Below are positions 1-64,000 of a DNA stretch of 64,000 bases, in pieces. The DNA is from Macrostomum hystrix (lineage: Eukaryota > Animalia > Platyhelminthes). The notes beneath the pieces are model-generated. The model saw nothing but the letters and a program-made list of their open reading frames with translations. It was not told where the DNA came from and searched no databases. Location of the stretch: contig CATNEN010000001.1 of assembly GCA_950097015.1 (NCBI GenBank), positions 22,568,001-22,632,000 on the forward strand. Direction: 5' to 3'. Both the position numbers and the translations under genes were made by a program. How positions within the stretch are numbered: the stretch's first letter is position 1; every line of letters starts with the position of its first letter.

Positions 1-2043
1 GGTCAGGAGGATCAGCAGTTAGCTCGTTGCAGCCAGTCCTGCCTGCCGACTGCTGGTCTCTCCGTGGGACAGGGAGCAGAGGTGGAGGGGAGTTGTCAGA
101 CTCGTTGCGACCAGTCTCGCCTGTCAAGGACACCCCCTGCTGCCAGGGCTCCTGGGTCCAAGGACAAGGAGGACAGGGACAGTGGAGAGCTGCCTCCGGT
201 AAGAGCAGTGGTGACAGAGTTCCTGAAGGTGCCGGTTAGCCAGGTCGAGTTGCTAGAAGCTCAGCACCAAGATCCGGCAATCCGATACCTGACGGAACTG
301 AAGCTGTCAGGAAAGGACAAGCCCAGGTTCGATCAGCGACTCCAGATGCCGAAAGAGGTCAGAGACCTCCTGGGTGCATTTGAGGAGCTGGAGGTGCGCG
401 ACGGGTTGCTCGTCATAGACTTTGATGACAACCGGCCGCCGCGACCAGTGCTACCGAAAGCGTTAGACTCGCGCGTCTTTGAGGCTTTGCATGATTCGCC
501 CTTGGCGGGTCATCTCGGCCAGTCCAAGACGGTGCAGAGAGTGAGAGACAGGTTCTGGAGACCCGGTCTCTGGTCGGAGGCGACGGGGTACGTGGCACGT
601 TGCAGGACATGCCTGGAGAGCAAGACAAGGCGGAAGGAGGTAGTCCCACCGCAGAGCTATCCAGTGTGTGAGGTTTTGGGAAGGGTGCATGCCGACGTAA
701 TCGGGCCTTTGTCTCAACCAAGTGCTCGAGGACATCGGTACATCCTCACCCTGTGTGATGCAACATCGAAGTACCCGTTTGCCTACCCGATGCGAAACCA
801 GAAGACGAAAACCGTGATCAAACTGCTGCTGGATAGGTTCATTCCCGAGTACGGTGCACCAGCCTGGCTGCACACGGACCAGGGGACGAACTTCATGAGT
901 GCAGAGTTTGAGGACTTCTGTAGGCTGTATGGCATCCGTCATACGCACACGTGTCCCTATAACCCGGCCAGCAATGGCCAGGTCGAAAACCTGAATCGCC
1001 AAATCAAGTCGGTGCTCACGTGTTTGTTGGAAAAAGATCACAAGGATTGGGACCTGATGCTGCCCGCGTGCTTAATCGCGTTGCGCACCAGTGTCCACCC
1101 TGTGACCGGGTACACGCCGTACTTCCTGGTCTTCGGACGGGAGTACCGGCTGCCCGTGGACAACACGTTGACTGCGCTGGCTGAGTACGCAGACTTGCCA
1201 GATTATCTCCGACATTTCCAGGAGCGCATAGACCAGGCGGTCAATTGTGCCCGGGACAAGCTCGAGAGGTACCAGGTGCTGCGAGAAGAACACTACCAAG
1301 AAAGACCGCAGGCGAGACCACTCCGCCCAGGCCAGCTGGTCCTGCTTAACAATCCGGTGATCGAATCCGGCGAGATCAGCAAATTCCATCGGCCTAGACA
1401 ATCGGTCTACGTAGTGCTCGAGTGTAAGGGCGAGACAGTCTACAAGATCAGGCGACACGGCGATACCAGGAAGGCCAGGAAGCAGGTGCTGGTAGTCCAC
1501 CGGCGCAACCTGCTCCCGGTACCGGCCTCAATATGCGACAGGACGGAAGAGGCGAGCCCGGCAAGGCGGAAGCTCGGAAAGCCACCCAAGGGTAGCCCTC
1601 CAGTAGCTGACGCGGCCGGTGAGCCTGCCGACAGCGACGACGACGACGACGACGACGACGAGATCGGCCTGTGGAGCGCTCGAAGGTGGCACCTGCGACC
1701 ACGAGCTGTTTCCAGGCCGAATCTCCACGAACCGGCCGGTCCAGAGATCTGCAACGGAGAAGAGGCGGGGGAGGCGTATGGTGATGTGGTTGTCCCGCCG
1801 TCGGACAGTCCGTTGCCCTCTCCAACCCTGTCCCCTATCCCATCCTCTGTGCACGGGGAAGTTGCAGAAAGTGTTAGGGCCGAAGGTGTAGGTGAGGCTG
1901 CTCAGATAGGTGAAGCTAGGGATCAGGAGCCGCAGCAGAGGCCGCAAAGAGTTAGGCGAGAGCCGGAAAGGCTGCAGGTCGATCCAAGCAGAAAGTCCTA
2001 TTTTGTCAGAGCAATGTATGGCCTACCTACAATGTTTCAGTAA
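1..2043 (+). CDS. pol: Ty3/Gypsy Pol C-terminal part (integrase), 5'-truncated by window edge
   Basis: Frame is open from base 1. HHCC zinc finger (LHDSPLAGHLG...CRTC), rve core (HADVIGP...LHTDQGTNF...SNGQVE), GYTPYFLVFGREYRLP, and acidic tail ending RPQRVRREPERL. Confidence 0.93.
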   Translation, partial: GQEDQQLARCSQSCLPTAGLSVGQGAEVEGSCQTRCDQSRLSRTPPAARAPGSKDKEDRDSGELPPVRAVVTEFLKVPVSQVELLEAQHQDPAIRYLTELKLSGKDKPRFDQRLQMPKEVRDLLGAFEELEVRDGLLVIDFDDNRPPRPVLPKALDSRVFEALHDSPLAGHLGQSKTVQRVRDRFWRPGLWSEATGYVARCRTCLESKTRRKEVVPPQSYPVCEVLGRVHADVIGPLSQPSARGHRYILTLCDATSKYPFAYPMRNQKTKTVIKLLLDRFIPEYGAPAWLHTDQGTNFMSAEFEDFCRLYGIRHTHTCPYNPASNGQVENLNRQIKSVLTCLLEKDHKDWDLMLPACLIALRTSVHPVTGYTPYFLVFGREYRLPVDNTLTALAEYADLPDYLRHFQERIDQAVNCARDKLERYQVLREEHYQERPQARPLRPGQLVLLNNPVIESGEISKFHRPRQSVYVVLECKGETVYKIRRHGDTRKARKQVLVVHRRNLLPVPASICDRTEEASPARRKLGKPPKGSPPVADAAGEPADSDDDDDDDDEIGLWSARRWHLRPRAVSRPNLHEPAGPEICNGEEAGEAYGDVVVPPSDSPLPSPTLSPIPSSVHGEVAESVRAEGVGEAAQIGEARDQEPQQRPQRVRREPERLQVDPSRKSYFVRAMYGLPTMFQ

Positions 2044-2103
2044 ATTTCCTCTTCGAAGCGAGGTGAAAGGCAAATCTTAAAGATAATCAAAGAAAATAAG
2101 AAG

Positions 2104-3021
2104 ATGGAGAACGATGAAAATAGAAATCCTGAAGAGAGGGTGCCAACGCGCCCACGGCTTCTGGGAGTGACACGCAGGATTGATGCACCGATGGAGGTGA
2201 GTAAACGGGTTGAGCTGTTAAGGAGCCAATTTGGCCGCAGTGCGCCCTTCCCACTGGGTCAGCGCTCGCCGAATTGGCATCGTCAATTCATGCCATCTTT
2301 AACCCGTTCACAGCAGCCCCAGAAGAGACAACTTAGAGATGCAAACAGCCAGGAGCCAGTGTACAAAAAGCACAAAAGTACACAGGCGGTGCCAGATACT
2401 GCGGAAGCGGCGACGCAAGCGCGCAGGCCAATCCTGAGCAGCGAGAGCAGCGGCTCAGACGAGGCGCAGGTGGATCCGGGCGAGGATCTGTGGGCAGCCC
2501 TTCAGCAAGGAATGCCCTCAGACGATGAGGGAGTGGCAGACCCCGACTCAGACCACAGCCACGAGTCCGACGCCGAGGGTCCAGCAGCACCTCCGGCTGC
2601 GGAGCTGTCCCCGCCTCGGGATTCATCTTCAGGAGAGAGCCCAGATGACTTGGGCGCGGCCGCTCGTCCGAGACGGCGTAGAGGAGGTGCCCAGCGGCGT
2701 CGGCAGCGCCGGGCCCAATGGGAGGGCAGAGCTGCAGACCGCGAAGCGGCTACTCAATTCGTGGCCGAATCGTTGGCACGTGCTGCCCGGGGCCAACTGG
2801 ATGAAGGCTGGCCTGCCGCGGTACAAAGAGCCTTCGCCAACGAAGAGAGAGCTACGCGGCGAGAAATGGCTCAGGAGGCAGCAGCGTGGACTGAGGTGGC
2901 CATCAATGGCCCGGCCAGGACGCCACACCAGCTAGTGGCCCGGTATGGCCTGGTCATGATCGAACTGGTGGAAGGAGGGTGGCTGCCAGAGGCCATGCTG
3001 CGCATGTCAGCCTACTATTAA
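2104..3021 (+). CDS. Additional ORF downstream of pol (305 aa, low complexity, Arg-rich NLS-like cluster; no signal peptide or TM segment seen)
   Basis: ATG-initiated 918-bp ORF 60 bp after the pol stop, same strand and GC-rich like pol; contains RPRRRRGGAQRRRQRR. Confidence 0.6.
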   Translation: MENDENRNPEERVPTRPRLLGVTRRIDAPMEVSKRVELLRSQFGRSAPFPLGQRSPNWHRQFMPSLTRSQQPQKRQLRDANSQEPVYKKHKSTQAVPDTAEAATQARRPILSSESSGSDEAQVDPGEDLWAALQQGMPSDDEGVADPDSDHSHESDAEGPAAPPAAELSPPRDSSSGESPDDLGAAARPRRRRGGAQRRRQRRAQWEGRAADREAATQFVAESLARAARGQLDEGWPAAVQRAFANEERATRREMAQEAAAWTEVAINGPARTPHQLVARYGLVMIELVEGGWLPEAMLRMSAYY

Positions 3022-3462
3022 TGTGCATGATTATCCAGTAGCGCCACAATTCGTGCATGCGCCGATATTTAGTTCCCGTGCATATGCTATTATTAGTTTG
3101 TTTGTTGATTTTTGTACGATCTATCTGTTTTAGCCTTGTAAGGTCCTTACTAGTTCCTGTTGTTTAGGCGCCATGAGCATTTAATTTTCACATTGATGTT
3201 CTTGGCCTACGGTTGCCGTTGTAGTGTGTTTTTTTTTTGTCTTATATATTTGTTTATTCAGCAGTTAATGCGCCATGTACGATTGTTGATTTATGCGCCA
3301 TGGATACATTTGATTTGATGGCAGTGCCTGTTTATGGCCGATTCGTTCAGTGTGACAGTTGTGCGTAAATACAAGGAAGAGAAGGTGCTTACCTGTTTTT
3401 GGTTTAAGTGCGGCTGACGGCCAGCCGGTGTTGACCGTCATCCTTTAGCTGGAGGAGAATGA

Positions 3463-5621
3463 TGTGCTGTAGACTGCTGAGCAGCCTCCAGGCAATCTGT
3501 GAGTCAGGCTGTTCTAGGTCTGTGGGAGGGCTAGGGTTGGTAGTTAGTGTTTCCCGTGCACGGTCACTTCCGCTCGCCACCCCCCTCCTCTCTCGTTCTC
3601 TCATTCCAGCTCTGTCTGCGCACTGAGTCACATTGCACACCATGGTGCAATCGCTTAAGTTCGGAAGAAGACTGGCATAACAACGCTCAAATGCTCCTAC
3701 TATAAGTAGAGCACAGTCTGACGAATCCTTGAGATCGTGTTAGTGCCATGGTAGCACAATTTCTGTATGAATATGGCACGTTTCTTGTCTCCAGTCTTCG
3801 TACCCGCTCGGAACAGTTTGTGATTACTTTCTGTGTCCATTCTTTTGGCTCTCTAAAGATCTTAGACAATTCTTGTTGGTCTAGGTCACACACTGCATTT
3901 AGAAGCTTGGTGTGTCACCCGATCAAGCATAAGATCTGAGAGTTTAGCTAGGAAGTGGACTAAGTAGAAGAAGTCCCGAGAGAACTTAGCTGTCTAAGCC
4001 TGACTACCGGATTGTTCTTCTGCTAGGAAGCATCTGAGTGTGAGGCCGGATACTCTCTCTCTCGGAATCTAGTTCCTGTCTTGGTTATTTGCCAATTGTG
4101 TGTGCCACGCTACCACAGGTACAACAAGAGGCAGGAGAGATTAGGCAGAACACTGGCTGAGTGATTACGCAAGTGATGATTATTAGATCACGCCTCTAGC
4201 CCCCATGGCCGCGGTTGCGAGAGGCGGGGAAAAGTCGGAGAGATCAATTGGCAAAGGAATTTGACGCACACACTGGAATCCGCCAGTGAGCGGGGAAAGC
4301 CGGCCAAGGAATCCCCCACCTCTAGGCAGCAATGCACACGCTACATTCCGCATTTTACTCACGAATCCCTAGCTCCTTATTACTCTTGTACGCGCTCACA
4401 GTCGTCTTCCTGCCGCAGCCTTCAGCTCGGCATCACCAGAGCCCACCCCCTGAGAGTTTAGCCACTCATCTCTGAGGGCTGTCTAACAATAAAATAAAAG
4501 TGAAAGAGAGACATAGTAAAAGGAATTAAGTTGTTGTAAAATTAAGCCCGATAAGTTAAATGATAGCTGTGATTAGATAGTTTATTAGGCTAAACAAATC
4601 CCCGCCCTCGCCCTAATTTCCCACTAGCAATTAAAATCCGCTGCGCGGGTCACTAATCTGTAATGCTGGTTGACGGGCTGCAGGCTGTTTTTCTCGCTGG
4701 GAGGGGCAATTGAAAGAAGGAATGGGGACAGGGGTGTTTAGTGCAATTGGCAAGGGGCCAAATTGCAGGAGCACACGGCTCAATTAGAGCTCACCCAAAG
4801 GGGTGGCTTCTACGCTCAGGGGCTACACAGGTAATTCACCTGTGACTGTTCTTAGGAGCCTTAGGCTCAGGGACTAAGTCCTAGCTGAAGGGGGAAGAGT
4901 CCGCGGATCCGGTTCTAGGACCAAAGGTAGGTCCGGGGAAGATCCGGCCGGGAGCGGGGAAGGTAGGTGAGCTGGTGAGCTGGAAGCCGTTTTTTCCAGG
5001 GGCAGCGCAGCGCGCTTTCTTAAATAGTCCTGCAGCGCCGTCAACCTCACATTTATCAAATAACCCACATTCTCGCCCGCCTGTCAGCAAGGAACCGAGT
5101 CGGCAATTATGCCACCCCGATTACCCACTGAAGCGGCGGCGAGAAACGCCAGATGCCCCACTAGGAGCGTCTGTCGGCAGTCGGCAATGATTGCGATCCC
5201 GCCAGGATAAAGGAAGCGCAGGCGCCGACCTGCCTATAGTGTCGTTACATGTATCTAAAGAGGGAAAGGTCACATAATCGAGTCTCGGCTCGGATTACAG
5301 TAAAGAAGTGGGACATGAAGAATTAATGCTCACTCGTAACGCGTGAGTGATCCCTACAATCTGATTGCGGTTTGGAGGGGAATTATGACCTAAACTAGTT
5401 CATACAGTATTGCTATGGCCGCGATCAGTCATTCCTACAGGGGACTAGACAGATCCGAGGAAAGGGGATTCGACGGCTACTTAATTCACCGCGGCCCCAA
5501 ACCCGGCCTTAAGATTAATGGTCTTGTTTGGTGGCCAGCTGCTATGTGGGTCGCGATTATTAACTTGCTAAAAATGGAAAAATTTGGCTGGCTCACATCC
5601 CCACTCGATTCCCGCAGCACA
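3463..5621 (+). mobile_element. Probable 3' LTR (~2159 bp) of the first Gypsy element
   Basis: Purine tract GGAGGAGAATGA (3451-3462) directly precedes TGTGCTG. The segment ends CAGCACA (7-bp terminal inverted repeat), contains AATAAA at ~4488, and sequence character changes shortly after 5621. The 5' LTR is outside the window, so this is unconfirmed. Confidence 0.6.
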
Positions 5622-5743
5622 CTCCACATCAACGGACATAATCTTTATCCACCATGTCATTTCATTTTTGCCATAATCGCATAGCCGTTGAGCTAAATTG
5701 TCAAGGCACATCAGCTATTATATCACAGCACTTTTAATTTAAG

Positions 5744-5935
5744 CAGTTTAGCCATAAATCTAAATCAGTTTAGCCATAAATCTAAATCAGTTTAGCCATA
5801 ATCTGAATGCACTTTAGACATAAGCGTTTAGCAATAGTAGTTTAGCAATAATCTAATTTCAAATTTGCCATAATCTCACTATTATAGTTTAGCTTAAGTT
5901 GACAATGATCCCCCAGTTGACAATGTTCCCCAGTT
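5744..5935. repeat. Minisatellites: 22-bp CAGTTTAGCCATAAATCTAAAT units, then 18-bp GTTGACAATGATCCCCCA units
   Basis: Direct tandem copies visible; the 18-bp unit recurs at 8420-8635. Confidence 0.8.
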
Positions 5936-5980
5936 GAATTTTTATAATAGCTTCTTTCGTAGAAAATTGAGAACATCAAA

Positions 5981-6505
5981 AATTGAATGACTATTAGGCA
6001 AAATTATCGTACAAATTTTTATTCAAATATATTTTCATCATGATGTTATAAGATAACAAAATCAAAGTGTAGAGAATTCAATTCAATTAGAATAGAAATA
6101 ATTGCTTTGCGCCAAAAAATTATTTACAATAACATTACAGACGACGAATTTGCAGAAGGCTCCGCCAACAAGACAGTATCATTGCACAGATCATTGCATT
6201 TGACTGCAAGAATAATGGTGTCAATCCTACTGCTTGTTGGCTTGCTTTACTCTGCACTGCTGGTCAGAGGCATTCACTGGGGCAAGTTAAGTTCACGCAC
6301 TCAACATCACACAAAAAGCTTAGCTATCACAAGTCTCTGGGTTTGCTGGAGCTGCTTCAAACCTCTCAATGGCTGCATACCCTCAGTTTTAGAGTGGAAG
6401 AACCTCTGAATCGTGAAAAAGCAGCGAACACGTTATTTCAACCACTCTCTCAAGGCCCATTGATATGCAGCCAACCTGCTTTATTTACCTAATATTTACC
6501 TAAAT
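5981..6505. repeat. Dispersed non-coding block X, copy 1 (probably Helitron internal sequence)
   Basis: Nearly identical to 20481-21000 and homologous to 24780-25160, all in the same orientation. Confidence 0.85.
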
Positions 6506-7334
6506 TAATTTCACAATTGCATAACTAAATTATGATCATCGCATAGCTACCTAAATTCATAAGGCTCATTGCATAGTAGAAGGATTAGTACCAGGGGTGT
6601 CCGTAAAGCCTTGAAACTTTTCTGCTTCGGGTAAAACTTTTTATCTACTGCAACAAAACATGCAACATATGTTTGCGGCGCAACTGTGTAAACTTTAAGT
6701 GCAAAAATGGAAGCAATATTGTTAAAACCATAAAAATTTATGCCCATATTAGTGCAAAAGTATCTAGTGTTACCATACAGAAGTTAGGAATACGTAGCGA
6801 CCGAGTGTAAAAATGAAGGTGCACCATGTCCCTGAAAGTCGGTGGGCCACGAGCTTGCTAAGCACCCACGTGTACAGGCACACAATGTTTGTGCTGCAGC
6901 TGCTTTTCCAGTTTGATCAACTTTAGACAACATCTGATCTGGAAGTAGCTGCCTTCCAAACAGAATCCATAAAGCTTAACGGGCCATGTACATTTAAGGC
7001 TGGGCCAGCACCACGGAGCCTTCACTGTTCGGCGGATGGGATTAAAGGGGCTGAGTTTTGACAAACTCAACAGCATATATGAACAGAAGGCCAGTTGTGA
7101 CTGCCTGGAGGATGAGGTTCGACGAATCCTCTTCACTGCGATCTAAAGCTGCCACTACGCGGATGCGATTGACCGCAGGAGAAGTTTTGCTTTTCTGCAT
7201 CTGCTGTTTTTGCTACACTCAGCGACTTTCATGCTATGCTGACTAACTTTTACTCATGTCATGGAATGACATTTTAAAAACAGTTTTCATCGTTAACTTT
7301 GCTGTTTCTAACATCTGTATGAGACAATAAGATA

Positions 7335-7555
7335 CCTTGCACAGATATTGGCAAAACTTTTAATAGTTTCAGACACTTCGATTTTTGCTCAAAGTTTACA
7401 CAAATGCGCTGCTATCAGATGGGTGGTGTCTTGTTAAAGTAAATAAAAAGTTTCACTAGTAGCAGAAAAAAATTACTACCTTACGTTCACCCCTCTTACT
7501 GATCTCAATTCTGGTTTGCAATGATCCCAATTGAGTTATGCAATGATCCAAATAT
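7335..7555. repeat. Dispersed block Y, copy 1
   Basis: Homologous to 25536-25750 (ATATTGGCAAAACTTTT...GTTTACACAAATGCGC...AAAGTTTCACT) and more weakly to 21030-21190. Confidence 0.75.
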
Positions 7556-7750
7556 AGCAAGATTCAGACTCTTGTTTGACCATGATTTAAGCTCTGGTTT
7601 AGCCATGATTCAAACTCTTGTTTAGCCATGATTGAAGCTCTGGTTTAGCCATGATTCAAACTCTTGTTTAGCCATGATTTAAGCGCTGGTTTAGCCATGA
7701 TTCAAACTCTATTGTTGCAATGATTCAAACTCAGATTTGCTATGATTTAT
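7556..7750. repeat. 23-bp minisatellite (GCCATGATTCAAACTCTTGTTTA / GCCATGATTTAAGCTCTGGTTTA alternating)
   Basis: Units start at 7602, 7625, 7648 and 7671, with A/B alternation. Confidence 0.9.
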
Positions 7751-8199
7751 GATATTTTATTTACGGAATGAAAAAAATATGTTAAAATAATCTTCAATCA
7801 CTACTGGCTGAAATTAGTTTAAATGATTTGACGCAGTGCAGAATCGAACCCTAGCCTAGTAGCATAACATATTCCTAGTGCCTACACATCGGCTATTCCG
7901 ACTGTTGATTAGTAGGTAAAAAAATCTGCCTTATAAAATGAATTCTCAAAGTTTTGGCTTTGTACAATGAAGTAAGAAAATAGAGTACACTCAGTCTCGC
8001 GGTTGGTTGTGTACATTTATTTCCAATTTGTCTCCAGAGTGCAGGCTTCAAATTCAATCAGCTGGGGGTTGTTGCGCAATTTGACGATGCAATTCTAATT
8101 CAGCGGCAGAGTAAAATTCTCAATAGGCCAAGATGGTTTGACCTTTGAAAAAATCATGTTTTTCGAATATTTAATCCCCTTGGCAATGGAATTTAGCTT

Positions 8200-8331
8200 A
8201 AAATACGTGTACCGATTCGGGATCATTTGTGATCTTTTGGTGAAGAAATGGTGAAAATCGGTTGAGCCGTTCGGGAGAAAATCAATTACAAGCAAGCAAG
8301 CAAGCAAACATTTCATTTTTAGTATAGTAGA
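8200..8331 (-). mobile_element. Helitron 5' terminus
   Basis: Minus strand reads TCTACTATACTAAAAATGAAATG, then a (TTGC)n microsatellite, then ACGGCTCAACCGATTTTCACC. This 5'-end layout is typical of animal non-autonomous Helitrons. Confidence 0.7.
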
Positions 8332-8365
8332 CTAGCAAGTTTTGCCCCCCTTCGGGGAGCAGAAA
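8332..8365 (-). mobile_element. Helitron 3' terminus (GC hairpin + CTAG)
   Basis: Minus strand GCTCCCCGAAGGGGGGC hairpin, 8-nt spacer AAAACTTG, then CTAG followed by T. Confidence 0.75.
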
Positions 8366-8419
8366 TACTTTTAATTCGTCTAGTATATACTTTTTAGCAG
8401 CTGAATTTACAGCTTTTTA

Positions 8420-8635
8420 AAGCTACAATGATCCCCCAGTTCACAATGATCCCCCAGTCAACAATGTTTCCACAGTTGACAATGATCCCCCAATTGATGA
8501 TGATCACCCAGTTGACAATGATCCCCCAGTTGATGATGACTTCCCATTGATGATGATCCCCAGTTAACAATGTTCCCCCAGTTGACAATATTCCCCCAGT
8601 TGACAATGATCCCCCAGTTGACAATGATCACCCCA
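8420..8635. repeat. 18-bp minisatellite GTTGACAATGATCCCCCA (~12 copies)
   Basis: Units at 8581, 8599, 8617 etc. Confidence 0.9.
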
Positions 8636-9036
8636 CCTAACGGCCGTGGACTAGCCGGCCCCAGCTCATGGTAAAAATTAGACGGCTAGCCCAGGTCACC
8701 TCACCGTGCCATGAGTCCGGCTAGACGAGTGCAGCTCATGAGCTCCCTGAGGGAACGTGAAGCGTGGGAACCCCATGATGAAGCGTGGTTGGCTGGGAGG
8801 GGTTGGTTACGCGAACTTGGGAACGAACTAGACGATGGTGCCATACATCCCTATTTGAGCGGGGGACAAAGGGGAACGAACTGTTTTTCCTCTTCCCACC
8901 AAAACTCGAATAGTAAAGAGCTCGTCGAGTCAAAACTTCAAATCTAATTCTATATCCTATACTAGCTAGAATTGTTAAATAGAAACCTTTTTTTATTAGC
9001 TCAAATAAGAACTGACAGGTAAGCCAAGTTTAGGTG

Positions 9037-9197
9037 ACCATGTCGGTTTAATATTTTCCTATTTGTAATAATGTATTGTAAGAGTTTGTGGCATGTCAAA
9101 ATCAATCCATATTAGTTATTTGACCCATGTCGGTTTAATATTTTCGTATTTGCAATACTGTATTGTAAGAGTTTGTGGCATGTCAAAATCAATCCAT
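9037..9197. repeat. Direct tandem duplication with ~85-bp period
   Basis: CCATGTCGGTTTAATATTTTC...GGCATGTCAAAATCAATCCAT occurs twice. Confidence 0.85.
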
Positions 9198-11350
9198 TCT
9201 TGTTACTGCTGTATAATAATCTACATAGTTGGAAATTGCTGGCATTATAAATATTACTATCAATATTAATAGTAGTAATAGCTCATTAATGCTGCCTGCT
9301 AAACAAGCTTTTCATGCAGATCTAAACAGTGGCATACATAGCCTATAAATCCATTCCAGGGGTCATTACTGTCTCGGGTGTCACGGCAAGCTCATGCTGA
9401 TAATTTTCGCTAATTTTTGGTGCTCAGAATTCTGATGAGTAATTGTAATGGGGCTCCAACCCCTCAGCCACATAGATCGTCACAGCGTCACCTATCCTAT
9501 ATGCAGAGGATAGGCCACCCTCTCCCATTCAAATGCACGCTCTCCTATTTCCCCTGTGTTAGGCAGATTTCTGGTAACCCATATGTTACCAGTAATGTTA
9601 CCAGTATGTTACCGGTAACCCACCATATCAAGGTGTCAAATCTTAGATAGTCCAACTCTTAATCAGTGCACCCACACCTGCAGCCCGGAGAAATATGTAA
9701 CATGCCCTGTGGCCTGTGACAATGACCTGTTAAGAGTGCCTTCAAGGAAGTGAATATTTCAGTCAAACCAATGCAGAAAAGTTGCAACACAGACTACTAG
9801 ATGAGGAGTAGTATCAACTGTCAGTCGTTCTTACTCTGCATCTGGCGCAGGAGAAAAGGGGAATGACGGAGAGATCGGGAGAGAGAGCAGATGAAAAAAA
9901 GCACTGTGGAAAGCGGCAGAATTTGAATGTAATTGAAAGTTAGAAACAGGAACAGCCTCTATTTGTCAAAGTCAGTGTGTTAAATATAAGGAAAATGCCT
10001 GACCATAGCGGGCATGTCTCCTCGAGGCTGATGCAGAGAGGAGAATCTGAGAAGAGAATCATATGGAATCGAGTCCTCGTTTAATTATTGGTATTAGCAT
10101 GTAGCATTAATAGAATGGGACCATATAGGACCAAAACACCTGTTTATAAAAAATGAGGGCCATTGCATTTGAATTCACATTGAACTGTAACTTTCACAAA
10201 AGCAATCAATATTTTTATAGATATTAACTCACACGCTCGTCCAAAGAGTCGAGCTGCAGGCTGATAGTAGCTAGCTCTGAGAGCAAAAGTATTGCAGTAA
10301 CTTGAGGCTTGCCTAGAACCAGACATTGGCAGTTTGACAGCAAAGACCTAGTCGTCCATTAGAGTCCATAATGTTGACAAGCGAACAGTCAGGCAGCAAG
10401 CAAGGCAGGCTGGAAATGTTTGAGGAAAATGTATTAATATCAATATTTAGTGCAAAAACTGAAAACCATGATTAAACTGTGATTACCTCTTTAAAAGTTA
10501 AAAAAACTCAAAGCTTGTGAAATGTGTGCAGCATGTGTTTTGACTAGGGCCTGTTAAGAGCACCTTCAAGGAAATGAATATATCAGTCCCACTGGTAGCT
10601 ATAGAATACTTAAATAGCTGTTCCAAGACCAAAAATTCACCATGCACATGCTAAATAATTCCTGAAGAATAAGTTTCAATGTAGAACTAATTTTCAAGTT
10701 AAGAATTCGAAATTGTATTTCATGAATTTTTTATGCTTTTTCCTATTAATAGCAATGGTGACATGTTACAGTTTTGGATTTTCTAACTTGACCATTTTGT
10801 GGCCCTATAATATGGTATTACTTGACATGCCTATAGACTCTCCAAAAATATATACTTTGCCAATGAAGAGTAGGTAAATAGTTCATGTGACAGACATGTG
10901 ATTTACATATTTCTAAAAAACTTAATTTTAGATGGGACCTACTAGCGGCAATGAATTTCTTCGAAAGAAGGGCTGTGCTAGTAAGTGTTTTCTATACAGT
11001 AAGACTTAAAGAAATTGGGCATTTCTGCACCTACTACCTTGGTTTTTGTTCAGAATTGTACAGCTGACTGGAAAAAAAAGAAAAGGGCAGCTTTCTTAGT
11101 TTTCTAAAAAATGGGTGACTGCCTTAAAAACTTGGTAAATATGCTTTCATGGATAATGCTGGTTTGGGTATTAATTTTTCATTTTTTATTTAAACAGTTA
11201 ATTCAGTAATGGTGTTGTTCTCTCCCCCAAGGTCAAGGATAGATTAACTTAAGCATGGCCTCACTTTTAATTCTTGCAGTTCTGGACAAAAGCCTAGTAG
11301 TGGAAATCTCGTTTAAATATTTTTAATATCATATACCTCTTCATTTCAGC

Positions 11351-12483
11351 TTGGACTTCAGCATTGCTAGAGAAGTATAGGGGTCTAAGTATAGCAAAAA
11401 AAGAACGACTAAGAAAAGCTGCTAAAAATCGACCTCGCCCAATTAAAAGAATCATTCAGGACTTGGACAAACATAAAGAAACTTACATTGTTATTAGAAT
11501 TACTGAACATGACAGCCATTTATCACTGTTCTAAAGATGTCACTGGCACTTTGAGTGGACAGGTCAAAGAAGCATGTAGTTCTATTGTTGATTTTATAAG
11601 AGCAGATAAGCAAGCGCAACACAGGCTTCAAAATTTGCAGCAGCTTCCTCAAACAGAAGGAAAGTTTGAAGAAATTATTAAAAAGGGTGTTGTCTACATG
11701 CGCAAAGAGCTTAGTAAAATAGCTAAGGACGCTTATGAAAGGGCAGGCAACTCTGGTGCAATTCAATGGGCACTTATAGCTTCTGATTTAGCTACAGGTC
11801 AGAAGAAAGGGCCAGGACGTTTTATTCCCAACTTCTCTTCACCCCATAATCTTAACCAACAGCAATGTGTTGCACAATTTCAGGCAATTTCTGATCATGG
11901 TGAAGTGAAATTTTGGTCTCATTCAGAATGGAATGAGAGAAATGTAGCACCTACAATAAGCACAGAAGGTACTCTGGCAAACCAAAATGAAGCATTGCTT
12001 GTTGGCATGCAAGGTACTAGTGCAAATGGTAATGATTCTGCAATAGTGGCTACACAGCAAAATGACTATGCTGCTGAGGCTGAGATAAGCCTAAATGAAG
12101 AATGTAGTTAAAGTGCAGAAGCATCACAAAGTAATGTCAATGATATTACCAGTCTCAACAATACTACTTCAAAAATCAATAGTATTGACAATTTATTCCA
12201 AAATCCAGACACTTATTTAGAAGACATTCATTTGCAGCAACTTAGAAGTTCTCAAAATCAAGTAATACATAGTCACCTACGTCTTGCTCAGTTTTCGCAG
12301 AATTATTACCCAGGTATGTTATTGCCACATGAAATACAGATATCTGAGTCTCAAGTACCTCCTCAGGTACCTTTACAATTTTCATTACCAAGCCTGTCAC
12401 ATATGACACAGCAAAGTGCTGTTGAAGAACATGTTATATCACAACAGCCAAACAGTAGGACAGTCCATTTATTTCCTAGATAG
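11351..12483 (+). pseudogene. Interrupted AT-rich coding-like region of unknown product
   Basis: TTTCAG acceptor-like site at ~11350, then a 207-aa ORF (11488-12111) and an in-frame Gln-rich continuation (12232-12483) past a TAA. No recognisable domain. Confidence 0.35.
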
Positions 12484-13810
12484 ACTAGACTGCAAATTGT
12501 TAAATAAAACAGTTCAGTATATTGCACTTTATAGATGTGCTATTAAAATCAATGAGGATATACATTGCACTGTTTAGAAGTGCTGTAAGCCTCAGTAGAA
12601 AGCTTTTTAATGTAGATTGATATAGCTATTATGTGCTGTATTCATTTTAACCACTTGCATTTAACATAGTGCTGTGAAGCTAAAGTCTTAAAAATTGACC
12701 AAAGCTCTGAATACCTTGCACTCAAAATCTATGGGCACTTCTGGAAACCTTCTCGCTTGGCAAAAATGGATAAAAATATAGGTAGGGTCAGCTGTCAACT
12801 CACTATTTAAATCAGAGATCCATATTTGCCATCTGGTGTGCCTGATAATCTTTTGTATACAGCTATTTTGCTACTATACAAGGTGAGATCCTTGTGTTTT
12901 AGCATTATAAAATGTTTACAATAGAGAGCCAATTCCAGTTAAAAATTTAACAATATCTATTATATTTTACATGTAAATCAAAAGCACACACTCCATTACA
13001 AATATGTGTTCATATGTGTTCAATGTGGCTATGACAACAAGAGCAGCACTGATTATAGCTAGTTATGTCTAAATATAAATATTTATTCCATCCTTAAACT
13101 GAAAGAACTCCTCTAGCCAAATAGGGTTGTAATTGTAACATTTATACCAATAAAAACATATATTAGCTAAATTTAAGCTAAGAAATTAGTTTCTTCATAT
13201 AGGACTAGCTACTTCTGTTCTGTCCTCTTCAAAAGAGACTTTAATTTTTTAAAGATTCACATAGGGCATAGCTATAGCTATGCTATAGCAAATGTTTACA
13301 AGAAACTCACATAGATAATTCACACAAATGATATATATATGTGATCCTACATTAGTACTACTGTTTGTTGTATCTGACTTTCTATCTAATTTTTTATATA
13401 AAAATTCGATTTTATTAATGCAGAAACCAACTTATTTGTCCTTCTATGCATGATATTAGATCATTGGTATATTAAAGTGCTAAACTTTACCCAACTTTTA
13501 GAGTAAAATTTAAACTTACTAAAGTCAAAGAAAATATTTAAGAATTTGATGAAGAAAATCAAGTATGATTATCTTAAACAATAAAGCTATTAAGTGGCAA
13601 AGTTTTGGTATTTTCTTAGAAAAGAAAAACTCTTTAATGTGTCCAAAGAGGCCAGGTAATATTTGAACTGACAAACTCACCTATAACTTACATATACTGC
13701 TATAGCTACCTCACCGTTGTTTACTGGTACAACACTTCCTTGAATCATGTTTGTTAATTTCCAAGAAACATAATTTGCGTGATTAACGAGTTTGGCAATA
13801 CATAATTTCA

Positions 13811-15025
13811 GGGTTCAAAGAAAAAATCGGCCGGGCGGAAAAAGGGTCGGGCCGACGCCCGTCCCTTGCGGGCCCCGCCCCGCCCCCCGCCACCGCCAAC
13901 GCCGCCATCGCCACCGCCATCGCCGCCACCGTCCAGGCCGGCCACCAGGGCTTCATATGCCCGGGTGGCCGGCGCTCCCCCCCCGATCCCGACCCAGCCT
14001 GCCCCTGCCCCAGTCCGCCCTCTTCTCCCCGCCCAACCCAACCTTCCAGCCCGCCCCATCCCTCCTCAACCCAACCCAGGCCCACAACCCACCCTTACCA
14101 CCCCTGCCCCAGTCGGCCAACCCCCCGTCCAGCCCGTCCCATCCCTCCCCAACCCAACCCAGGCCCAGCCCACCCTCCCCGGCCCCAGCAGCAAAGTCGC
14201 CGCGGCCGCCCTCATCGGGGAGGCCGCAAGTGGCGGAGCTGGAAGATGAATGTGAGTTTCTGTGCCTTTATATAGTGTTGTTGACAGTGACCCTCCTAAC
14301 TCTTTAAATTAATTCTTCAGTGCAGTCAATAGCAGGAATATGCATTTATTCGTTGATTCGGGGTTTTGGGATTTACAGCTTTGATCCCAGATCCCAAGTC
14401 CTTCTCTGATCCCAAATCCTTCTCCAAAATCCCACTTCTTCAGTTATTGACTTTATCATGCAATCATCCCCGTTCATTAGTTATCCCATTTCATGAGTTA
14501 TCCCCGTTTATCAGTTATACAGGATTGTACTAACAACCGTCCTTCGTCCTTGCTCTATATTTTTTGTTTTTTTTTAATTTGCAGAGACAGCGTGCGAGCC
14601 TACCTGCTCCTAATGGAGCAGGTAAAGCTGCGGAGCCTATCGGCCTATTGCCGAGGGTGAGTGACACGCATTGAAGTTTAGTCTATGGTACAAACCCGCC
14701 CTATCTTCACTTCGTTCTGCCAGTGATGCTTGTCCATTCTTTAAAAGCTACACGTATTGCCCTGCTTATTCACCCTTGAGATGATCTGATTATTTGAAAT
14801 GCTAAAATAACAAAATAGACTTACAACCGGTTCTTCCTTCCCAAATACGAACTCGTGTCAGATATCACAGTGAGTAAATTTTTTGTCTGATTCACAGCTA
14901 ATGATGGAATTCTCTAAATCAATTCAATTGCCAGAAGGCCTTGTATTTTGCAGAAATTTTGGATTCATGCCGCCGCCGTGGCATTGGGGCCCGGGCGGGC
15001 CCGGTGGTGGGGGCATCGCTTTCTG
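13811..15025 (+). CDS. Possible spliced gene with a Pro-rich first exon; product unknown
   Basis: Three GC-rich islands (13811-14251, ~14585-14657, ~14954-15025) in AT-rich DNA, each preceded by a pyrimidine-CAG and followed by GTGAGT. Reading frame across the exons was not resolved. Confidence 0.35.
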
Positions 15026-16529
15026 GTGAGTTCTGGGGAAGCAAAAATTTGGAAAAGTCAGTCCAGCCAACAAATAAATACGCTATTTTCTGTCTATGTG
15101 TGCCTGATCCTGTCTATTTGCCCTGCCCCTGTGTAAATGGGGCAATTTTATTGGCCACAAGTCTTAAAAAAAGGAAGAAATCAGCTCCGCTTCCAGTCCA
15201 AATTTTAATTTTAGAATGTGACTATAGTAATTAAGCCGCCCCGAGTTATTCAGTTATTAAAAAATTCGTCACTAACTAAATTCGTCACTTCATCAGATAT
15301 CCCCTTAACCAGCTATTCCCTTTCACCAGTTATCCCCCATCTACAGTTATCCCATATCGGCAGAAATCCCATTTCATCAGATAGCCCACTTCAGGAGTAA
15401 TCCCACTTAACCTGTTATCTTACTTCAGCAGTTATCTAACTTCATCAGTTAGATGAAGTTCAACTTTCAACTTCTAATTCAACTTCTGCAGTTTTCCCAT
15501 TGCAGCAGTTATCCCACATCAGGGGTAGCAGGGGCCATCAGATTAGCGAGTTTAAAAAAATATGTTTATCCAGACGCAAATGTATTTTATCTTCAAGGGC
15601 AATAAATTTCGAAGGTCCCAGCGAAAAAAGTAAATTTCTATGTGCATCCGTTTAAAAAAGACATCGTTTAGAAAAGTGGCCTTTAATAAATTTTACATAG
15701 TCTTCAAGTGTCGCGTCCTTCTACTCTAGTAGTCCTTGCAAATAACTACTAATTTTAACTACAAACTAAACTTTTCCGTTTAGCTTCCAGTGCAGATGCT
15801 GCTATATAGGGGTCCTTTGACTAAACCCTTCTCACACCGAGCCAAACTAACGACCGTTTAATTTATCGATCCTTCCAAACCAAAAATATTTGTCAGTCAT
15901 TTAAAACCCACCCCATTCCCAAAACCCCACATTCGCGTGCGATTCGCTGTGATTCATTTAATGACACCCACCCCATTTCCCAAACCCCATAATCGCGTGT
16001 CCTCTCTGTCTTGAGGCTCCTGGCTTGCCTATTATGGTGTCCTGCATATCACACCATCTATTTAACACAAGACCAGAACAAAGACGCTCGTTCAGTCTCG
16101 ACTCTCAAACTATTTTGTCATTAGACAGTGGACTTGTTGATTCTACTAAGAAAGAAAATTGTTTATCGAATCTAAAAAACTTCAGTACATCTTTATTTTT
16201 ATAACGTTGAGCTTTGCAAAGACTATCTGAGATTGAGAAAAACAGAGAAGAACTCTGAGAAGAACATATTCTCATCGCATTCTCCCTAACTCTCCTCTTT
16301 ATTAAAGACCACGGAACAACTAAACATCATTATTTCGTTTCTTTTTTTAAAAAATGGCAAATTTTGTTGACTATAATATTAACTATATTCGTATTGTGGA
16401 TTGTTTATATTGTTCATTGTTTAATTCGGGCAGACAGGAGGGAGTGAGGGGCAAAGGGGAGAGAATTGAGATCATGGGATTAGAATCGAGATCATGGGAT
16501 TGGAAAGGGGATTGTGGGATTGTAAAGTG

Positions 16530-16695
16530 GTCAGTGCCCTCCTTGCTAGAGAGGGGTCAGTGCCCTCCCTGCTAGAGAGGGGTCAGTGCCCTCCCTGCTA
16601 GAGGGGCCAGTTCCCTCCCTGCTAGAGTGATCAGTGCCCTCCCTGCTAGAGAGGGGTCAATGCCCCCCTGTTATAGAGGGGACCAGTGCCCTCAG
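16530..16695. repeat. 26-bp minisatellite TCAGTGCCCTCCCTGCTAGAGAGGGG
   Basis: Units at 16531, 16557, 16583, decaying afterwards. Confidence 0.85.
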
Positions 16696-18099
16696 GCAAG
16701 CAGGCAGGTAGGCAGGCAGACAGGTAGACAGACAGGACAGGAGCAGATATCTACAGCATACTTTACTTGTATGGCTTACTAAATCTAGCCCAAAACTACC
16801 AAACCCAACCCCACCCAATGCAGCCTCCTCTCCACTCCACCCTCTAAGCTTCTACTCTTCTACTTACACTTCCACTTCTTCCATGTGTTCATGAGCCATG
16901 ACCCATGTGCTCAAATCTCTATCTGGCCTACAAGATAAAAATGGTTACCAACCCTGTCCTAATAGGTCAGTGTCCATAGATCTTATATTCCCTAGATAAC
17001 CTACTCCCCATTCAAGCAATGTGAAAAATGTGATCCCACCAAAAAAACAAGAAACATTTAATAAACCTGACCATGTCCATGCTCACTCAGAGCTCAAGTT
17101 CAGTAGCTATGGGACATAGGCAGTTATTTTTGTCTGGATGGCATTAAAAAGATGTAGCAGAAATTTATTTAGTTGCCAATGTTTCCTACCTGTGTGAGCT
17201 ATGCTCAATAGCAAATAGATGGTGCCAAACTCATGTAGCTGCTGCATGAGGAGCTGCGCCACCCAAGTGCCACAGGGCCACAGGGATCATTTTCCCTTCC
17301 TCCAATTCCTATTCACTCATATTCCTATCGTTCTAGCCTACACAGAATTGTAGTCTATACTTTGACAGCACTTCATATGGCACCACAGAACATTAAATCA
17401 ACATTAGCACTTGGCATTTTTTTAAGTCTCCTTTTGTTTCTTTGCATGGGGCTTAGGTATCTTTACTAGGCATACGAGCGTACTCTTGCTATAAAATGCA
17501 ACATGTAAAATTAATATTTACATAAAATACTGAGCTTAAACCAAATTAGAAATACATTGGGTCTAGGGGCACACAAAAGTCCCTAGAGTGCTACATCTAG
17601 GGAATAAAGATCCATGAATTTGTCAATGATTAGAATAGTCTTAACATGTTACATGACACTCATAAAACAAAGTCATACACAGTCATAGACAGTTAGAGAT
17701 GACAGATGTTAGACTTTGGTTCCAATTTTCTTATTTCTTCCCCTCATTTTATTAGATCTTTCATTTAAAAGCACAATTCTTTTAAATCTGTGACCTATGA
17801 AGTGGGTGCAAATTGGCTAATATACCATACTGACCATACCATTTTTGGAATTGGATATACAATAGTCAATTAGTTTACTTTGGATTACATATTCCACTAA
17901 TTATCAATTCAATCATAGAATTAAGCCCTGCGGATTTTTATAGGGCAACACTAGTCCTTGATCCTAGGCTCCCAGCTCATAGATCCCATATCCCAGTAGT
18001 TGCTTGGAAATCTTAATAAGAATTTATATTCCTGGGTCCCAATTTCATTGAGAATAATGCATTGTTTCTATAATAATTTTTTAATAATAATTGATTACA

Positions 18100-18385
18100 C
18101 CTGCCCCAATTGGGCCAGATGTGCAGCCGACAGCACAGCCGCAGCTATTGCGCGGCGCATCTGAAGGCTGTGTACAGCTGTTCAGTCCATGGACTGGGGG
18201 GACGCAACTCCTACCTTCAATTATCCCAGCTGATGCTGGTACCCATTAAACAACTGGGTGAACTGAAGCAATGCAGAGTTAAGTGTCTTGCTAAAGGACA
18301 CAAATTGTTCCAGTGGAGTCGGGAATCCAACCCCCGACCTTCAAGTCGTGAGTCCGATGCCCTAACCACTAGGTTACAACCTCTC
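18100..18385 (-). mobile_element. tRNA-derived SINE, near full length
   Basis: Minus strand has a tRNA-like head (TAACCTAGTGGTTAGGGC...GGTTGGATTCCCG) and core GTGTCCTTTAGCAAGACACTTAAC...CACCCAG...AATGGGTACC. Homologous copies at 31030-31200, 31605-31925 and 41600-41800. Confidence 0.8.
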
Positions 18386-19401
18386 ATTGTTTCTATACAT
18401 TTGTGATGAGTGGCCAGCCAATAAGCTATGCGTAATATACAGTTTTTTCTATTCTATTCTAATATTAAGACTTATTAAGATAAGCATAAACTCTGTAGCC
18501 TATGTAAAAAAGGCTTGGATAGCTCACTATTTATAATACACTGAAACTTTATACTCTTAGAGGTCTACATTTTAATACGTGAATGGAATGTGGGTGCATT
18601 TATTTAGTGATGATCATAGCAGGTCACATATTAGCTATGAGCCAAGCTGACAAGTAAGGACAGTGGCACTTGGCTGAGAGCAGTATATTCATATTGTTTG
18701 AGTTAAACACTTCGACTGTGCAAGCCAAACATAAAACAAACAACAGACTCATACTGCCTCCCCAAGCCTGTGATTAGCAGTAACACTTGTCCAGCTCTGC
18801 ACATTACTTCATATTGCATTCTGCTAAATTTCAATATTCTCCGCTTTCACATTATGCCTCGCTTTTATACTGTGAAACAAGCAATTTATAACATGACGTA
18901 CCCTTATCTTCATAGAAATTGACCGCGAAACGTTAATTTAAATGGTCCCTCATAACATACGGTGTAGAAACCATCTTTCCTAGAAAGCAAGTCGTTTCAT
19001 AACTTAACTGTTGCGGCTCAGTCGTATAAAAACTCTTTTTAATTCTATGACTTTCGGATGCTCATTTAAATGGGCCAACTTTTCCACAGAGCATGCTTTA
19101 CAACACATTATTGTTATTGCTCACTTATAAAAAAATTCTCGCTTGTGGAAACTGTCAACTTTCATTGCCTCCCAATCATTTTAATTTTCGAAATTATTCC
19201 TTTAATCCTACTTCTAAGTTGGAATTCTATTTTCCTAATTGAAATTTACTCTTAATTTTAAATTGCATTTAATGCATTTAATGCAAAATTGCAGAATATT
19301 AGCTATGGTGGATGCTCCGCCGCCGCCGCCGCCGCCGCCGCCAGTCGCGCAGCGACGAAGACGCCTGAGACGCCTGAGGTCGGGCAATCTTAGATTGCCT
19401 A

Positions 19402-19972
19402 CTCTTTTAAAACAGCGACTCTTTAAAACTCCGTCTTGACCATAGACATATCATTGGGATTTACCATAGACGTGACAGATATTAAGATGCTATCGATTTT
19501 AGCGATAAAAAGTCTATTACTTTTTGTAATAGTATTACAAAAAGCGGAATTTTGTAACGAGTACTTTTTGTACTTTTTGTACGAGTATGAAAGCGGAATT
19601 GTTGTTGGCGATTCACAATTCTCTGCCTTAGTCCCAGCTTATATGCAATATCCTTTTTAAATCAAATTGGCATTTGGATAAGAATTGGAATTTTAAAACT
19701 CTTTTAAAACAGCGACTTTTTTAAAATCCGTCTTGACCATAGACATATCATTGGGATTTACCATAGACGTGACAGATATTAAGATGCTATCGATTTTAGC
19801 GATAAAAAGTCCATTACTTTTTGTAATAGTATTACAAAAAGCGGAATTTCGTAACGAGTACTTTTTGTAATTTTTGTACTTTTTGTACGAGTATGAAAGC
19901 GGAATTGTTGTTGGCGATTCACAATTCTCTGCCTTAGTCCCAGCTTATATGCAATATCGTTTTTAAATCAAA
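19402..19972. repeat. Tandem duplication with ~297-bp period
   Basis: CTCTTTTAAAACAGCGACT...TTTAAATCAAAT at ~19402-19667 and ~19699-19973. Confidence 0.9.
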
Positions 19973-20480
19973 TAACGTCATATTATTATAATAAATGACT
20001 TAAAGAGTCAGTTCAATGCAGCTATCTCATTGTGAATGGACTTTGTAAAAGCAACTGGAGCTACATCCTTCGACCTTTGACGCTTTTAATAAAGCTAACA
20101 CTGGCTATATATAGCTATGATATATGATATATTATATTATCATACTAAATTCCCCCCTCACTTTTCTAGTCACACTCCTCAGCAGACTTCTCTTTTCTTA
20201 TATGCCTCATTCACATTGTCAAAAATTATTTTGAATCACATCCCAATTTTTATAAAGGTCTATTTCAAATTAGATCTTATTTAGATGGGATCTCTTTTTT
20301 AGTAATCCATTATGTATCATTCTTCATTACAAATGCATTCCTGACAATTTGTCTTTTAAAATAGAATAAGGCAGGTTCCAGGAGTGTAGATTATGAATCA
20401 TAGGACTGGTCTTTGTCCACTGAAACATTCATTTGTATTTCTTCAATTACAAAACACATTGAAAACAACAAAACAACAAC

Positions 20481-21370
20481 AATTGAATGACTATTAGGCA
20501 AAAATATCGTACAAATTTTTATTCAAATATATTTTCATCATGATGTTATAAGATAACGAAATGAAAGTGTAGAGAATTCAATTCAATGAGAATAGAAAAA
20601 AATTGCTTTGCGCCAAAAAAATTATTTACAATAACATTACAGACGACGAATTTGCAGAAGTCTCCGCCAACAAGACAGTATCATTGCACAGATCCTTGCA
20701 TTTGACTGCAAGAATAATGGTGTCAATCCTACTGCTTGTTGGCTTGCCTTACTCTGCACAGATGGTCAGAGGCATTCACTGGGGCAAGTTAAGTTCACGC
20801 ACTCAACATCACACAAAAAGCTTAGCTATCACAAGTCTCTAGGTTTGCTGGAGCTGCTTCAAACCTCTCAATGTCTGCATACCCTCAGTTTTAGAGTGGA
20901 AGAACCTCTGAATCGTGAAAAAGCAGCGAACACGTTATTTCAACCACTCTCTCAAGGCCCATTGATATGCAGCCAACCTGCTTTATTTACCTAAATTAAT
21001 CTCATTTGATAAGTTTAGCTAATAGTACAAATTTGTGCACACAAATTTGCACAGATAGTTTCCGATAATAAGTAGTTGAAGAGTTTCACTCATGGGAGAA
21101 ACTTTTCATTACCTTACAGACACCCCTCTTACTAATATTAATTCTGGTATGGAATTACCCCAATTTAGTTATTCAATGATCCCAATTTAGTTAGGCCTAT
21201 GCTATAATTCCTCTTCTTGTTTGCTATGATTCTAATTTAATAATTCAACGATTCAAATTTAGTTATTCAATGATCCCAATTTAGTTATTCAATGCTCCCA
21301 ATTTAGTTATTCAATGATCCATATCTAGTTATACGACGATTCCTATTCTGGTCTGCTGTGATCCCCATTT
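20481..21370. repeat. Block X copy 2, degenerate block Y and a 21-22-bp minisatellite
   Basis: Alignable to 5981-6505 and 7335-7555; followed by ATTTAGTTATTCAATGATCCCA units. Confidence 0.85.
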
Positions 21371-21444
21371 GAAATTATTAGGCACATACGGCAGGATTTG
21401 CCCGATATGTCTTAGTAGGCCATTTACATATCAGGATAAACTAC

Positions 21445-22586
21445 TGTAGTGTCAGCTTGTTTGCCCGTGTTATTATTCAGTACTTATTTTTAGACACGTG
21501 TTTTTGCTAAGAGTTCAACCACGCCAAGCCGGGCCGGACCAGCTGGGGGAACGGACGCCCACCACCCCGCGAGCGCTACCCTTGGGCTACGGTCCCAGCC
21601 AATCAGCGAGCGACCCGGCCTCACTACCTGTCTACCCTCGGCAAGAAGCGACCCCGGGGCTCAGAACGGCGGTCGCAAGTCTACTGCGATTTGTCGCCTT
21701 GGCTCAAGCTACAGCCAGGCATCCACCTCGCCGATCGACCTAATTTGGGGTTAAAATGACTCTATATAACGAAGCGTGTTTTTGTAGTCCAAATTATCTC
21801 TTTTCTCCGCAATTCGCCTCACACTGTGAGAAGCACGTGCAAATTATCGTTCTCCGCAATTCGCCTCACACTGTGAGAAGCACGTGCAACTAGTCCACTT
21901 GTTTTGTCCCTCCCCGCCCGACCACACTCCGCTTGTTCAGTTAGGTAGCTTTCGGCGCTACGCGTCTTGAGAGTGCGCCGCTGACAAGGGTGGTCTAGAT
22001 AGGCGCTTGTTGTCGAAGTCAGTACGTGCTCTCTTCGGAGACTCAGCCGTCAGGCAGAAGGAGTGCCAACCGATAGGATCTGTCGGGGCAGCGCTGAAAG
22101 CAGAGACAACCGGAGCCTCTCGGGAAGAGTAGGGCGCGGATGTAGGCCAGTTAAGTAAAATTGTTATATCCAAATTGTTAGATCATACTTGCTTTTCACT
22201 GTGAGCACGCTATAATTTATTTCCGTGTGAACATCTATTCTGTCAGTATAACTTTTAAGTCAAGTAAACTATATTCAGAGTAATTCCTATTCGTATCTGG
22301 AATCTTAGTCACAGTCGATTAACTCACTCCTAATCAAATTATTCGAGTCTTCGCGTTCATACTGTGTTATTCTTTTTCATTGTGAGTTTCGCCGGGCCGG
22401 AGGACGACACACGGGTCTCCTCGCTTATCGATTCCGCTTCGCTCGCTACTGCAGTCTCCAACGCTATTTAATTCCAGATTCCCTGCTGCTATTGGAACGA
22501 TTGGTAGGACACCGACCCCGGTGAATAGTGAATAGTCGCTAGCTTCAAATTCCTCACGCTCCAGCTAGGACATTCATTTTATTACA
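21445..22586 (+). mobile_element. Solo LTR (1142 bp) related to the LTR of the Gypsy element at 32130-41524
   Basis: TGTAGTGTC...ATTACA termini with a 4-bp TSD CTAC (21441-44, 22587-90). Starts with the same TGTAGTGTC as the 1157-bp LTR and shares internal motifs (GTAGGACACC, GCTGAC..GTG..TAGATAGG). Confidence 0.8.
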
Positions 22587-23290
22587 CTACTTGTGATCAC
22601 TATTAAACACATATACTAATGCGACACTCACGGACAAAAATGCACACAAGAAATACTCACATTTATTGCAACTTTATTAGTCTTTCAAGTCTTACTCGTC
22701 CATGAAATCATCTGTTGGTCCAGGCTTCTCGGACTCATTGGGAGCCTTAGGGGTTGACATAGCCGGGATCTGCTGATTTCTGTAGACTTGATCTCGAGAA
22801 AATGTGACCTGTAAAATGAAATTAACATAAACTTATATTTTTATTTTTATATCATTCTAAAATAAACCTCATTTTTAAGGATAAGAGGCCTCATTGAACC
22901 AGTTAATAGCAAAGAAGGTAATTTTAATGATGAATCTAAGAAGTCAATAACTTGATGCTACTTTAGTAGACTCTGACACCATGTTACTATTTAACGCATA
23001 CATAATAAAACCAAATTACCTCTGTCTCCAAAGCGCACTCTAATTCTTCGCACCTCATCGAATTGTTTGAACATTCGCTCTGGGTACTGCAATACCATTT
23101 CGTCGTCATGGATAGCATTTTTCTCCCGCTGGGAGCTTTGCGACACGCGTATCTCCTCGAAGCACTGTTGGCTAGAAACCGCATCCTTGTACCACTGGGT
23201 AATGACGGAGACATCGGCAGAGTCTTCTGGCCAATGCTGAATTTCCGCTTTTGAACATCCGAGACTGATTGTCTGGGAATATTCCTGGAC

Positions 23291-24117
23291 TTAAGCACCA
23301 TGAATCGCTAGAACGTCGCCCACAGACCAGTCATTTACTTGGGCAGAAGAGCTGGACCAAAATGTGCACGACACGGAGGACCCGGACTGATCAACAAGCG
23401 TCACTTTTGCCAGGTTGACAAGTTTTCCGAAACCGGTTTTAACTTCCGTTGGTTTCTGGACAGCAGAAATCGTGCCATAGACGTTAACATTCCTGAGATA
23501 TGTCATGCAAAGGGTGAATTAAAAAGAATGCATTAACTTATTCACTAAGCACTTCTGGTTCTTCACTGACTGATTTAAATAAGTTTCCCTAGAAATAGTT
23601 CGCTAACCTAACAATCAAAATATATGATATATGAATATATATTCCACATCCTTTCCATTGTATTTTTACCAATTGAAACAAGCAAACTTACATTTTCATT
23701 TCACGGTCCGAAATCTCTTTTATCTTCTTATAGCTCGGTGCACGTCGAGTGACGGTCTCGAGGGTCCTCACAATGGCTCCACTTTGGTCAATTGAAACTG
23801 TTAGCTCGTGCTCATTGTCCGTAGTGCTGTACCTGGGATCCGCCTTCTTCACCCAGCCGCCGGATATGCGGACGGCGACGCCCTCACGGCACACGTCTAG
23901 GAAAGGCTTAATTTCCTTTCCAAACACGCTTACACGAATATCGCCGGTGTCGTCACAGAGGATAAAGGAGAACACTTGGCCCTGGTCCTCTTTTGCCTTC
24001 AAAGTCCGTGATTTTGGACAGCCTCATTACCAGGCCAACGATCGCAGCGTGCATCAGGCCCGGAAGCAGAGCAGAGATACACACTTTGCTTTTCTTGGCT
24101 CCTTCGCATGACTCCAT
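23291..24117 (-). pseudogene. RPA70-like ssDNA-binding protein (two OB folds), spliced and frameshifted; likely Helitron-borne
   Basis: GQVFSFILCDDTGDIRVSVF...EGVAVRISGGWVKKADPRYSTTDNEHELT resembles RPA1 DBD-A. NVNVYGTI...VTLVDQSGSSVSCTFW...GDVLAIHGA resembles DBD-B. A 1-bp frameshift lies near 23980 and an intron near 23500-23695. Confidence 0.8.
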
Positions 24118-24779
24118 ATTGCTCGATTGTTGATTGTCAAAAATATAGATGATAATTTTCACAAATAAGTCCTTTATGGCTTGTAGTTTGATAGTTCTAG
24201 AATCAATGCCAATTGTGCAAGTTTTTATTGCAGCATTTTGGACAACCCCAACTCTGATGACTCATACCAATGTCATGATTCAGTGCTAATTGAGGGTGCC
24301 ATGTAAAGATCAATAATAAGATCTCGCTAACCAATCAGAGAGTTTTGTTCTGCAATTTCCTAATCCACCCACTGGGCTACTTGTTGTGGATTGGCTTGTG
24401 ATTGCCTTAGCTGTTACATTGTTATTTTATGTACAGTGTCGGGTGTCAGAGTCGATTATGCAGCAACAGCAGCAGCAGCAGCAGCACAAATAAAGAAAGA
24501 CTTCTATAAATATAAAGAATGAAGAATAAATAAAGAATTGTGTTTACTGGATAAATAAGTGTTTCGTGTTGCTTTTTCTTATTCCTAACTGAAAATGAGA
24601 AACTTAACTGACACAGCTCATTGCAATGATCAATTTAGAACCTAAAATGAAGTTTTAAAGCTTAATTGAAAGTTTTAAAATGTACAAACATCGACATGAC
24701 AGTATGCAAAGTAACATTATAAATAAAGGGAGATCAATGACAACTGATAAGTTTAATAATTGCTTTGAAAATACTTACT

Positions 24780-25160
24780 TACAAAGACAGTAGAGATGAT
24801 GAATTCGCAGATTGCTCCGCCAACAAGACAGTATCATTGCACAGTTCATTGCATTGACTGCAAGAACAATGGTGTCAATCCTACTGCTTGTTGGCTTGCT
24901 TTACTCTGCACTGCTGGTCAGAGGCATTCACTGGGGCAAGTTAAGTTCACGCACTCACCGTCACACAAACAGCTTAGCTATCACAAGTCTCTAGGTTTGC
25001 TGAAGCTGCTTCAAACCTCTCTCTCATGGCTGCATACCCTCAGTTTTAGAGTGTAAGAACCTCTGAATCGTGAAAAAGCAGCGAACACGTTATTTCAACC
25101 ACAATCTCAAGGCCCATTGATATGCAGCCAACCTGCTATATATTCACCTAATATTTACCT
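24780..25160. repeat. Block X copy 3 (diverged)
   Basis: Homologous to ~6150-6505. Confidence 0.85.
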
Positions 25161-25186
25161 ACATTAATGTCGCTATTAATTAGTAA

Positions 25187-25535
25187 TGCGACTATTCCTA
25201 TTCTGGTTTGCCTTGATCCCAATCTAGTTATGCCACGATTCCTATTCTGGTTTGCCTTGATCCCAATCTAGTTATGCGACTATTCCTATTCTGGTTGCCA
25301 TGATCCAACTTAGTTATGCGACTATTCCTATTCTGGTTTGCCTTGATCCCAATCTAGTTATGCGACTATTCCTATTCTGGTTTGCCTTGATCCCAATCTA
25401 GTTATGCGACTATTCCTATTCTAGTTTGCCATGATCCCAATCTAGTTATGCGACTATTCCTATTCTGATTTGCCTTGATCCCAATCTAGTTATGCGACTA
25501 TTCCTATTCTGATTTGCCTTGATCCCAATCTAATA
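25187..25535. repeat. 44-bp minisatellite (2 x 22-bp subunits), ~8 copies
   Basis: GCGACTATTCCTATTCTGGTTTGCCTTGATCCCAATCTAGTTAT at 25318, 25362, 25406 etc. Confidence 0.92.
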
Positions 25536-26915
25536 CCCTGCACTAATATTGGCAAAACTTTTAAAAGTTTTAGAAATTTCCATTTTTGCACATAGTTTAC
25601 ACAAATGCGCGCTATCAGATGATGCATGTTTTGTTGAAGTAGATAGAAAGTTTCACTCGTAGCAGAAAATTTTCATTACCTTACAGACGCCCATCTTACT
25701 AATCATAATTCTGGTAAACAATGAGTCCAATTTTCCATTCTTCAATGATCCCATTCGTATCATGACATGAGCCAACTTTCATTATGCGATAATTCCAATT
25801 CTGGTTTGCTATGATCCCAATTTAGTTATGCAAGGATCCGAACTTAGTTATGCCAAATGATCCCAATTAGGCTAAGCAATGATCTCAGTCCTGTTATGCA
25901 ATGAACCCAATTAGGCTAAGCAATGATCTCAGTTCTGTTATGCCACAAACACTTATTACATCTTTAGACAGAGAGAAAGATGGGTTTGAGTTGCAGTTTG
26001 ACAAGATCAGAGCTATAAAGACAGTTTTCAACGGCCATAAAAGCTTATCAGTTTTAATGGCTGTACTTGACAATTTGCACCTGTAATTACACTGCGGTAC
26101 CGCAGGCAGCGGTTTAAATCTTTGTATTATGAAAGCTACTTTAATTTGATAGCTAATCAATTATTGAGATCAGTCAAATAAAAAACTTTTCTCCAGCAAT
26201 AAATTATAAGTTTTGATTGGCTGAGCCTGGACAACGTGTACCTGTAACTGTTCGGACTAAGGTGGGGCAGAGGCTAAAATGGTCTGTCAAAACATGGCTT
26301 TTTAATCAGATAACAGATAAATTAAGATGAGAAAGCGAAAATGTTCTACCTGGCCATGATTTACGATCTAATTTGATGACAAATTAATTACGTTGGAAAA
26401 GCTAAACGTTTTTACTTGACCATAATCAGCTCTTAGACCTACCAGCTTTAGCGGTTGCGGTAAGTCGCCTCATTCCACAGCCAATCAGTAAAGGTCAGTA
26501 ATTAATTACCGCAAAGCTCACCTTTATAACTTAACACCTGATACATGCTGTACCTGTTAGATCAAAGTCATTAAAGACTAATTTATGTAATTATACCAGC
26601 AAACAAAAATGTCAATCCACCCCACCAAAACTGCGCTCGTGTGCCCCATATAAGAGCTCGTAACAAGGCAGCCGCAGCTAGTCGCACATAAAGAATAAAA
26701 AAATTTCTTAGTCATTAAGTTAATTTTTGCTATTTCAAAATGAAAATTAGTAATAATTTTTTACGGAGGCCCAGTTGGACGCCGCGGTCGCCGTGGAGGA
26801 CGAAAGGCAAAGAAAAATAGTAAGTTTTTTATTTTGCCGATTTTTGTTTTATGTGATCCGCAAGCTTATTTGCATTGAGGTACAACTGTTCATGTTGTTT
26901 CTCTCTTACTCAACA

Positions 26916-27382
26916 GTTCGCTGCTATCTTTGTGCCGGGCCGCATCCGGTCCGGCGTTGCCCGGCCCTGGCTTAGCAGCGGCAGCAGCAGCAACAGGCAC
27001 CTAAGCAGCAGCAGCAGCCAGCTAAGCAGCAGCCAGCTCAGCAGCAGCAGCAGCCAGCTCAGCAGCAGCAGCCGCCAGCTCAGCAGCAGCCTGCTCGGCA
27101 GCAGCTGTCGGATTATGAGGCTGAGGACGAAGAAATGTTGCTTCACAACTAATTGCTTCAGTCAAGACTTAGTTAAAAACTGAGACTGAACGAGCTGCCC
27201 GACGAGGAACAGCGGCAGCGGGATGCTCAGCGCAGAGATGTCATGACTGAGGCTGAGCGAGCTGCCCGACTGGAGGAACAGCGGCAGCGGGATGCTCAGC
27301 GCAGAGATGCTGAGACTGAGGCAGAGCGAGCTGTCCGACTGGAAGCCGAGCAGATTCGTCGCCGTGGAGCTTTGGTTTCCAA
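26916..27382 (+). pseudogene. Helitron ORF N-terminal exon(s): Zn knuckle, Gln/Pro-rich tract and 23-aa STPR-like repeats
   Basis: CYLCAGPHPVRRC knuckle, (CAG)-rich tract, and 69-bp repeats encoding TEAERAARLEEQRQRDAQRRDAE; contains frameshifts and stops. Confidence 0.65.
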
Positions 27383-27589
27383 GTGAGTTTTATGAGGCTC
27401 TATAAAATAACGTTACATAACATGGTCATGGTTTTATTTAATTTTTTTCTAAATTGCCTCTTAAGTGTTGCTTTTTTAGCACCCATCGCATGCTGTAGAT
27501 TTAAGTAATTTAACCTGCAGTCCAACAATTGGTTTAAAAAGCCCTAAATGCAGCTGTGCTTTATTTTCACTGCATTGAAAACTTAGGTC

Positions 27590-28142
27590 GGACGCCCAGC
27601 AGCAAGGTACGGAAGCTATTGTACCCTTTGAGCAGTTGCAGGTAATCCCCATTGTGGGTGATGGCAATTGCTTCTTTTATGCCGTGTCTGATCAGCTGCG
27701 TGGAACCCCGCTGGAAACTGACGCAGCCTCCTTGCGGCAGGATTTGTCTTGCCGTGTTGCAGAACTCATGCCACAGCTGGTTGCAGATAACCTCATTGCA
27801 CCTGAGAGTGCTGATGAGATCGTGAATTCCTCTTTTCAAGCAGGAACTTATGTTTCAGATGAAGTTGCCTCTTTGTTGAGCCGCTGCTTTAATGTGGACC
27901 TGGTCATTTACCAGGCCAAAATCTGCATCCTCCTAATGCGATTGTGCGGGTGCAATTGCGCCATGAACATTACGAGTCACTGAGACTTCGAGAGCCTTTG
28001 CAAGCCCTTTCAGATGCAGAGTTCCCAAGACTGGCAGCATGCAGAACTCCTGCCAAGAGGGACAAGAAAGCCAAGGGCCCGAGAGCGATGCCAGCTGACA
28101 GCCCCAGCTCATGTGCTAACACTGGAGCACAGACTGAGCAGA
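27590..28142 (+). pseudogene. OTU-family cysteine protease domain (frameshifted)
   Basis: IPIVGDGNCFFYAVSDQL catalytic Cys motif; HEHYESLR His motif in the adjacent frame. Confidence 0.8.
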
Positions 28143-28294
28143 TGTGAGTAACTTGCTTTTGTTATTTTGCATATATCTGCTAAATCAGTTCAATCTGCCG
28201 ACACAAATAAATGACTAGCATCGAAAGCAATGTCAAAAAAATCAATGTACTATCTTAATAAACTCTGCTCAACCCCTACTTAAACCCCGCTCAC

Positions 28295-28835
28295 AGGCAT
28301 GCCGAGCCGGTGATGCCAGAAGCCCCGGCTCACCAATGCGGCCCAATAAACCGCGTCTGCAATGACTGCGGCGCCCTGCTGTGGGCCAAGGAGACGAGCA
28401 ATTTCTGCTGCGCCAAGGGCAAGGTGAAGCTGCCAACCCGCTCCATGCCGCAGGTACTGGCAGACCTGTACACGGGACAGCACCGCCTTAGTGCAGAGTT
28501 CCTGGCTAACATCAGGAACTACAACTCTGTGCTGCACCTGACATCTCTGGGTGCGAAGCTCGGACTGGTGCCTGGCTGGAGTCCCAGCTTCGTCATCAGC
28601 GGCCAGCTCCATCACAACATGGGGCCGCTGCTTGCCGACACCTCAGCCGTGCCGCATGGCTGGCAGGTGTACTTCATGGACCGCGACCTGAAAGGCGCCT
28701 GAGCCTCAGCCAGAAGGTGAAGCCGGAGCTGCTGGAGGTGCTGCAAACTGTGCTGCACGAGTGCAACGGCTATGTGCAGAGCCTGCGAGCTGCTGCTCAG
28801 CGGATCAGTGGCGACCCTGAGCTCGGACCCGGTTT
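28295..28835 (+). pseudogene. Helitron RepHel N-terminal region, 3'-truncated before the Rep and helicase motifs
   Basis: GPINRVCNDCGALLWAKE...CCAKGKVKLP, FLANIRNYNS...TSLG, FVISGQLHHNMGPLL, QVYFMD and LLEVLQTVLHECNGYVQSL match conserved Helitron N-terminal motifs. Confidence 0.88.
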
Positions 28836-28844
28836 AGAAGTCAT

Positions 28845-29495
28845 CGTCCGCCGGACGCCTTTCGGACCCCTACGGTCCCATTTTGGCTTTCGTCAGCTCA
28901 GCTAAAAAAATCGAGATAGCTGCCCGGTGTAAAAAGCATCGTCGAAAAGACGTCTTTTCGACGCCTACGGTCCGATCTAACCCTATGTCAGCTCAGCTAA
29001 AAAAAATCGAATTAGCTGCTGAAAACGTCTTAAGAGGTCTTGATTTCAGTTATAAATGCATTTAAAAGATGAAAAAATGTGTACTTCGTACAGTCCGATT
29101 TTAGTCCGAAAATGGCCGACGCGTCGACCGGCTCCAAAATGGTCCGATTTGAGTCCGAAAAAGGCCGACGAGAAAGACGATGTTTCAAAAAAAATTACTC
29201 GTGAGTTAGCTGCTAAAAACGTCTTAAAAGGCCTTGATTTCAGTTCTAAATGCATTTAAAAGATGAAAAAATGTGTAATTCGTACAGTCCGAAATTAGTC
29301 CACAAAAGGCCGACGCGTCCGCGGTCCGTTTTGAGTCCTCAATAGGGCGACGAGGAGGACGATGTTCCATAAAAAATTCTTGAGTTAGCTGCTGAAAACG
29401 TCATAAAAGGCTTTATTTTCCGTTAATTATGCATTTAAAAGATGAAAAATTGTGTAATTCTAACAGTCCGATTCCAGTCCGCAAAAGGTCATTTT
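28845..29495. repeat. Degenerate tandem repeat with ~180-195-bp period
   Basis: ATGCATTTAAAAGATGAAAAA recurs at ~29056, 29250 and 29429; TTAGCTGCT(G/A)AAAACGTC also recurs. Confidence 0.8.
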
Positions 29496-31029
29496 TTGAT
29501 CTACTGTACAGAACCTAACATGCTTGAAATACTACTCGTATTTAAACGTTAGTAGTGCAGCAAGTTAAATGTTTGGTTTGTATAATCGTAATATTTAGTT
29601 TTTAGATATAAATTATTTACTATACATATACTTACTGTTCTACTGCTCAGTGAGAGCTAGGAAATAAAATTTGTGTGCATCAGTGAAACAATTTACGAGT
29701 ATATAGTGGAATCATCAAAATATTCTGAGCGTGTATACAATTCGATCTTCTGGTCGGCCATGCATATTCCGGCTGTCTGCAGTAAACCGCTCAATAGCCG
29801 TATAAAATGATTGATACTGCGGCAACTGCTTTAATTGCATTACATCTCGAATAGCTATGTATTTAGGAGTATATAGAATAGGTAGAAATCGCATAATTGT
29901 GATGGTCCGTTTTCCGTCCGATTTGAGTCCGTAAAAAGGCGACGTGAATGTAAAATTTAACAAACACATGTATTTTGACCGCAGGCAATAAAAAGTTTTG
30001 TCTCAGAATAAGCCAGTTGCACTAAACTTAATAGGAAGTCAGAATCAATTTTTTAGTTTCAAATTGCAGCTTAAAAACGAAAGAATGGCCTGAGCAAAGT
30101 TTTTGAAAGCGCATGCACTGCAAACTTTCACTTTGACCTGACCGGATCCTCAATTAATTAGCTATTATGTACGTGAGAATTCTCGATTCGATCAACGAAT
30201 TCTCAAAAACTGTTCACAGTAAGACACTGAAATTCATTAGACAAGACAAAGTGAATATAAACACCGATATCAAACTCGCCATCACTTTGTGGTTTATCTA
30301 TATAAGTTAATTATTAAGTGAAAGTCTATTTGATCAGCAATGTCAGTGTAGCTTAGTTAGGATATATTATGAAGCTACAGGATTATTTTTTCCAAAAAGA
30401 GAGTTATTTTAAAGCGCATAGTGTATATTTACTTTTATTTAGCAAAAAATACATATTTTTGCAACATATTATAATGAATTGTACCAAGTGAGGCTTAAAT
30501 GCCTATATACTGTATAGCTAGGTTACAATTCCTATTTTCTGCTCTAGATACTTCAAGTCTAACTTCTGTTTATTCTTGGGCTTTCACAAGTGGCTATTTT
30601 ATTGAAACAGTGAAAGAAACTGTTATATAGCTATGATATGAGAACTAATTGTCATGAAAAATGTATTATTACTTATTAGCTGGTTTAGGTATGTGGCATG
30701 CAGTTTTGGTCATGCTTAGGCATTAAGAAGCAAAGATCTGTCAGTTAACAGTGAGCTATAGTCAATCATGCCTTTCATAATCTTGGATGGCAGCAGCACT
30801 CAGGCTAGCTCTTGTTGGCCAAGCACCAGATACAGTAGAAGTTCCAGTAAGCTCTCGTACATGCAGATTGAGAATCTTGCCATTCCTGAACCTGTTTGAA
30901 AAGGATAAGGTGGTTAAGAGAGTTGTTGGTTAGCTTGTTGGTTTTAAATGTATTAAACAGAGCAGAAAAATAAATAACAGCACATATATTATATATAGGC
31001 TAAGTAATTAATATAATTTATTATACCTA

Positions 31030-32030
31030 TCCGGCCAATTGTGCAGTATAATCAAGAGCACAGCCACAGCTATTGTGCAGCATACGCTCGAATCTAAAGG
31101 CTGCACATGGCTGTTCAGTCCATGGACTGAGGGATGCCAGACCCACCTTAAGTTCAAATAGCTAATATTGGTACCCATTTTACAGCTAGCTTGGATAAAC
31201 AGAGGGGCGGATAGCTCGGTCTGTAAGGTGTCGGACTCTGGATCAGATGGTCCTGGGTTCAACTCCCGACCTAGTCTAGAACTATTCGTGCAGCCTTTGG
31301 GAAGCTGCTTTGCCCTGATGTGCACACAGTCTACTCAGCTGCAAATGAGTACCGATATTTCGTCGGGGAATAATAATTCCGGCTGGCGTGAAATTAAGCA
31401 GTTCTGTGCGGCAATTCAGTGGGTTTGGATGCTGCCGATATGTTTGGAAAAAATAAATTCCATTGCTGACACGCGACTGTCAACCGGTGTCCGAGAGGGC
31501 CGGGGAGTACATTAGGTGTGCAGTCCCCACCTGCTAGTGTGCTTGACACACAACACCTGCACTGGCCCTTGTGTCTAGTGTCATTATTATTATTATTTTA
31601 CAGCTGGGTTGTAGCCCAGCAGTTAGAGCGTCAGACTCGCATCTTGAAGGTTGATGGTTCGATTCCTGACTCCTGTTTCTTTAAGAAACAAATTGAAATT
31701 TGTGTCTCTAAGATAGGCAATTAACTCTGAATTGCTTCAGTTCAGCTAGCTATTATATGGGTACCAGTATTAGCTGTGGTAACTTATAGTGGGTGTAGCC
31801 ATCCCCAGTCGATGGACTGTACTGGCTGTAGTCCATAGCCGTACACAGTCTTCAGATGCGCCGCACAATAGTTGCAGCTGTGCTGTCGGCTACACATCTG
31901 GCCCATAGTGATAGTTGTAATTAGTTAATGGATTATTATTAATTTTATAACAGGGTGAACTGAAGCAAGCAAGTTAGGCCTCTTGCCAAAGGGCATAAGT
32001 TGTACCAGTAGAGTTAGGAATCAAACCCCC
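31030..32030. mobile_element. Cluster of nested tRNA-derived SINE copies and fragments on both strands
   Basis: tRNA-like heads with A/B boxes at 31203-31275 (TAGCTCGG...GGTTCAACTCC) and 31605-31675 (TAGCCCAG...GGTTCGATTCC). Bodies are homologous to 18100-18385. Confidence 0.75.
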
Positions 32031-32129
32031 ACCCTAATTCCCCCCTGCCTCATCTATCCTATGTCTAATCCCTGCCCTTTCTCAGATTCCTACATTTAAT
32101 ACAGCCGTCGTCTTTTAGGTTCTGTAAGT

Positions 32130-33286
32130 TGTGATATTTTGACTTAGGTCTCTCTTTACGTTGAGATTCCTAAATGAGGTCGGGTGTCCTACTCTTTGTG
32201 AGAGATTCTCTTTTCGCAACTCGAAAATAACGAAGACAAGACGATTCAAATTCCAAGCTAAACAGCTGATATTTAAGTGTTAATTAGTAAATAAGAGAAA
32301 GCTATGATCACTGATCAATTCCCCTGGCAGCGCTCTTTTCGTCCCCTGCCAGGTACTGTACTTAATTCAATCCAATTCACAATTCGCACTAACAAAATCT
32401 CGATAACCGCAACACAAAACACGAACTCTACTCGATAATACGACACGATAAACAACACAAATAAATCCTAGACAAACAGATAGTCCCTATAACAAACAAG
32501 ACAAATAACGCGAAACCTAACCAAAATCCCTAACATAAAACCGAGGCGACCAGCAAGCACTTCTGCACTATGGCACAACGATAGTTCTATCGTGCCACAC
32601 CTAATGTCTGTTCGACGGCGTCCCACCGATGATTGTCGGCGATATGGAGAGTGCTTCCGTGCTTGCCAATCCCTATCTAACACTCCGTCAGCAGTTGGCC
32701 AGACGTACCGAGCTCAGCGCAAGCTACTTACTGACGTGGGGTTGAGTGTGGGGGTTTTCTTTGACTAACTAGTTGGACCGGTTTACCTGTCCCGGTATCT
32801 ATTTACTAGGATGCGTAACACGAATGAGAACAATATCAAGATCAAGAGCAAGAGCAAGGTCAAACGCGAGACCAGAATCACATGAGAACAATATTTCAGC
32901 GCAATAGTCAGTTTTATAGTCAAGCGCCCGCCCCAGCCCTCATCAAAGCCTGGGTGCCGGCCGCGCCGCTTGTTCTTCTGCCAGGTCGACCCTGCCGGTT
33001 AACGAACCGGCTGCTGATTGGCCCGGCTCGGGGTGTCGCACTTAAGTCGGTTCACTTCAATCGGCTAGCCGTCCTCCCATTGGTTGGGCCCACCAGACCA
33101 GGGCTAGTCTGATGCCTTGGCTGTAGAGCAGGGGTGACCGGCCGGTCGCGTGTTAGGCCTGGCTGGGGTGCGCATGTACAAACAACTAACCTATCAGATA
33201 CATTAAAATAATTCATAATATTGACGTGCGCGAATAAGTTACTACAAGTAGAAATATACGCATTATAAAAACATGCCGACACTACA
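32130..33286 (-). repeat. 3' LTR
   Basis: TG...CA ends; matches 40368-41524 at a constant offset of 8238. Confidence 0.96.
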
Positions 33287-33298
33287 CTCCCCCCTCCT
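33287..33298 (-). promoter_or_regulatory. Polypurine tract AGGAGGGGGGAG
   Basis: Directly abuts the 3' LTR; a second copy lies at ~33417-33440. Confidence 0.9.
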
Positions 33299-33918
33299 AA
33301 AAGAAGTGGAGTGCGAACAAAACAGAAAATAAGGGACACAAGACTCGATGCCAAAATAAAACTGGAAACCGAGATTTAAACAGAAAACGAAAATTTTCAA
33401 CTCCTCTGGGGGACACCTCCTCCCCCCCTCCTAAAAGAATAGGAGCTGGTTTAACGCGAAAAAGAAAATTTTACGCTATCTATAATCGTATTAAAGAAAC
33501 AATACAGAAAGCAAAGGTTGTCCAAAGCACAATGTTTTGACTAACGCTTGTATTCCTTCGTCGCCGAAAAGGTACAATTTCAAAAAAATTTAGATTAATA
33601 ATAACAGAACTAAAGCATATTAAGGTTTGCTTAAAGAATTCCATTAGATTTAAATTCAAAATACAAAATTCTGCAACTTGTCATCAAAATTTTACGATTA
33701 ACTACAAAAGGAACAATAGAATGATCAGTTTAACAGCAAATTTAACAATTCGACTTCAAAATTCAACACTTGATTACAAAATTTCAATCAATATTCATGC
33801 CTTTTTCAGCGCAAATTTTCTGACATTATAATTTAATTTGCAAGAAATATACTACTCTTAAAAGTATATCACACACTTCCGCAAGGAAGATCTGTACGAT
33901 TCACGGACTCAACAATTT

Positions 33919-36900
33919 TCACAAATCCAATCTACTGGGCGGTCGGATACACGCTCTGTTTCTCAATCTCGGAGCCCAACGCTCCTGAACTGGTAATTCC
34001 TCTCTTTGTCCTCGGGGCCGGCGTCCTCGGCCTTCTCGGTTCACTACGGCTGGCGGCACTGCGCCACCGCGCGCCGTTGGCACAACTAGCGTGGCTCGCG
34101 GAATCTCTGTCCGCACTGGAATTACTGGCACCCTTGGCACTGACGGCATTGCCTGCCTGTTCGGCACCGGTATCTGTGACGGTGCTTGCCGTGGCGCTAC
34201 TTGGTGTGGTGGCCAATCGATTTCAATATCCGGGTATTCTTCCTCCGGTTCCACCTCTGGCGCTCCGGCGCCGACTATCCCACGCCATGCGCATAATTTT
34301 TCTTCCGACAGATAACACGGTTTGACGCGATCTACACTGACTATTTCGTGGATCCGATCTGGCTGTTCAATGCCATGAAACTTGGGTCCGGGTTCGATTC
34401 TTAAACACTTGCCACTACCGGTGACCTCAAGTACGCGGTATGGTCCGACCCACTTCCGGTTCGTATTAAACTGTTTGTGGCCATTCGAAAGCCAAACTAA
34501 ATCATTCGGTTTATAAAAATTTTGAAATACTTTTGCGTCGTAGTTGGTTTTCATTCGAGTTATTGCTACTGATTGTCGTTGCCTAGCAACGCGAAAGGTC
34601 TCCATGCACTTCCGGTACAATTCATGCACGTGCCGATCCGCAGTTTTTTGTTCTGGCGGAGGCAAACCGATTTCTGCGTCTACTGGCAGTCTCATCTTTC
34701 TGGCAAATAGCATTTCAAATGGACTGAACTTGTTCGACTCGTTAATCGCACTGCGCTGTACCATCACGACGTGGGGCAAGACTTCATCCCACGCGAGGTC
34801 TAGTTCGTCACGCGCTAGCTTAATTCCATCCTTCACAACTCTGACCATTCGCTCACACTTCCCATTCGCTTGTGGGTGGTAACTAGTAGTGTGGCGCAAA
34901 TCAATACGGAAATTCTCCGTTAAGCTCTTCACGATATCTGCGGTGAAAGAAGCTCCTCTATCAGAAATGAATGCTTCCGGTGCGCCATATCGGCAAATCC
35001 ACTCCGTGTACAGAGTCCATGCGGTGCTCTCTGCTGTACAATCGCGGAGGGCCTTCACCTCCATCCATCCGGTGAAATGATCGACCATCAGCAGCAGGTA
35101 TTTATTCCCTCGCTGCGTTGTGTCAAAGGGTCCTGCGTAGTCTATGTGGACCTTCTCGCCCATGTAGCTACTAAGCTCGGGCTCCAATGGCGCTCTCAAA
35201 TTCGGGCCGTATTTCTTTCTAGTCTGACATTCCGGACAAGTCTTAATATAGCGTTCTAAATTCGCAGAATAATTTGGCCACCAGAACCGTTGTCTAATCA
35301 GGTCTCTGGTCTTGGAGATTCCTCCGTGGGCCATCTGATTATGATACCGCTCGAACAATTGCTTTTCGAGTTGCTCACTTTCTGGCAGCACGATCTGCTT
35401 AAATTCGCGGCCTTCATGATCTCTATAACATCTGTAGATAATGTTCGAGTCTACAGTCAACTTGTCATAATCACTGTACAAGGACTTATAACTCCGATGC
35501 ATTCCGATCCATTCGATCTTTGGCGGGCACTGCTCTCGCGCTAACAGGCGGGTTTTCAGTTTCAGCAACTCAGGCTGGCCGTCCTGAAGTTCGACCACAC
35601 CTGCCGGAGAACTTATGTCTATGGCCCCGCAATCTATTCCGTCCGGTTTTCTAGCTGTATTGCACGTGGGGCACTCCTCGTGGTACTTTTTCGGGGGTCC
35701 GTCACGTGATGGTCGGCGGCTTAACGCATCTGCATTGCCATGACTCAGACCTTGACGATATTCTATGGTAAAATCGTACTCTTCCATTCGGCTTATCACT
35801 TCGAACTGATCGAACTGTTCGAGGATCATGTTCCATCTTCCCAACATGCCCTTCGCACCGTGGCACTTCCTCAGCCACTGCAGTGCCGCGTGATCTGTTC
35901 TGATCTTAAAATGGCGACCAATCAGATACGGGCGATAGTGCTCGAGAAAATAAATTAGGGCGTACATCTCCTTCATCGTAGTGCAGTAATTCAACTGGTG
36001 CTGATTTAACGGGTGGGACGCATAAGCGATCACCTTCTCTTCCCCGTCCTGCTCTTGCAACAAATTCCCTCCGATCGCGCTGTCGCTGGCGTCTACATCC
36101 AGGACAAAGGGTCCAGCTTCCTTATCGAATCTGGGATAGCTGAGGACAGGCGCGTGGGTCAATTTTTCTTTCAGCAGTTCGAAGGCTTTCTGGCACTCCT
36201 CATTCCAATGATATTTAACATCCTTTCGAGTCAGATTATTCAGCGGTTCGCTGATTCGGGCAAAGTCTTTAATAAATCGGCGATAGTAGCCTGCTAATCC
36301 TAGGAATCCTCTAAGCTCAGAGATGTTCTCTGGCCTAGGCCATCGTTGTACTTTCTCAATCTTGTCTTTACTGGTGTACACACCATGCTGACACACAGTA
36401 TGACCGAGGAATTCAACCTCCTTCCGAAAGAGAAAAGTCTTTTCGGGCTTAATTTTCATTCCTGCTTCCTCTAATCTGGCAAAAATAAGATCTAAATTTC
36501 TCAGCATCTCTTCGAAATTCTTGCCCGTGCAAATGACATCATCTAAATACAACAGGGCGAACTTGTAAGCGTAATCTCCTAAGATTCGCTGCATGATCCT
36601 TTGGAAACAGGCTGGACCGTTGGTTACTCCAAACGGCAGCACCTTCCACTGGAATAATCCATCGTGGGTTCGAAACGCCAATTTCTCTCTGTCACTCTCG
36701 CGCACTTTGACAGACCAGTAAGCTCCTACCATGTCAAGTGTGCTAAAGTACTGGTTGCCGGCGAGGGACTCTAATGATTCTTGAATTAATGGCAATGGGA
36801 AACTGTCCTTCTTAGTCTTGTTATTCAACTGTCTAAAATCACAGCAAAAGCGAAATTCACCGTTCTTCTTCCGAGCGAGGACTATAGGACAACTCCACTC

Positions 36901-38790
36901 GGACTCTGATGGTTCTACAAGATCGTGATCTAGTAATTGGCGGACATGTTCGCTGACAAACTCACGCTGCTCAGGGCTCTGCTTTCGCAGTGGAATTCGA
37001 ACTGGAATCTCGTCGGTCGTCTCAATCTTAAATTCGCCGACGCGGGTCTTTCCAATGTCCCACTGATTCTGCGAAATCATACCTTGATACCTGTGTAGCA
37101 ACTCAATTACTTTCAGTTGCTGATTTGCTGTCAGATCAGTCTCATCCAGTCTAAATTGATCCCTTATCTTAGTTGCTTCGCTCAGCGTGGGGATCCTCTT
37201 CTGATCTTGCCGCTGCTCGGCTGGCTCAGCTTTATCTACAAGAAAAATCTCTAACTCTTCGTTCGCTGGCTCATACTCAGCAATAACCTCATTCTCATGA
37301 ATGGTCTTCTCATGCTCGGTTGGGTTCATGACCCTAACAAAGGTTTCGCCGAATTCATCTAGCGACGTTAGTCCCTTTGCAACTAGAATCGACTGATCCT
37401 CATCCTGACCGCTTTTCCTGGTAACAAAACCGTACTCAGCTGCATCAGGGGTCTCCCTACATTTGACTTTAATAAATTTCTCACTCAGTGCCGGAATCTT
37501 TGCCATGCTGGTTACTTGCAGTAGCACGCAACGTGCACTTTCATCTGCAGTGGTTAGTCTAATCCGAATGTTATTAAATTCTAGCGTCTTCTCAGCTATA
37601 TCGAGCTTAATTCGGTGACGGGTCAACAAATCGAGACCAATAATCGAAGTGGTTAGCAGGTCTTCTGCGACAAAGAACGGGTGGATCACCTCGCTCTGTC
37701 CGATTCTAACTCTTAAGGACACCTGGCCCAACAGTCTGGTAGACTGGCTGTTGGCCGATTTCATGTTAATAGCGCACGGTTTTAATGCGGCTTTACAGGA
37801 GAAGAGCCGGTCAAATAGACTCTTGTCAATCACGCAGTGCGACGCTCCCGTATCAATCAAAATTTCTTCACTAACGCCGTTCAACTGACTGTGCAGAAAT
37901 AAACCTGAGTTTATGGCCTGATTGGAAATAATCGGTTGGACAAATCCGGCTGCCTGCTTTTTTGCAAGCTTCTCTCCGGCTGCGGCTTCAACCTGCACGG
38001 AGTTTTCGAGCCTATTCATTTCCTTTCTAAATTCTCTTATTTCTTTCTTCAGTTCCTCAACTTCCTTAGACTTCAGCCTCTCCTCTGGCTTCCTCACAGT
38101 CTGTTGCTGTGGAGCTCTACTAGTTACAGGCTCTCGCTGCTTTGCAGCTGCTTTTGCAGTCTTCACAGGTGCTTTCATTTGCACTTCTTGGCGCAATTGC
38201 CGAATCTCTTCTCGCAGCTCTGACAGTTCATTTGCTGCCGCTGCATCTACGGACTTTCGCTGCTCAGTCTCACTGACTCTTAATTCAATGCCGTTTAATT
38301 TTCGGCGGTTGGCGTCAAAGGCCTGGCTCTGAGCTCTGCGCTCTGCCTTCTCTGTTTCGATTCCTGCGCAATCGGCGCAACTACAATAGGATTCTACTGA
38401 CTCCGATATTGAATTAATAGACTGTTCGCTGTGTCCGCAGCATTCTACCTCTAAGGCGCGCTGCTTGTTACTATGAGTAGTATCACTAGCCCTAATAAAA
38501 GAAAAACTAGCTCGCTTCCTCAAATACAATAATAAATCGTAATTAGTTACTCCGCACGTGTCCCGCAAATGAAAGAAAATCTCCTTGCCTCTCCTATCTC
38601 TGAGGAATCCGTAGCCTCTGTTATAATTGTACCACACTAATTTTCCGAACTCTACGTTATTAAGCTTAATCTGCCGTGCGTCATTAATCACATCTCTCTG
38701 CTCAACCGGCCTTCGGTTATTGCCGGGGGTAAATAAATTTAGTGGCGGGGAACGGTCAACCCCCCTCTGCTGCCGTTCCGCTTGCAGTTT
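33919..38790 (-). CDS. pol: Pol polyprotein expressed by -1 frameshift: cold-shock-like domain, coiled coils, aspartic protease, RT, RNase H, integrase
   Basis: ILIDTGAS protease; LPFGVTNGPACFQR and LYLDD RT; VLDVDASD...TDHAAL RNase H; HNQMAH...CPEC and HIDY...SDRG...NGKCE integrase; GPY module. The frame is open back to the slippery site. Confidence 0.96.
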   Translation of the reverse strand, partial: KLQAERQQRGVDRSPPLNLFTPGNNRRPVEQRDVINDARQIKLNNVEFGKLVWYNYNRGYGFLRDRRGKEIFFHLRDTCGVTNYDLLLYLRKRASFSFIRASDTTHSNKQRALEVECCGHSEQSINSISESVESYCSCADCAGIETEKAERRAQSQAFDANRRKLNGIELRVSETEQRKSVDAAAANELSELREEIRQLRQEVQMKAPVKTAKAAAKQREPVTSRAPQQQTVRKPEERLKSKEVEELKKEIREFRKEMNRLENSVQVEAAAGEKLAKKQAAGFVQPIISNQAINSGLFLHSQLNGVSEEILIDTGASHCVIDKSLFDRLFSCKAALKPCAINMKSANSQSTRLLGQVSLRVRIGQSEVIHPFFVAEDLLTTSIIGLDLLTRHRIKLDIAEKTLEFNNIRIRLTTADESARCVLLQVTSMAKIPALSEKFIKVKCRETPDAAEYGFVTRKSGQDEDQSILVAKGLTSLDEFGETFVRVMNPTEHEKTIHENEVIAEYEPANEELEIFLVDKAEPAEQRQDQKRIPTLSEATKIRDQFRLDETDLTANQQLKVIELLHRYQGMISQNQWDIGKTRVGEFKIETTDEIPVRIPLRKQSPEQREFVSEHVRQLLDHDLVEPSESEWSCPIVLARKKNGEFRFCCDFRQLNNKTKKDSFPLPLIQESLESLAGNQYFSTLDMVGAYWSVKVRESDREKLAFRTHDGLFQWKVLPFGVTNGPACFQRIMQRILGDYAYKFALLYLDDVICTGKNFEEMLRNLDLIFARLEEAGMKIKPEKTFLFRKEVEFLGHTVCQHGVYTSKDKIEKVQRWPRPENISELRGFLGLAGYYRRFIKDFARISEPLNNLTRKDVKYHWNEECQKAFELLKEKLTHAPVLSYPRFDKEAGPFVLDVDASDSAIGGNLLQEQDGEEKVIAYASHPLNQHQLNYCTTMKEMYALIYFLEHYRPYLIGRHFKIRTDHAALQWLRKCHGAKGMLGRWNMILEQFDQFEVISRMEEYDFTIEYRQGLSHGNADALSRRPSRDGPPKKYHEECPTCNTARKPDGIDCGAIDISSPAGVVELQDGQPELLKLKTRLLAREQCPPKIEWIGMHRSYKSLYSDYDKLTVDSNIIYRCYRDHEGREFKQIVLPESEQLEKQLFERYHNQMAHGGISKTRDLIRQRFWWPNYSANLERYIKTCPECQTRKKYGPNLRAPLEPELSSYMGEKVHIDYAGPFDTTQRGNKYLLLMVDHFTGWMEVKALRDCTAESTAWTLYTEWICRYGAPEAFISDRGASFTADIVKSLTENFRIDLRHTTSYHPQANGKCERMVRVVKDGIKLARDELDLAWDEVLPHVVMVQRSAINESNKFSPFEMLFARKMRLPVDAEIGLPPPEQKTADRHVHELYRKCMETFRVARQRQSVAITRMKTNYDAKVFQNFYKPNDLVWLSNGHKQFNTNRKWVGPYRVLEVTGSGKCLRIEPGPKFHGIEQPDRIHEIVSVDRVKPCYLSEEKLCAWRGIVGAGAPEVEPEEEYPDIEIDWPPHQVAPRQAPSQIPVPNRQAMPSVPRVPVIPVRTEIPRATLVVPTARGGAVPPAVVNREGRGRRPRGQREELPVQERWAPRLRNRACIRPPSRLDL

Positions 38791-38793
38791 AAA
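38725..38793 (-). promoter_or_regulatory. -1 programmed ribosomal frameshift signal (T TTA AAC + stem/pseudoknot)
   Basis: Heptamer at 38793-38787 is in the correct gag phase (CCT TTA AAC), and the -1 frame runs into pol. Downstream GGAACGG/CCGTTCC stem; loop GGGGGT is complementary to downstream ACCCCC. Confidence 0.85.
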
Positions 38794-40043
38794 GGCTGTA
38801 GTCTCTGGGGACAGTCTCGCGCTACATGACCTGGTTGGTCGCAGATGTAACAGGTTCTGGGTCGTGCAGTAGGCGCATTCGCTCCCGCAGGATTGAAACG
38901 GTCATTGGCTGGTTGGCCTCGCCAACCTGACTGCCTTTCGACACCAGTCTGCTGTCTAGTGGGATTAAACTGCCTAGGTGGAAACATTCTGTTGTAACTG
39001 CTCATCTGCGGATTAAAATACGGTTGTGGCTGCGTCTGAGCCGGCGGTCTCATTGGCCGCTGAGTCTGCATCGATGCGAATTGCGGTCGCTGTTCCTGCC
39101 GGTAAAAGTACGGCGAACTCTCAGTGCGAAATTGCGGTGGTGGATAATAATTCGGTTCCTCTATCTGCTCAAACTGCGAGCTCTGCCTAGCGGCTTTGCC
39201 ACGGAACTGTGCCTGCTTGACGGGTTCAACCTGGGAAACCAAAGTCTCAGGCGGTTCCGCTTTTCTTCTACCCTTAGCCCCTTGGCTTGCCAGCTCATCG
39301 AGGATCTCCTCGTTCTTGGCTGCTGCGAGCAAATCCATGGCGGTATAAGCGTCGCCTCTGGACCGTCTGATAGAAATGACAGCCCGCCTAATTTTGTAAT
39401 TCAAAATTCCGGCTTCAAATCGCTCAGAAATTCTTTCTCTGGCCTGATTTTCAAGGCCTGCCTTCCGAACTAATTCAACAAGAGCGTCATAAAAGTGCTC
39501 AATGCTCTCGCCTTCCTGTTGTTTCCGGTTCATCAACTGAATTTTTGCTTCTTCCTGCTGGGCAACTGGCCTGAATTTCTGCTGCAAACTCTCAACTAAT
39601 CGTGGGTAAGCGAGGTTCGGGTCAAGGCCTAGATTAATATAAATCTTGTAAGCTTCTTCATCCAGCAAAGACAATAATTGGCAGGCTCTGGCATCAGCCT
39701 CAATGGCGTTACCTTGGCAATAGTTAGTAAAAATCTTTAGAAAAACTTCAAAGTCTCCTCCGACAGCATAAGGCTTGGGTTTCGCTACTGAATTATTATT
39801 CCTATAAATAAGTCTAGGGGCAGCTCTCAAATTCTGGATCTGATTCTGCAGATCGGTAATTAAAGCTCTTAGTTGGTTATTGTCAGCTGCTAAGTTCTCT
39901 ACTACTGCGGCTTGAGCATTGACCTGTGGGTCGGCTAAGTTTTGACCTTGGTCTGGCCCGAGAGCAGGGCCTTCATTCTGTTCATTGGCTACGGCCGCAG
40001 GGTCTGGGCCAGCACCTCTAATTTCAACTCCTACACCCGCCAT
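38739..40043 (-). CDS. gag: Gag with C-terminal CCHC zinc knuckle
   Basis: ATG at 40043; capsid-like RKQQEGESIEHFYDAL; CYICDQPGHVARDC. Confidence 0.93.
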   Translation of the reverse strand: MAGVGVEIRGAGPDPAAVANEQNEGPALGPDQGQNLADPQVNAQAAVVENLAADNNQLRALITDLQNQIQNLRAAPRLIYRNNNSVAKPKPYAVGGDFEVFLKIFTNYCQGNAIEADARACQLLSLLDEEAYKIYINLGLDPNLAYPRLVESLQQKFRPVAQQEEAKIQLMNRKQQEGESIEHFYDALVELVRKAGLENQARERISERFEAGILNYKIRRAVISIRRSRGDAYTAMDLLAAAKNEEILDELASQGAKGRRKAEPPETLVSQVEPVKQAQFRGKAARQSSQFEQIEEPNYYPPPQFRTESSPYFYRQEQRPQFASMQTQRPMRPPAQTQPQPYFNPQMSSYNRMFPPRQFNPTRQQTGVERQSGWRGQPANDRFNPAGANAPTARPRTCYICDQPGHVARDCPQRLQPLNCKRNGSRGGLTVPRH

Positions 40044-40349
40044 GTACAATTTTTATGAGTCACTGATAAGAAAGTCTGCGCGGGCGCTTATCTATAATAA
40101 AATCTAACTAACCGAGGCAATAAAATTTCAATCGACCAATTGTACTAACACTGACCTTTTAAGTTTGTAGCAAAAATAATAATAAGGTGGAATCTTTAAT
40201 TAGATTGCAGAATAACTATATCAATATAAATACCGTGGAGGTATGTACTTCTCCAGGCTATCTCTACAGCAGAACTCTTAAACTTTCTTCTTAACAGGAA
40301 TTCTCCTTTCTCTCAATAGAAATCAATCCTCCTTCAATAGAAATCTCTC

Positions 40350-40365
40350 CTCCCTAGAGGCTCCA
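40350..40365 (-). promoter_or_regulatory. Primer-binding site TGGAGCCTCTAGGGAG
   Basis: Lies 2 nt inside the 5' LTR and starts TGG (complement of tRNA CCA); tRNA identity not determined. Confidence 0.8.
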
Positions 40366-40367
40366 AA

Positions 40368-41524
40368 TGTGATATTTTGACTTAGGTCTCTCTTTACGTT
40401 GAGATTCCTAAATGAGGTCGGGTGTCCTACTCTTTGTGAGAGATTCTCTTTTCGCAACTCGAAAATAACGAAGACAAGACGATTCAAATTCCAAGCTAAA
40501 CAGCTGATATTTAAGTGTTAATTAGTAAATAAGAGAAAGCTATGATCACTGATCAATTCCCCTGGCAGCGCTCTTTTCGTCCCCTGCCAGGTACTGTACT
40601 TAATTCAATCCAATTCACAATTCGCACTAACAAAATCTCGATAACCGCAACACAAAACACGAACTCTACTCGATAATACGACACGATAAACAACACAAAT
40701 AAATCCTAGACAAACAGATAGTCCCTATAACAAACAAGACAAATAACGCGAAACCTAACCAAAATCCCTAACATAAAACCGAGGCGACCAGCAAGCACTT
40801 CTGCACTATGGCACAACGATAGTTCTATCGTGCCACACCTAATGTCTGTTCGACGGCGTCCCACCGATGATTGTCGGCGATATGGAGAGTGCTTCCGTGC
40901 TTGCCAATCCCTATCTAACACTCCGTCAGCAGTTGGCCAGACGTACCGAGCTCAGCGCAAGCTACTTACTGACGTGGGGTTGAGTGTGGGGGTTTTCTTT
41001 GACTAACTAGTTGGACCGGTTTACCTGTCCCGGTATCTATTTACTAGGATGCGTAACACGAATGAGAACAATATCAAGATCAAGAGCAAGAGCAAGGTCA
41101 AACGCGAGACCAGAATCACATGAGAACAATATTTCAGCGCAATAGTCAGTTTTATAGTCAAGCGCCCGCCCCAGCCCTCATCAAAGCCTGGGTGCCGGCC
41201 GCGCCGCTTGTTCTTCTGCCAGGTCGACCCTGCCGGTTAACGAACCGGCTGCTGATTGGCCCGGCTCGGGGTGTCGCACTTAAGTCGGTTCACTTCAATC
41301 GGCTAGCCGTCCTCCCATTGGTTGGGCCCACCAGACCAGGGCTAGTCTGATGCCTTGGCTGTAGAGCAGGGGTGACCGGCCGGTCGCGTGTTAGGCCTGG
41401 CTGGGGTGCGCATGTACAAACAACTAACCTATCAGATACATTAAAATAATTCATAATATTGACGTGCGCGAATAAGTTACTACAAGTAGAAATATACGCA
41501 TTATAAAAACATGCCGACACTACA
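40368..41524 (-). repeat. 5' LTR
   Basis: Matches 32130-33286 by inspection. Confidence 0.96.
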
Positions 41525-41599
41525 AAGTGGCCCACTGGCTCATTGCCGACCCCTAGCTGCTAAATACCAGACCAAATAACTCAAGTATACACTGGGGTC

Positions 41600-41800
41600 A
41601 CTGGCTAGATTTGCAGCCGACAGCACAGCGGAGCTATTGCGCGGCTCATCTGAAGACTGCGTACAGCTGTACAGTCCATGGACTGGGGGGACACCACACC
41701 CACCTTCAATTATCCCAGCGAATGCTGGTACCATTTAACAGCTGGGTGAACTAAAGCAATGCAGAGTAAATTAAGTGTCTTGCTAAAGGACACAAATTGT
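41600..41800 (-). mobile_element. SINE copy lacking the tRNA head
   Basis: Homologous to 18120-18310. Confidence 0.75.
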
Positions 41801-42812
41801 CTCACATGAATACAGCAGACCAAATAACCCTAGCTAGTACCAACAGCTAGCAATAGCTAGTGAATGCTATAATTTTTATGACACTTTAGGGTCTGACATA
41901 CAGAGGTAGTATATATGTTTAGTAAGCTTTTAAGTTAAAAAATACATGCATAGTACCTTTTTAGACAAACTGAACCTGTACACATGTATTATTTAAACCA
42001 ATGGCTCAAAATTAATTTGAGTTACAATTGATAGTAGCTATCAATTGTGGGTTAGGTGTTAAGTATTTCACAAAAGGATCATGATTAGTCAAGCCCTTAC
42101 TATGTGACCAGCAGTTCTCAGATGCACTGATGTAAGGAAAGCAGTTGCTATAGGTAGTACTGCCTTAAGCCAGTCAAAAATGCCACCATTCCAGCTAGTG
42201 TGATAAGTACCTGTTCAATAATGTTGAATATTTTAATAGCTGAAAAACTTATTACTATTAGCCATTTAAATTAGTCTGATAAAAAATGTTCGAGCTACAA
42301 TTAAAACTAGTAACTCACCAGTCAGCTGAATTTATTTAATAGAACACTCTTGCCGAAACCTAGTCTTGTTTCGTCTGTCTTTGAATTTCTTTTATTTGTT
42401 TAATTCCTTCAAGATTCTTTTGATTGCTTCTCATTTGATTCCTCTGAGATTTCAGTGCTGAGTGCTCTTAAAAATCGATAATCATACTAATATCTGTTCA
42501 TACGATCTTGATTAAAATGATACGAATTTGATTGAGACCACTAAATTTCAGATAGAGCGCTCAATTTTGCCTCAATTACTCTGTGCTCAGCTGTGACCAA
42601 GTAAAAGAAAGAGAATTCAATACTTTGTTCTCAGTGTCTATTGCAAGGCAAAATAGCCCCTCCACTTATTCTCTTCTGTAGCTGCTCAAAGCTTGAAAAA
42701 CACGAGTCTGAAGATTATTTACACGCGTTTCTGGCCTTCTCAGAAGATCTTAACTTCAGATATCAGATATCCATTACTTTTGCATATGGATAATATGGAT
42801 AATATGGATAAT

Positions 42813-42880
<68 letters not shown>
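42813..42880 (+). repeat. (CAG)n microsatellite (~22 units) inside a possible polyQ exon (42785-42977)
   Basis: MDNMDNMDN-polyQ reading frame, followed by an AAG|GTAGGT donor-like site. Confidence 0.85.
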
Positions 42881-44627
42881 CCAGGAGCAGCAGGCGCAGC
42901 AGCAGGGCCCTGGCTCACCGTGGCTTATAGAGCCACACACGGTGGGCCAGGGCAAACGAATTGTGTGGAAGGTGAAGGTAGGTGCCGGGGCATCTGCCAA
43001 CTTCACCCCGCCCCGGCACCTACCTTCGGGCGGAAAGAAATAAAAGGATTGTTAAACCACGTACTTTTTGCTATTTTATACTAATGGTTCTTCGCAATTC
43101 TTGACAGTTTTTATAACAATTCTTAAAATATGCTTTTAAACATCCTAAAAAATATATACCCGGTTTTGCAGGTTTTACTTTCCTTTAAAATCTTCATATT
43201 GGTGCTAGGTGGTAAAACTAAATCTCTTTTTAGCCATTAGCTACACGTCGTTTAACAAGCTGCAACTCACACCACAAATGCAAACACAATATTACAATAA
43301 AGCTACATGCACTCACTTTTAATATGATATAGTAGCTAAATGCTATAACGTTAGTCTTTTTGTCGTACGTGCCGCACTTCGTGTCTAACCATGCAGCTCA
43401 TTCCATAAGCAAACTCCAAGCATTCGCTTAGAGTTGGATGCATGCCCTTGTTGCCATTGGATAAAGCAACTATTAAAGGTGCATGTTTTTACTAAATAAT
43501 GATATTTGCGCCTTAAAACTCCTTTTCGCCTTTCAGAGCACTGATTCAGAGCACTAATTCAGAGCACGCCTTTCAGAGCCTGCAGCGCCATAAGATTTTT
43601 GGATATCTATGCCTTCGTGTCTTTATATTTATTTCACACTTATTTATTTATTACATGCACTGCATGCATTAAGTATTTATAAATTGCTTTAGCTTTGAAC
43701 GACAACAAACATATTTATTGAGCTATTGCACCTTGCTTTGTGTTTAAGATGCACTTAAGATGCATGCATGCAATTAGCTTCTTAGAATGACTTGATATAA
43801 TAGCTGGCATCTGTCCCTTAAAGGCTTGCTGAAATGTAGCTGAAATTCATAGTTGACTAGGGATCAATTCAAAAGCAAAAACTGTATACTGTCAAATTCC
43901 AATTTTAGTTTTCCCCGTTCCAGAAAATCCTGAGACGTGTGTTGCAAGGTGGTCGGCAGAAAATGTACCGACGAGACATCGCTCTTAGCTTTTACCTCGG
44001 ATGTACAGGTATGCAGTTACTTTCTTCTTAAGCAGTTTGAGTTTAAATTCACATTAGGAATTCAAAATGAGATAAATGAATTGATCTAACCCTCTGCAGC
44101 ATGGGGAATTTCAGTCAGCGTCGAGCACAAGTTTGCCCAGCGTCCCGGCTAGCTGCATCTGGCCGAGTTTAGCAGGTTAGAGAACGACAGCGACCTTCAC
44201 GAACTCCTTGTCATGTCAATAGAGTTCCACGGCTGCACTCGCAACAACGTTGTGTGCTTTTTGTTTTTTAGTTTATGAAATAATGTGCAGCAACAATTAG
44301 TTTATTTATAGTATAGCATTTATAAGTACTCGTAGATCTCATACTTTTATAGGAAACAGTCGGTCTCAATTACATGTCTTCAAAATCAAGGTTTAATTAC
44401 AGATGATAAGTCATGCATGGACAATATGAGAAAACACAAGAAAACAGAACAAAACATGGTCGTAAGAAACAATAGTTTACATGAGTGAAGTAGCGCAACT
44501 GACAATCAGACAATCCGTGATGTAATTCTGAGTCATTGTCTGGATCATGTGATTTCTAGGGCAATGTAGGGATTTCTGAGGTATTAATTAAATTATGGGA
44601 TTTCTGATTTGGGTGTCATTTTGTCTG

Positions 44628-44948
44628 TCATTTTTCTAAAAAAAGTTTTACTTTCTCGTGGTCGAAGTGAAATTTGTAAAAGTGCTTGTCTCTTGGGTGG
44701 GTCTTGGTGATAAGCTTGTCCTCGTAGTAATGCCTCAGCGCTCGCTTCATCGTTTCAAAGCTCATGTCCCGCCGCTTGTAACTGCCCCAGGCCTCTGCTA
44801 GGCCGGTTGGGTTTAGAATTTGGAAAATGCCCTCCAGCTTGTTCTCCCAGCGCAAGCAGGGTGGCGACAGGTCAGCGACAGACGGAGTTTCGAGAAACTG
44901 GTACAGAAACTCCCACAGCCAAAAATTCCTGTCTGAGGTTGGGCAATG
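44628..44948 (-). CDS. ETS-domain transcription factor exon (copy A)
   Basis: LWEFLYQFLE...CLRWENKLEGIFQILNPTGLAEAWGSYKRRDMSFETMKRALRHYY...HFYKF; preceded by a TTAG acceptor. Confidence 0.88.
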   Translation of the reverse strand, partial: HCPTSDRNFWLWEFLYQFLETPSVADLSPPCLRWENKLEGIFQILNPTGLAEAWGSYKRRDMSFETMKRALRHYYEDKLITKTHPRDKHFYKFHFDHEKVKLFLEK

Positions 44949-45020
44949 CTAAGTTTTGATAGCTAATTGTTGTTAAATACTAAAGATTCTCAAATCCCAA
45001 TTTTTCGCAGCTCAAAAACA

Positions 45021-45450
45021 CTAACCGATGCCAGCACGCTTCTTCCTTGTTCTTTTTATGACGCCTGGCGGCTGCACATGCGTTGGGAGATGCGAAGTGG
45101 GCGGATCAAGCGAATGAACCCAGCAAAGGGAGCAATCAATCGCCGAAGCATTCAGTCGCTGCTGCGGATGCTGTTGCTGTCCGATGGACCAGATGGACTC
45201 CGATGCGCTCATGGCCCCAGTGTCATCTTCGTTGGCAACCGGCTTGTACAAATCGAAGAGGGCAGCGCTTTCGTAAGACTGGAGGTCACTGAATTCGCAG
45301 CGCATCACGGCGAAGTCCAAATTGTCTAGACTGCCCAGGTCATCGACGGGCTGGTAAGAATAAATGGGTTTGCGATTAGCTTGTCTCCCGTGAACAATCA
45401 ATCTAGACACCGTGTCCCATAGCTAGACAATCTAGCCACTCTCCGCAATC
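45021..45450 (-). pseudogene. Upstream exon of ETS copy A
   Basis: NRKPIYSYQPVDDL...AALFDLYKPVA is homologous to 53092-53560. Confidence 0.55.
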
Positions 45451-46829
45451 AAGTGTTGCTATAGTAACTGTCTTTCTAGCTATAAGCTAGCTACCTAGAA
45501 AATCTACGAGATTTTGATATACTCCTAGTAGATACCCACTGTCTCCCATAGAACTACCAGTCACTGTCTCGAATCATAGATTTACCTTTAGGGATTCAGT
45601 TGTATTTCGGCTATCAAAATTCATTGTCCCAGTGTCTGGCACAGCCTCTAAGAGGAACCAGTTAATATTACTCTTGGCTGCTTCCGCTTTGTTGCTTATA
45701 GTTGTTGGAAAAAATATTGTGGCCGTGTCTCCGCTTTAGACAGCTAGCCAAATCAAGTTAAAATGTAAGGTATCTATGCTACCCTAAAGAAACGCTTTGT
45801 TTGTCTAGTCTAGACTCTAGTGACTCTAGACTCTTATCTCTGCTGTGTATTTTACTTCCCCTCGGGATCTCTCAAAATTTAGTTGGGTTAGACCATGAAA
45901 TTCCCCAGGCTATTGTATTGTCTACAATTACGGTTGTAGACAATAATCAGTAATTATATTTCTCATTGCCATTGTCAATGACAGTTGTTCGTTGTTGTTG
46001 TTGTTGTTGTATTGTCAATGACACTGATCCCTTTACAAATTTGGTAATATACGTTTATAATTTTGATTATTGGCAATCATTCTATACAAAGATAAATACT
46101 CGTATGTAAATTGGGTTTAAAACATTCCGAATTTCTTCCAGATATTCTCCATGAACACCTGACGCCCGGTACACGGTCAGGTGCGTCGAGAAATGGAAGC
46201 TGCGGATGACATTGATATTAGTGTCTATTCTAAGATTGCTCCTCAGAAGTTCGAGCGTCATGAAACTGTTGCCGTACTGTTTAGTTTAGCGGCATAATCA
46301 CTGCAATATAACTGTTCGGCGTGAGAAACAAATTCGAAAATAAGTTTTTACTAATTAATAGTCACAACAGGCATTTTGTACGAAAGAAAAACTCAAAGTG
46401 CCTTTATCAGGTAAAGGCGGGCTCTTTTATTATTGCTCTTTAAGCTTTCCCATTTTTATTTCTGTAATTTACTGTTGGTCTGTTCAATTTCACTCTTCTT
46501 CAGATGCTTTGCATTTAGTACCCTGCAGATATTTAATTCTACAAAACATTCCGGTTTGAGTGCAATCCAAATCCTATCCCAGGCCTATCCCATATGTATA
46601 CAGATACTTGGTGTTTACTTTTTTCTCCCGCGATGCATCCATTTACTATTTATACAGAAAATTAAACGTTCTTTGTGCGGCAATTAAGCAGCCACAGTCA
46701 GACTTATTCTTTATACTGAACTGCGTTAGAAATTTATATTCATTTTCGTTGACTCTTACATCTTTAATTTCGAAATTTAAACGTTCATTTTAGTTCATTT
46801 CATTGTTTAAAACTTTTTATCTGGGGGAT

Positions 46830-47010
46830 TATCACCAATCTGGGATTGTAACCAAACTGAGGATCTGGGATAATTGTCATTAAACTGAGGATCTAGGATT
46901 GTCCCGAAACTGAGGATCTGGGATTGTCACGAAACTGAGAATCTGGGGTTGTCACCAAACTGAGGATCTGGGATTGTCACCAAACTGAGGATCTGGGATA
47001 ATTGTCATTA
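46830..47010. repeat. 25-bp minisatellite AAACTGAGGATCTGGGATTGTCACC
   Basis: Units at 46882, 46907, 46932, 46957 and 46982. Confidence 0.9.
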
Positions 47011-47471
47011 ACCTCTTCAAACCTAAGCTCTAACGCCTACACAGTCAGTTCTGCCGGATGGCCAGCAGGACTGGCCATAGACTATTTTTGCTCGCTTCTT
47101 TACTCTCTTAACCTCCGGTAAACAAAAATAAGCCCAGACCTTCCCTATTTTCAGTCTCTTTTTCTCTCCAAAAAATGGCTTTAGCCCCCAGACGCTCTTT
47201 AAGAGTTGCGGCCTTAGAAGCCAGACGCGCTCTAGGCTTGCACAGTGATTCAGAAAGCAGCTCAGACGGCGAAACGGAATCTGACAATTCTGAATTTGAA
47301 GAAGGAACTGGAGATGAAGGAATGGACGAAACACAGCAGACTCCACAGAGATTCAAGAATGCCATAAAATGTAGAGGAACTCGCCAACAAACATCACAAT
47401 CGCGATCCAAACGCGCAATGCAAAAGGCCTATTTTGACCACCTGAGCTGTTGCGTCGGCTGCTCAAACTAG
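47008..47471 (+). mobile_element. Possible piggyBac-like 5' end with acidic N-terminal ORF fragment
   Basis: TTAA|CCTCTT start and an ORF containing SDSESSSDGETESDNSEFEE; no catalytic region or second terminus found. Confidence 0.3.
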
Positions 47472-49039
47472 AAATCGATGTCACAATTAGCGACTATAAA
47501 GGCGCGGGTGAGGTTCATCGAGTCGGCAGCGCCGTCGGGCTTGCATCCTGCTTGAGGCCGGTGCCGACGTCCAGCTGAAAGACAGGAGAGGGAAACCAGT
47601 CGCTGCAGACGGTGGGGTGTGGGGCAAACATGGATGAATGAATAGAATGGATTGCTATTCTGGCTCTGGCTATTTTCGTTTTTGACTCTTTTGCATCCGG
47701 TTCCCCCCCGTGCCTTTTCATTGGTTGATGATTGCCATAGACAATTTTCGGCCTTCGCCCCTTTCTTTCGATGCACAAGCGCAAAGAACTGAGAATGTCG
47801 GTTACTTGCAGAGTGAAAGATCTGGTGAAAGATCAGAGAGACTTAGAGAGGAAACCGCTCGTGTCTGGGTGAGGTTCTACCAAAAGGCTATATAAATAAA
47901 TAAATGAATAATAAAGTGAATAATTGACTAAATAATCCCATACAATAAAAAGTGTTGGCAGAGTTGCTTTTTACTTACTGATTGTAACTGATATTTTAAA
48001 CTCGATATTTTCAATAATATATAAAATATGAAATATATTTAGAATGAATTCGTAGTCCATTGTTTTTTTATCGTAAACCGGATATAATTAATTTCTATCC
48101 TTCAAAACCATAAAATTTTTGTAGTAAAAAATTCGCAGTATAAAACACATTTATTTCTACTTTAAGTAAACATAAACGTATGAACGTCGAGGAAGTAGGA
48201 TGAAACAAATATTTTTTCTCCACCAATAGAAATCGTCATTGCTACGATAGCTAAATATCGATCGAACATTTTTTGCTCGACCTTCTATTAAACGATTTAT
48301 TCGTTCCGTGTCATTCGTTCTAGAGCCGCTAGAGCCGCTACAACGAATTATCAAGGTAATCTGGTTTGTAAAACCTCATTTATATTATCCCTTTTGTGGA
48401 ACTGTTTTGGTAAGTATATTGTTTGAGTGCTGCTTTACACAACACTTTTAGCCTCCATCGGTGCTTCGGGCTCCGATGGGAATAGGCCCCCCTACCATGT
48501 GGCCAATTTTTTCTTCACAGTTGTACCAAAATGGAAACTATAGTTTAGGCACTAGTGTGTCACTATGCCCAAATCCGGCACTAAAATAGTAACAGCTACA
48601 TTAGATAGTGCAAAAGTTGGCATCTGTAGACCTTGATGAATTAATAAAAACAAAACATGAATGTACTATTTGTTTTGACAAAAAGTGTTCAATACTTTTG
48701 CAGCATCTAATGTTATACTTATTACACTTTGATGTTATAACTTATAACAATAACAAAAAATAACATTGTCTAATCTATCAAAAATTTATATGGCGAAAAT
48801 ATTCTCTATTGATGGAAAGTTATAAGGACATCTAGGATTCTAGGGGCTATTAAAGCTAATGTTTTAAATTTATTGCTAAGTAGTGAAATACAAACTCTAA
48901 ATTAGTTCTATGAAATATTGGTTACAATTTAATACTGTTACAGGTGTAATTAAATGCTGATTAGAATCCCACTGGTGCCTCCAAAGTTGTACTTGTACTA
49001 GGGATATATTATTAATAACTGAAGAACAATGGTGCCAAT

Positions 49040-49190
49040 TTTTTTACTGATGTGGTTCCAATTTTTAGTGTAGATGAGTTTCGCAACCGATTTCGACTTC
49101 CGTGTGGATCTTTTGAATTCCTGCTCAGGGAGTTGTATATGCATGGCCAATTTGTGGTTCAGCAGCACACAACAGAAATATCAAGTAGGT
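49040..49190 (+). pseudogene. PIF/Harbinger transposase N-terminal fragment (mirror copy ~59897-60047)
   Basis: FFTDVVPIFSVDEFRNRFRLPCGSFEFLLREL matches the F-x3-FR-x5-F-x2-L pattern of Harbinger transposases. Confidence 0.5.
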
Positions 49191-50094
49191 CTACATTTAT
49201 TTCTCTTTTTTAATTCTATTATGAGTGTGAAACCATGAGTTAGACAGTTTATTTTGTGGGTCTGAAGCAGAATTAGGTTGGCCCCTGATGGCCTAAGGCT
49301 TGTCTTTGCTTTATTAGAGTAAGTAATATTGACCTAGACTAGGCCTAGACTTAGTGGTTAGTACTATAACTAGCTTGGTGGATTACTCATTCAAATCTCT
49401 GCGAACATCGCGAAGGAACCGGCACCCAACAAGGAGGCGGACTCCTCGCGCCGTCCGATAAACCCGGAAGCTGAACCTCTCACAGTCATCCGGAAACTCC
49501 GACGACTGCTGGGGGGCCCGTTGCGGGAGGCGCCAGCCAAACCACAAAGCCAAAGCGCACTTACGCTGCTATGGCAAAGAGCCAGCCGGCCTTGGTTATC
49601 CGAGGCTAGGAGACGCCCCTCTCAACAGCGCAACTCGACCAGATCTGACGCAGATTGGACTCCCATCTGGTCAAACTGGCACTGAGCGGCACTGTGCTGC
49701 ACGTCCTGAAGACCGACATCCAGGACCAAGCCCTCATTGTCCAGCCTGCCAACAACTAGTCCGGACAGCAACTCCTCGAGATGCTGAAATCCTTCGACTG
49801 GGGCACGGAAATGGGCAACCTGTTTATCTACAGGGAGGACGAGCGCCCCCAGACACACCGTCATTGTGTTTGGATCCGAGCTCGCAGTGCTATCACCAAC
49901 GCCGGAGAACTGCGCCGCCTGCTGTTGGCAATCCACCCGGATCTGCCAGCAAACGGTGTCGTGGTTCATGAAACCATCACCAGACCTGGTGGAGACTCCA
50001 GTCTCCGTCCAGTCTAGGAGAGACAAACAAGAGCTTGTTGGCCATGTTTAGAGAAGAAGCTGAGTGAGAGGCCCAGCAGTGTCCCCTCAGCCAG

Positions 50095-50205
50095 TGGGCA
50101 GTCGGCAGTGGAGGGCAGTGGAGGGCAGCCGGCAGTGGAGGGCAGTCGGCAGTGGAGGGCAGGGAGGGCAGTCGGCAGTGGAGGGCAGTGGAAGGCAGTC
50201 GGCAA
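50095..50205 (+). repeat. GGCAGTGGAG / GGCAGTC minisatellite (mirror 58882-58992)
   Basis: Tandem 10- and 17-bp units. Confidence 0.85.
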
Positions 50206-50222
50206 GTCAAGGCGATGTGGAA

Positions 50223-52026
50223 ATGGAGACAGAAGTAGATTTTAGTAGGGTAGAATTCGATGAATTTGAGCAGGAAAGTCGAAGCGATGACGACACGGAC
50301 AGCGAAAATGATGAAGACAATCGGCCATTGGAGGTAGAGCTACAGGCACTCCTTGTTTTGTTCTTTTCAACATATAACATTTCCCGTGACGCCATGGCTT
50401 TCCTATTATCGGGTTTACGCGATATTGGTTTGCCTGTCACAAAATCGTACAAAACGTTTGAACGCCTCGTCAGAGAAGACTGTCCTACTGGTGACTTGGT
50501 GGCCATGGGAGACGGGCACTTTCGTTATATTTCTATTCTGGAGAATCTGCAGAAACTACTTTCCGCGAATTTGTTGACACTGAGACCAGAAAATTTGCTG
50601 CATGAAAGTCAAACAAAGTGTTACAAATTCGACGCAATTCTAAACAGTGACGGACTTCCTCTCTATCGATCCAGTACGATTAGTCTATGGCCAATCCTAA
50701 TGAAAATTAAATCCGCATTCGCTAAGCCTTTTCCAGTGGCTGTTTGGGCCGGCACTGGAAAGCCACCAGTACAGGAGTACCTGCAACAGTTTTGCCAAGA
50801 GGCAAAAAACTTTCTGTCTGGTCCAGTCAAAATCAGTGAGAAAATCAGAATCATGTTCTCCACTATTTATTTTGTCTTCGACACCCCTGCCCGCAGTTTT
50901 TTAATGTGCACTCTGGGTCACACAAGCTACTTAGGATGCAGTTACTGTCGAGATGTGGGCTTGCGTGCTGAAGGCAGTGTCATTTTCCGTAACTGCTGGC
51001 CAGAATAGATGTGGGGAAGCGTACCGATCCCTAGTAGAGAACAACCAGAAAAAAGACGCCACAGGAGCGGTCATCAAGTCACCACTGTTGGACCTGCCCA
51101 ACATTGACTTCGTCAACTGTTTTCCTCTGGATTTTTAACATGCCGTTTGTCTGGGAGCAGTGAGGAAGTTAATGCACTTTTATTTTGGAGGAGGCTGCCG
51201 CTTTAGTCGCAGGAATGTGAAGTCCTTGTCGGACATCATTGCCGGTATTGCCAGCTGGACTCCGTCTAATTTCCAGAGAAGACCTCGCCGCATAGATAAG
51301 TGTCTTAACCATTTTAAGGCGACAGAGTTCAAACAAATTATTCTTTACCTGGGACCAATAATTTTTAAGGGATATGTTAAGGAACAGTTTTACAAAAATT
51401 TTCTTCTACTGCACTTCGCCGTATACTGCTATTCCACGGAAAGGTATGCTAATCTATGGGATTCAGCGAAAAGCTGCATCGAGGTATTTGTCGAACAGAT
51501 GTCAAAGTTATTTAGCCAAAAATCAATTAGCTACAATATTCATGCACTTCTTCACCTCGACCAGTTTGTTAGAAGGCTAGGTAACTTAAAAAATTTTAGT
51601 ACATTTCCATTCGAAAGCTATCTGGGAGCAATCAAGAGAAGGGTCAAAGTGACCAGGCATGTCGCCGCTCATTCAGTTTGTCAAGTACTAAAAGTACGAA
51701 ATATGTACCTCAGCCAGCCAGCAGAAACAACTATAGAATTCAGCACGAAGAAGGGTGACAATTGCTGCTTCGTTGGGACGACATGCATTCATATTGATGA
51801 AGTTAAACCGGACGGCATAAGTGGCAGAGTGCTCCAGGAATTCGACAATGTCTACAACTATCCTTTCGACTCCCTGGCACTTGGGATTGGAGTTTACCGC
51901 CTAACATCCGAAATCGCAACTGGCCGCCCAGGGCAAAAATGTTGGCTGCTTCCGAAAGCTCTTAATAGACCGGCCCAAAATGACGACTTTTTTTACGTCA
52001 TTCCGCTAACGGGACAGGAAAGTTAG
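50223..52026 (+). pseudogene. CACTA/EnSpm (CMC superfamily) transposase, disrupted
   Basis: DGLPLYRSSTISLWPI, FDTPARSF, GHTSYLGCSYC, PLDF*HAVCLG, FKATEF, YNIHALLHL and FSTFPFESYLG motifs. Frameshift near 50990-51010 and in-frame TAA at 51136-38. Confidence 0.85.
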
Positions 52027-52467
52027 CCTTGTTTATCCCCTTCTACGAGTGCAACATGTTCATAAATTTTTTATCTACTCTACACAACTCTATACTTGGA
52101 TTTGGGTTTAGCAAACAGGAAACTTTGCAAATAGTTCAGGACAGGTTTGCGCCCTTATCTACGTGAGGAGAGATAAGGAGCAAATAGTGTGGGAACTTGA
52201 GCCCTAGGCTGAATCCACCCACCTATGTTGACAAAACGGCCGCCGATTTTTTGCTTCCCAAATTCGCTTGCAACTCAGACGAGCGGACCAGGGACCACAA
52301 CAGACGGAGATAAGCTGAAGGGCGTTTGGTCTGGCGTGCAATAAGAAATAGGTTACTTTGTTTACCCTTAACTTTGACTTGACTAGCCTCTGGGGTGGGG
52401 CAAGGTAGCAACTTAAAACCCTAAAACACTATTCTATGGAAATTCGAAGCAGATAAGACAAGTGTCC

Positions 52468-52538
52468 CCTGACTAGCTGAGTTGGCAAATAACAGTTACA
52501 TGGCCTGTAACTGTTATTTGCCAACTCAGCTAGTCAGG
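52468..52538. repeat. Perfect hairpin: 33-bp arms, 5-nt loop (mirror 56549-56619)
   Basis: CCTGACTAGCTGAGTTGGCAAATAACAGTTACA-TGGCC-reverse complement. Confidence 0.95.
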
Positions 52539-53041
52539 ATCTTTGCTATTTGTTACAGACATATCCCGTTTGTAAAAAATTATCCCGTTCACAGAATTGG
52601 GTGTATGTATACTCCATTTCTTTTGGCATCATCGCATCTTCAAATTGTACAAAAAGCACAAAAAAATTACAAATCGTTTGTCTTGGCTAAGCTGTATATA
52701 TGAGACATACAATTTATCCTGTTCATACAATTGTGTTATGATAAACTCCCGCATCATTACATCTGAAAAATAGACAGAAAAAACAATAAATTACTTTCCA
52801 CATGCCCGCACACCTAGCACCTAGCACCGTAGCAAGTACCTGCACTGTTCTTTTCGACATTCTTTTTAAACCAATATTTTACATGCGATAGTGGCTTCGA
52901 CTTGGTTCTTCAGCAGCAAGCATAATTAAATAAACAAGTGATATCACTTGGCCATAATAAGCAAAGGAAATTATAAAAAACTAGTCTCGGGTAATCAACA
53001 CCACTTCATAATTCCGAAATGTTCTCAAGAGCATAGGCTAT

Positions 53042-53560
53042 ATGCTTGCTGCTGCGGCAACTGCGTACGAAGATAAACCCTCACTCCACCTGCAGAGAGT
53101 GGCTAGATTGTCTAGCTATGGTAGATGGTGTCTAGATTTATTATTCACGGGAGACAATGTAGGCTCCTGGAGATCTGGTGATAGAGATAGAGATAATCGC
53201 AAACCCATTTCTTCTTACCAGCCCGTCGATGACCTGAGCGTTTTAGACGCCTTGGACTTCACCGTGATGCGCCGTGAATTCGTTGACCTCCAATCTTACG
53301 ACAGCGCTGCCCTCTTCGATCTCTATAAGCCGGTTGCCGACGAAGATGCCACGGTGGCCATGAGCGCATCGTAGTGCTTCGCAGGCAAAAATGAGCAGCA
53401 GAAGCAGGGAAGTCGGTCCTCTGGCGATACCATCAGGTCCATCGGACAGCAACAGCATCAGCAGCAGCTGCCTCTGATTGATAGCTTCCTTTGCTTGGTT
53501 CCTTCGCATCTCCCAACGCATGTGCAGCCGCCGGCGCCAGGCGTCAGAAAAAAGAATAAG
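53042..53560 (+). pseudogene. Upstream exon of ETS copy B; its start is supplied by the inverted-repeat arm, with a premature TAG at 53372-74
   Basis: Homology to 45021-45446 begins at about 53092, where the arm ends. TAG occurs where copy A has GAG. Confidence 0.55.
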
Positions 53561-53774
53561 TAAGCAGCGATGCGGTTAGTGTTTTTGAGCTGCAGAAACT
53601 TGGGATTTGGGAATCTTTAGTGTATTGGGGATTACGGGATATAAGTTAGCCCAGGTTCAGGGCGGTTTACAGATTTGTGGAAATGGCAAGTGATTCTGGG
53701 GCTTGGGATTTAAAGTGTTAGCTATCTCATTAAACATTTTTGCATTGTTAAAACAATTGGCTATCAAAACTAAA

Positions 53775-54113
53775 CATTGCCCAATGACAGACAAGAAGTT
53801 GCTGCTGTGGGAGTTTATCTACCAGTTACTGGAAGCTCCGCCGTCTGACCTGTCGCTGCCCTGCTTGCGCTGGGAAAACAAGCAGGGGGGCACTTGGGAA
53901 ATTCTAAATCCAACCGGACTAGCAGAGGCCTGGGCAACTTACAAGGGGCTGGACAAAATGACCTACACGATGCACCGAGCGCTGAGGTATTACTACAAGG
54001 AAAAGCTAATTACCAAGATCCACCCAAGATCCAAGAACCACTTCTACAAATTTCACTATAACCACGAGAAGTTAAAATGTTACAATGTCTCACAAATCCC
54101 AACAATACCCTAG
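53775..54113 (+). CDS. ETS-domain transcription factor exon (copy B; Met at 53784)
   Basis: LLWEFIYQLLE...CLRWENKQGGTWEILNPTGLAEAWATYK...MHRALRYYYKEKLITK...HFYKF. Confidence 0.88.
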   Translation, partial: HCPMTDKKLLLWEFIYQLLEAPPSDLSLPCLRWENKQGGTWEILNPTGLAEAWATYKGLDKMTYTMHRALRYYYKEKLITKIHPRSKNHFYKFHYNHEKLKCYNVSQIPTIP

Positions 54114-54139
54114 AAATCACATGATCCAGACAATGACTC

Positions 54140-54867
54140 TGAAATATTTTATTTTCGCCTCCGTTCTATTGATGTCTAGCTTAAAGAATGTTCTTGTTAT
54201 CTTCAATTATTATCTCTTGCAGATAAGCCAGTCACTAGCGGTAGTTTCTAACTAAGAAATAAGGAGGCGTGGGAAATCGACTATCTTTTCCTGATATTGC
54301 ACTCACTTTGATGTTATATTCTCAATCGAATTATATTTAGGTGGTCTTAAAGCAAACAAATCACAAAGATGAAAACTCACTATAAGTTACTTAAACTGTA
54401 AAAGTCACTAAGTGTTCCCAAACTCAAATGTTTAATTAGTTACTCACGGATCCTTTGTCGGTAACCAAGGTAAAGAGAGAGGTATCAATCAAGATCTGGG
54501 AGGAGTTTTCTGGAATCACAATTCCAATTCCAATGATGTTCTTATTCTTTGTCTTAATGACTATCTGAGTTTTGTTAGAACCAGCCAGGGGCAGCAATGG
54601 CTAGCAACAAAGAGTTTATCGAACCTAGTTAAGAGAGTGAGTAGCAGTGCAAGAGAATAAGGAACGGGGCGGACGGGACACCCTCTCTCAGTGTAAGAGC
54701 TTTTATACTAGTCTGACTAATTAAGGCTGCCATACGACAGGAGTCTCTAGGCGAATCCTAGAGCTCCCACAAACGCATCCTCGCGCAGCAGGAAAAGCTA
54801 TATATTCTCTAGTCTTTGTACGCGCGCGCAGATGTAAAAATCGCCTAGACTAAATTGTAAAACTTCA
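54140..54867. mobile_element. Solo LTR-like insertion (728 bp)
   Basis: TGAA...TTCA termini with TSD ACTC (54136-39, 54868-71). The paralogous empty site with a single ACTC is at 44521-44548 (-). Confidence 0.85.
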
Positions 54868-55995
54868 ACTCAGAATTACAGTACAATGACACATGAAACA
54901 TGACATGACATGACATGAAATGACATGAAACATGACACATGACTCAGTTGTCATGTCATAAATCGGATTGTCCGATTCTCAGTTGCGTTACGTCACTCAC
55001 GAAAAGTTGCGTAAACTATTTTTTCTTACGGATATGTTTTGTTCTGTTTCCTCGTGTTTTCTCATATTGCCCATGTATGACTTATCATCTGTAATTAAAC
55101 CTTGATTTTGAAGACATGTAATTAAGACAGACTGTTTCCTATGAAAGTATGAGATAACTACAAGTACTTATAAATGCTATATAAATGCTACTTATAAATA
55201 CTATAAATAAACTAATTGTTGCTGCACATTATTTCATAAACTAAAACAAACAAAACAAAAAGATTATTCAACCTTGTTGCGAGCGCAGTCGTGGAACTCC
55301 ATTGACATGACATGAGTCCGTGAAGGTCGCTGATCGTTATCTAACCTGCTAAACTCGTCCAGATACAGCTCGCCGGGATGCTGCGCCAACTGCTACTCGA
55401 CGCTGACTAGCTGATTGAATTAGAATAGACACTAATATCAATGTCATCCGCAGCTTCCGTTTCTTGACACGCCTGACCGTGTACCAGGCGTCAAGTGTTC
55501 ATGGAGAGCGTCTGGAAAAAATATGGAATGTTTCAGACCCAATTTACATATTTATCTTTGTCTATAACGATTGACTGTAATCAGATGGGAAGCATGCGAA
55601 TCTTTTAAGTGAGCTAGCTTAAGGGTCGGAGTGTTAATGTTAGTAGCAGCTTAGTATAAATGTTAGTAGAAATGAAAAAATGTACTTTTGCTACGAATTG
55701 TAGCAAAGCTGGCAAGCAAAGCAAGTGAGCAAGTGCAGGAACACGAAGCAAGGAGTGCTCGATAAATATGTTGGTTTTCATGCTAAGCTAAAGCTAAGAA
55801 GCTAAACATTTAGGCTGTGCATCAAGCTAATAAATAAATATGAGTGAAATAAAGGAAGACAACATGCAAAGATGTATTCCAAAATCTTCAAATTCAAATT
55901 CGGGATTCGCGAAGCAACAAAATCAAATGCGCGATCTGAAATGACGAAGTGGGAGATTTCGAGCTGTGTTAGCAGCTCGTTATTGGACAGCATGA

Positions 55996-58900
55996 AGGTG
56001 GAGTGAGGGTTTATCTTCGTACGCAGTTGCCGCAGCAGCAAGCATATAGCCTATGCTCTTGAGAACATTTCGGAATTATGAAGTGGTGTTGATTACCCGA
56101 GACTAGTTTTTTATAATTTCCTTTGCTTATTATGGCCAAGTGATATCACTTGTTTATTTAATTATGCTTGCTGCTGAAGAACCAAGTCGAAGCCACTATC
56201 GCATGTAAAATATTGGTTTAAAAAGAATGTCGAAAAGAACAGTGCAGGTACTTGCTACGGTGCTAGGTGCTAGGTGTGCGGGCATGTGGAAAGTAATTTA
56301 TTGTTTTTTCTGTCTATTTTTCAGATGTAATGATGCGGGAGTTTATCATAACACAATTGTATGAACAGGATAAATTGTATGTCTCATATATACAGCTTAG
56401 CCAAGACAAACGATTTGTAATTTTTTTGTGCTTTTTGTACAATTTGAAGACGCGATGATGCCAAAAGAAATGGAGTATACATACACCCAATTCTGTGAAC
56501 GGGATAATTTTTTACAAACGGGATATGTCTGTAACAAATAGCAAAGATCCTGACTAGCTGAGTTGGCAAATAACAGTTACAGGCCATGTAACTGTTATTT
56601 GCCAACTCAGCTAGTCAGGGGACACTTGTCTTATCTGCTTCGAATTTCCATAGAATAGTGTTTTAGGGTTTTAAGTTGCTACCTTGCCCCACCCCAGAGG
56701 CTAGTCAAGTCAAAGTTAAGGGTAAACAAAGTAACCTATTTCTTATTGCACGCCAGACCAAACGCCCTTCAGCTTATCTCCGTCTGTTGTGGTCCCTGGT
56801 CCGCTCGTCTGAGTTGCAAGCGAATTTGGGAAGCAAAAAATCGGCGGCCGTTTTGTCAACATAGGTGGGTGGATTCAGCCTAGGGCTCAAGTTCCCACAC
56901 TATTTGCTCCTTATCTCTCCTCACGTAGATAAGGGCGCAAACCTGTCCTGAACTATTTGCAAAGTTTCCTGTTTGCTAAACCCAAATCCAAGTATAGAGT
57001 TGTGTAGAGTAGATAAAAAATTTATGAACATGTTGCACTCGTAGAAGGGGATAAACAAGGCTAACTTTCCTGTCCCGTTAGCGGAATGACGTAAAAAAAG
57101 TCGTCATTTTGGGCCGGTCTATTAAGAGCTTTCGGAAGCAGCCAACATTTTTGCCCTGGGCGGCCAGTTGCGATTTCGGATGTTAGGCGGTAAACTCCAA
57201 TCCCAAGTGCCAGGGAGTCGAAAGGATAGTTGTAGACATTGTCGAATTCCTGGAGCACTCTGCCACTTATGCCGTCCGGTTTAACTTCATCAATATGAAT
57301 GCATGTCGTCCCAACGAAGCAGCAATTGTCACCCTTCTTCGTGCTGAATTCTATAGTTGTTTCTGCTGGCTGGCTGAGGTACATATTTCGTACTTTTAGT
57401 ACTTGACAAACTGAATGAGCGGCGACATGCCTGGTCACTTTGACCCTTCTCTTGATTGCTCCCAGATAGCTTTCGAATGGAAATGTACTAAAATTTTTTA
57501 AGTTACCTAGCCTTCTAACAAACTGGTCGAGGTGAAGAAGTGCATGAATATTGTAGCTAATTGATTTTTGGCTAAATAACTTTGACATCTGTTCGACAAA
57601 TACCTCGATGCAGCTTTTCGCTGAATCCCATAGATTAGCATACCTTTCCGTGGAATAGCAGTATACGGCGAAGTGCAGTAGAAGAAAATTTTTGTAAAAC
57701 TGTTCCTTAACATATCCCTTAAAAATTATTGGTCCCAGGTAAAGAATAATTTGTTTGAACTCTGTCGCCTTAAAATGGTTAAGACACTTATCTATGCGGC
57801 GAGGTCTTCTCTGGAAATTAGACGGAGTCCAGCTGGCAATACCGGCAATGATGTCCGACAAGGACTTCACATTCCTGCGACTAAAGCGGCAGCCTCCTCC
57901 AAAATAAAAGTGCATTAACTTCCTCACTGCTCCCAGACAAACGGCATGTTAAAAATCCAGAGGAAAACAGTTGACGAAGTCAATGTTGGGCAGGTCCAAC
58001 AGTGGTGACTTGATGACCGCTCCTGTGGCGTCTTTTTTCTGGTTGTTCTCTACTAGGGATCGGTACGCTTCCCCACATCTATTCTGGCCAGCAGTTACGG
58101 AAAATGACACTGCCTTCAGCACGCAAGCCCACATCTCGACAGTAACTGCATCCTAAGTAGCTTGTGTGACCCAGAGTGCACATTAAAAAACTGCGGGCAG
58201 GGGTGTCGAAGACAAAATAAATAGTGGAGAACATGATTCTGATTTTCTCACTGATTTTGACTGGACCAGACAGAAAGTTTTTTGCCTCTTGGCAAAACTG
58301 TTGCAGGTACTCCTGTACTGGTGGCTTTCCAGTGCCGGCCCAAACAGCCACTGGAAAAGGCTTAGCGAATGCGGATTTAATTTTCATTAGGATTGGCCAT
58401 AGACTAATCGTACTGGATCGATAGAGAGGAAGTCCGTCACTGTTTAGAATTGCGTCGAATTTGTAACACTTTGTTTGACTTTCATGCAGCAAATTTTCTG
58501 GTCTCAGTGTCAACAAATTCGCGGAAAGTAGTTTCTGCAGATTCTCCAGAATAGAAATATAACGAAAGTGCCCGTCTCCCATGGCCACCAAGTCACCAGT
58601 AGGACAGTCTTCTCTGACGAGGCGTTCAAACGTTTTGTACGATTTTGTGACAGGCAAACCAATATCGCGTAAACCCGATAATAGGAAAGCCATGGCGTCA
58701 CGGGAAATGTTATATGTTGAAAAGAACAAAACAAGGAGTGCCTGTAGCTCTACCTCCAATGGCCGATTGTCTTCATCATTTTCGCTGTCCGTGTCGTCAT
58801 CGCTTCGACTTTCCTGCTCAAATTCATCGAATTCTACCCTACTAAAATCTACTTCTGTCTCCATTTCCACATCGCCTTGACTTGCCGACTGCCTTCCACT

Positions 58901-61731
58901 GCCCTCCACTGCCGACTGCCCTCCCTGCCCTCCACTGCCGACTGCCCTCCACTGCCGGCTGCCCTCCACTGCCCTCCACTGCCGACTGCCCACTGGCTGA
59001 GGGGACACTGCTGGGCCTCTCACTCAGCTTCTTCTCTAAACATGGCCAACAAGCTCTTGTTTGTCTCTCCTAGACTGGACGGAGACTGGAGTCTCCACCA
59101 GGTCTGGTGATGGTTTCATGAACCACGACACCGTTTGCTGGCAGATCCGGGTGGATTGCCAACAGCAGGCGGCGCAGTTCTCCGGCGTTGGTGATAGCAC
59201 TGCGAGCTCGGATCCAAACACAATGACGGTGTGTCTGGGGGCGCTCGTCCTCCCTGTAGATAAACAGGTTGCCCATTTCCGTGCCCCAGTCGAAGGATTT
59301 CAGCATCTCGAGGAGTTGCTGTCCGGACTAGTTGTTGGCAGGCTGGACAATGAGGGCTTGGTCCTGGATGTCGGTCTTCAGGACGTGCAGCACAGTGCCG
59401 CTCAGTGCCAGTTTGACCAGATGGGAGTCCAATCTGCGTCAGATCTGGTCGAGTTGCGCTGTTGAGAGGGGCGTCTCCTAGCCTCGGATAACCAAGGCCG
59501 GCTGGCTCTTTGCCATAGCAGCGTAAGTGCGCTTTGGCTTTGTGGTTTGGCTGGCGCCTCCCGCAACGGGCCCCCCAGCAGTCGTCGGAGTTTCCGGATG
59601 ACTGTGAGAGGTTCAGCTTCCGGGTTTATCGGACGGCGCGAGGAGTCCGCCTCCTTGTTGGGTGCCGGTTCCTTCGCGATGTTCGCAGAGATTTGAATGA
59701 GTAATCCACCAAGCTAGTTATAGTACTAACCACTAAGTCTAGGCCTAGTCTAGGTCAATATTACTTACTCTAATAAAGCAAAGACAAGCCTTAGGCCATC
59801 AGGGGCCAACCTAATTCTGCTTCAGACCCACAAAATAAACTGTCTAACTCATGGTTTCACACTCATAATAGAATTAAAAAAGAGAAATAAATGTAGACCT
59901 ACTTGATATTTCTGTTGTGTGCTGCTGAACCACAAATTGGCCATGCATATACAACTCCCTGAGCAGGAATTCAAAAGATCCACACGGAAGTCGAAATCGG
60001 TTGCGAAACTCATCTACACTAAAAATTGGAACCACATCAGTAAAAAAATTGGCACCATTGTTCTTCAGTTATTAATAATATATCCCTAGTACAAGTACAA
60101 CTTTGGAGGCACCAGTGGGATTCTAATCAGCATTTAATTACACCTGTAACAGTATTAAATTGTAACCAATATTTCATAGAACTAATTTAGAGTTTGTATT
60201 TCACTACTTAGCAATAAATTTAAAACATTAGCTTTAATAGCCCCTAGAATCCTAGATGTCCTTATAACTTTCCATCAATAGAGAATATTTTCGCCATATA
60301 AACTTTTGATAGATTAGACAATGTTATTTTTTGTTATTGTTATAAGTTATAACATCAAAGTGTAATAAGTATAACATTAGATGCTGCAAAAGTATTGAAC
60401 ACTTTGTCAAAACAAATAGTACATTCATTTTTTGTTTTTATTAATTCATCAAGGTCTACAGATGCCAACTTTTGCACTATCTAATGTAGCTGTTACTATT
60501 TTAGTGCCGGATTTGGGCATAGTGACACACTAGTGCCTAAACTATAGTTTCCATTTTGGTACAACTGTGAAGAAAAAATTGGCCACATGGTAGGGGGGCC
60601 TACTCCCATCGGAGCCCGAAGCACCGATGGGGGCTAAAAGTGTTGTGTAAAGCAGCACTCAAACAATATACTTACCAAAACAGTTCCACAAAAGGGATAA
60701 TATAAATGAGGTTTTACAAACCAGATTACCTTGATAATTCGTTGTAGCGGCTCTAGCGGCTCTAGAACGAATGACACGGAACGAATAAATCGTTTAATAG
60801 AAGGTCGAGCAAAAAATGTTCGATCGATATTTAGCTATCGTAGCAATGACGATTTCTATTGGTGGAGAAAAAATATTTGTTTCATCCTACTTCCTCGACG
60901 TTCATACGTTTATGTTTACTTAAAGTAGAAATAAATGTGTTTTATACTGCGAATTTTTTACTACAAAAATTTTATGGTTTTGAAGGATAGAAATTAATTA
61001 TATCCGGTTTACGATAAAAAAACAATGGACTACGAATTCATTCTAAATATATTTCATATTTTTTATATTATTGAAAATATCGAGTTTAAAGTATCAGTTA
61101 CAATCAGTAAGTAAAAAGCAACTCTGCCAACACTTTTTATTGTATGGGATTATTTAGTCAATTATTCACTTTATTATTCATTTATTTATTTATATAGCCT
61201 TTTGGTAGAACCTCACCCAGACACGAGCGGTTTCCTCTCTAAGTTTCTCTGATCTTTCACCAGATCTTTCACTCTGCAAGTAACCGACATTCTCAGTTCT
61301 TTGCGCTTGTGCATCGAAAGAAAGGGGCGAAGGCCGAAAATTGTCTATGGCAATCATCAACCAATGAAAAGGCACGGGGGGGAACCGGATGCAAAAGAGT
61401 CAAAAACGAAAATAGCCAGAGCCAGAATAGCAATCCATTCTATTCATTCATCCATGTTTGCCCCACACCCCACCGTCTGCAGCGACTGGTTTCCCTCTCC
61501 TGTCTTTCAGCTGGACGTCGGCACCGGCCTCAAGCAGGATGCAAGCCCGACGGCGCTGCCGACTCGATGAACCTCACCCGCGCCTTTATAGTCGCTAATT
61601 GTGACATCGATTTCTAGTTTGAGCAGCCGACGCAACAGCTCAGGTGGTCAAAATAGGCCTTTTGCATTGCGCGTTTGGATCGCGATTGTGATGTTTGTTG
61701 GCGAGTTCCTCTACATTTTATGGCATTCTTG
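55996..61731 (-). repeat. Right arm of large inverted duplication (5736 bp)
   Basis: Reverse complement of 47354-53091. Confidence 0.97.
57061..58864 (-). pseudogene. CACTA/EnSpm transposase, disrupted (mirror copy)
   Basis: Translations and lesions identical to 50223-52026. Confidence 0.85.
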
Positions 61732-61744
61732 GCGTGCTTCTCAC

Positions 61745-61974
61745 CTGTTCTGCAAGCTGACCAGCTCGTGGCGTTTCGTCACTTGATCCTCGATGAGGTC
61801 AGCCAGGTGACGCATATCGCCCGATACAGCTAGTCGCACGGCAGTGGAATAGTACTGGTAGAGCTGCATCACGCCGCGACGGAGCTCGTCGCTTTTGGAC
61901 GCCGCCAGGGCTGTCACCTTCTGGATATTCCTGGCGTGAATGTCGCAGGGCTCGCAGCCCCACTGGATTAGTAG
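61745..61974 (-). CDS. Internal exon of a probable ankyrin-repeat host gene
   Basis: CTTAG acceptor, GTGAGA donor, and a 230-bp open frame LLIQWGCEPCDIHARNIQKVTALAAS... resembling the ankyrin LL..G.DI.ARN....TAL motif. Not present in the ORF track because it lacks a start codon. Confidence 0.6.
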
Positions 61975-63766
61975 CTAAGGATGAGAGAGACATGGGAATA
62001 CAAAAGTCCAGTAAAATATTTTCTGAGCTTCTGCACCGTCTGAAAGTGGTTCAAATGAGACAGGGGAGAGATGAGAAAGTGAATGATAACTGATGAATAT
62101 AAAGCAAATAGTTTGTCTTCTTCAACACAAATAATGAACAGATTTGCAAAAACTAGTAAAACGGCTCTTTTAGTACTACAACAGAATAGTTAAAACTTAT
62201 CATAACACAAGCTTTTAACTAATTAACAGTTAACAAAAACAATTTTAGTTTATGTGAACAAGGAACTCTGAAGATAGTTAGGAAGCAAAATATTCCTTCT
62301 CTTCTGTTGTTTTTTTTACTGTTTAATACACCGATACTCACCGATAGTCGGCCAAGTCACCGTAGTCAAAATGTAAGAGTCTAGTATTTTTAACGCAAGA
62401 ATTTTATTTTATTAGTTGATCAATTTATTTGTTATATCGATATCGATAGCATCCAATCACGCCAGGCAGTTTGACATGTCATCCAGTCGAAGGTTTATTT
62501 CCCAATAACAGCGGGACATTGTGCCCTGTTTGATCCCTCCTAATACAGCTGCCAGCGCCCAGATATCAGTGACCTGAGAACAATTGTACAACGTCGGCTT
62601 CAGACTCTAGCTCCAGTTTGTAGTCCTCTTGAAATCCGTCTCGGTTAAACTCAGCAAAGCGACAATCGATCCTGGCTAGGATTTGAGGTATCTTGCAATA
62701 ATAATTGCCGGAGTGCTGCAGGTCACGGCAAATCAGTTGGTGACACTAGACCAGGAGACTAGGAGCCGATTCTGCCCATTCCGCTGACTCCTGAGCACAC
62801 GCTCTCACAGTTGTGTGCATATTTCCTGACTTTCTCATCATCAGGTACAGTACAGTACACCTTTGCATTGGAAATTCGCCCTCAAGGGCGTAAACTGCCT
62901 CCCTTCATTTCGTGAGTTTCGTACAAGACTTGCAATATTGTCTTATCAGTAGACGTGCTTCTCTAGATATGCGCTTCGATTAAATCCTATAATAAATAAG
63001 TTTTTTAGGAATTTTTTTGTCGCCTTATGTATCTAGGGCCGTTTTAACTCATGTTGGAATTTTGTGAATTTAAAATTGTTAATTGGCGATTGTTAAAATG
63101 TTTGATTGGCTACTTTAAGCAGACGTTAAAGTACGAAACCATCTCAATTTGCGCAATGCGACCGGAAGCTCTGCGTTAAAAAATACATTGTTATCGTTTA
63201 GCATTTTTGCGCGAGCTAATTGTAATTGTAAGGCCAGGCATAAATTATGCCGGGTGAAAATTAAGCTTCTGTTTGTGCGCCCACCCCCAGCCCACTCCTT
63301 ATGTGCCTTCCGCCGCTCCACTCCTTACTTAGCGTAGTTGTTGTTAAAACGAATTCCCCAAAGGACTGGGGCGCGGATCAGTTTCGAAAAACTCTACCGC
63401 TGAATTTTAAGATATATTTAACCGAATTTATTAAAAATTTACAGCGATTCGATTTAGATTATTTTATACGGATATCAAACATAAAAATTAGTAAATTATT
63501 AGTAAATAAGTAAATAAATGGATAATAAATATTTTAATAAAAAAATTAAATAATATAAAAGCTTGCAGTTTGTGAGCAAAGAGCAAAAGTGACAATACAG
63601 CCATTAGTACTCATAGGCAATAAAATATATTAAGTCAGTAGGAAAAAAGCGTAAAAAATGGAGTATTTGAGCAGCTGAGCACTGCTCACCAGCCCTCTTA
63701 AGCTCAGGCAGCTATATTTGAGTTTCATTTTGGTTTTCTTTCAGGGCCATAGGTGTCAGAGACTGC

Positions 63767-64000
63767 TCAACCCTGGATTTGGAGTCGGTTCTGCCTGTTG
63801 ATTTGTCCCCGCCTCAGGGTAGCCCACAGGACATTGAGGATGGGGACACGGCCCGGAGCGCGAGGCAGCTCCGGCTCGATGTGGAAGCCGTGCAGCCGAG
63901 CTGCTCTCATCTTGAGCAGCCAGGCCACACCGAGCTGTTTGACTCTGGCCGAGAGCATTGGCATGCCGGCCAGTTTGTGAAGGTACTCGGTGCTCAGGTA
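63767..64000 (-). mobile_element. Possible C-terminal end of a non-LTR retrotransposon ORF2
   Basis: YLSTEYLHKLAGMPMLSARVKQL resembles the post-RT T..LH...G.P.L..R motif; runs off the window edge. Confidence 0.4.

What the first reader, a model, noticed from the sequence alone, without database searches (positions are those of the whole stretch)
38440..38655. Intact Gypsy retrotransposon whose Pol begins with a cold-shock (CSD/OB-fold) RNA-binding domain
Seen: before the protease, Pol reads FGKLVWYNYNRGYGFLRDRRGKEIFFHLRD...SFSFIR...KQRALEV. Known: this matches the cold-shock domain pattern G.VKWFN..KG(F/Y)GFI...DVF(V/F)H....A.NV (RNP1/RNP2), and CSDs are not part of canonical Ty3/Gypsy Pol. 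Inference: in the Gag-Pol frameshift product the CCHC knuckle sits ~55 aa from the CSD, giving a Lin28/plant-CSP-like knuckle+CSD pairing made only at Pol stoichiometry. It could act as a captured RNA chaperone for genome packaging or tRNA annealing, a frameshift/translation regulator, or a counter to host small-RNA silencing. The element looks recently inserted, so the domain is probably maintained by selection. I do not know of a described lineage like this, but cannot search.
Basis: partly seen in the sequence, partly recalled or inferred. Interest (0 to 1): 0.9.

Follow-up and report, generated by a model that had tools for sequence, protein, structure and literature searches.

The report
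Flatworm Gypsy retrotransposon carrying cold-shock domain
A young, intact Ty3/Gypsy retrotransposon of a Macrostomum-like flatworm encodes a real cold-shock (OB-fold) nucleic-acid-binding domain between its zinc knuckle and its protease, a layout shared by a small clade of elements in this genome and in M. lignano and not found described in the searchable literature.

Summary
Window 38440-38655 (minus strand) encodes a 72-residue cold-shock domain (CSD) at the start of Pol of an intact Ty3/Gypsy element (32130-41524; identical 1157-bp LTRs; AAGT target duplication). Pfam alone is sub-threshold for this copy (21.7 bits against a cut-off of 27). Other evidence supports it:
- A profile of the element CSDs hits only CSD chains in the PDB.
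- AlphaFold gives a five-stranded barrel at pLDDT 92.
- Foldseek returns only cold-shock proteins (TM 0.7-0.86).

The RNP1/RNP2 aromatic residues are kept. The domain is not a one-off. About 33 copies from at least six families in this 220-Mb genome carry it, always in the order zinc knuckle, CSD, protease. So do Macrostomum lignano polyproteins. In an RT tree these families form one clade (96/91 support) with two deep branches: a two-ORF type with -1 frameshift (this window) and a single-ORF type. Five other Gypsy families here and the 118 hits listed outside Macrostomum lack it. Non-synonymous divergence in the CSD resembles that of the protease, while synonymous sites are saturated.

Its function as a second nucleic-acid chaperone beside the nucleocapsid is inferred, not shown. 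Whether it was captured once or twice is unresolved. First-stage readers also flagged a sibling copy and another CSD-bearing element in this genome.

The parts
32130..41524 (-). Whole LTR retrotransposon (9395 bp), flanked by the 4-bp target duplication AAGT at 32126-32129 and 41525-41528
   Evidence: Offset comparison and boundary reading
40368..41524 (-). 5' LTR (in element sense), 1157 bp, starts TG and ends CA
   Evidence: 100% identical to 32130-33286
32130..33286 (-). 3' LTR, 1157 bp
40348..40365 (-). Primer-binding site, two bases after the 5' LTR. It is complementary to CCA plus the last 15 nt of a tRNA-Thr(AGT) gene of this genome, with the discriminator base skipped.
38739..40049 (-). 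gag ORF (436 aa, stop codon included)
   Evidence: weak Retrotrans_gag/PNMA hits
38805..38858 (-). CCHC zinc knuckle of the nucleocapsid (gag residues 398-415)
   Evidence: PF00098, 32.1 bits
38787..38793 (-). Slippery heptamer T TTA AAC in the gag reading frame; predicted site of the -1 frameshift
   Evidence: Read. The same heptamer stands in the same frame in the divergent family L010.
38749..38779 (-). Predicted 11-bp hairpin, 7 nt after the heptamer (frameshift stimulator)
   Evidence: The same hairpin is at the same distance in L010, with an AA:UU to GG:CC compensatory change.
33919..38901 (-). pol open frame (1660 codons open, -1 relative to gag, overlapping gag by 162 nt)
38440..38655 (-). 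Cold-shock domain (five-stranded OB barrel with a helix between b3 and b4)
37948..38376 (-). Charged linker between CSD and protease, predicted as two long helices at low confidence. Present only in this lineage (A).
   Evidence: AF2 secondary structure, pLDDT 50-75 at best; weak coiled-coil-type Pfam hits
37618..37887 (-). Aspartic protease
   Evidence: PF13975/PF13650
36394..36873 (-). Reverse transcriptase
   Evidence: PF00078, 119 bits
35812..36207 (-). RNase H
   Evidence: PF17919/PF17917
34873..35376 (-). Integrase (H2C2 zinc domain and catalytic core)
   Evidence: PF17921, PF00665
33287..33298 (-). Polypurine tract (AGGAGGGGGGAG in element sense) abutting the 3' LTR
   Evidence: Sequence read

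Best explanation
Shown. This is a recently inserted, structurally intact Ty3/Gypsy LTR retrotransposon of a Macrostomum-like flatworm. Its Gag-Pol polyprotein carries a genuine cold-shock domain (CSD, OB fold) between the nucleocapsid zinc knuckle and the protease. The domain is an inherited, selected part of a small clade of elements in at least two Macrostomum genomes. In this family it is translated only after a -1 ribosomal frameshift at T TTA AAC plus a hairpin. In the sister lineage it is part of a single Gag-Pol ORF.

Inferred. The CSD keeps the aromatic RNP1/RNP2 surface with which cold-shock proteins bind and melt single-stranded RNA and DNA, and it sits next to the nucleocapsid. It most likely acts inside the particle as a second nucleic-acid chaperone or tether. 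It would help hold the genomic RNA, help anneal the tRNA primer, or help the strand transfers of reverse transcription. It could do so as part of the uncleaved Gag-Pol or as a product released by the protease.
For: Fold and family:
- Profile against the PDB hits cold-shock proteins almost exclusively.
- AF2 model has pLDDT 91.9.
- The top Foldseek hits are all cold-shock proteins, TM up to 0.86.
- The sibling family L010 passes Pfam's cut-off over positions 3-64 of 66, and lineage B copies score 28-33 bits over the full length.
- The binding residues W, Y-G-F and F-F-H align with the host's Y-box CSDs.

Inherited part of the element:
- The order knuckle, CSD, protease, RT, RNase H, integrase is the same in four further families and in M. 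lignano proteins P0006 and P0020.
- The genome holds 35 hits to the element-CSD profile, most of them in open frames of 1900-2066 aa.
- The CSD bearers form one clade in the RT tree, support 96/91.

Selection:
- Between families pN in the CSD is 0.21-0.40, against 0.22-0.34 in the protease and 0.38-0.45 in gag.
- pS is at least 0.77, so synonymous sites are saturated.

Youth:
- The LTRs are identical.
- Five copies are 99.67-99.82% alike over 3.3 kb.

Frameshift signal: the heptamer and hairpin are conserved, with a compensatory change in the stem.

The chaperone role follows from established knowledge of CspA/CspB, YB-1 and Lin28 CSDs and of retroviral nucleocapsid proteins.
Against: - No experiment or expression data bear on the domain. 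The only RNA evidence is two 151-nt contigs of a sediment metatranscriptome, on gag and the leader but not on the CSD, and DNA carry-over is not excluded.
- The window's own CSD is below Pfam's cut-off, and only its N-terminal half aligns.
- The CSD evolves much faster than RT: 57% against 92% identity to L010. The constraint is therefore moderate.
- Protease cleavage sites are unknown, so the mature form is unknown.
- The two lineages' CSDs recognise each other weakly: 6-16 bits by HMM, hhalign score 27.
- The RT clade joins two long branches (0.78 and 1.35), so attraction between them is possible.
- Distribution outside Macrostomum was probed only through the top 150 of 1152 HMMER hits.
Confidence: 0.55

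Rival explanations
1. The CSD is a sequence-specific regulator rather than a general chaperone. Like UNR, YB-1 or Lin28, it would bind a motif in the element's own mRNA. It could thereby select that RNA for packaging in cis, or tune translation or frameshifting.
For: The nearest cellular CSDs by profile are UNR/CSDE1-like for lineage B and Y-box-like for lineage A. Both kinds are translational regulators. In this family the domain is made only after the frameshift, next to the signal.
Against: In lineage B there is no frameshift to regulate and the domain is made in every polyprotein. No conserved candidate target motif was looked for or found. A single CSD binds short, degenerate motifs (established knowledge).
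Confidence: 0.2
2. The CSD is a counter-defence or host-interaction module. It could shield the RNA or cDNA from host nucleases or small-RNA pathways, or recruit a host partner such as PABP, as UNR does.
For: Rapid evolution relative to RT fits a conflict interface. The lineage is restricted to one host genus as far as could be seen.
Against: pN is not above that of gag or protease, so there is no sign of positive selection. The conserved residues are the nucleic-acid-binding ones. No partner is known.
Confidence: 0.1
3. The region serves mainly as a structural spacer or regulator of protease activation, like the retroviral transframe/p6* region or the Ty3 junction domain. In that case the OB fold is used for protein contacts, not for nucleic acid.
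For: It occupies exactly the nucleocapsid-protease junction. In lineage A it is followed by about 140 residues of predicted long helices just before the protease.
Against: The RNP1/RNP2 aromatic residues, which matter for nucleic-acid stacking and not for the fold alone, are invariant or nearly so in all families. Lineage B lacks the helices.
Confidence: 0.1
4. The two lineages took up their CSDs independently at the same junction: lineage A from a Y-box-type gene and lineage B from a UNR-type gene. This is a rival about origin and is compatible with any of the functions above.
For: Lineage-specific HMMs rank cellular CSDs above the other lineage's CSD. hhalign scores are A vs host Y-box 44, B vs host 40 and A vs B 27. 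The b1-b2 hairpin of A has the Y-box length and that of B the UNR length.
Against: The RT tree makes the two lineages sisters at 96/91, and the insertion point is the same. The C-terminal half (F-x-R-x-x-D ... A-x-V) aligns only between A and B, not with the host. With the CSD evolving about three times faster than RT, identity near 20% is what is expected at 44% RT identity.
Confidence: 0.35
5. The similarity is chance, or the domain is a dead passenger fragment of a host gene carried by one copy.
For: The Pfam score of this copy is below the cut-off.
Against: Structure prediction and fold search. About 33 copies in at least six families and a second species. Purifying selection. All five sibling copies keep it, with 0-2 substitutions.
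Confidence: 0.02

Closest known systems
Metazoan Ty3/Gypsy (Metaviridae) LTR retrotransposons, such as the Mag-type families reported for Macrostomum lignano (PMC12801592)
   Same: LTRs with TG..CA ends, 4-bp target duplication, tRNA primer site, polypurine tract, gag with one CCHC knuckle, pol order protease-RT-RNase H-integrase, and -1 frameshift or single ORF. RT is 47-51% identical to mollusc, spider and trematode elements.
   Different: A CSD between nucleocapsid and protease, and in lineage A a further helical linker of about 140 aa. None of the 118 hits listed outside Macrostomum and none of five other Gypsy families of this genome has it. The named clade (Mag, Osvaldo and so on) was not determined.
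Lin28 and plant cold-shock proteins (AtCSP/GRP2): CSD plus CCHC knuckles
   Same: A CSD and a retroviral-type CCHC knuckle on one chain, both binding single-stranded RNA. The plant proteins are RNA chaperones.
   Different: The order is reversed (knuckle first), there is one knuckle instead of two or more, and the linker is 28-56 residues. It is part of a polyprotein that a protease cuts, not a free-standing cellular protein. No specific sequence relationship was found.
UNR/CSDE1 and Y-box proteins (cellular CSDs)
   Same: They are the nearest sequences. UNR CSD1 (1wfq) scores E 4e-7 to the element profile. The host's Y-box CSD matches lineage A's N-terminal half at hhalign 95% probability.
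   Different: There is one domain rather than five to nine. No cellular CSD scores above 38 bits against 120-147 bits within the element lineage, so no recent donor can be named.
LINE-1 ORF1p and RRM-type ORF1 proteins of non-LTR retrotransposons
   Same: A retrotransposon-encoded general RNA-binding fold with chaperone activity. In L1 it is combined with a coiled coil, as the CSD plus long helices may be in lineage A.
   Different: Different fold (RRM, not OB), a different class of element, and a separate ORF. The likeness is functional analogy only.
Other accessory domains captured by LTR retroelements (integrase chromodomain of chromoviruses, dUTPase, second RNase H of Tat elements, env genes)
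   Same: A lineage-defining extra domain taken from the host and kept by selection.
   Different: Different domain, different position and different presumed step of the life cycle.

Membership tests
Ty3/Gypsy LTR retrotransposon | Two LTRs with TG..CA ends and a short target-site duplication | tested here: met
   LTR pair 1157/1157 identical, AAGT on both sides
Ty3/Gypsy LTR retrotransposon | pol domain order protease, RT, RNase H, integrase (integrase last) | tested here: met
   Pfam positions 269-358, 607-766, 829-960 and 1106-1273
Ty3/Gypsy LTR retrotransposon | RT groups with Gypsy elements | tested here: met
   Best homologues are Gypsy-type Pol proteins; tree. Placement in a named GyDB clade was not tested.
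Ty3/Gypsy LTR retrotransposon | tRNA primer-binding site after the 5' LTR and polypurine tract before the 3' LTR | tested here: met
   18-nt site matches the tRNA-Thr(AGT) 3' end apart from the discriminator base. The polypurine tract was read.
Cold-shock domain (Pfam PF00313) | Score at or above Pfam's gathering cut-off (27 bits) | tested here: inconclusive
   Window copy 21.7 bits, N-terminal half only. Sibling family L010 27.8 bits over 3-64/66, and lineage B 28.5-33.5 bits in the genome scan. M. lignano P0006 scores 29.2.
Cold-shock domain (Pfam PF00313) | Five-stranded antiparallel beta-barrel (OB fold) | tested here: met
   AF2 pLDDT 91.9 with strands 3-12, 17-22, 27-31, 52-60 and 66-74. 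All the top Foldseek hits are cold-shock proteins.
Cold-shock domain (Pfam PF00313) | RNP1 (G-[FY]-G-F-I) and RNP2 ([VI]-F-[VF]-H) motifs with exposed aromatic residues | tested here: met
   GYGFL and IFFH in the window. G, F, F and H are invariant in all six families.
Cold-shock domain (Pfam PF00313) | Binds single-stranded nucleic acid | not testable with these tools
   Needs a binding assay
Lin28-type protein | N-terminal CSD followed by two CCHC knuckles in a free-standing protein | tested here: not met
   One knuckle, upstream of the CSD, inside a polyprotein
Programmed -1 ribosomal frameshift signal | Heptamer X XXY YYZ in the upstream frame, within the overlap of the two frames | tested here: met
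   T TTA AAC at 38793-38787 in the gag frame; pol frame open from 38901
Programmed -1 ribosomal frameshift signal | Stable structure 5-9 nt downstream, conserved in relatives | tested here: met
   11-bp hairpin after 7 nt in both the window and L010, with a compensatory AA:UU to GG:CC change. The energy z-scores are not significant on their own (-0.5 and -1.3).
Programmed -1 ribosomal frameshift signal | Frameshifting actually occurs | not testable with these tools
   Needs a reporter assay or peptide evidence

The most novel reading that the evidence does not exclude
A flatworm-specific clade of Gypsy elements has added an OB-fold chaperone to the nucleocapsid. This converges on the answer that LINE-1 reached with an RRM, and on the CSD-knuckle pairing of Lin28. 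In the frameshifting lineage, the CSD plus long helices, made only in Gag-Pol, would act as a Gag-Pol-specific tether. It would bring RT and the tRNA-Thr primer onto the genomic RNA. This would be a previously unknown step in the assembly of LTR retroelements.
Probability: 0.3. Interest if true: 0.75.

Novelty: new variant of a known kind. Interest (0 to 1): 0.62.

Why it matters
LTR retroelements and retroviruses are thought to rely on the nucleocapsid zinc knuckles for RNA packaging, primer annealing and strand transfer. A clade that has kept a second, unrelated single-strand-binding fold right beside the knuckle offers a natural test of what limits those steps. It also adds a new entry to the short list of host domains that retroelements have captured.

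The elements are young and numerous, and they live in a laboratory model genus (Macrostomum), so the question can be studied. There is also a practical point for annotation: CSD counts in gene-family surveys of repeat-rich genomes may include transposon-borne copies.

Tried and rejected
- Word-indexed protein searches found nothing, which says nothing either way. One used the window's CSD region and one the knuckle-CSD region of a lineage B polyprotein.
- A metagenome scan with lineage A patterns returned only four ordinary small cold-shock proteins with no RT nearby.
- ESM Atlas gave only nucleocapsid-protease clusters, at scores near 0.8, which is chance level.
- The search for a cellular donor failed. 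The best cellular domains are from scattered protists at 30-38 bits, and the host's own CSDs score 15-23 bits.
- There are no heat-shock elements in the window of the kind reported in M. lignano LTRs.
- AF2 of the first 350 Pol residues was poor (pLDDT 42.5), so only its secondary structure is used, with caution.
- Expression could not be shown. One sediment metatranscriptome holds two short near-identical contigs on gag and the leader only.
- I could not fetch further non-CSD families or the M. lignano contigs of P0158 and P0159. Whether those two truncated protein models have a CSD upstream is therefore unknown.
- Only the best 150 of 1152 HMMER hits were visible, so transposon CSDs scoring under about 61 bits in other phyla cannot be excluded.
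- Chance similarity and a dead passenger fragment were considered and rejected (see rival explanations).
Full report
**1. What is at the coordinates**

It lies in a long open frame (38901 to 33919, 1660 codons). That frame follows a 436-aa gag ORF (40049-38739).

Both ORFs lie between two direct repeats of 1157 bp, 32130-33286 and 40368-41524. The repeats are identical at every base, start TG, end CA, and are flanked on both sides by AAGT.

Pfam finds these domains:
- a CCHC knuckle at the end of gag;
- in pol, in this order: aspartic protease, RT, RNase H, integrase zinc domain and integrase core.

A polypurine tract abuts the 3' LTR. Two bases after the 5' LTR there is an 18-nt stretch complementary to CCA plus the last 15 nt of a tRNA-Thr(AGT) gene of the same genome. 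The discriminator base is skipped. The element is therefore a complete Ty3/Gypsy LTR retrotransposon on the minus strand, 32130-41524.

**2. Is the cold-shock domain real?**

Pfam alone is not enough for this copy. PF00313 matches residues 16-43 only, at 21.7 bits against a cut-off of 27. Four further lines of evidence settle it.
- A profile of six element-borne copies from this genome (alignment A1) hits 50 distinct PDB sequences at E<=1. Apart from a few marginal hits at E>0.05, they are cold-shock proteins. A UNR/CSDE1 domain is best, at 4e-7.
- AlphaFold2 on A1 gives a confident model: mean pLDDT 91.9, strands 3-12, 17-22, 27-31, 52-60 and 66-74, with a helix between the third and fourth strand.
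- Foldseek against the PDB returns cold-shock proteins as all its top hits (CspA, CspB, CspE, YB-1, YBX2, UNR, CRHSP-24). TM-scores are 0.62-0.86 and probability 1.00.
- In an alignment with the host's own Y-box-type CSDs, the residues that stack on bases are kept: the b1 tryptophan, the G-Y-G-F of RNP1 and the F-F-H of RNP2. G, F, F and H are invariant in all element families.

**3. It is a lineage trait, not an accident of one copy**

The genome is 220 Mb in 42 contigs. It holds five near-identical copies of this family's CSD region and a divergent family at 49% identity (L007/L010).

A scan of the genome with PF00313 shows more than 20 further full-length hits over the cut-off, inside open frames of 1900-2066 aa. 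Four of these were examined. They are single-ORF Gypsy polyproteins with the order gag, CCHC knuckle, CSD, protease, RT, RNase H, integrase.

A scan with the element-CSD profile gives 35 hits. An RT query has at least 1068 first-look candidates, so the CSD bearers are a small minority of the Gypsy copies.

Five other Gypsy families of the genome have no CSD in any frame (L030, L037, L041, L045, L046).

An HMMER search of 1.84 billion representative proteins finds two single-domain hits that are retroelement polyproteins among the 150 best. Both are from Macrostomum lignano and have the same architecture. The other top hits are multi-CSD UNR-like proteins.

The nearest RT homologue is an M. lignano protein at 91% identity. 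The host is therefore very probably a Macrostomum species; which one was not determined.

None of the 120 hits listed by the RT homology search carries a CSD, by precomputed Pfam or by my own profile. Of these, 118 come from outside Macrostomum (molluscs, spiders, trematodes, pseudoscorpion, amphibians, plants, environmental contigs). The other two are truncated lineage A protein models (P0158, P0159) that start after the CSD position.

**4. Evolution**

A maximum-likelihood tree of the RT-RNase H region has 37 rows, was built with LG+C20 and is rooted on plant elements. It unites all CSD bearers in one clade with support 96/91. The clade has two deep branches.
- Lineage A has two ORFs. It comprises the window family, L010, M. 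lignano P0158 and a protein labelled as a bacterial MAG.
- Lineage B has one ORF. It comprises L023-L027 and M. lignano P0020.

The two stems are long (0.78 and 1.35), so attraction between long branches cannot be excluded.

The CSD sequences themselves give a mixed signal.
- Lineage-specific HMMs rank cellular CSDs above the other lineage's CSD.
- hhalign scores are 44 for A against the host Y-box, over the N-terminal half only; 40 for B against the host; and 27 for A against B. The A-B alignment does include the C-terminal half, which aligns with nothing else.

I put one capture at about 0.65 and two captures at about 0.35.

Selection is clear. Between families the synonymous sites are saturated (pS 0.77-0.99). 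pN in the CSD is 0.21-0.40, close to the protease (0.22-0.34), below gag (0.38-0.45) and above RT (0.07-0.14).

All lineages are young.
- This copy has identical LTRs.
- The five copies of its family are 99.67-99.82% alike over 3.3 kb. They have 0-2 substitutions in the CSD, and one copy has a 1-nt indel in the gag/pol overlap.
- Lineage B copies have LTR pairs of 99.6-100% identity.
- L010 is an old broken copy. Its pol is split into two frames, and its frame is disturbed between the slip site and the CSD.

**5. How the domain is made**

pol is in the -1 frame and overlaps gag by 162 nt. Within the overlap, in the gag frame, stands the classical slippery heptamer T TTA AAC (38793-38787). It is followed after 7 nt by an 11-bp hairpin (38779-38749).

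The divergent family L010 has the same heptamer, spacer and hairpin, although its synonymous sites are saturated. Two adjacent stem pairs are changed from A:U to G:C. The peptide read in the -1 frame after the heptamer is also conserved between the two families.

The folding energies alone are not significant (z -0.5 and -1.3). The support comes from position and covariation.

With a shift at this site the last cysteine of the knuckle lies 56 residues before the first glycine of the CSD. In this lineage the CSD is therefore made only in Gag-Pol. In lineage B it is made in every polyprotein, 28-40 residues after the knuckle and about 28 residues before the protease.

Lineage A also has about 140 residues of charged sequence between CSD and protease. 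It is predicted at low confidence as two long helices.

**6. Most likely mechanism**

The fold, the conserved binding surface, the position, the inheritance and the selection are shown. The function is inferred.

Cold-shock domains bind and melt single-stranded RNA and DNA through the RNP1/RNP2 aromatic residues. This is established knowledge for CspA/CspB, YB-1 and Lin28. The nucleocapsid knuckle beside this one is the known chaperone of retroelements.

The simplest reading is therefore a second chaperone or tether for the genomic RNA, the tRNA primer or the strand transfers. My confidence in the whole statement, inferred chaperone function included, is about 0.55.

The rivals are:
- a sequence-specific regulator of packaging or translation (0.2);
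- a host-interaction or counter-defence module (0.1);
- a spacer that regulates protease activation (0.1).

Chance, or a dead passenger fragment, is excluded.

**7. What is known**

- Searches of the open literature for cold-shock domains in LTR retrotransposons, retroelements or Macrostomum elements found nothing relevant.
- The survey of M. lignano LTR retrotransposons (PMC12801592) mentions neither the word cold nor CSD. Its supplements are not held.
- A 2026 survey of metazoan Gypsy elements and the GyDB network paper also do not mention it.
- Repbase and GyDB themselves could not be searched.
- The M. lignano proteins are deposited only as 'hypothetical', 'reverse transcriptase' or 'CCHC-type domain-containing'.

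I therefore file this as a new variant of a known kind: a Ty3/Gypsy element with an undescribed accessory domain.

**8. Limits**

- Only the top 150 of 1152 HMMER hits could be seen.
- Expression evidence is minimal.
- First-stage readers of this scan had flagged the same feature in a sibling copy and in another element of this genome. These are notes, not independent evidence.

Noticed in passing
window 38749-38793 (minus strand); L010:5887-5940: Textbook -1 frameshift signal: T TTA AAC, a 7-nt spacer and an 11-bp hairpin. It is conserved in a family whose synonymous sites are saturated, with an AA:UU to GG:CC compensatory change in the stem.
   Followed up: yes
window 40348-40365; L057:1441-1516: The primer-binding site matches CCA plus the last 15 nt of a tRNA-Thr(AGT) gene but skips the discriminator base. 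The primer pairing would therefore carry a one-base bulge, or another isodecoder is used.
   Followed up: partly
window 47354-53094 and 55993-61731: A perfect (100%) inverted repeat with arms of about 5.7 kb around a 2.9-kb spacer. Each arm holds ORFs of 314 and 288 aa without Pfam hits. It may be a real palindromic duplication or an assembly artefact.
   Followed up: no
window 64-2043 (plus strand): A 659-aa ORF with an integrase zinc domain and core, belonging to another retroelement that runs off the window's start.
   Followed up: no
protein P0159: A protein deposited as 'MAG: Kangiellaceae bacterium, reverse transcriptase' is 76% identical to this flatworm Pol and nests inside lineage A. 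The 6.5-kb contig is probably flatworm DNA binned into a bacterial genome.
   Followed up: partly
window 39524-39673 and 40070-40220: Two 151-nt contigs of a sediment metatranscriptome match gag and the leader with 1 and 4 differences. A closely related element, and so probably its host, was present in that sediment sample. Transcription is not proven.
   Followed up: partly
L008 (G000:C14:1336613-1339714): In one copy the similarity to the CSD stops after residue 34. On the other strand, next to it, is a 303-aa ORF made of MGDEA/MGDQA repeats, apparently a tandem array that interrupts the element.
   Followed up: no
L011-L015, L018 (own genome): The host has five intron-less Y-box-type CSD genes that score about 90 bits to Pfam, and at least one UNR-like CSD. 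None is a close relative of the element CSDs.
   Followed up: partly
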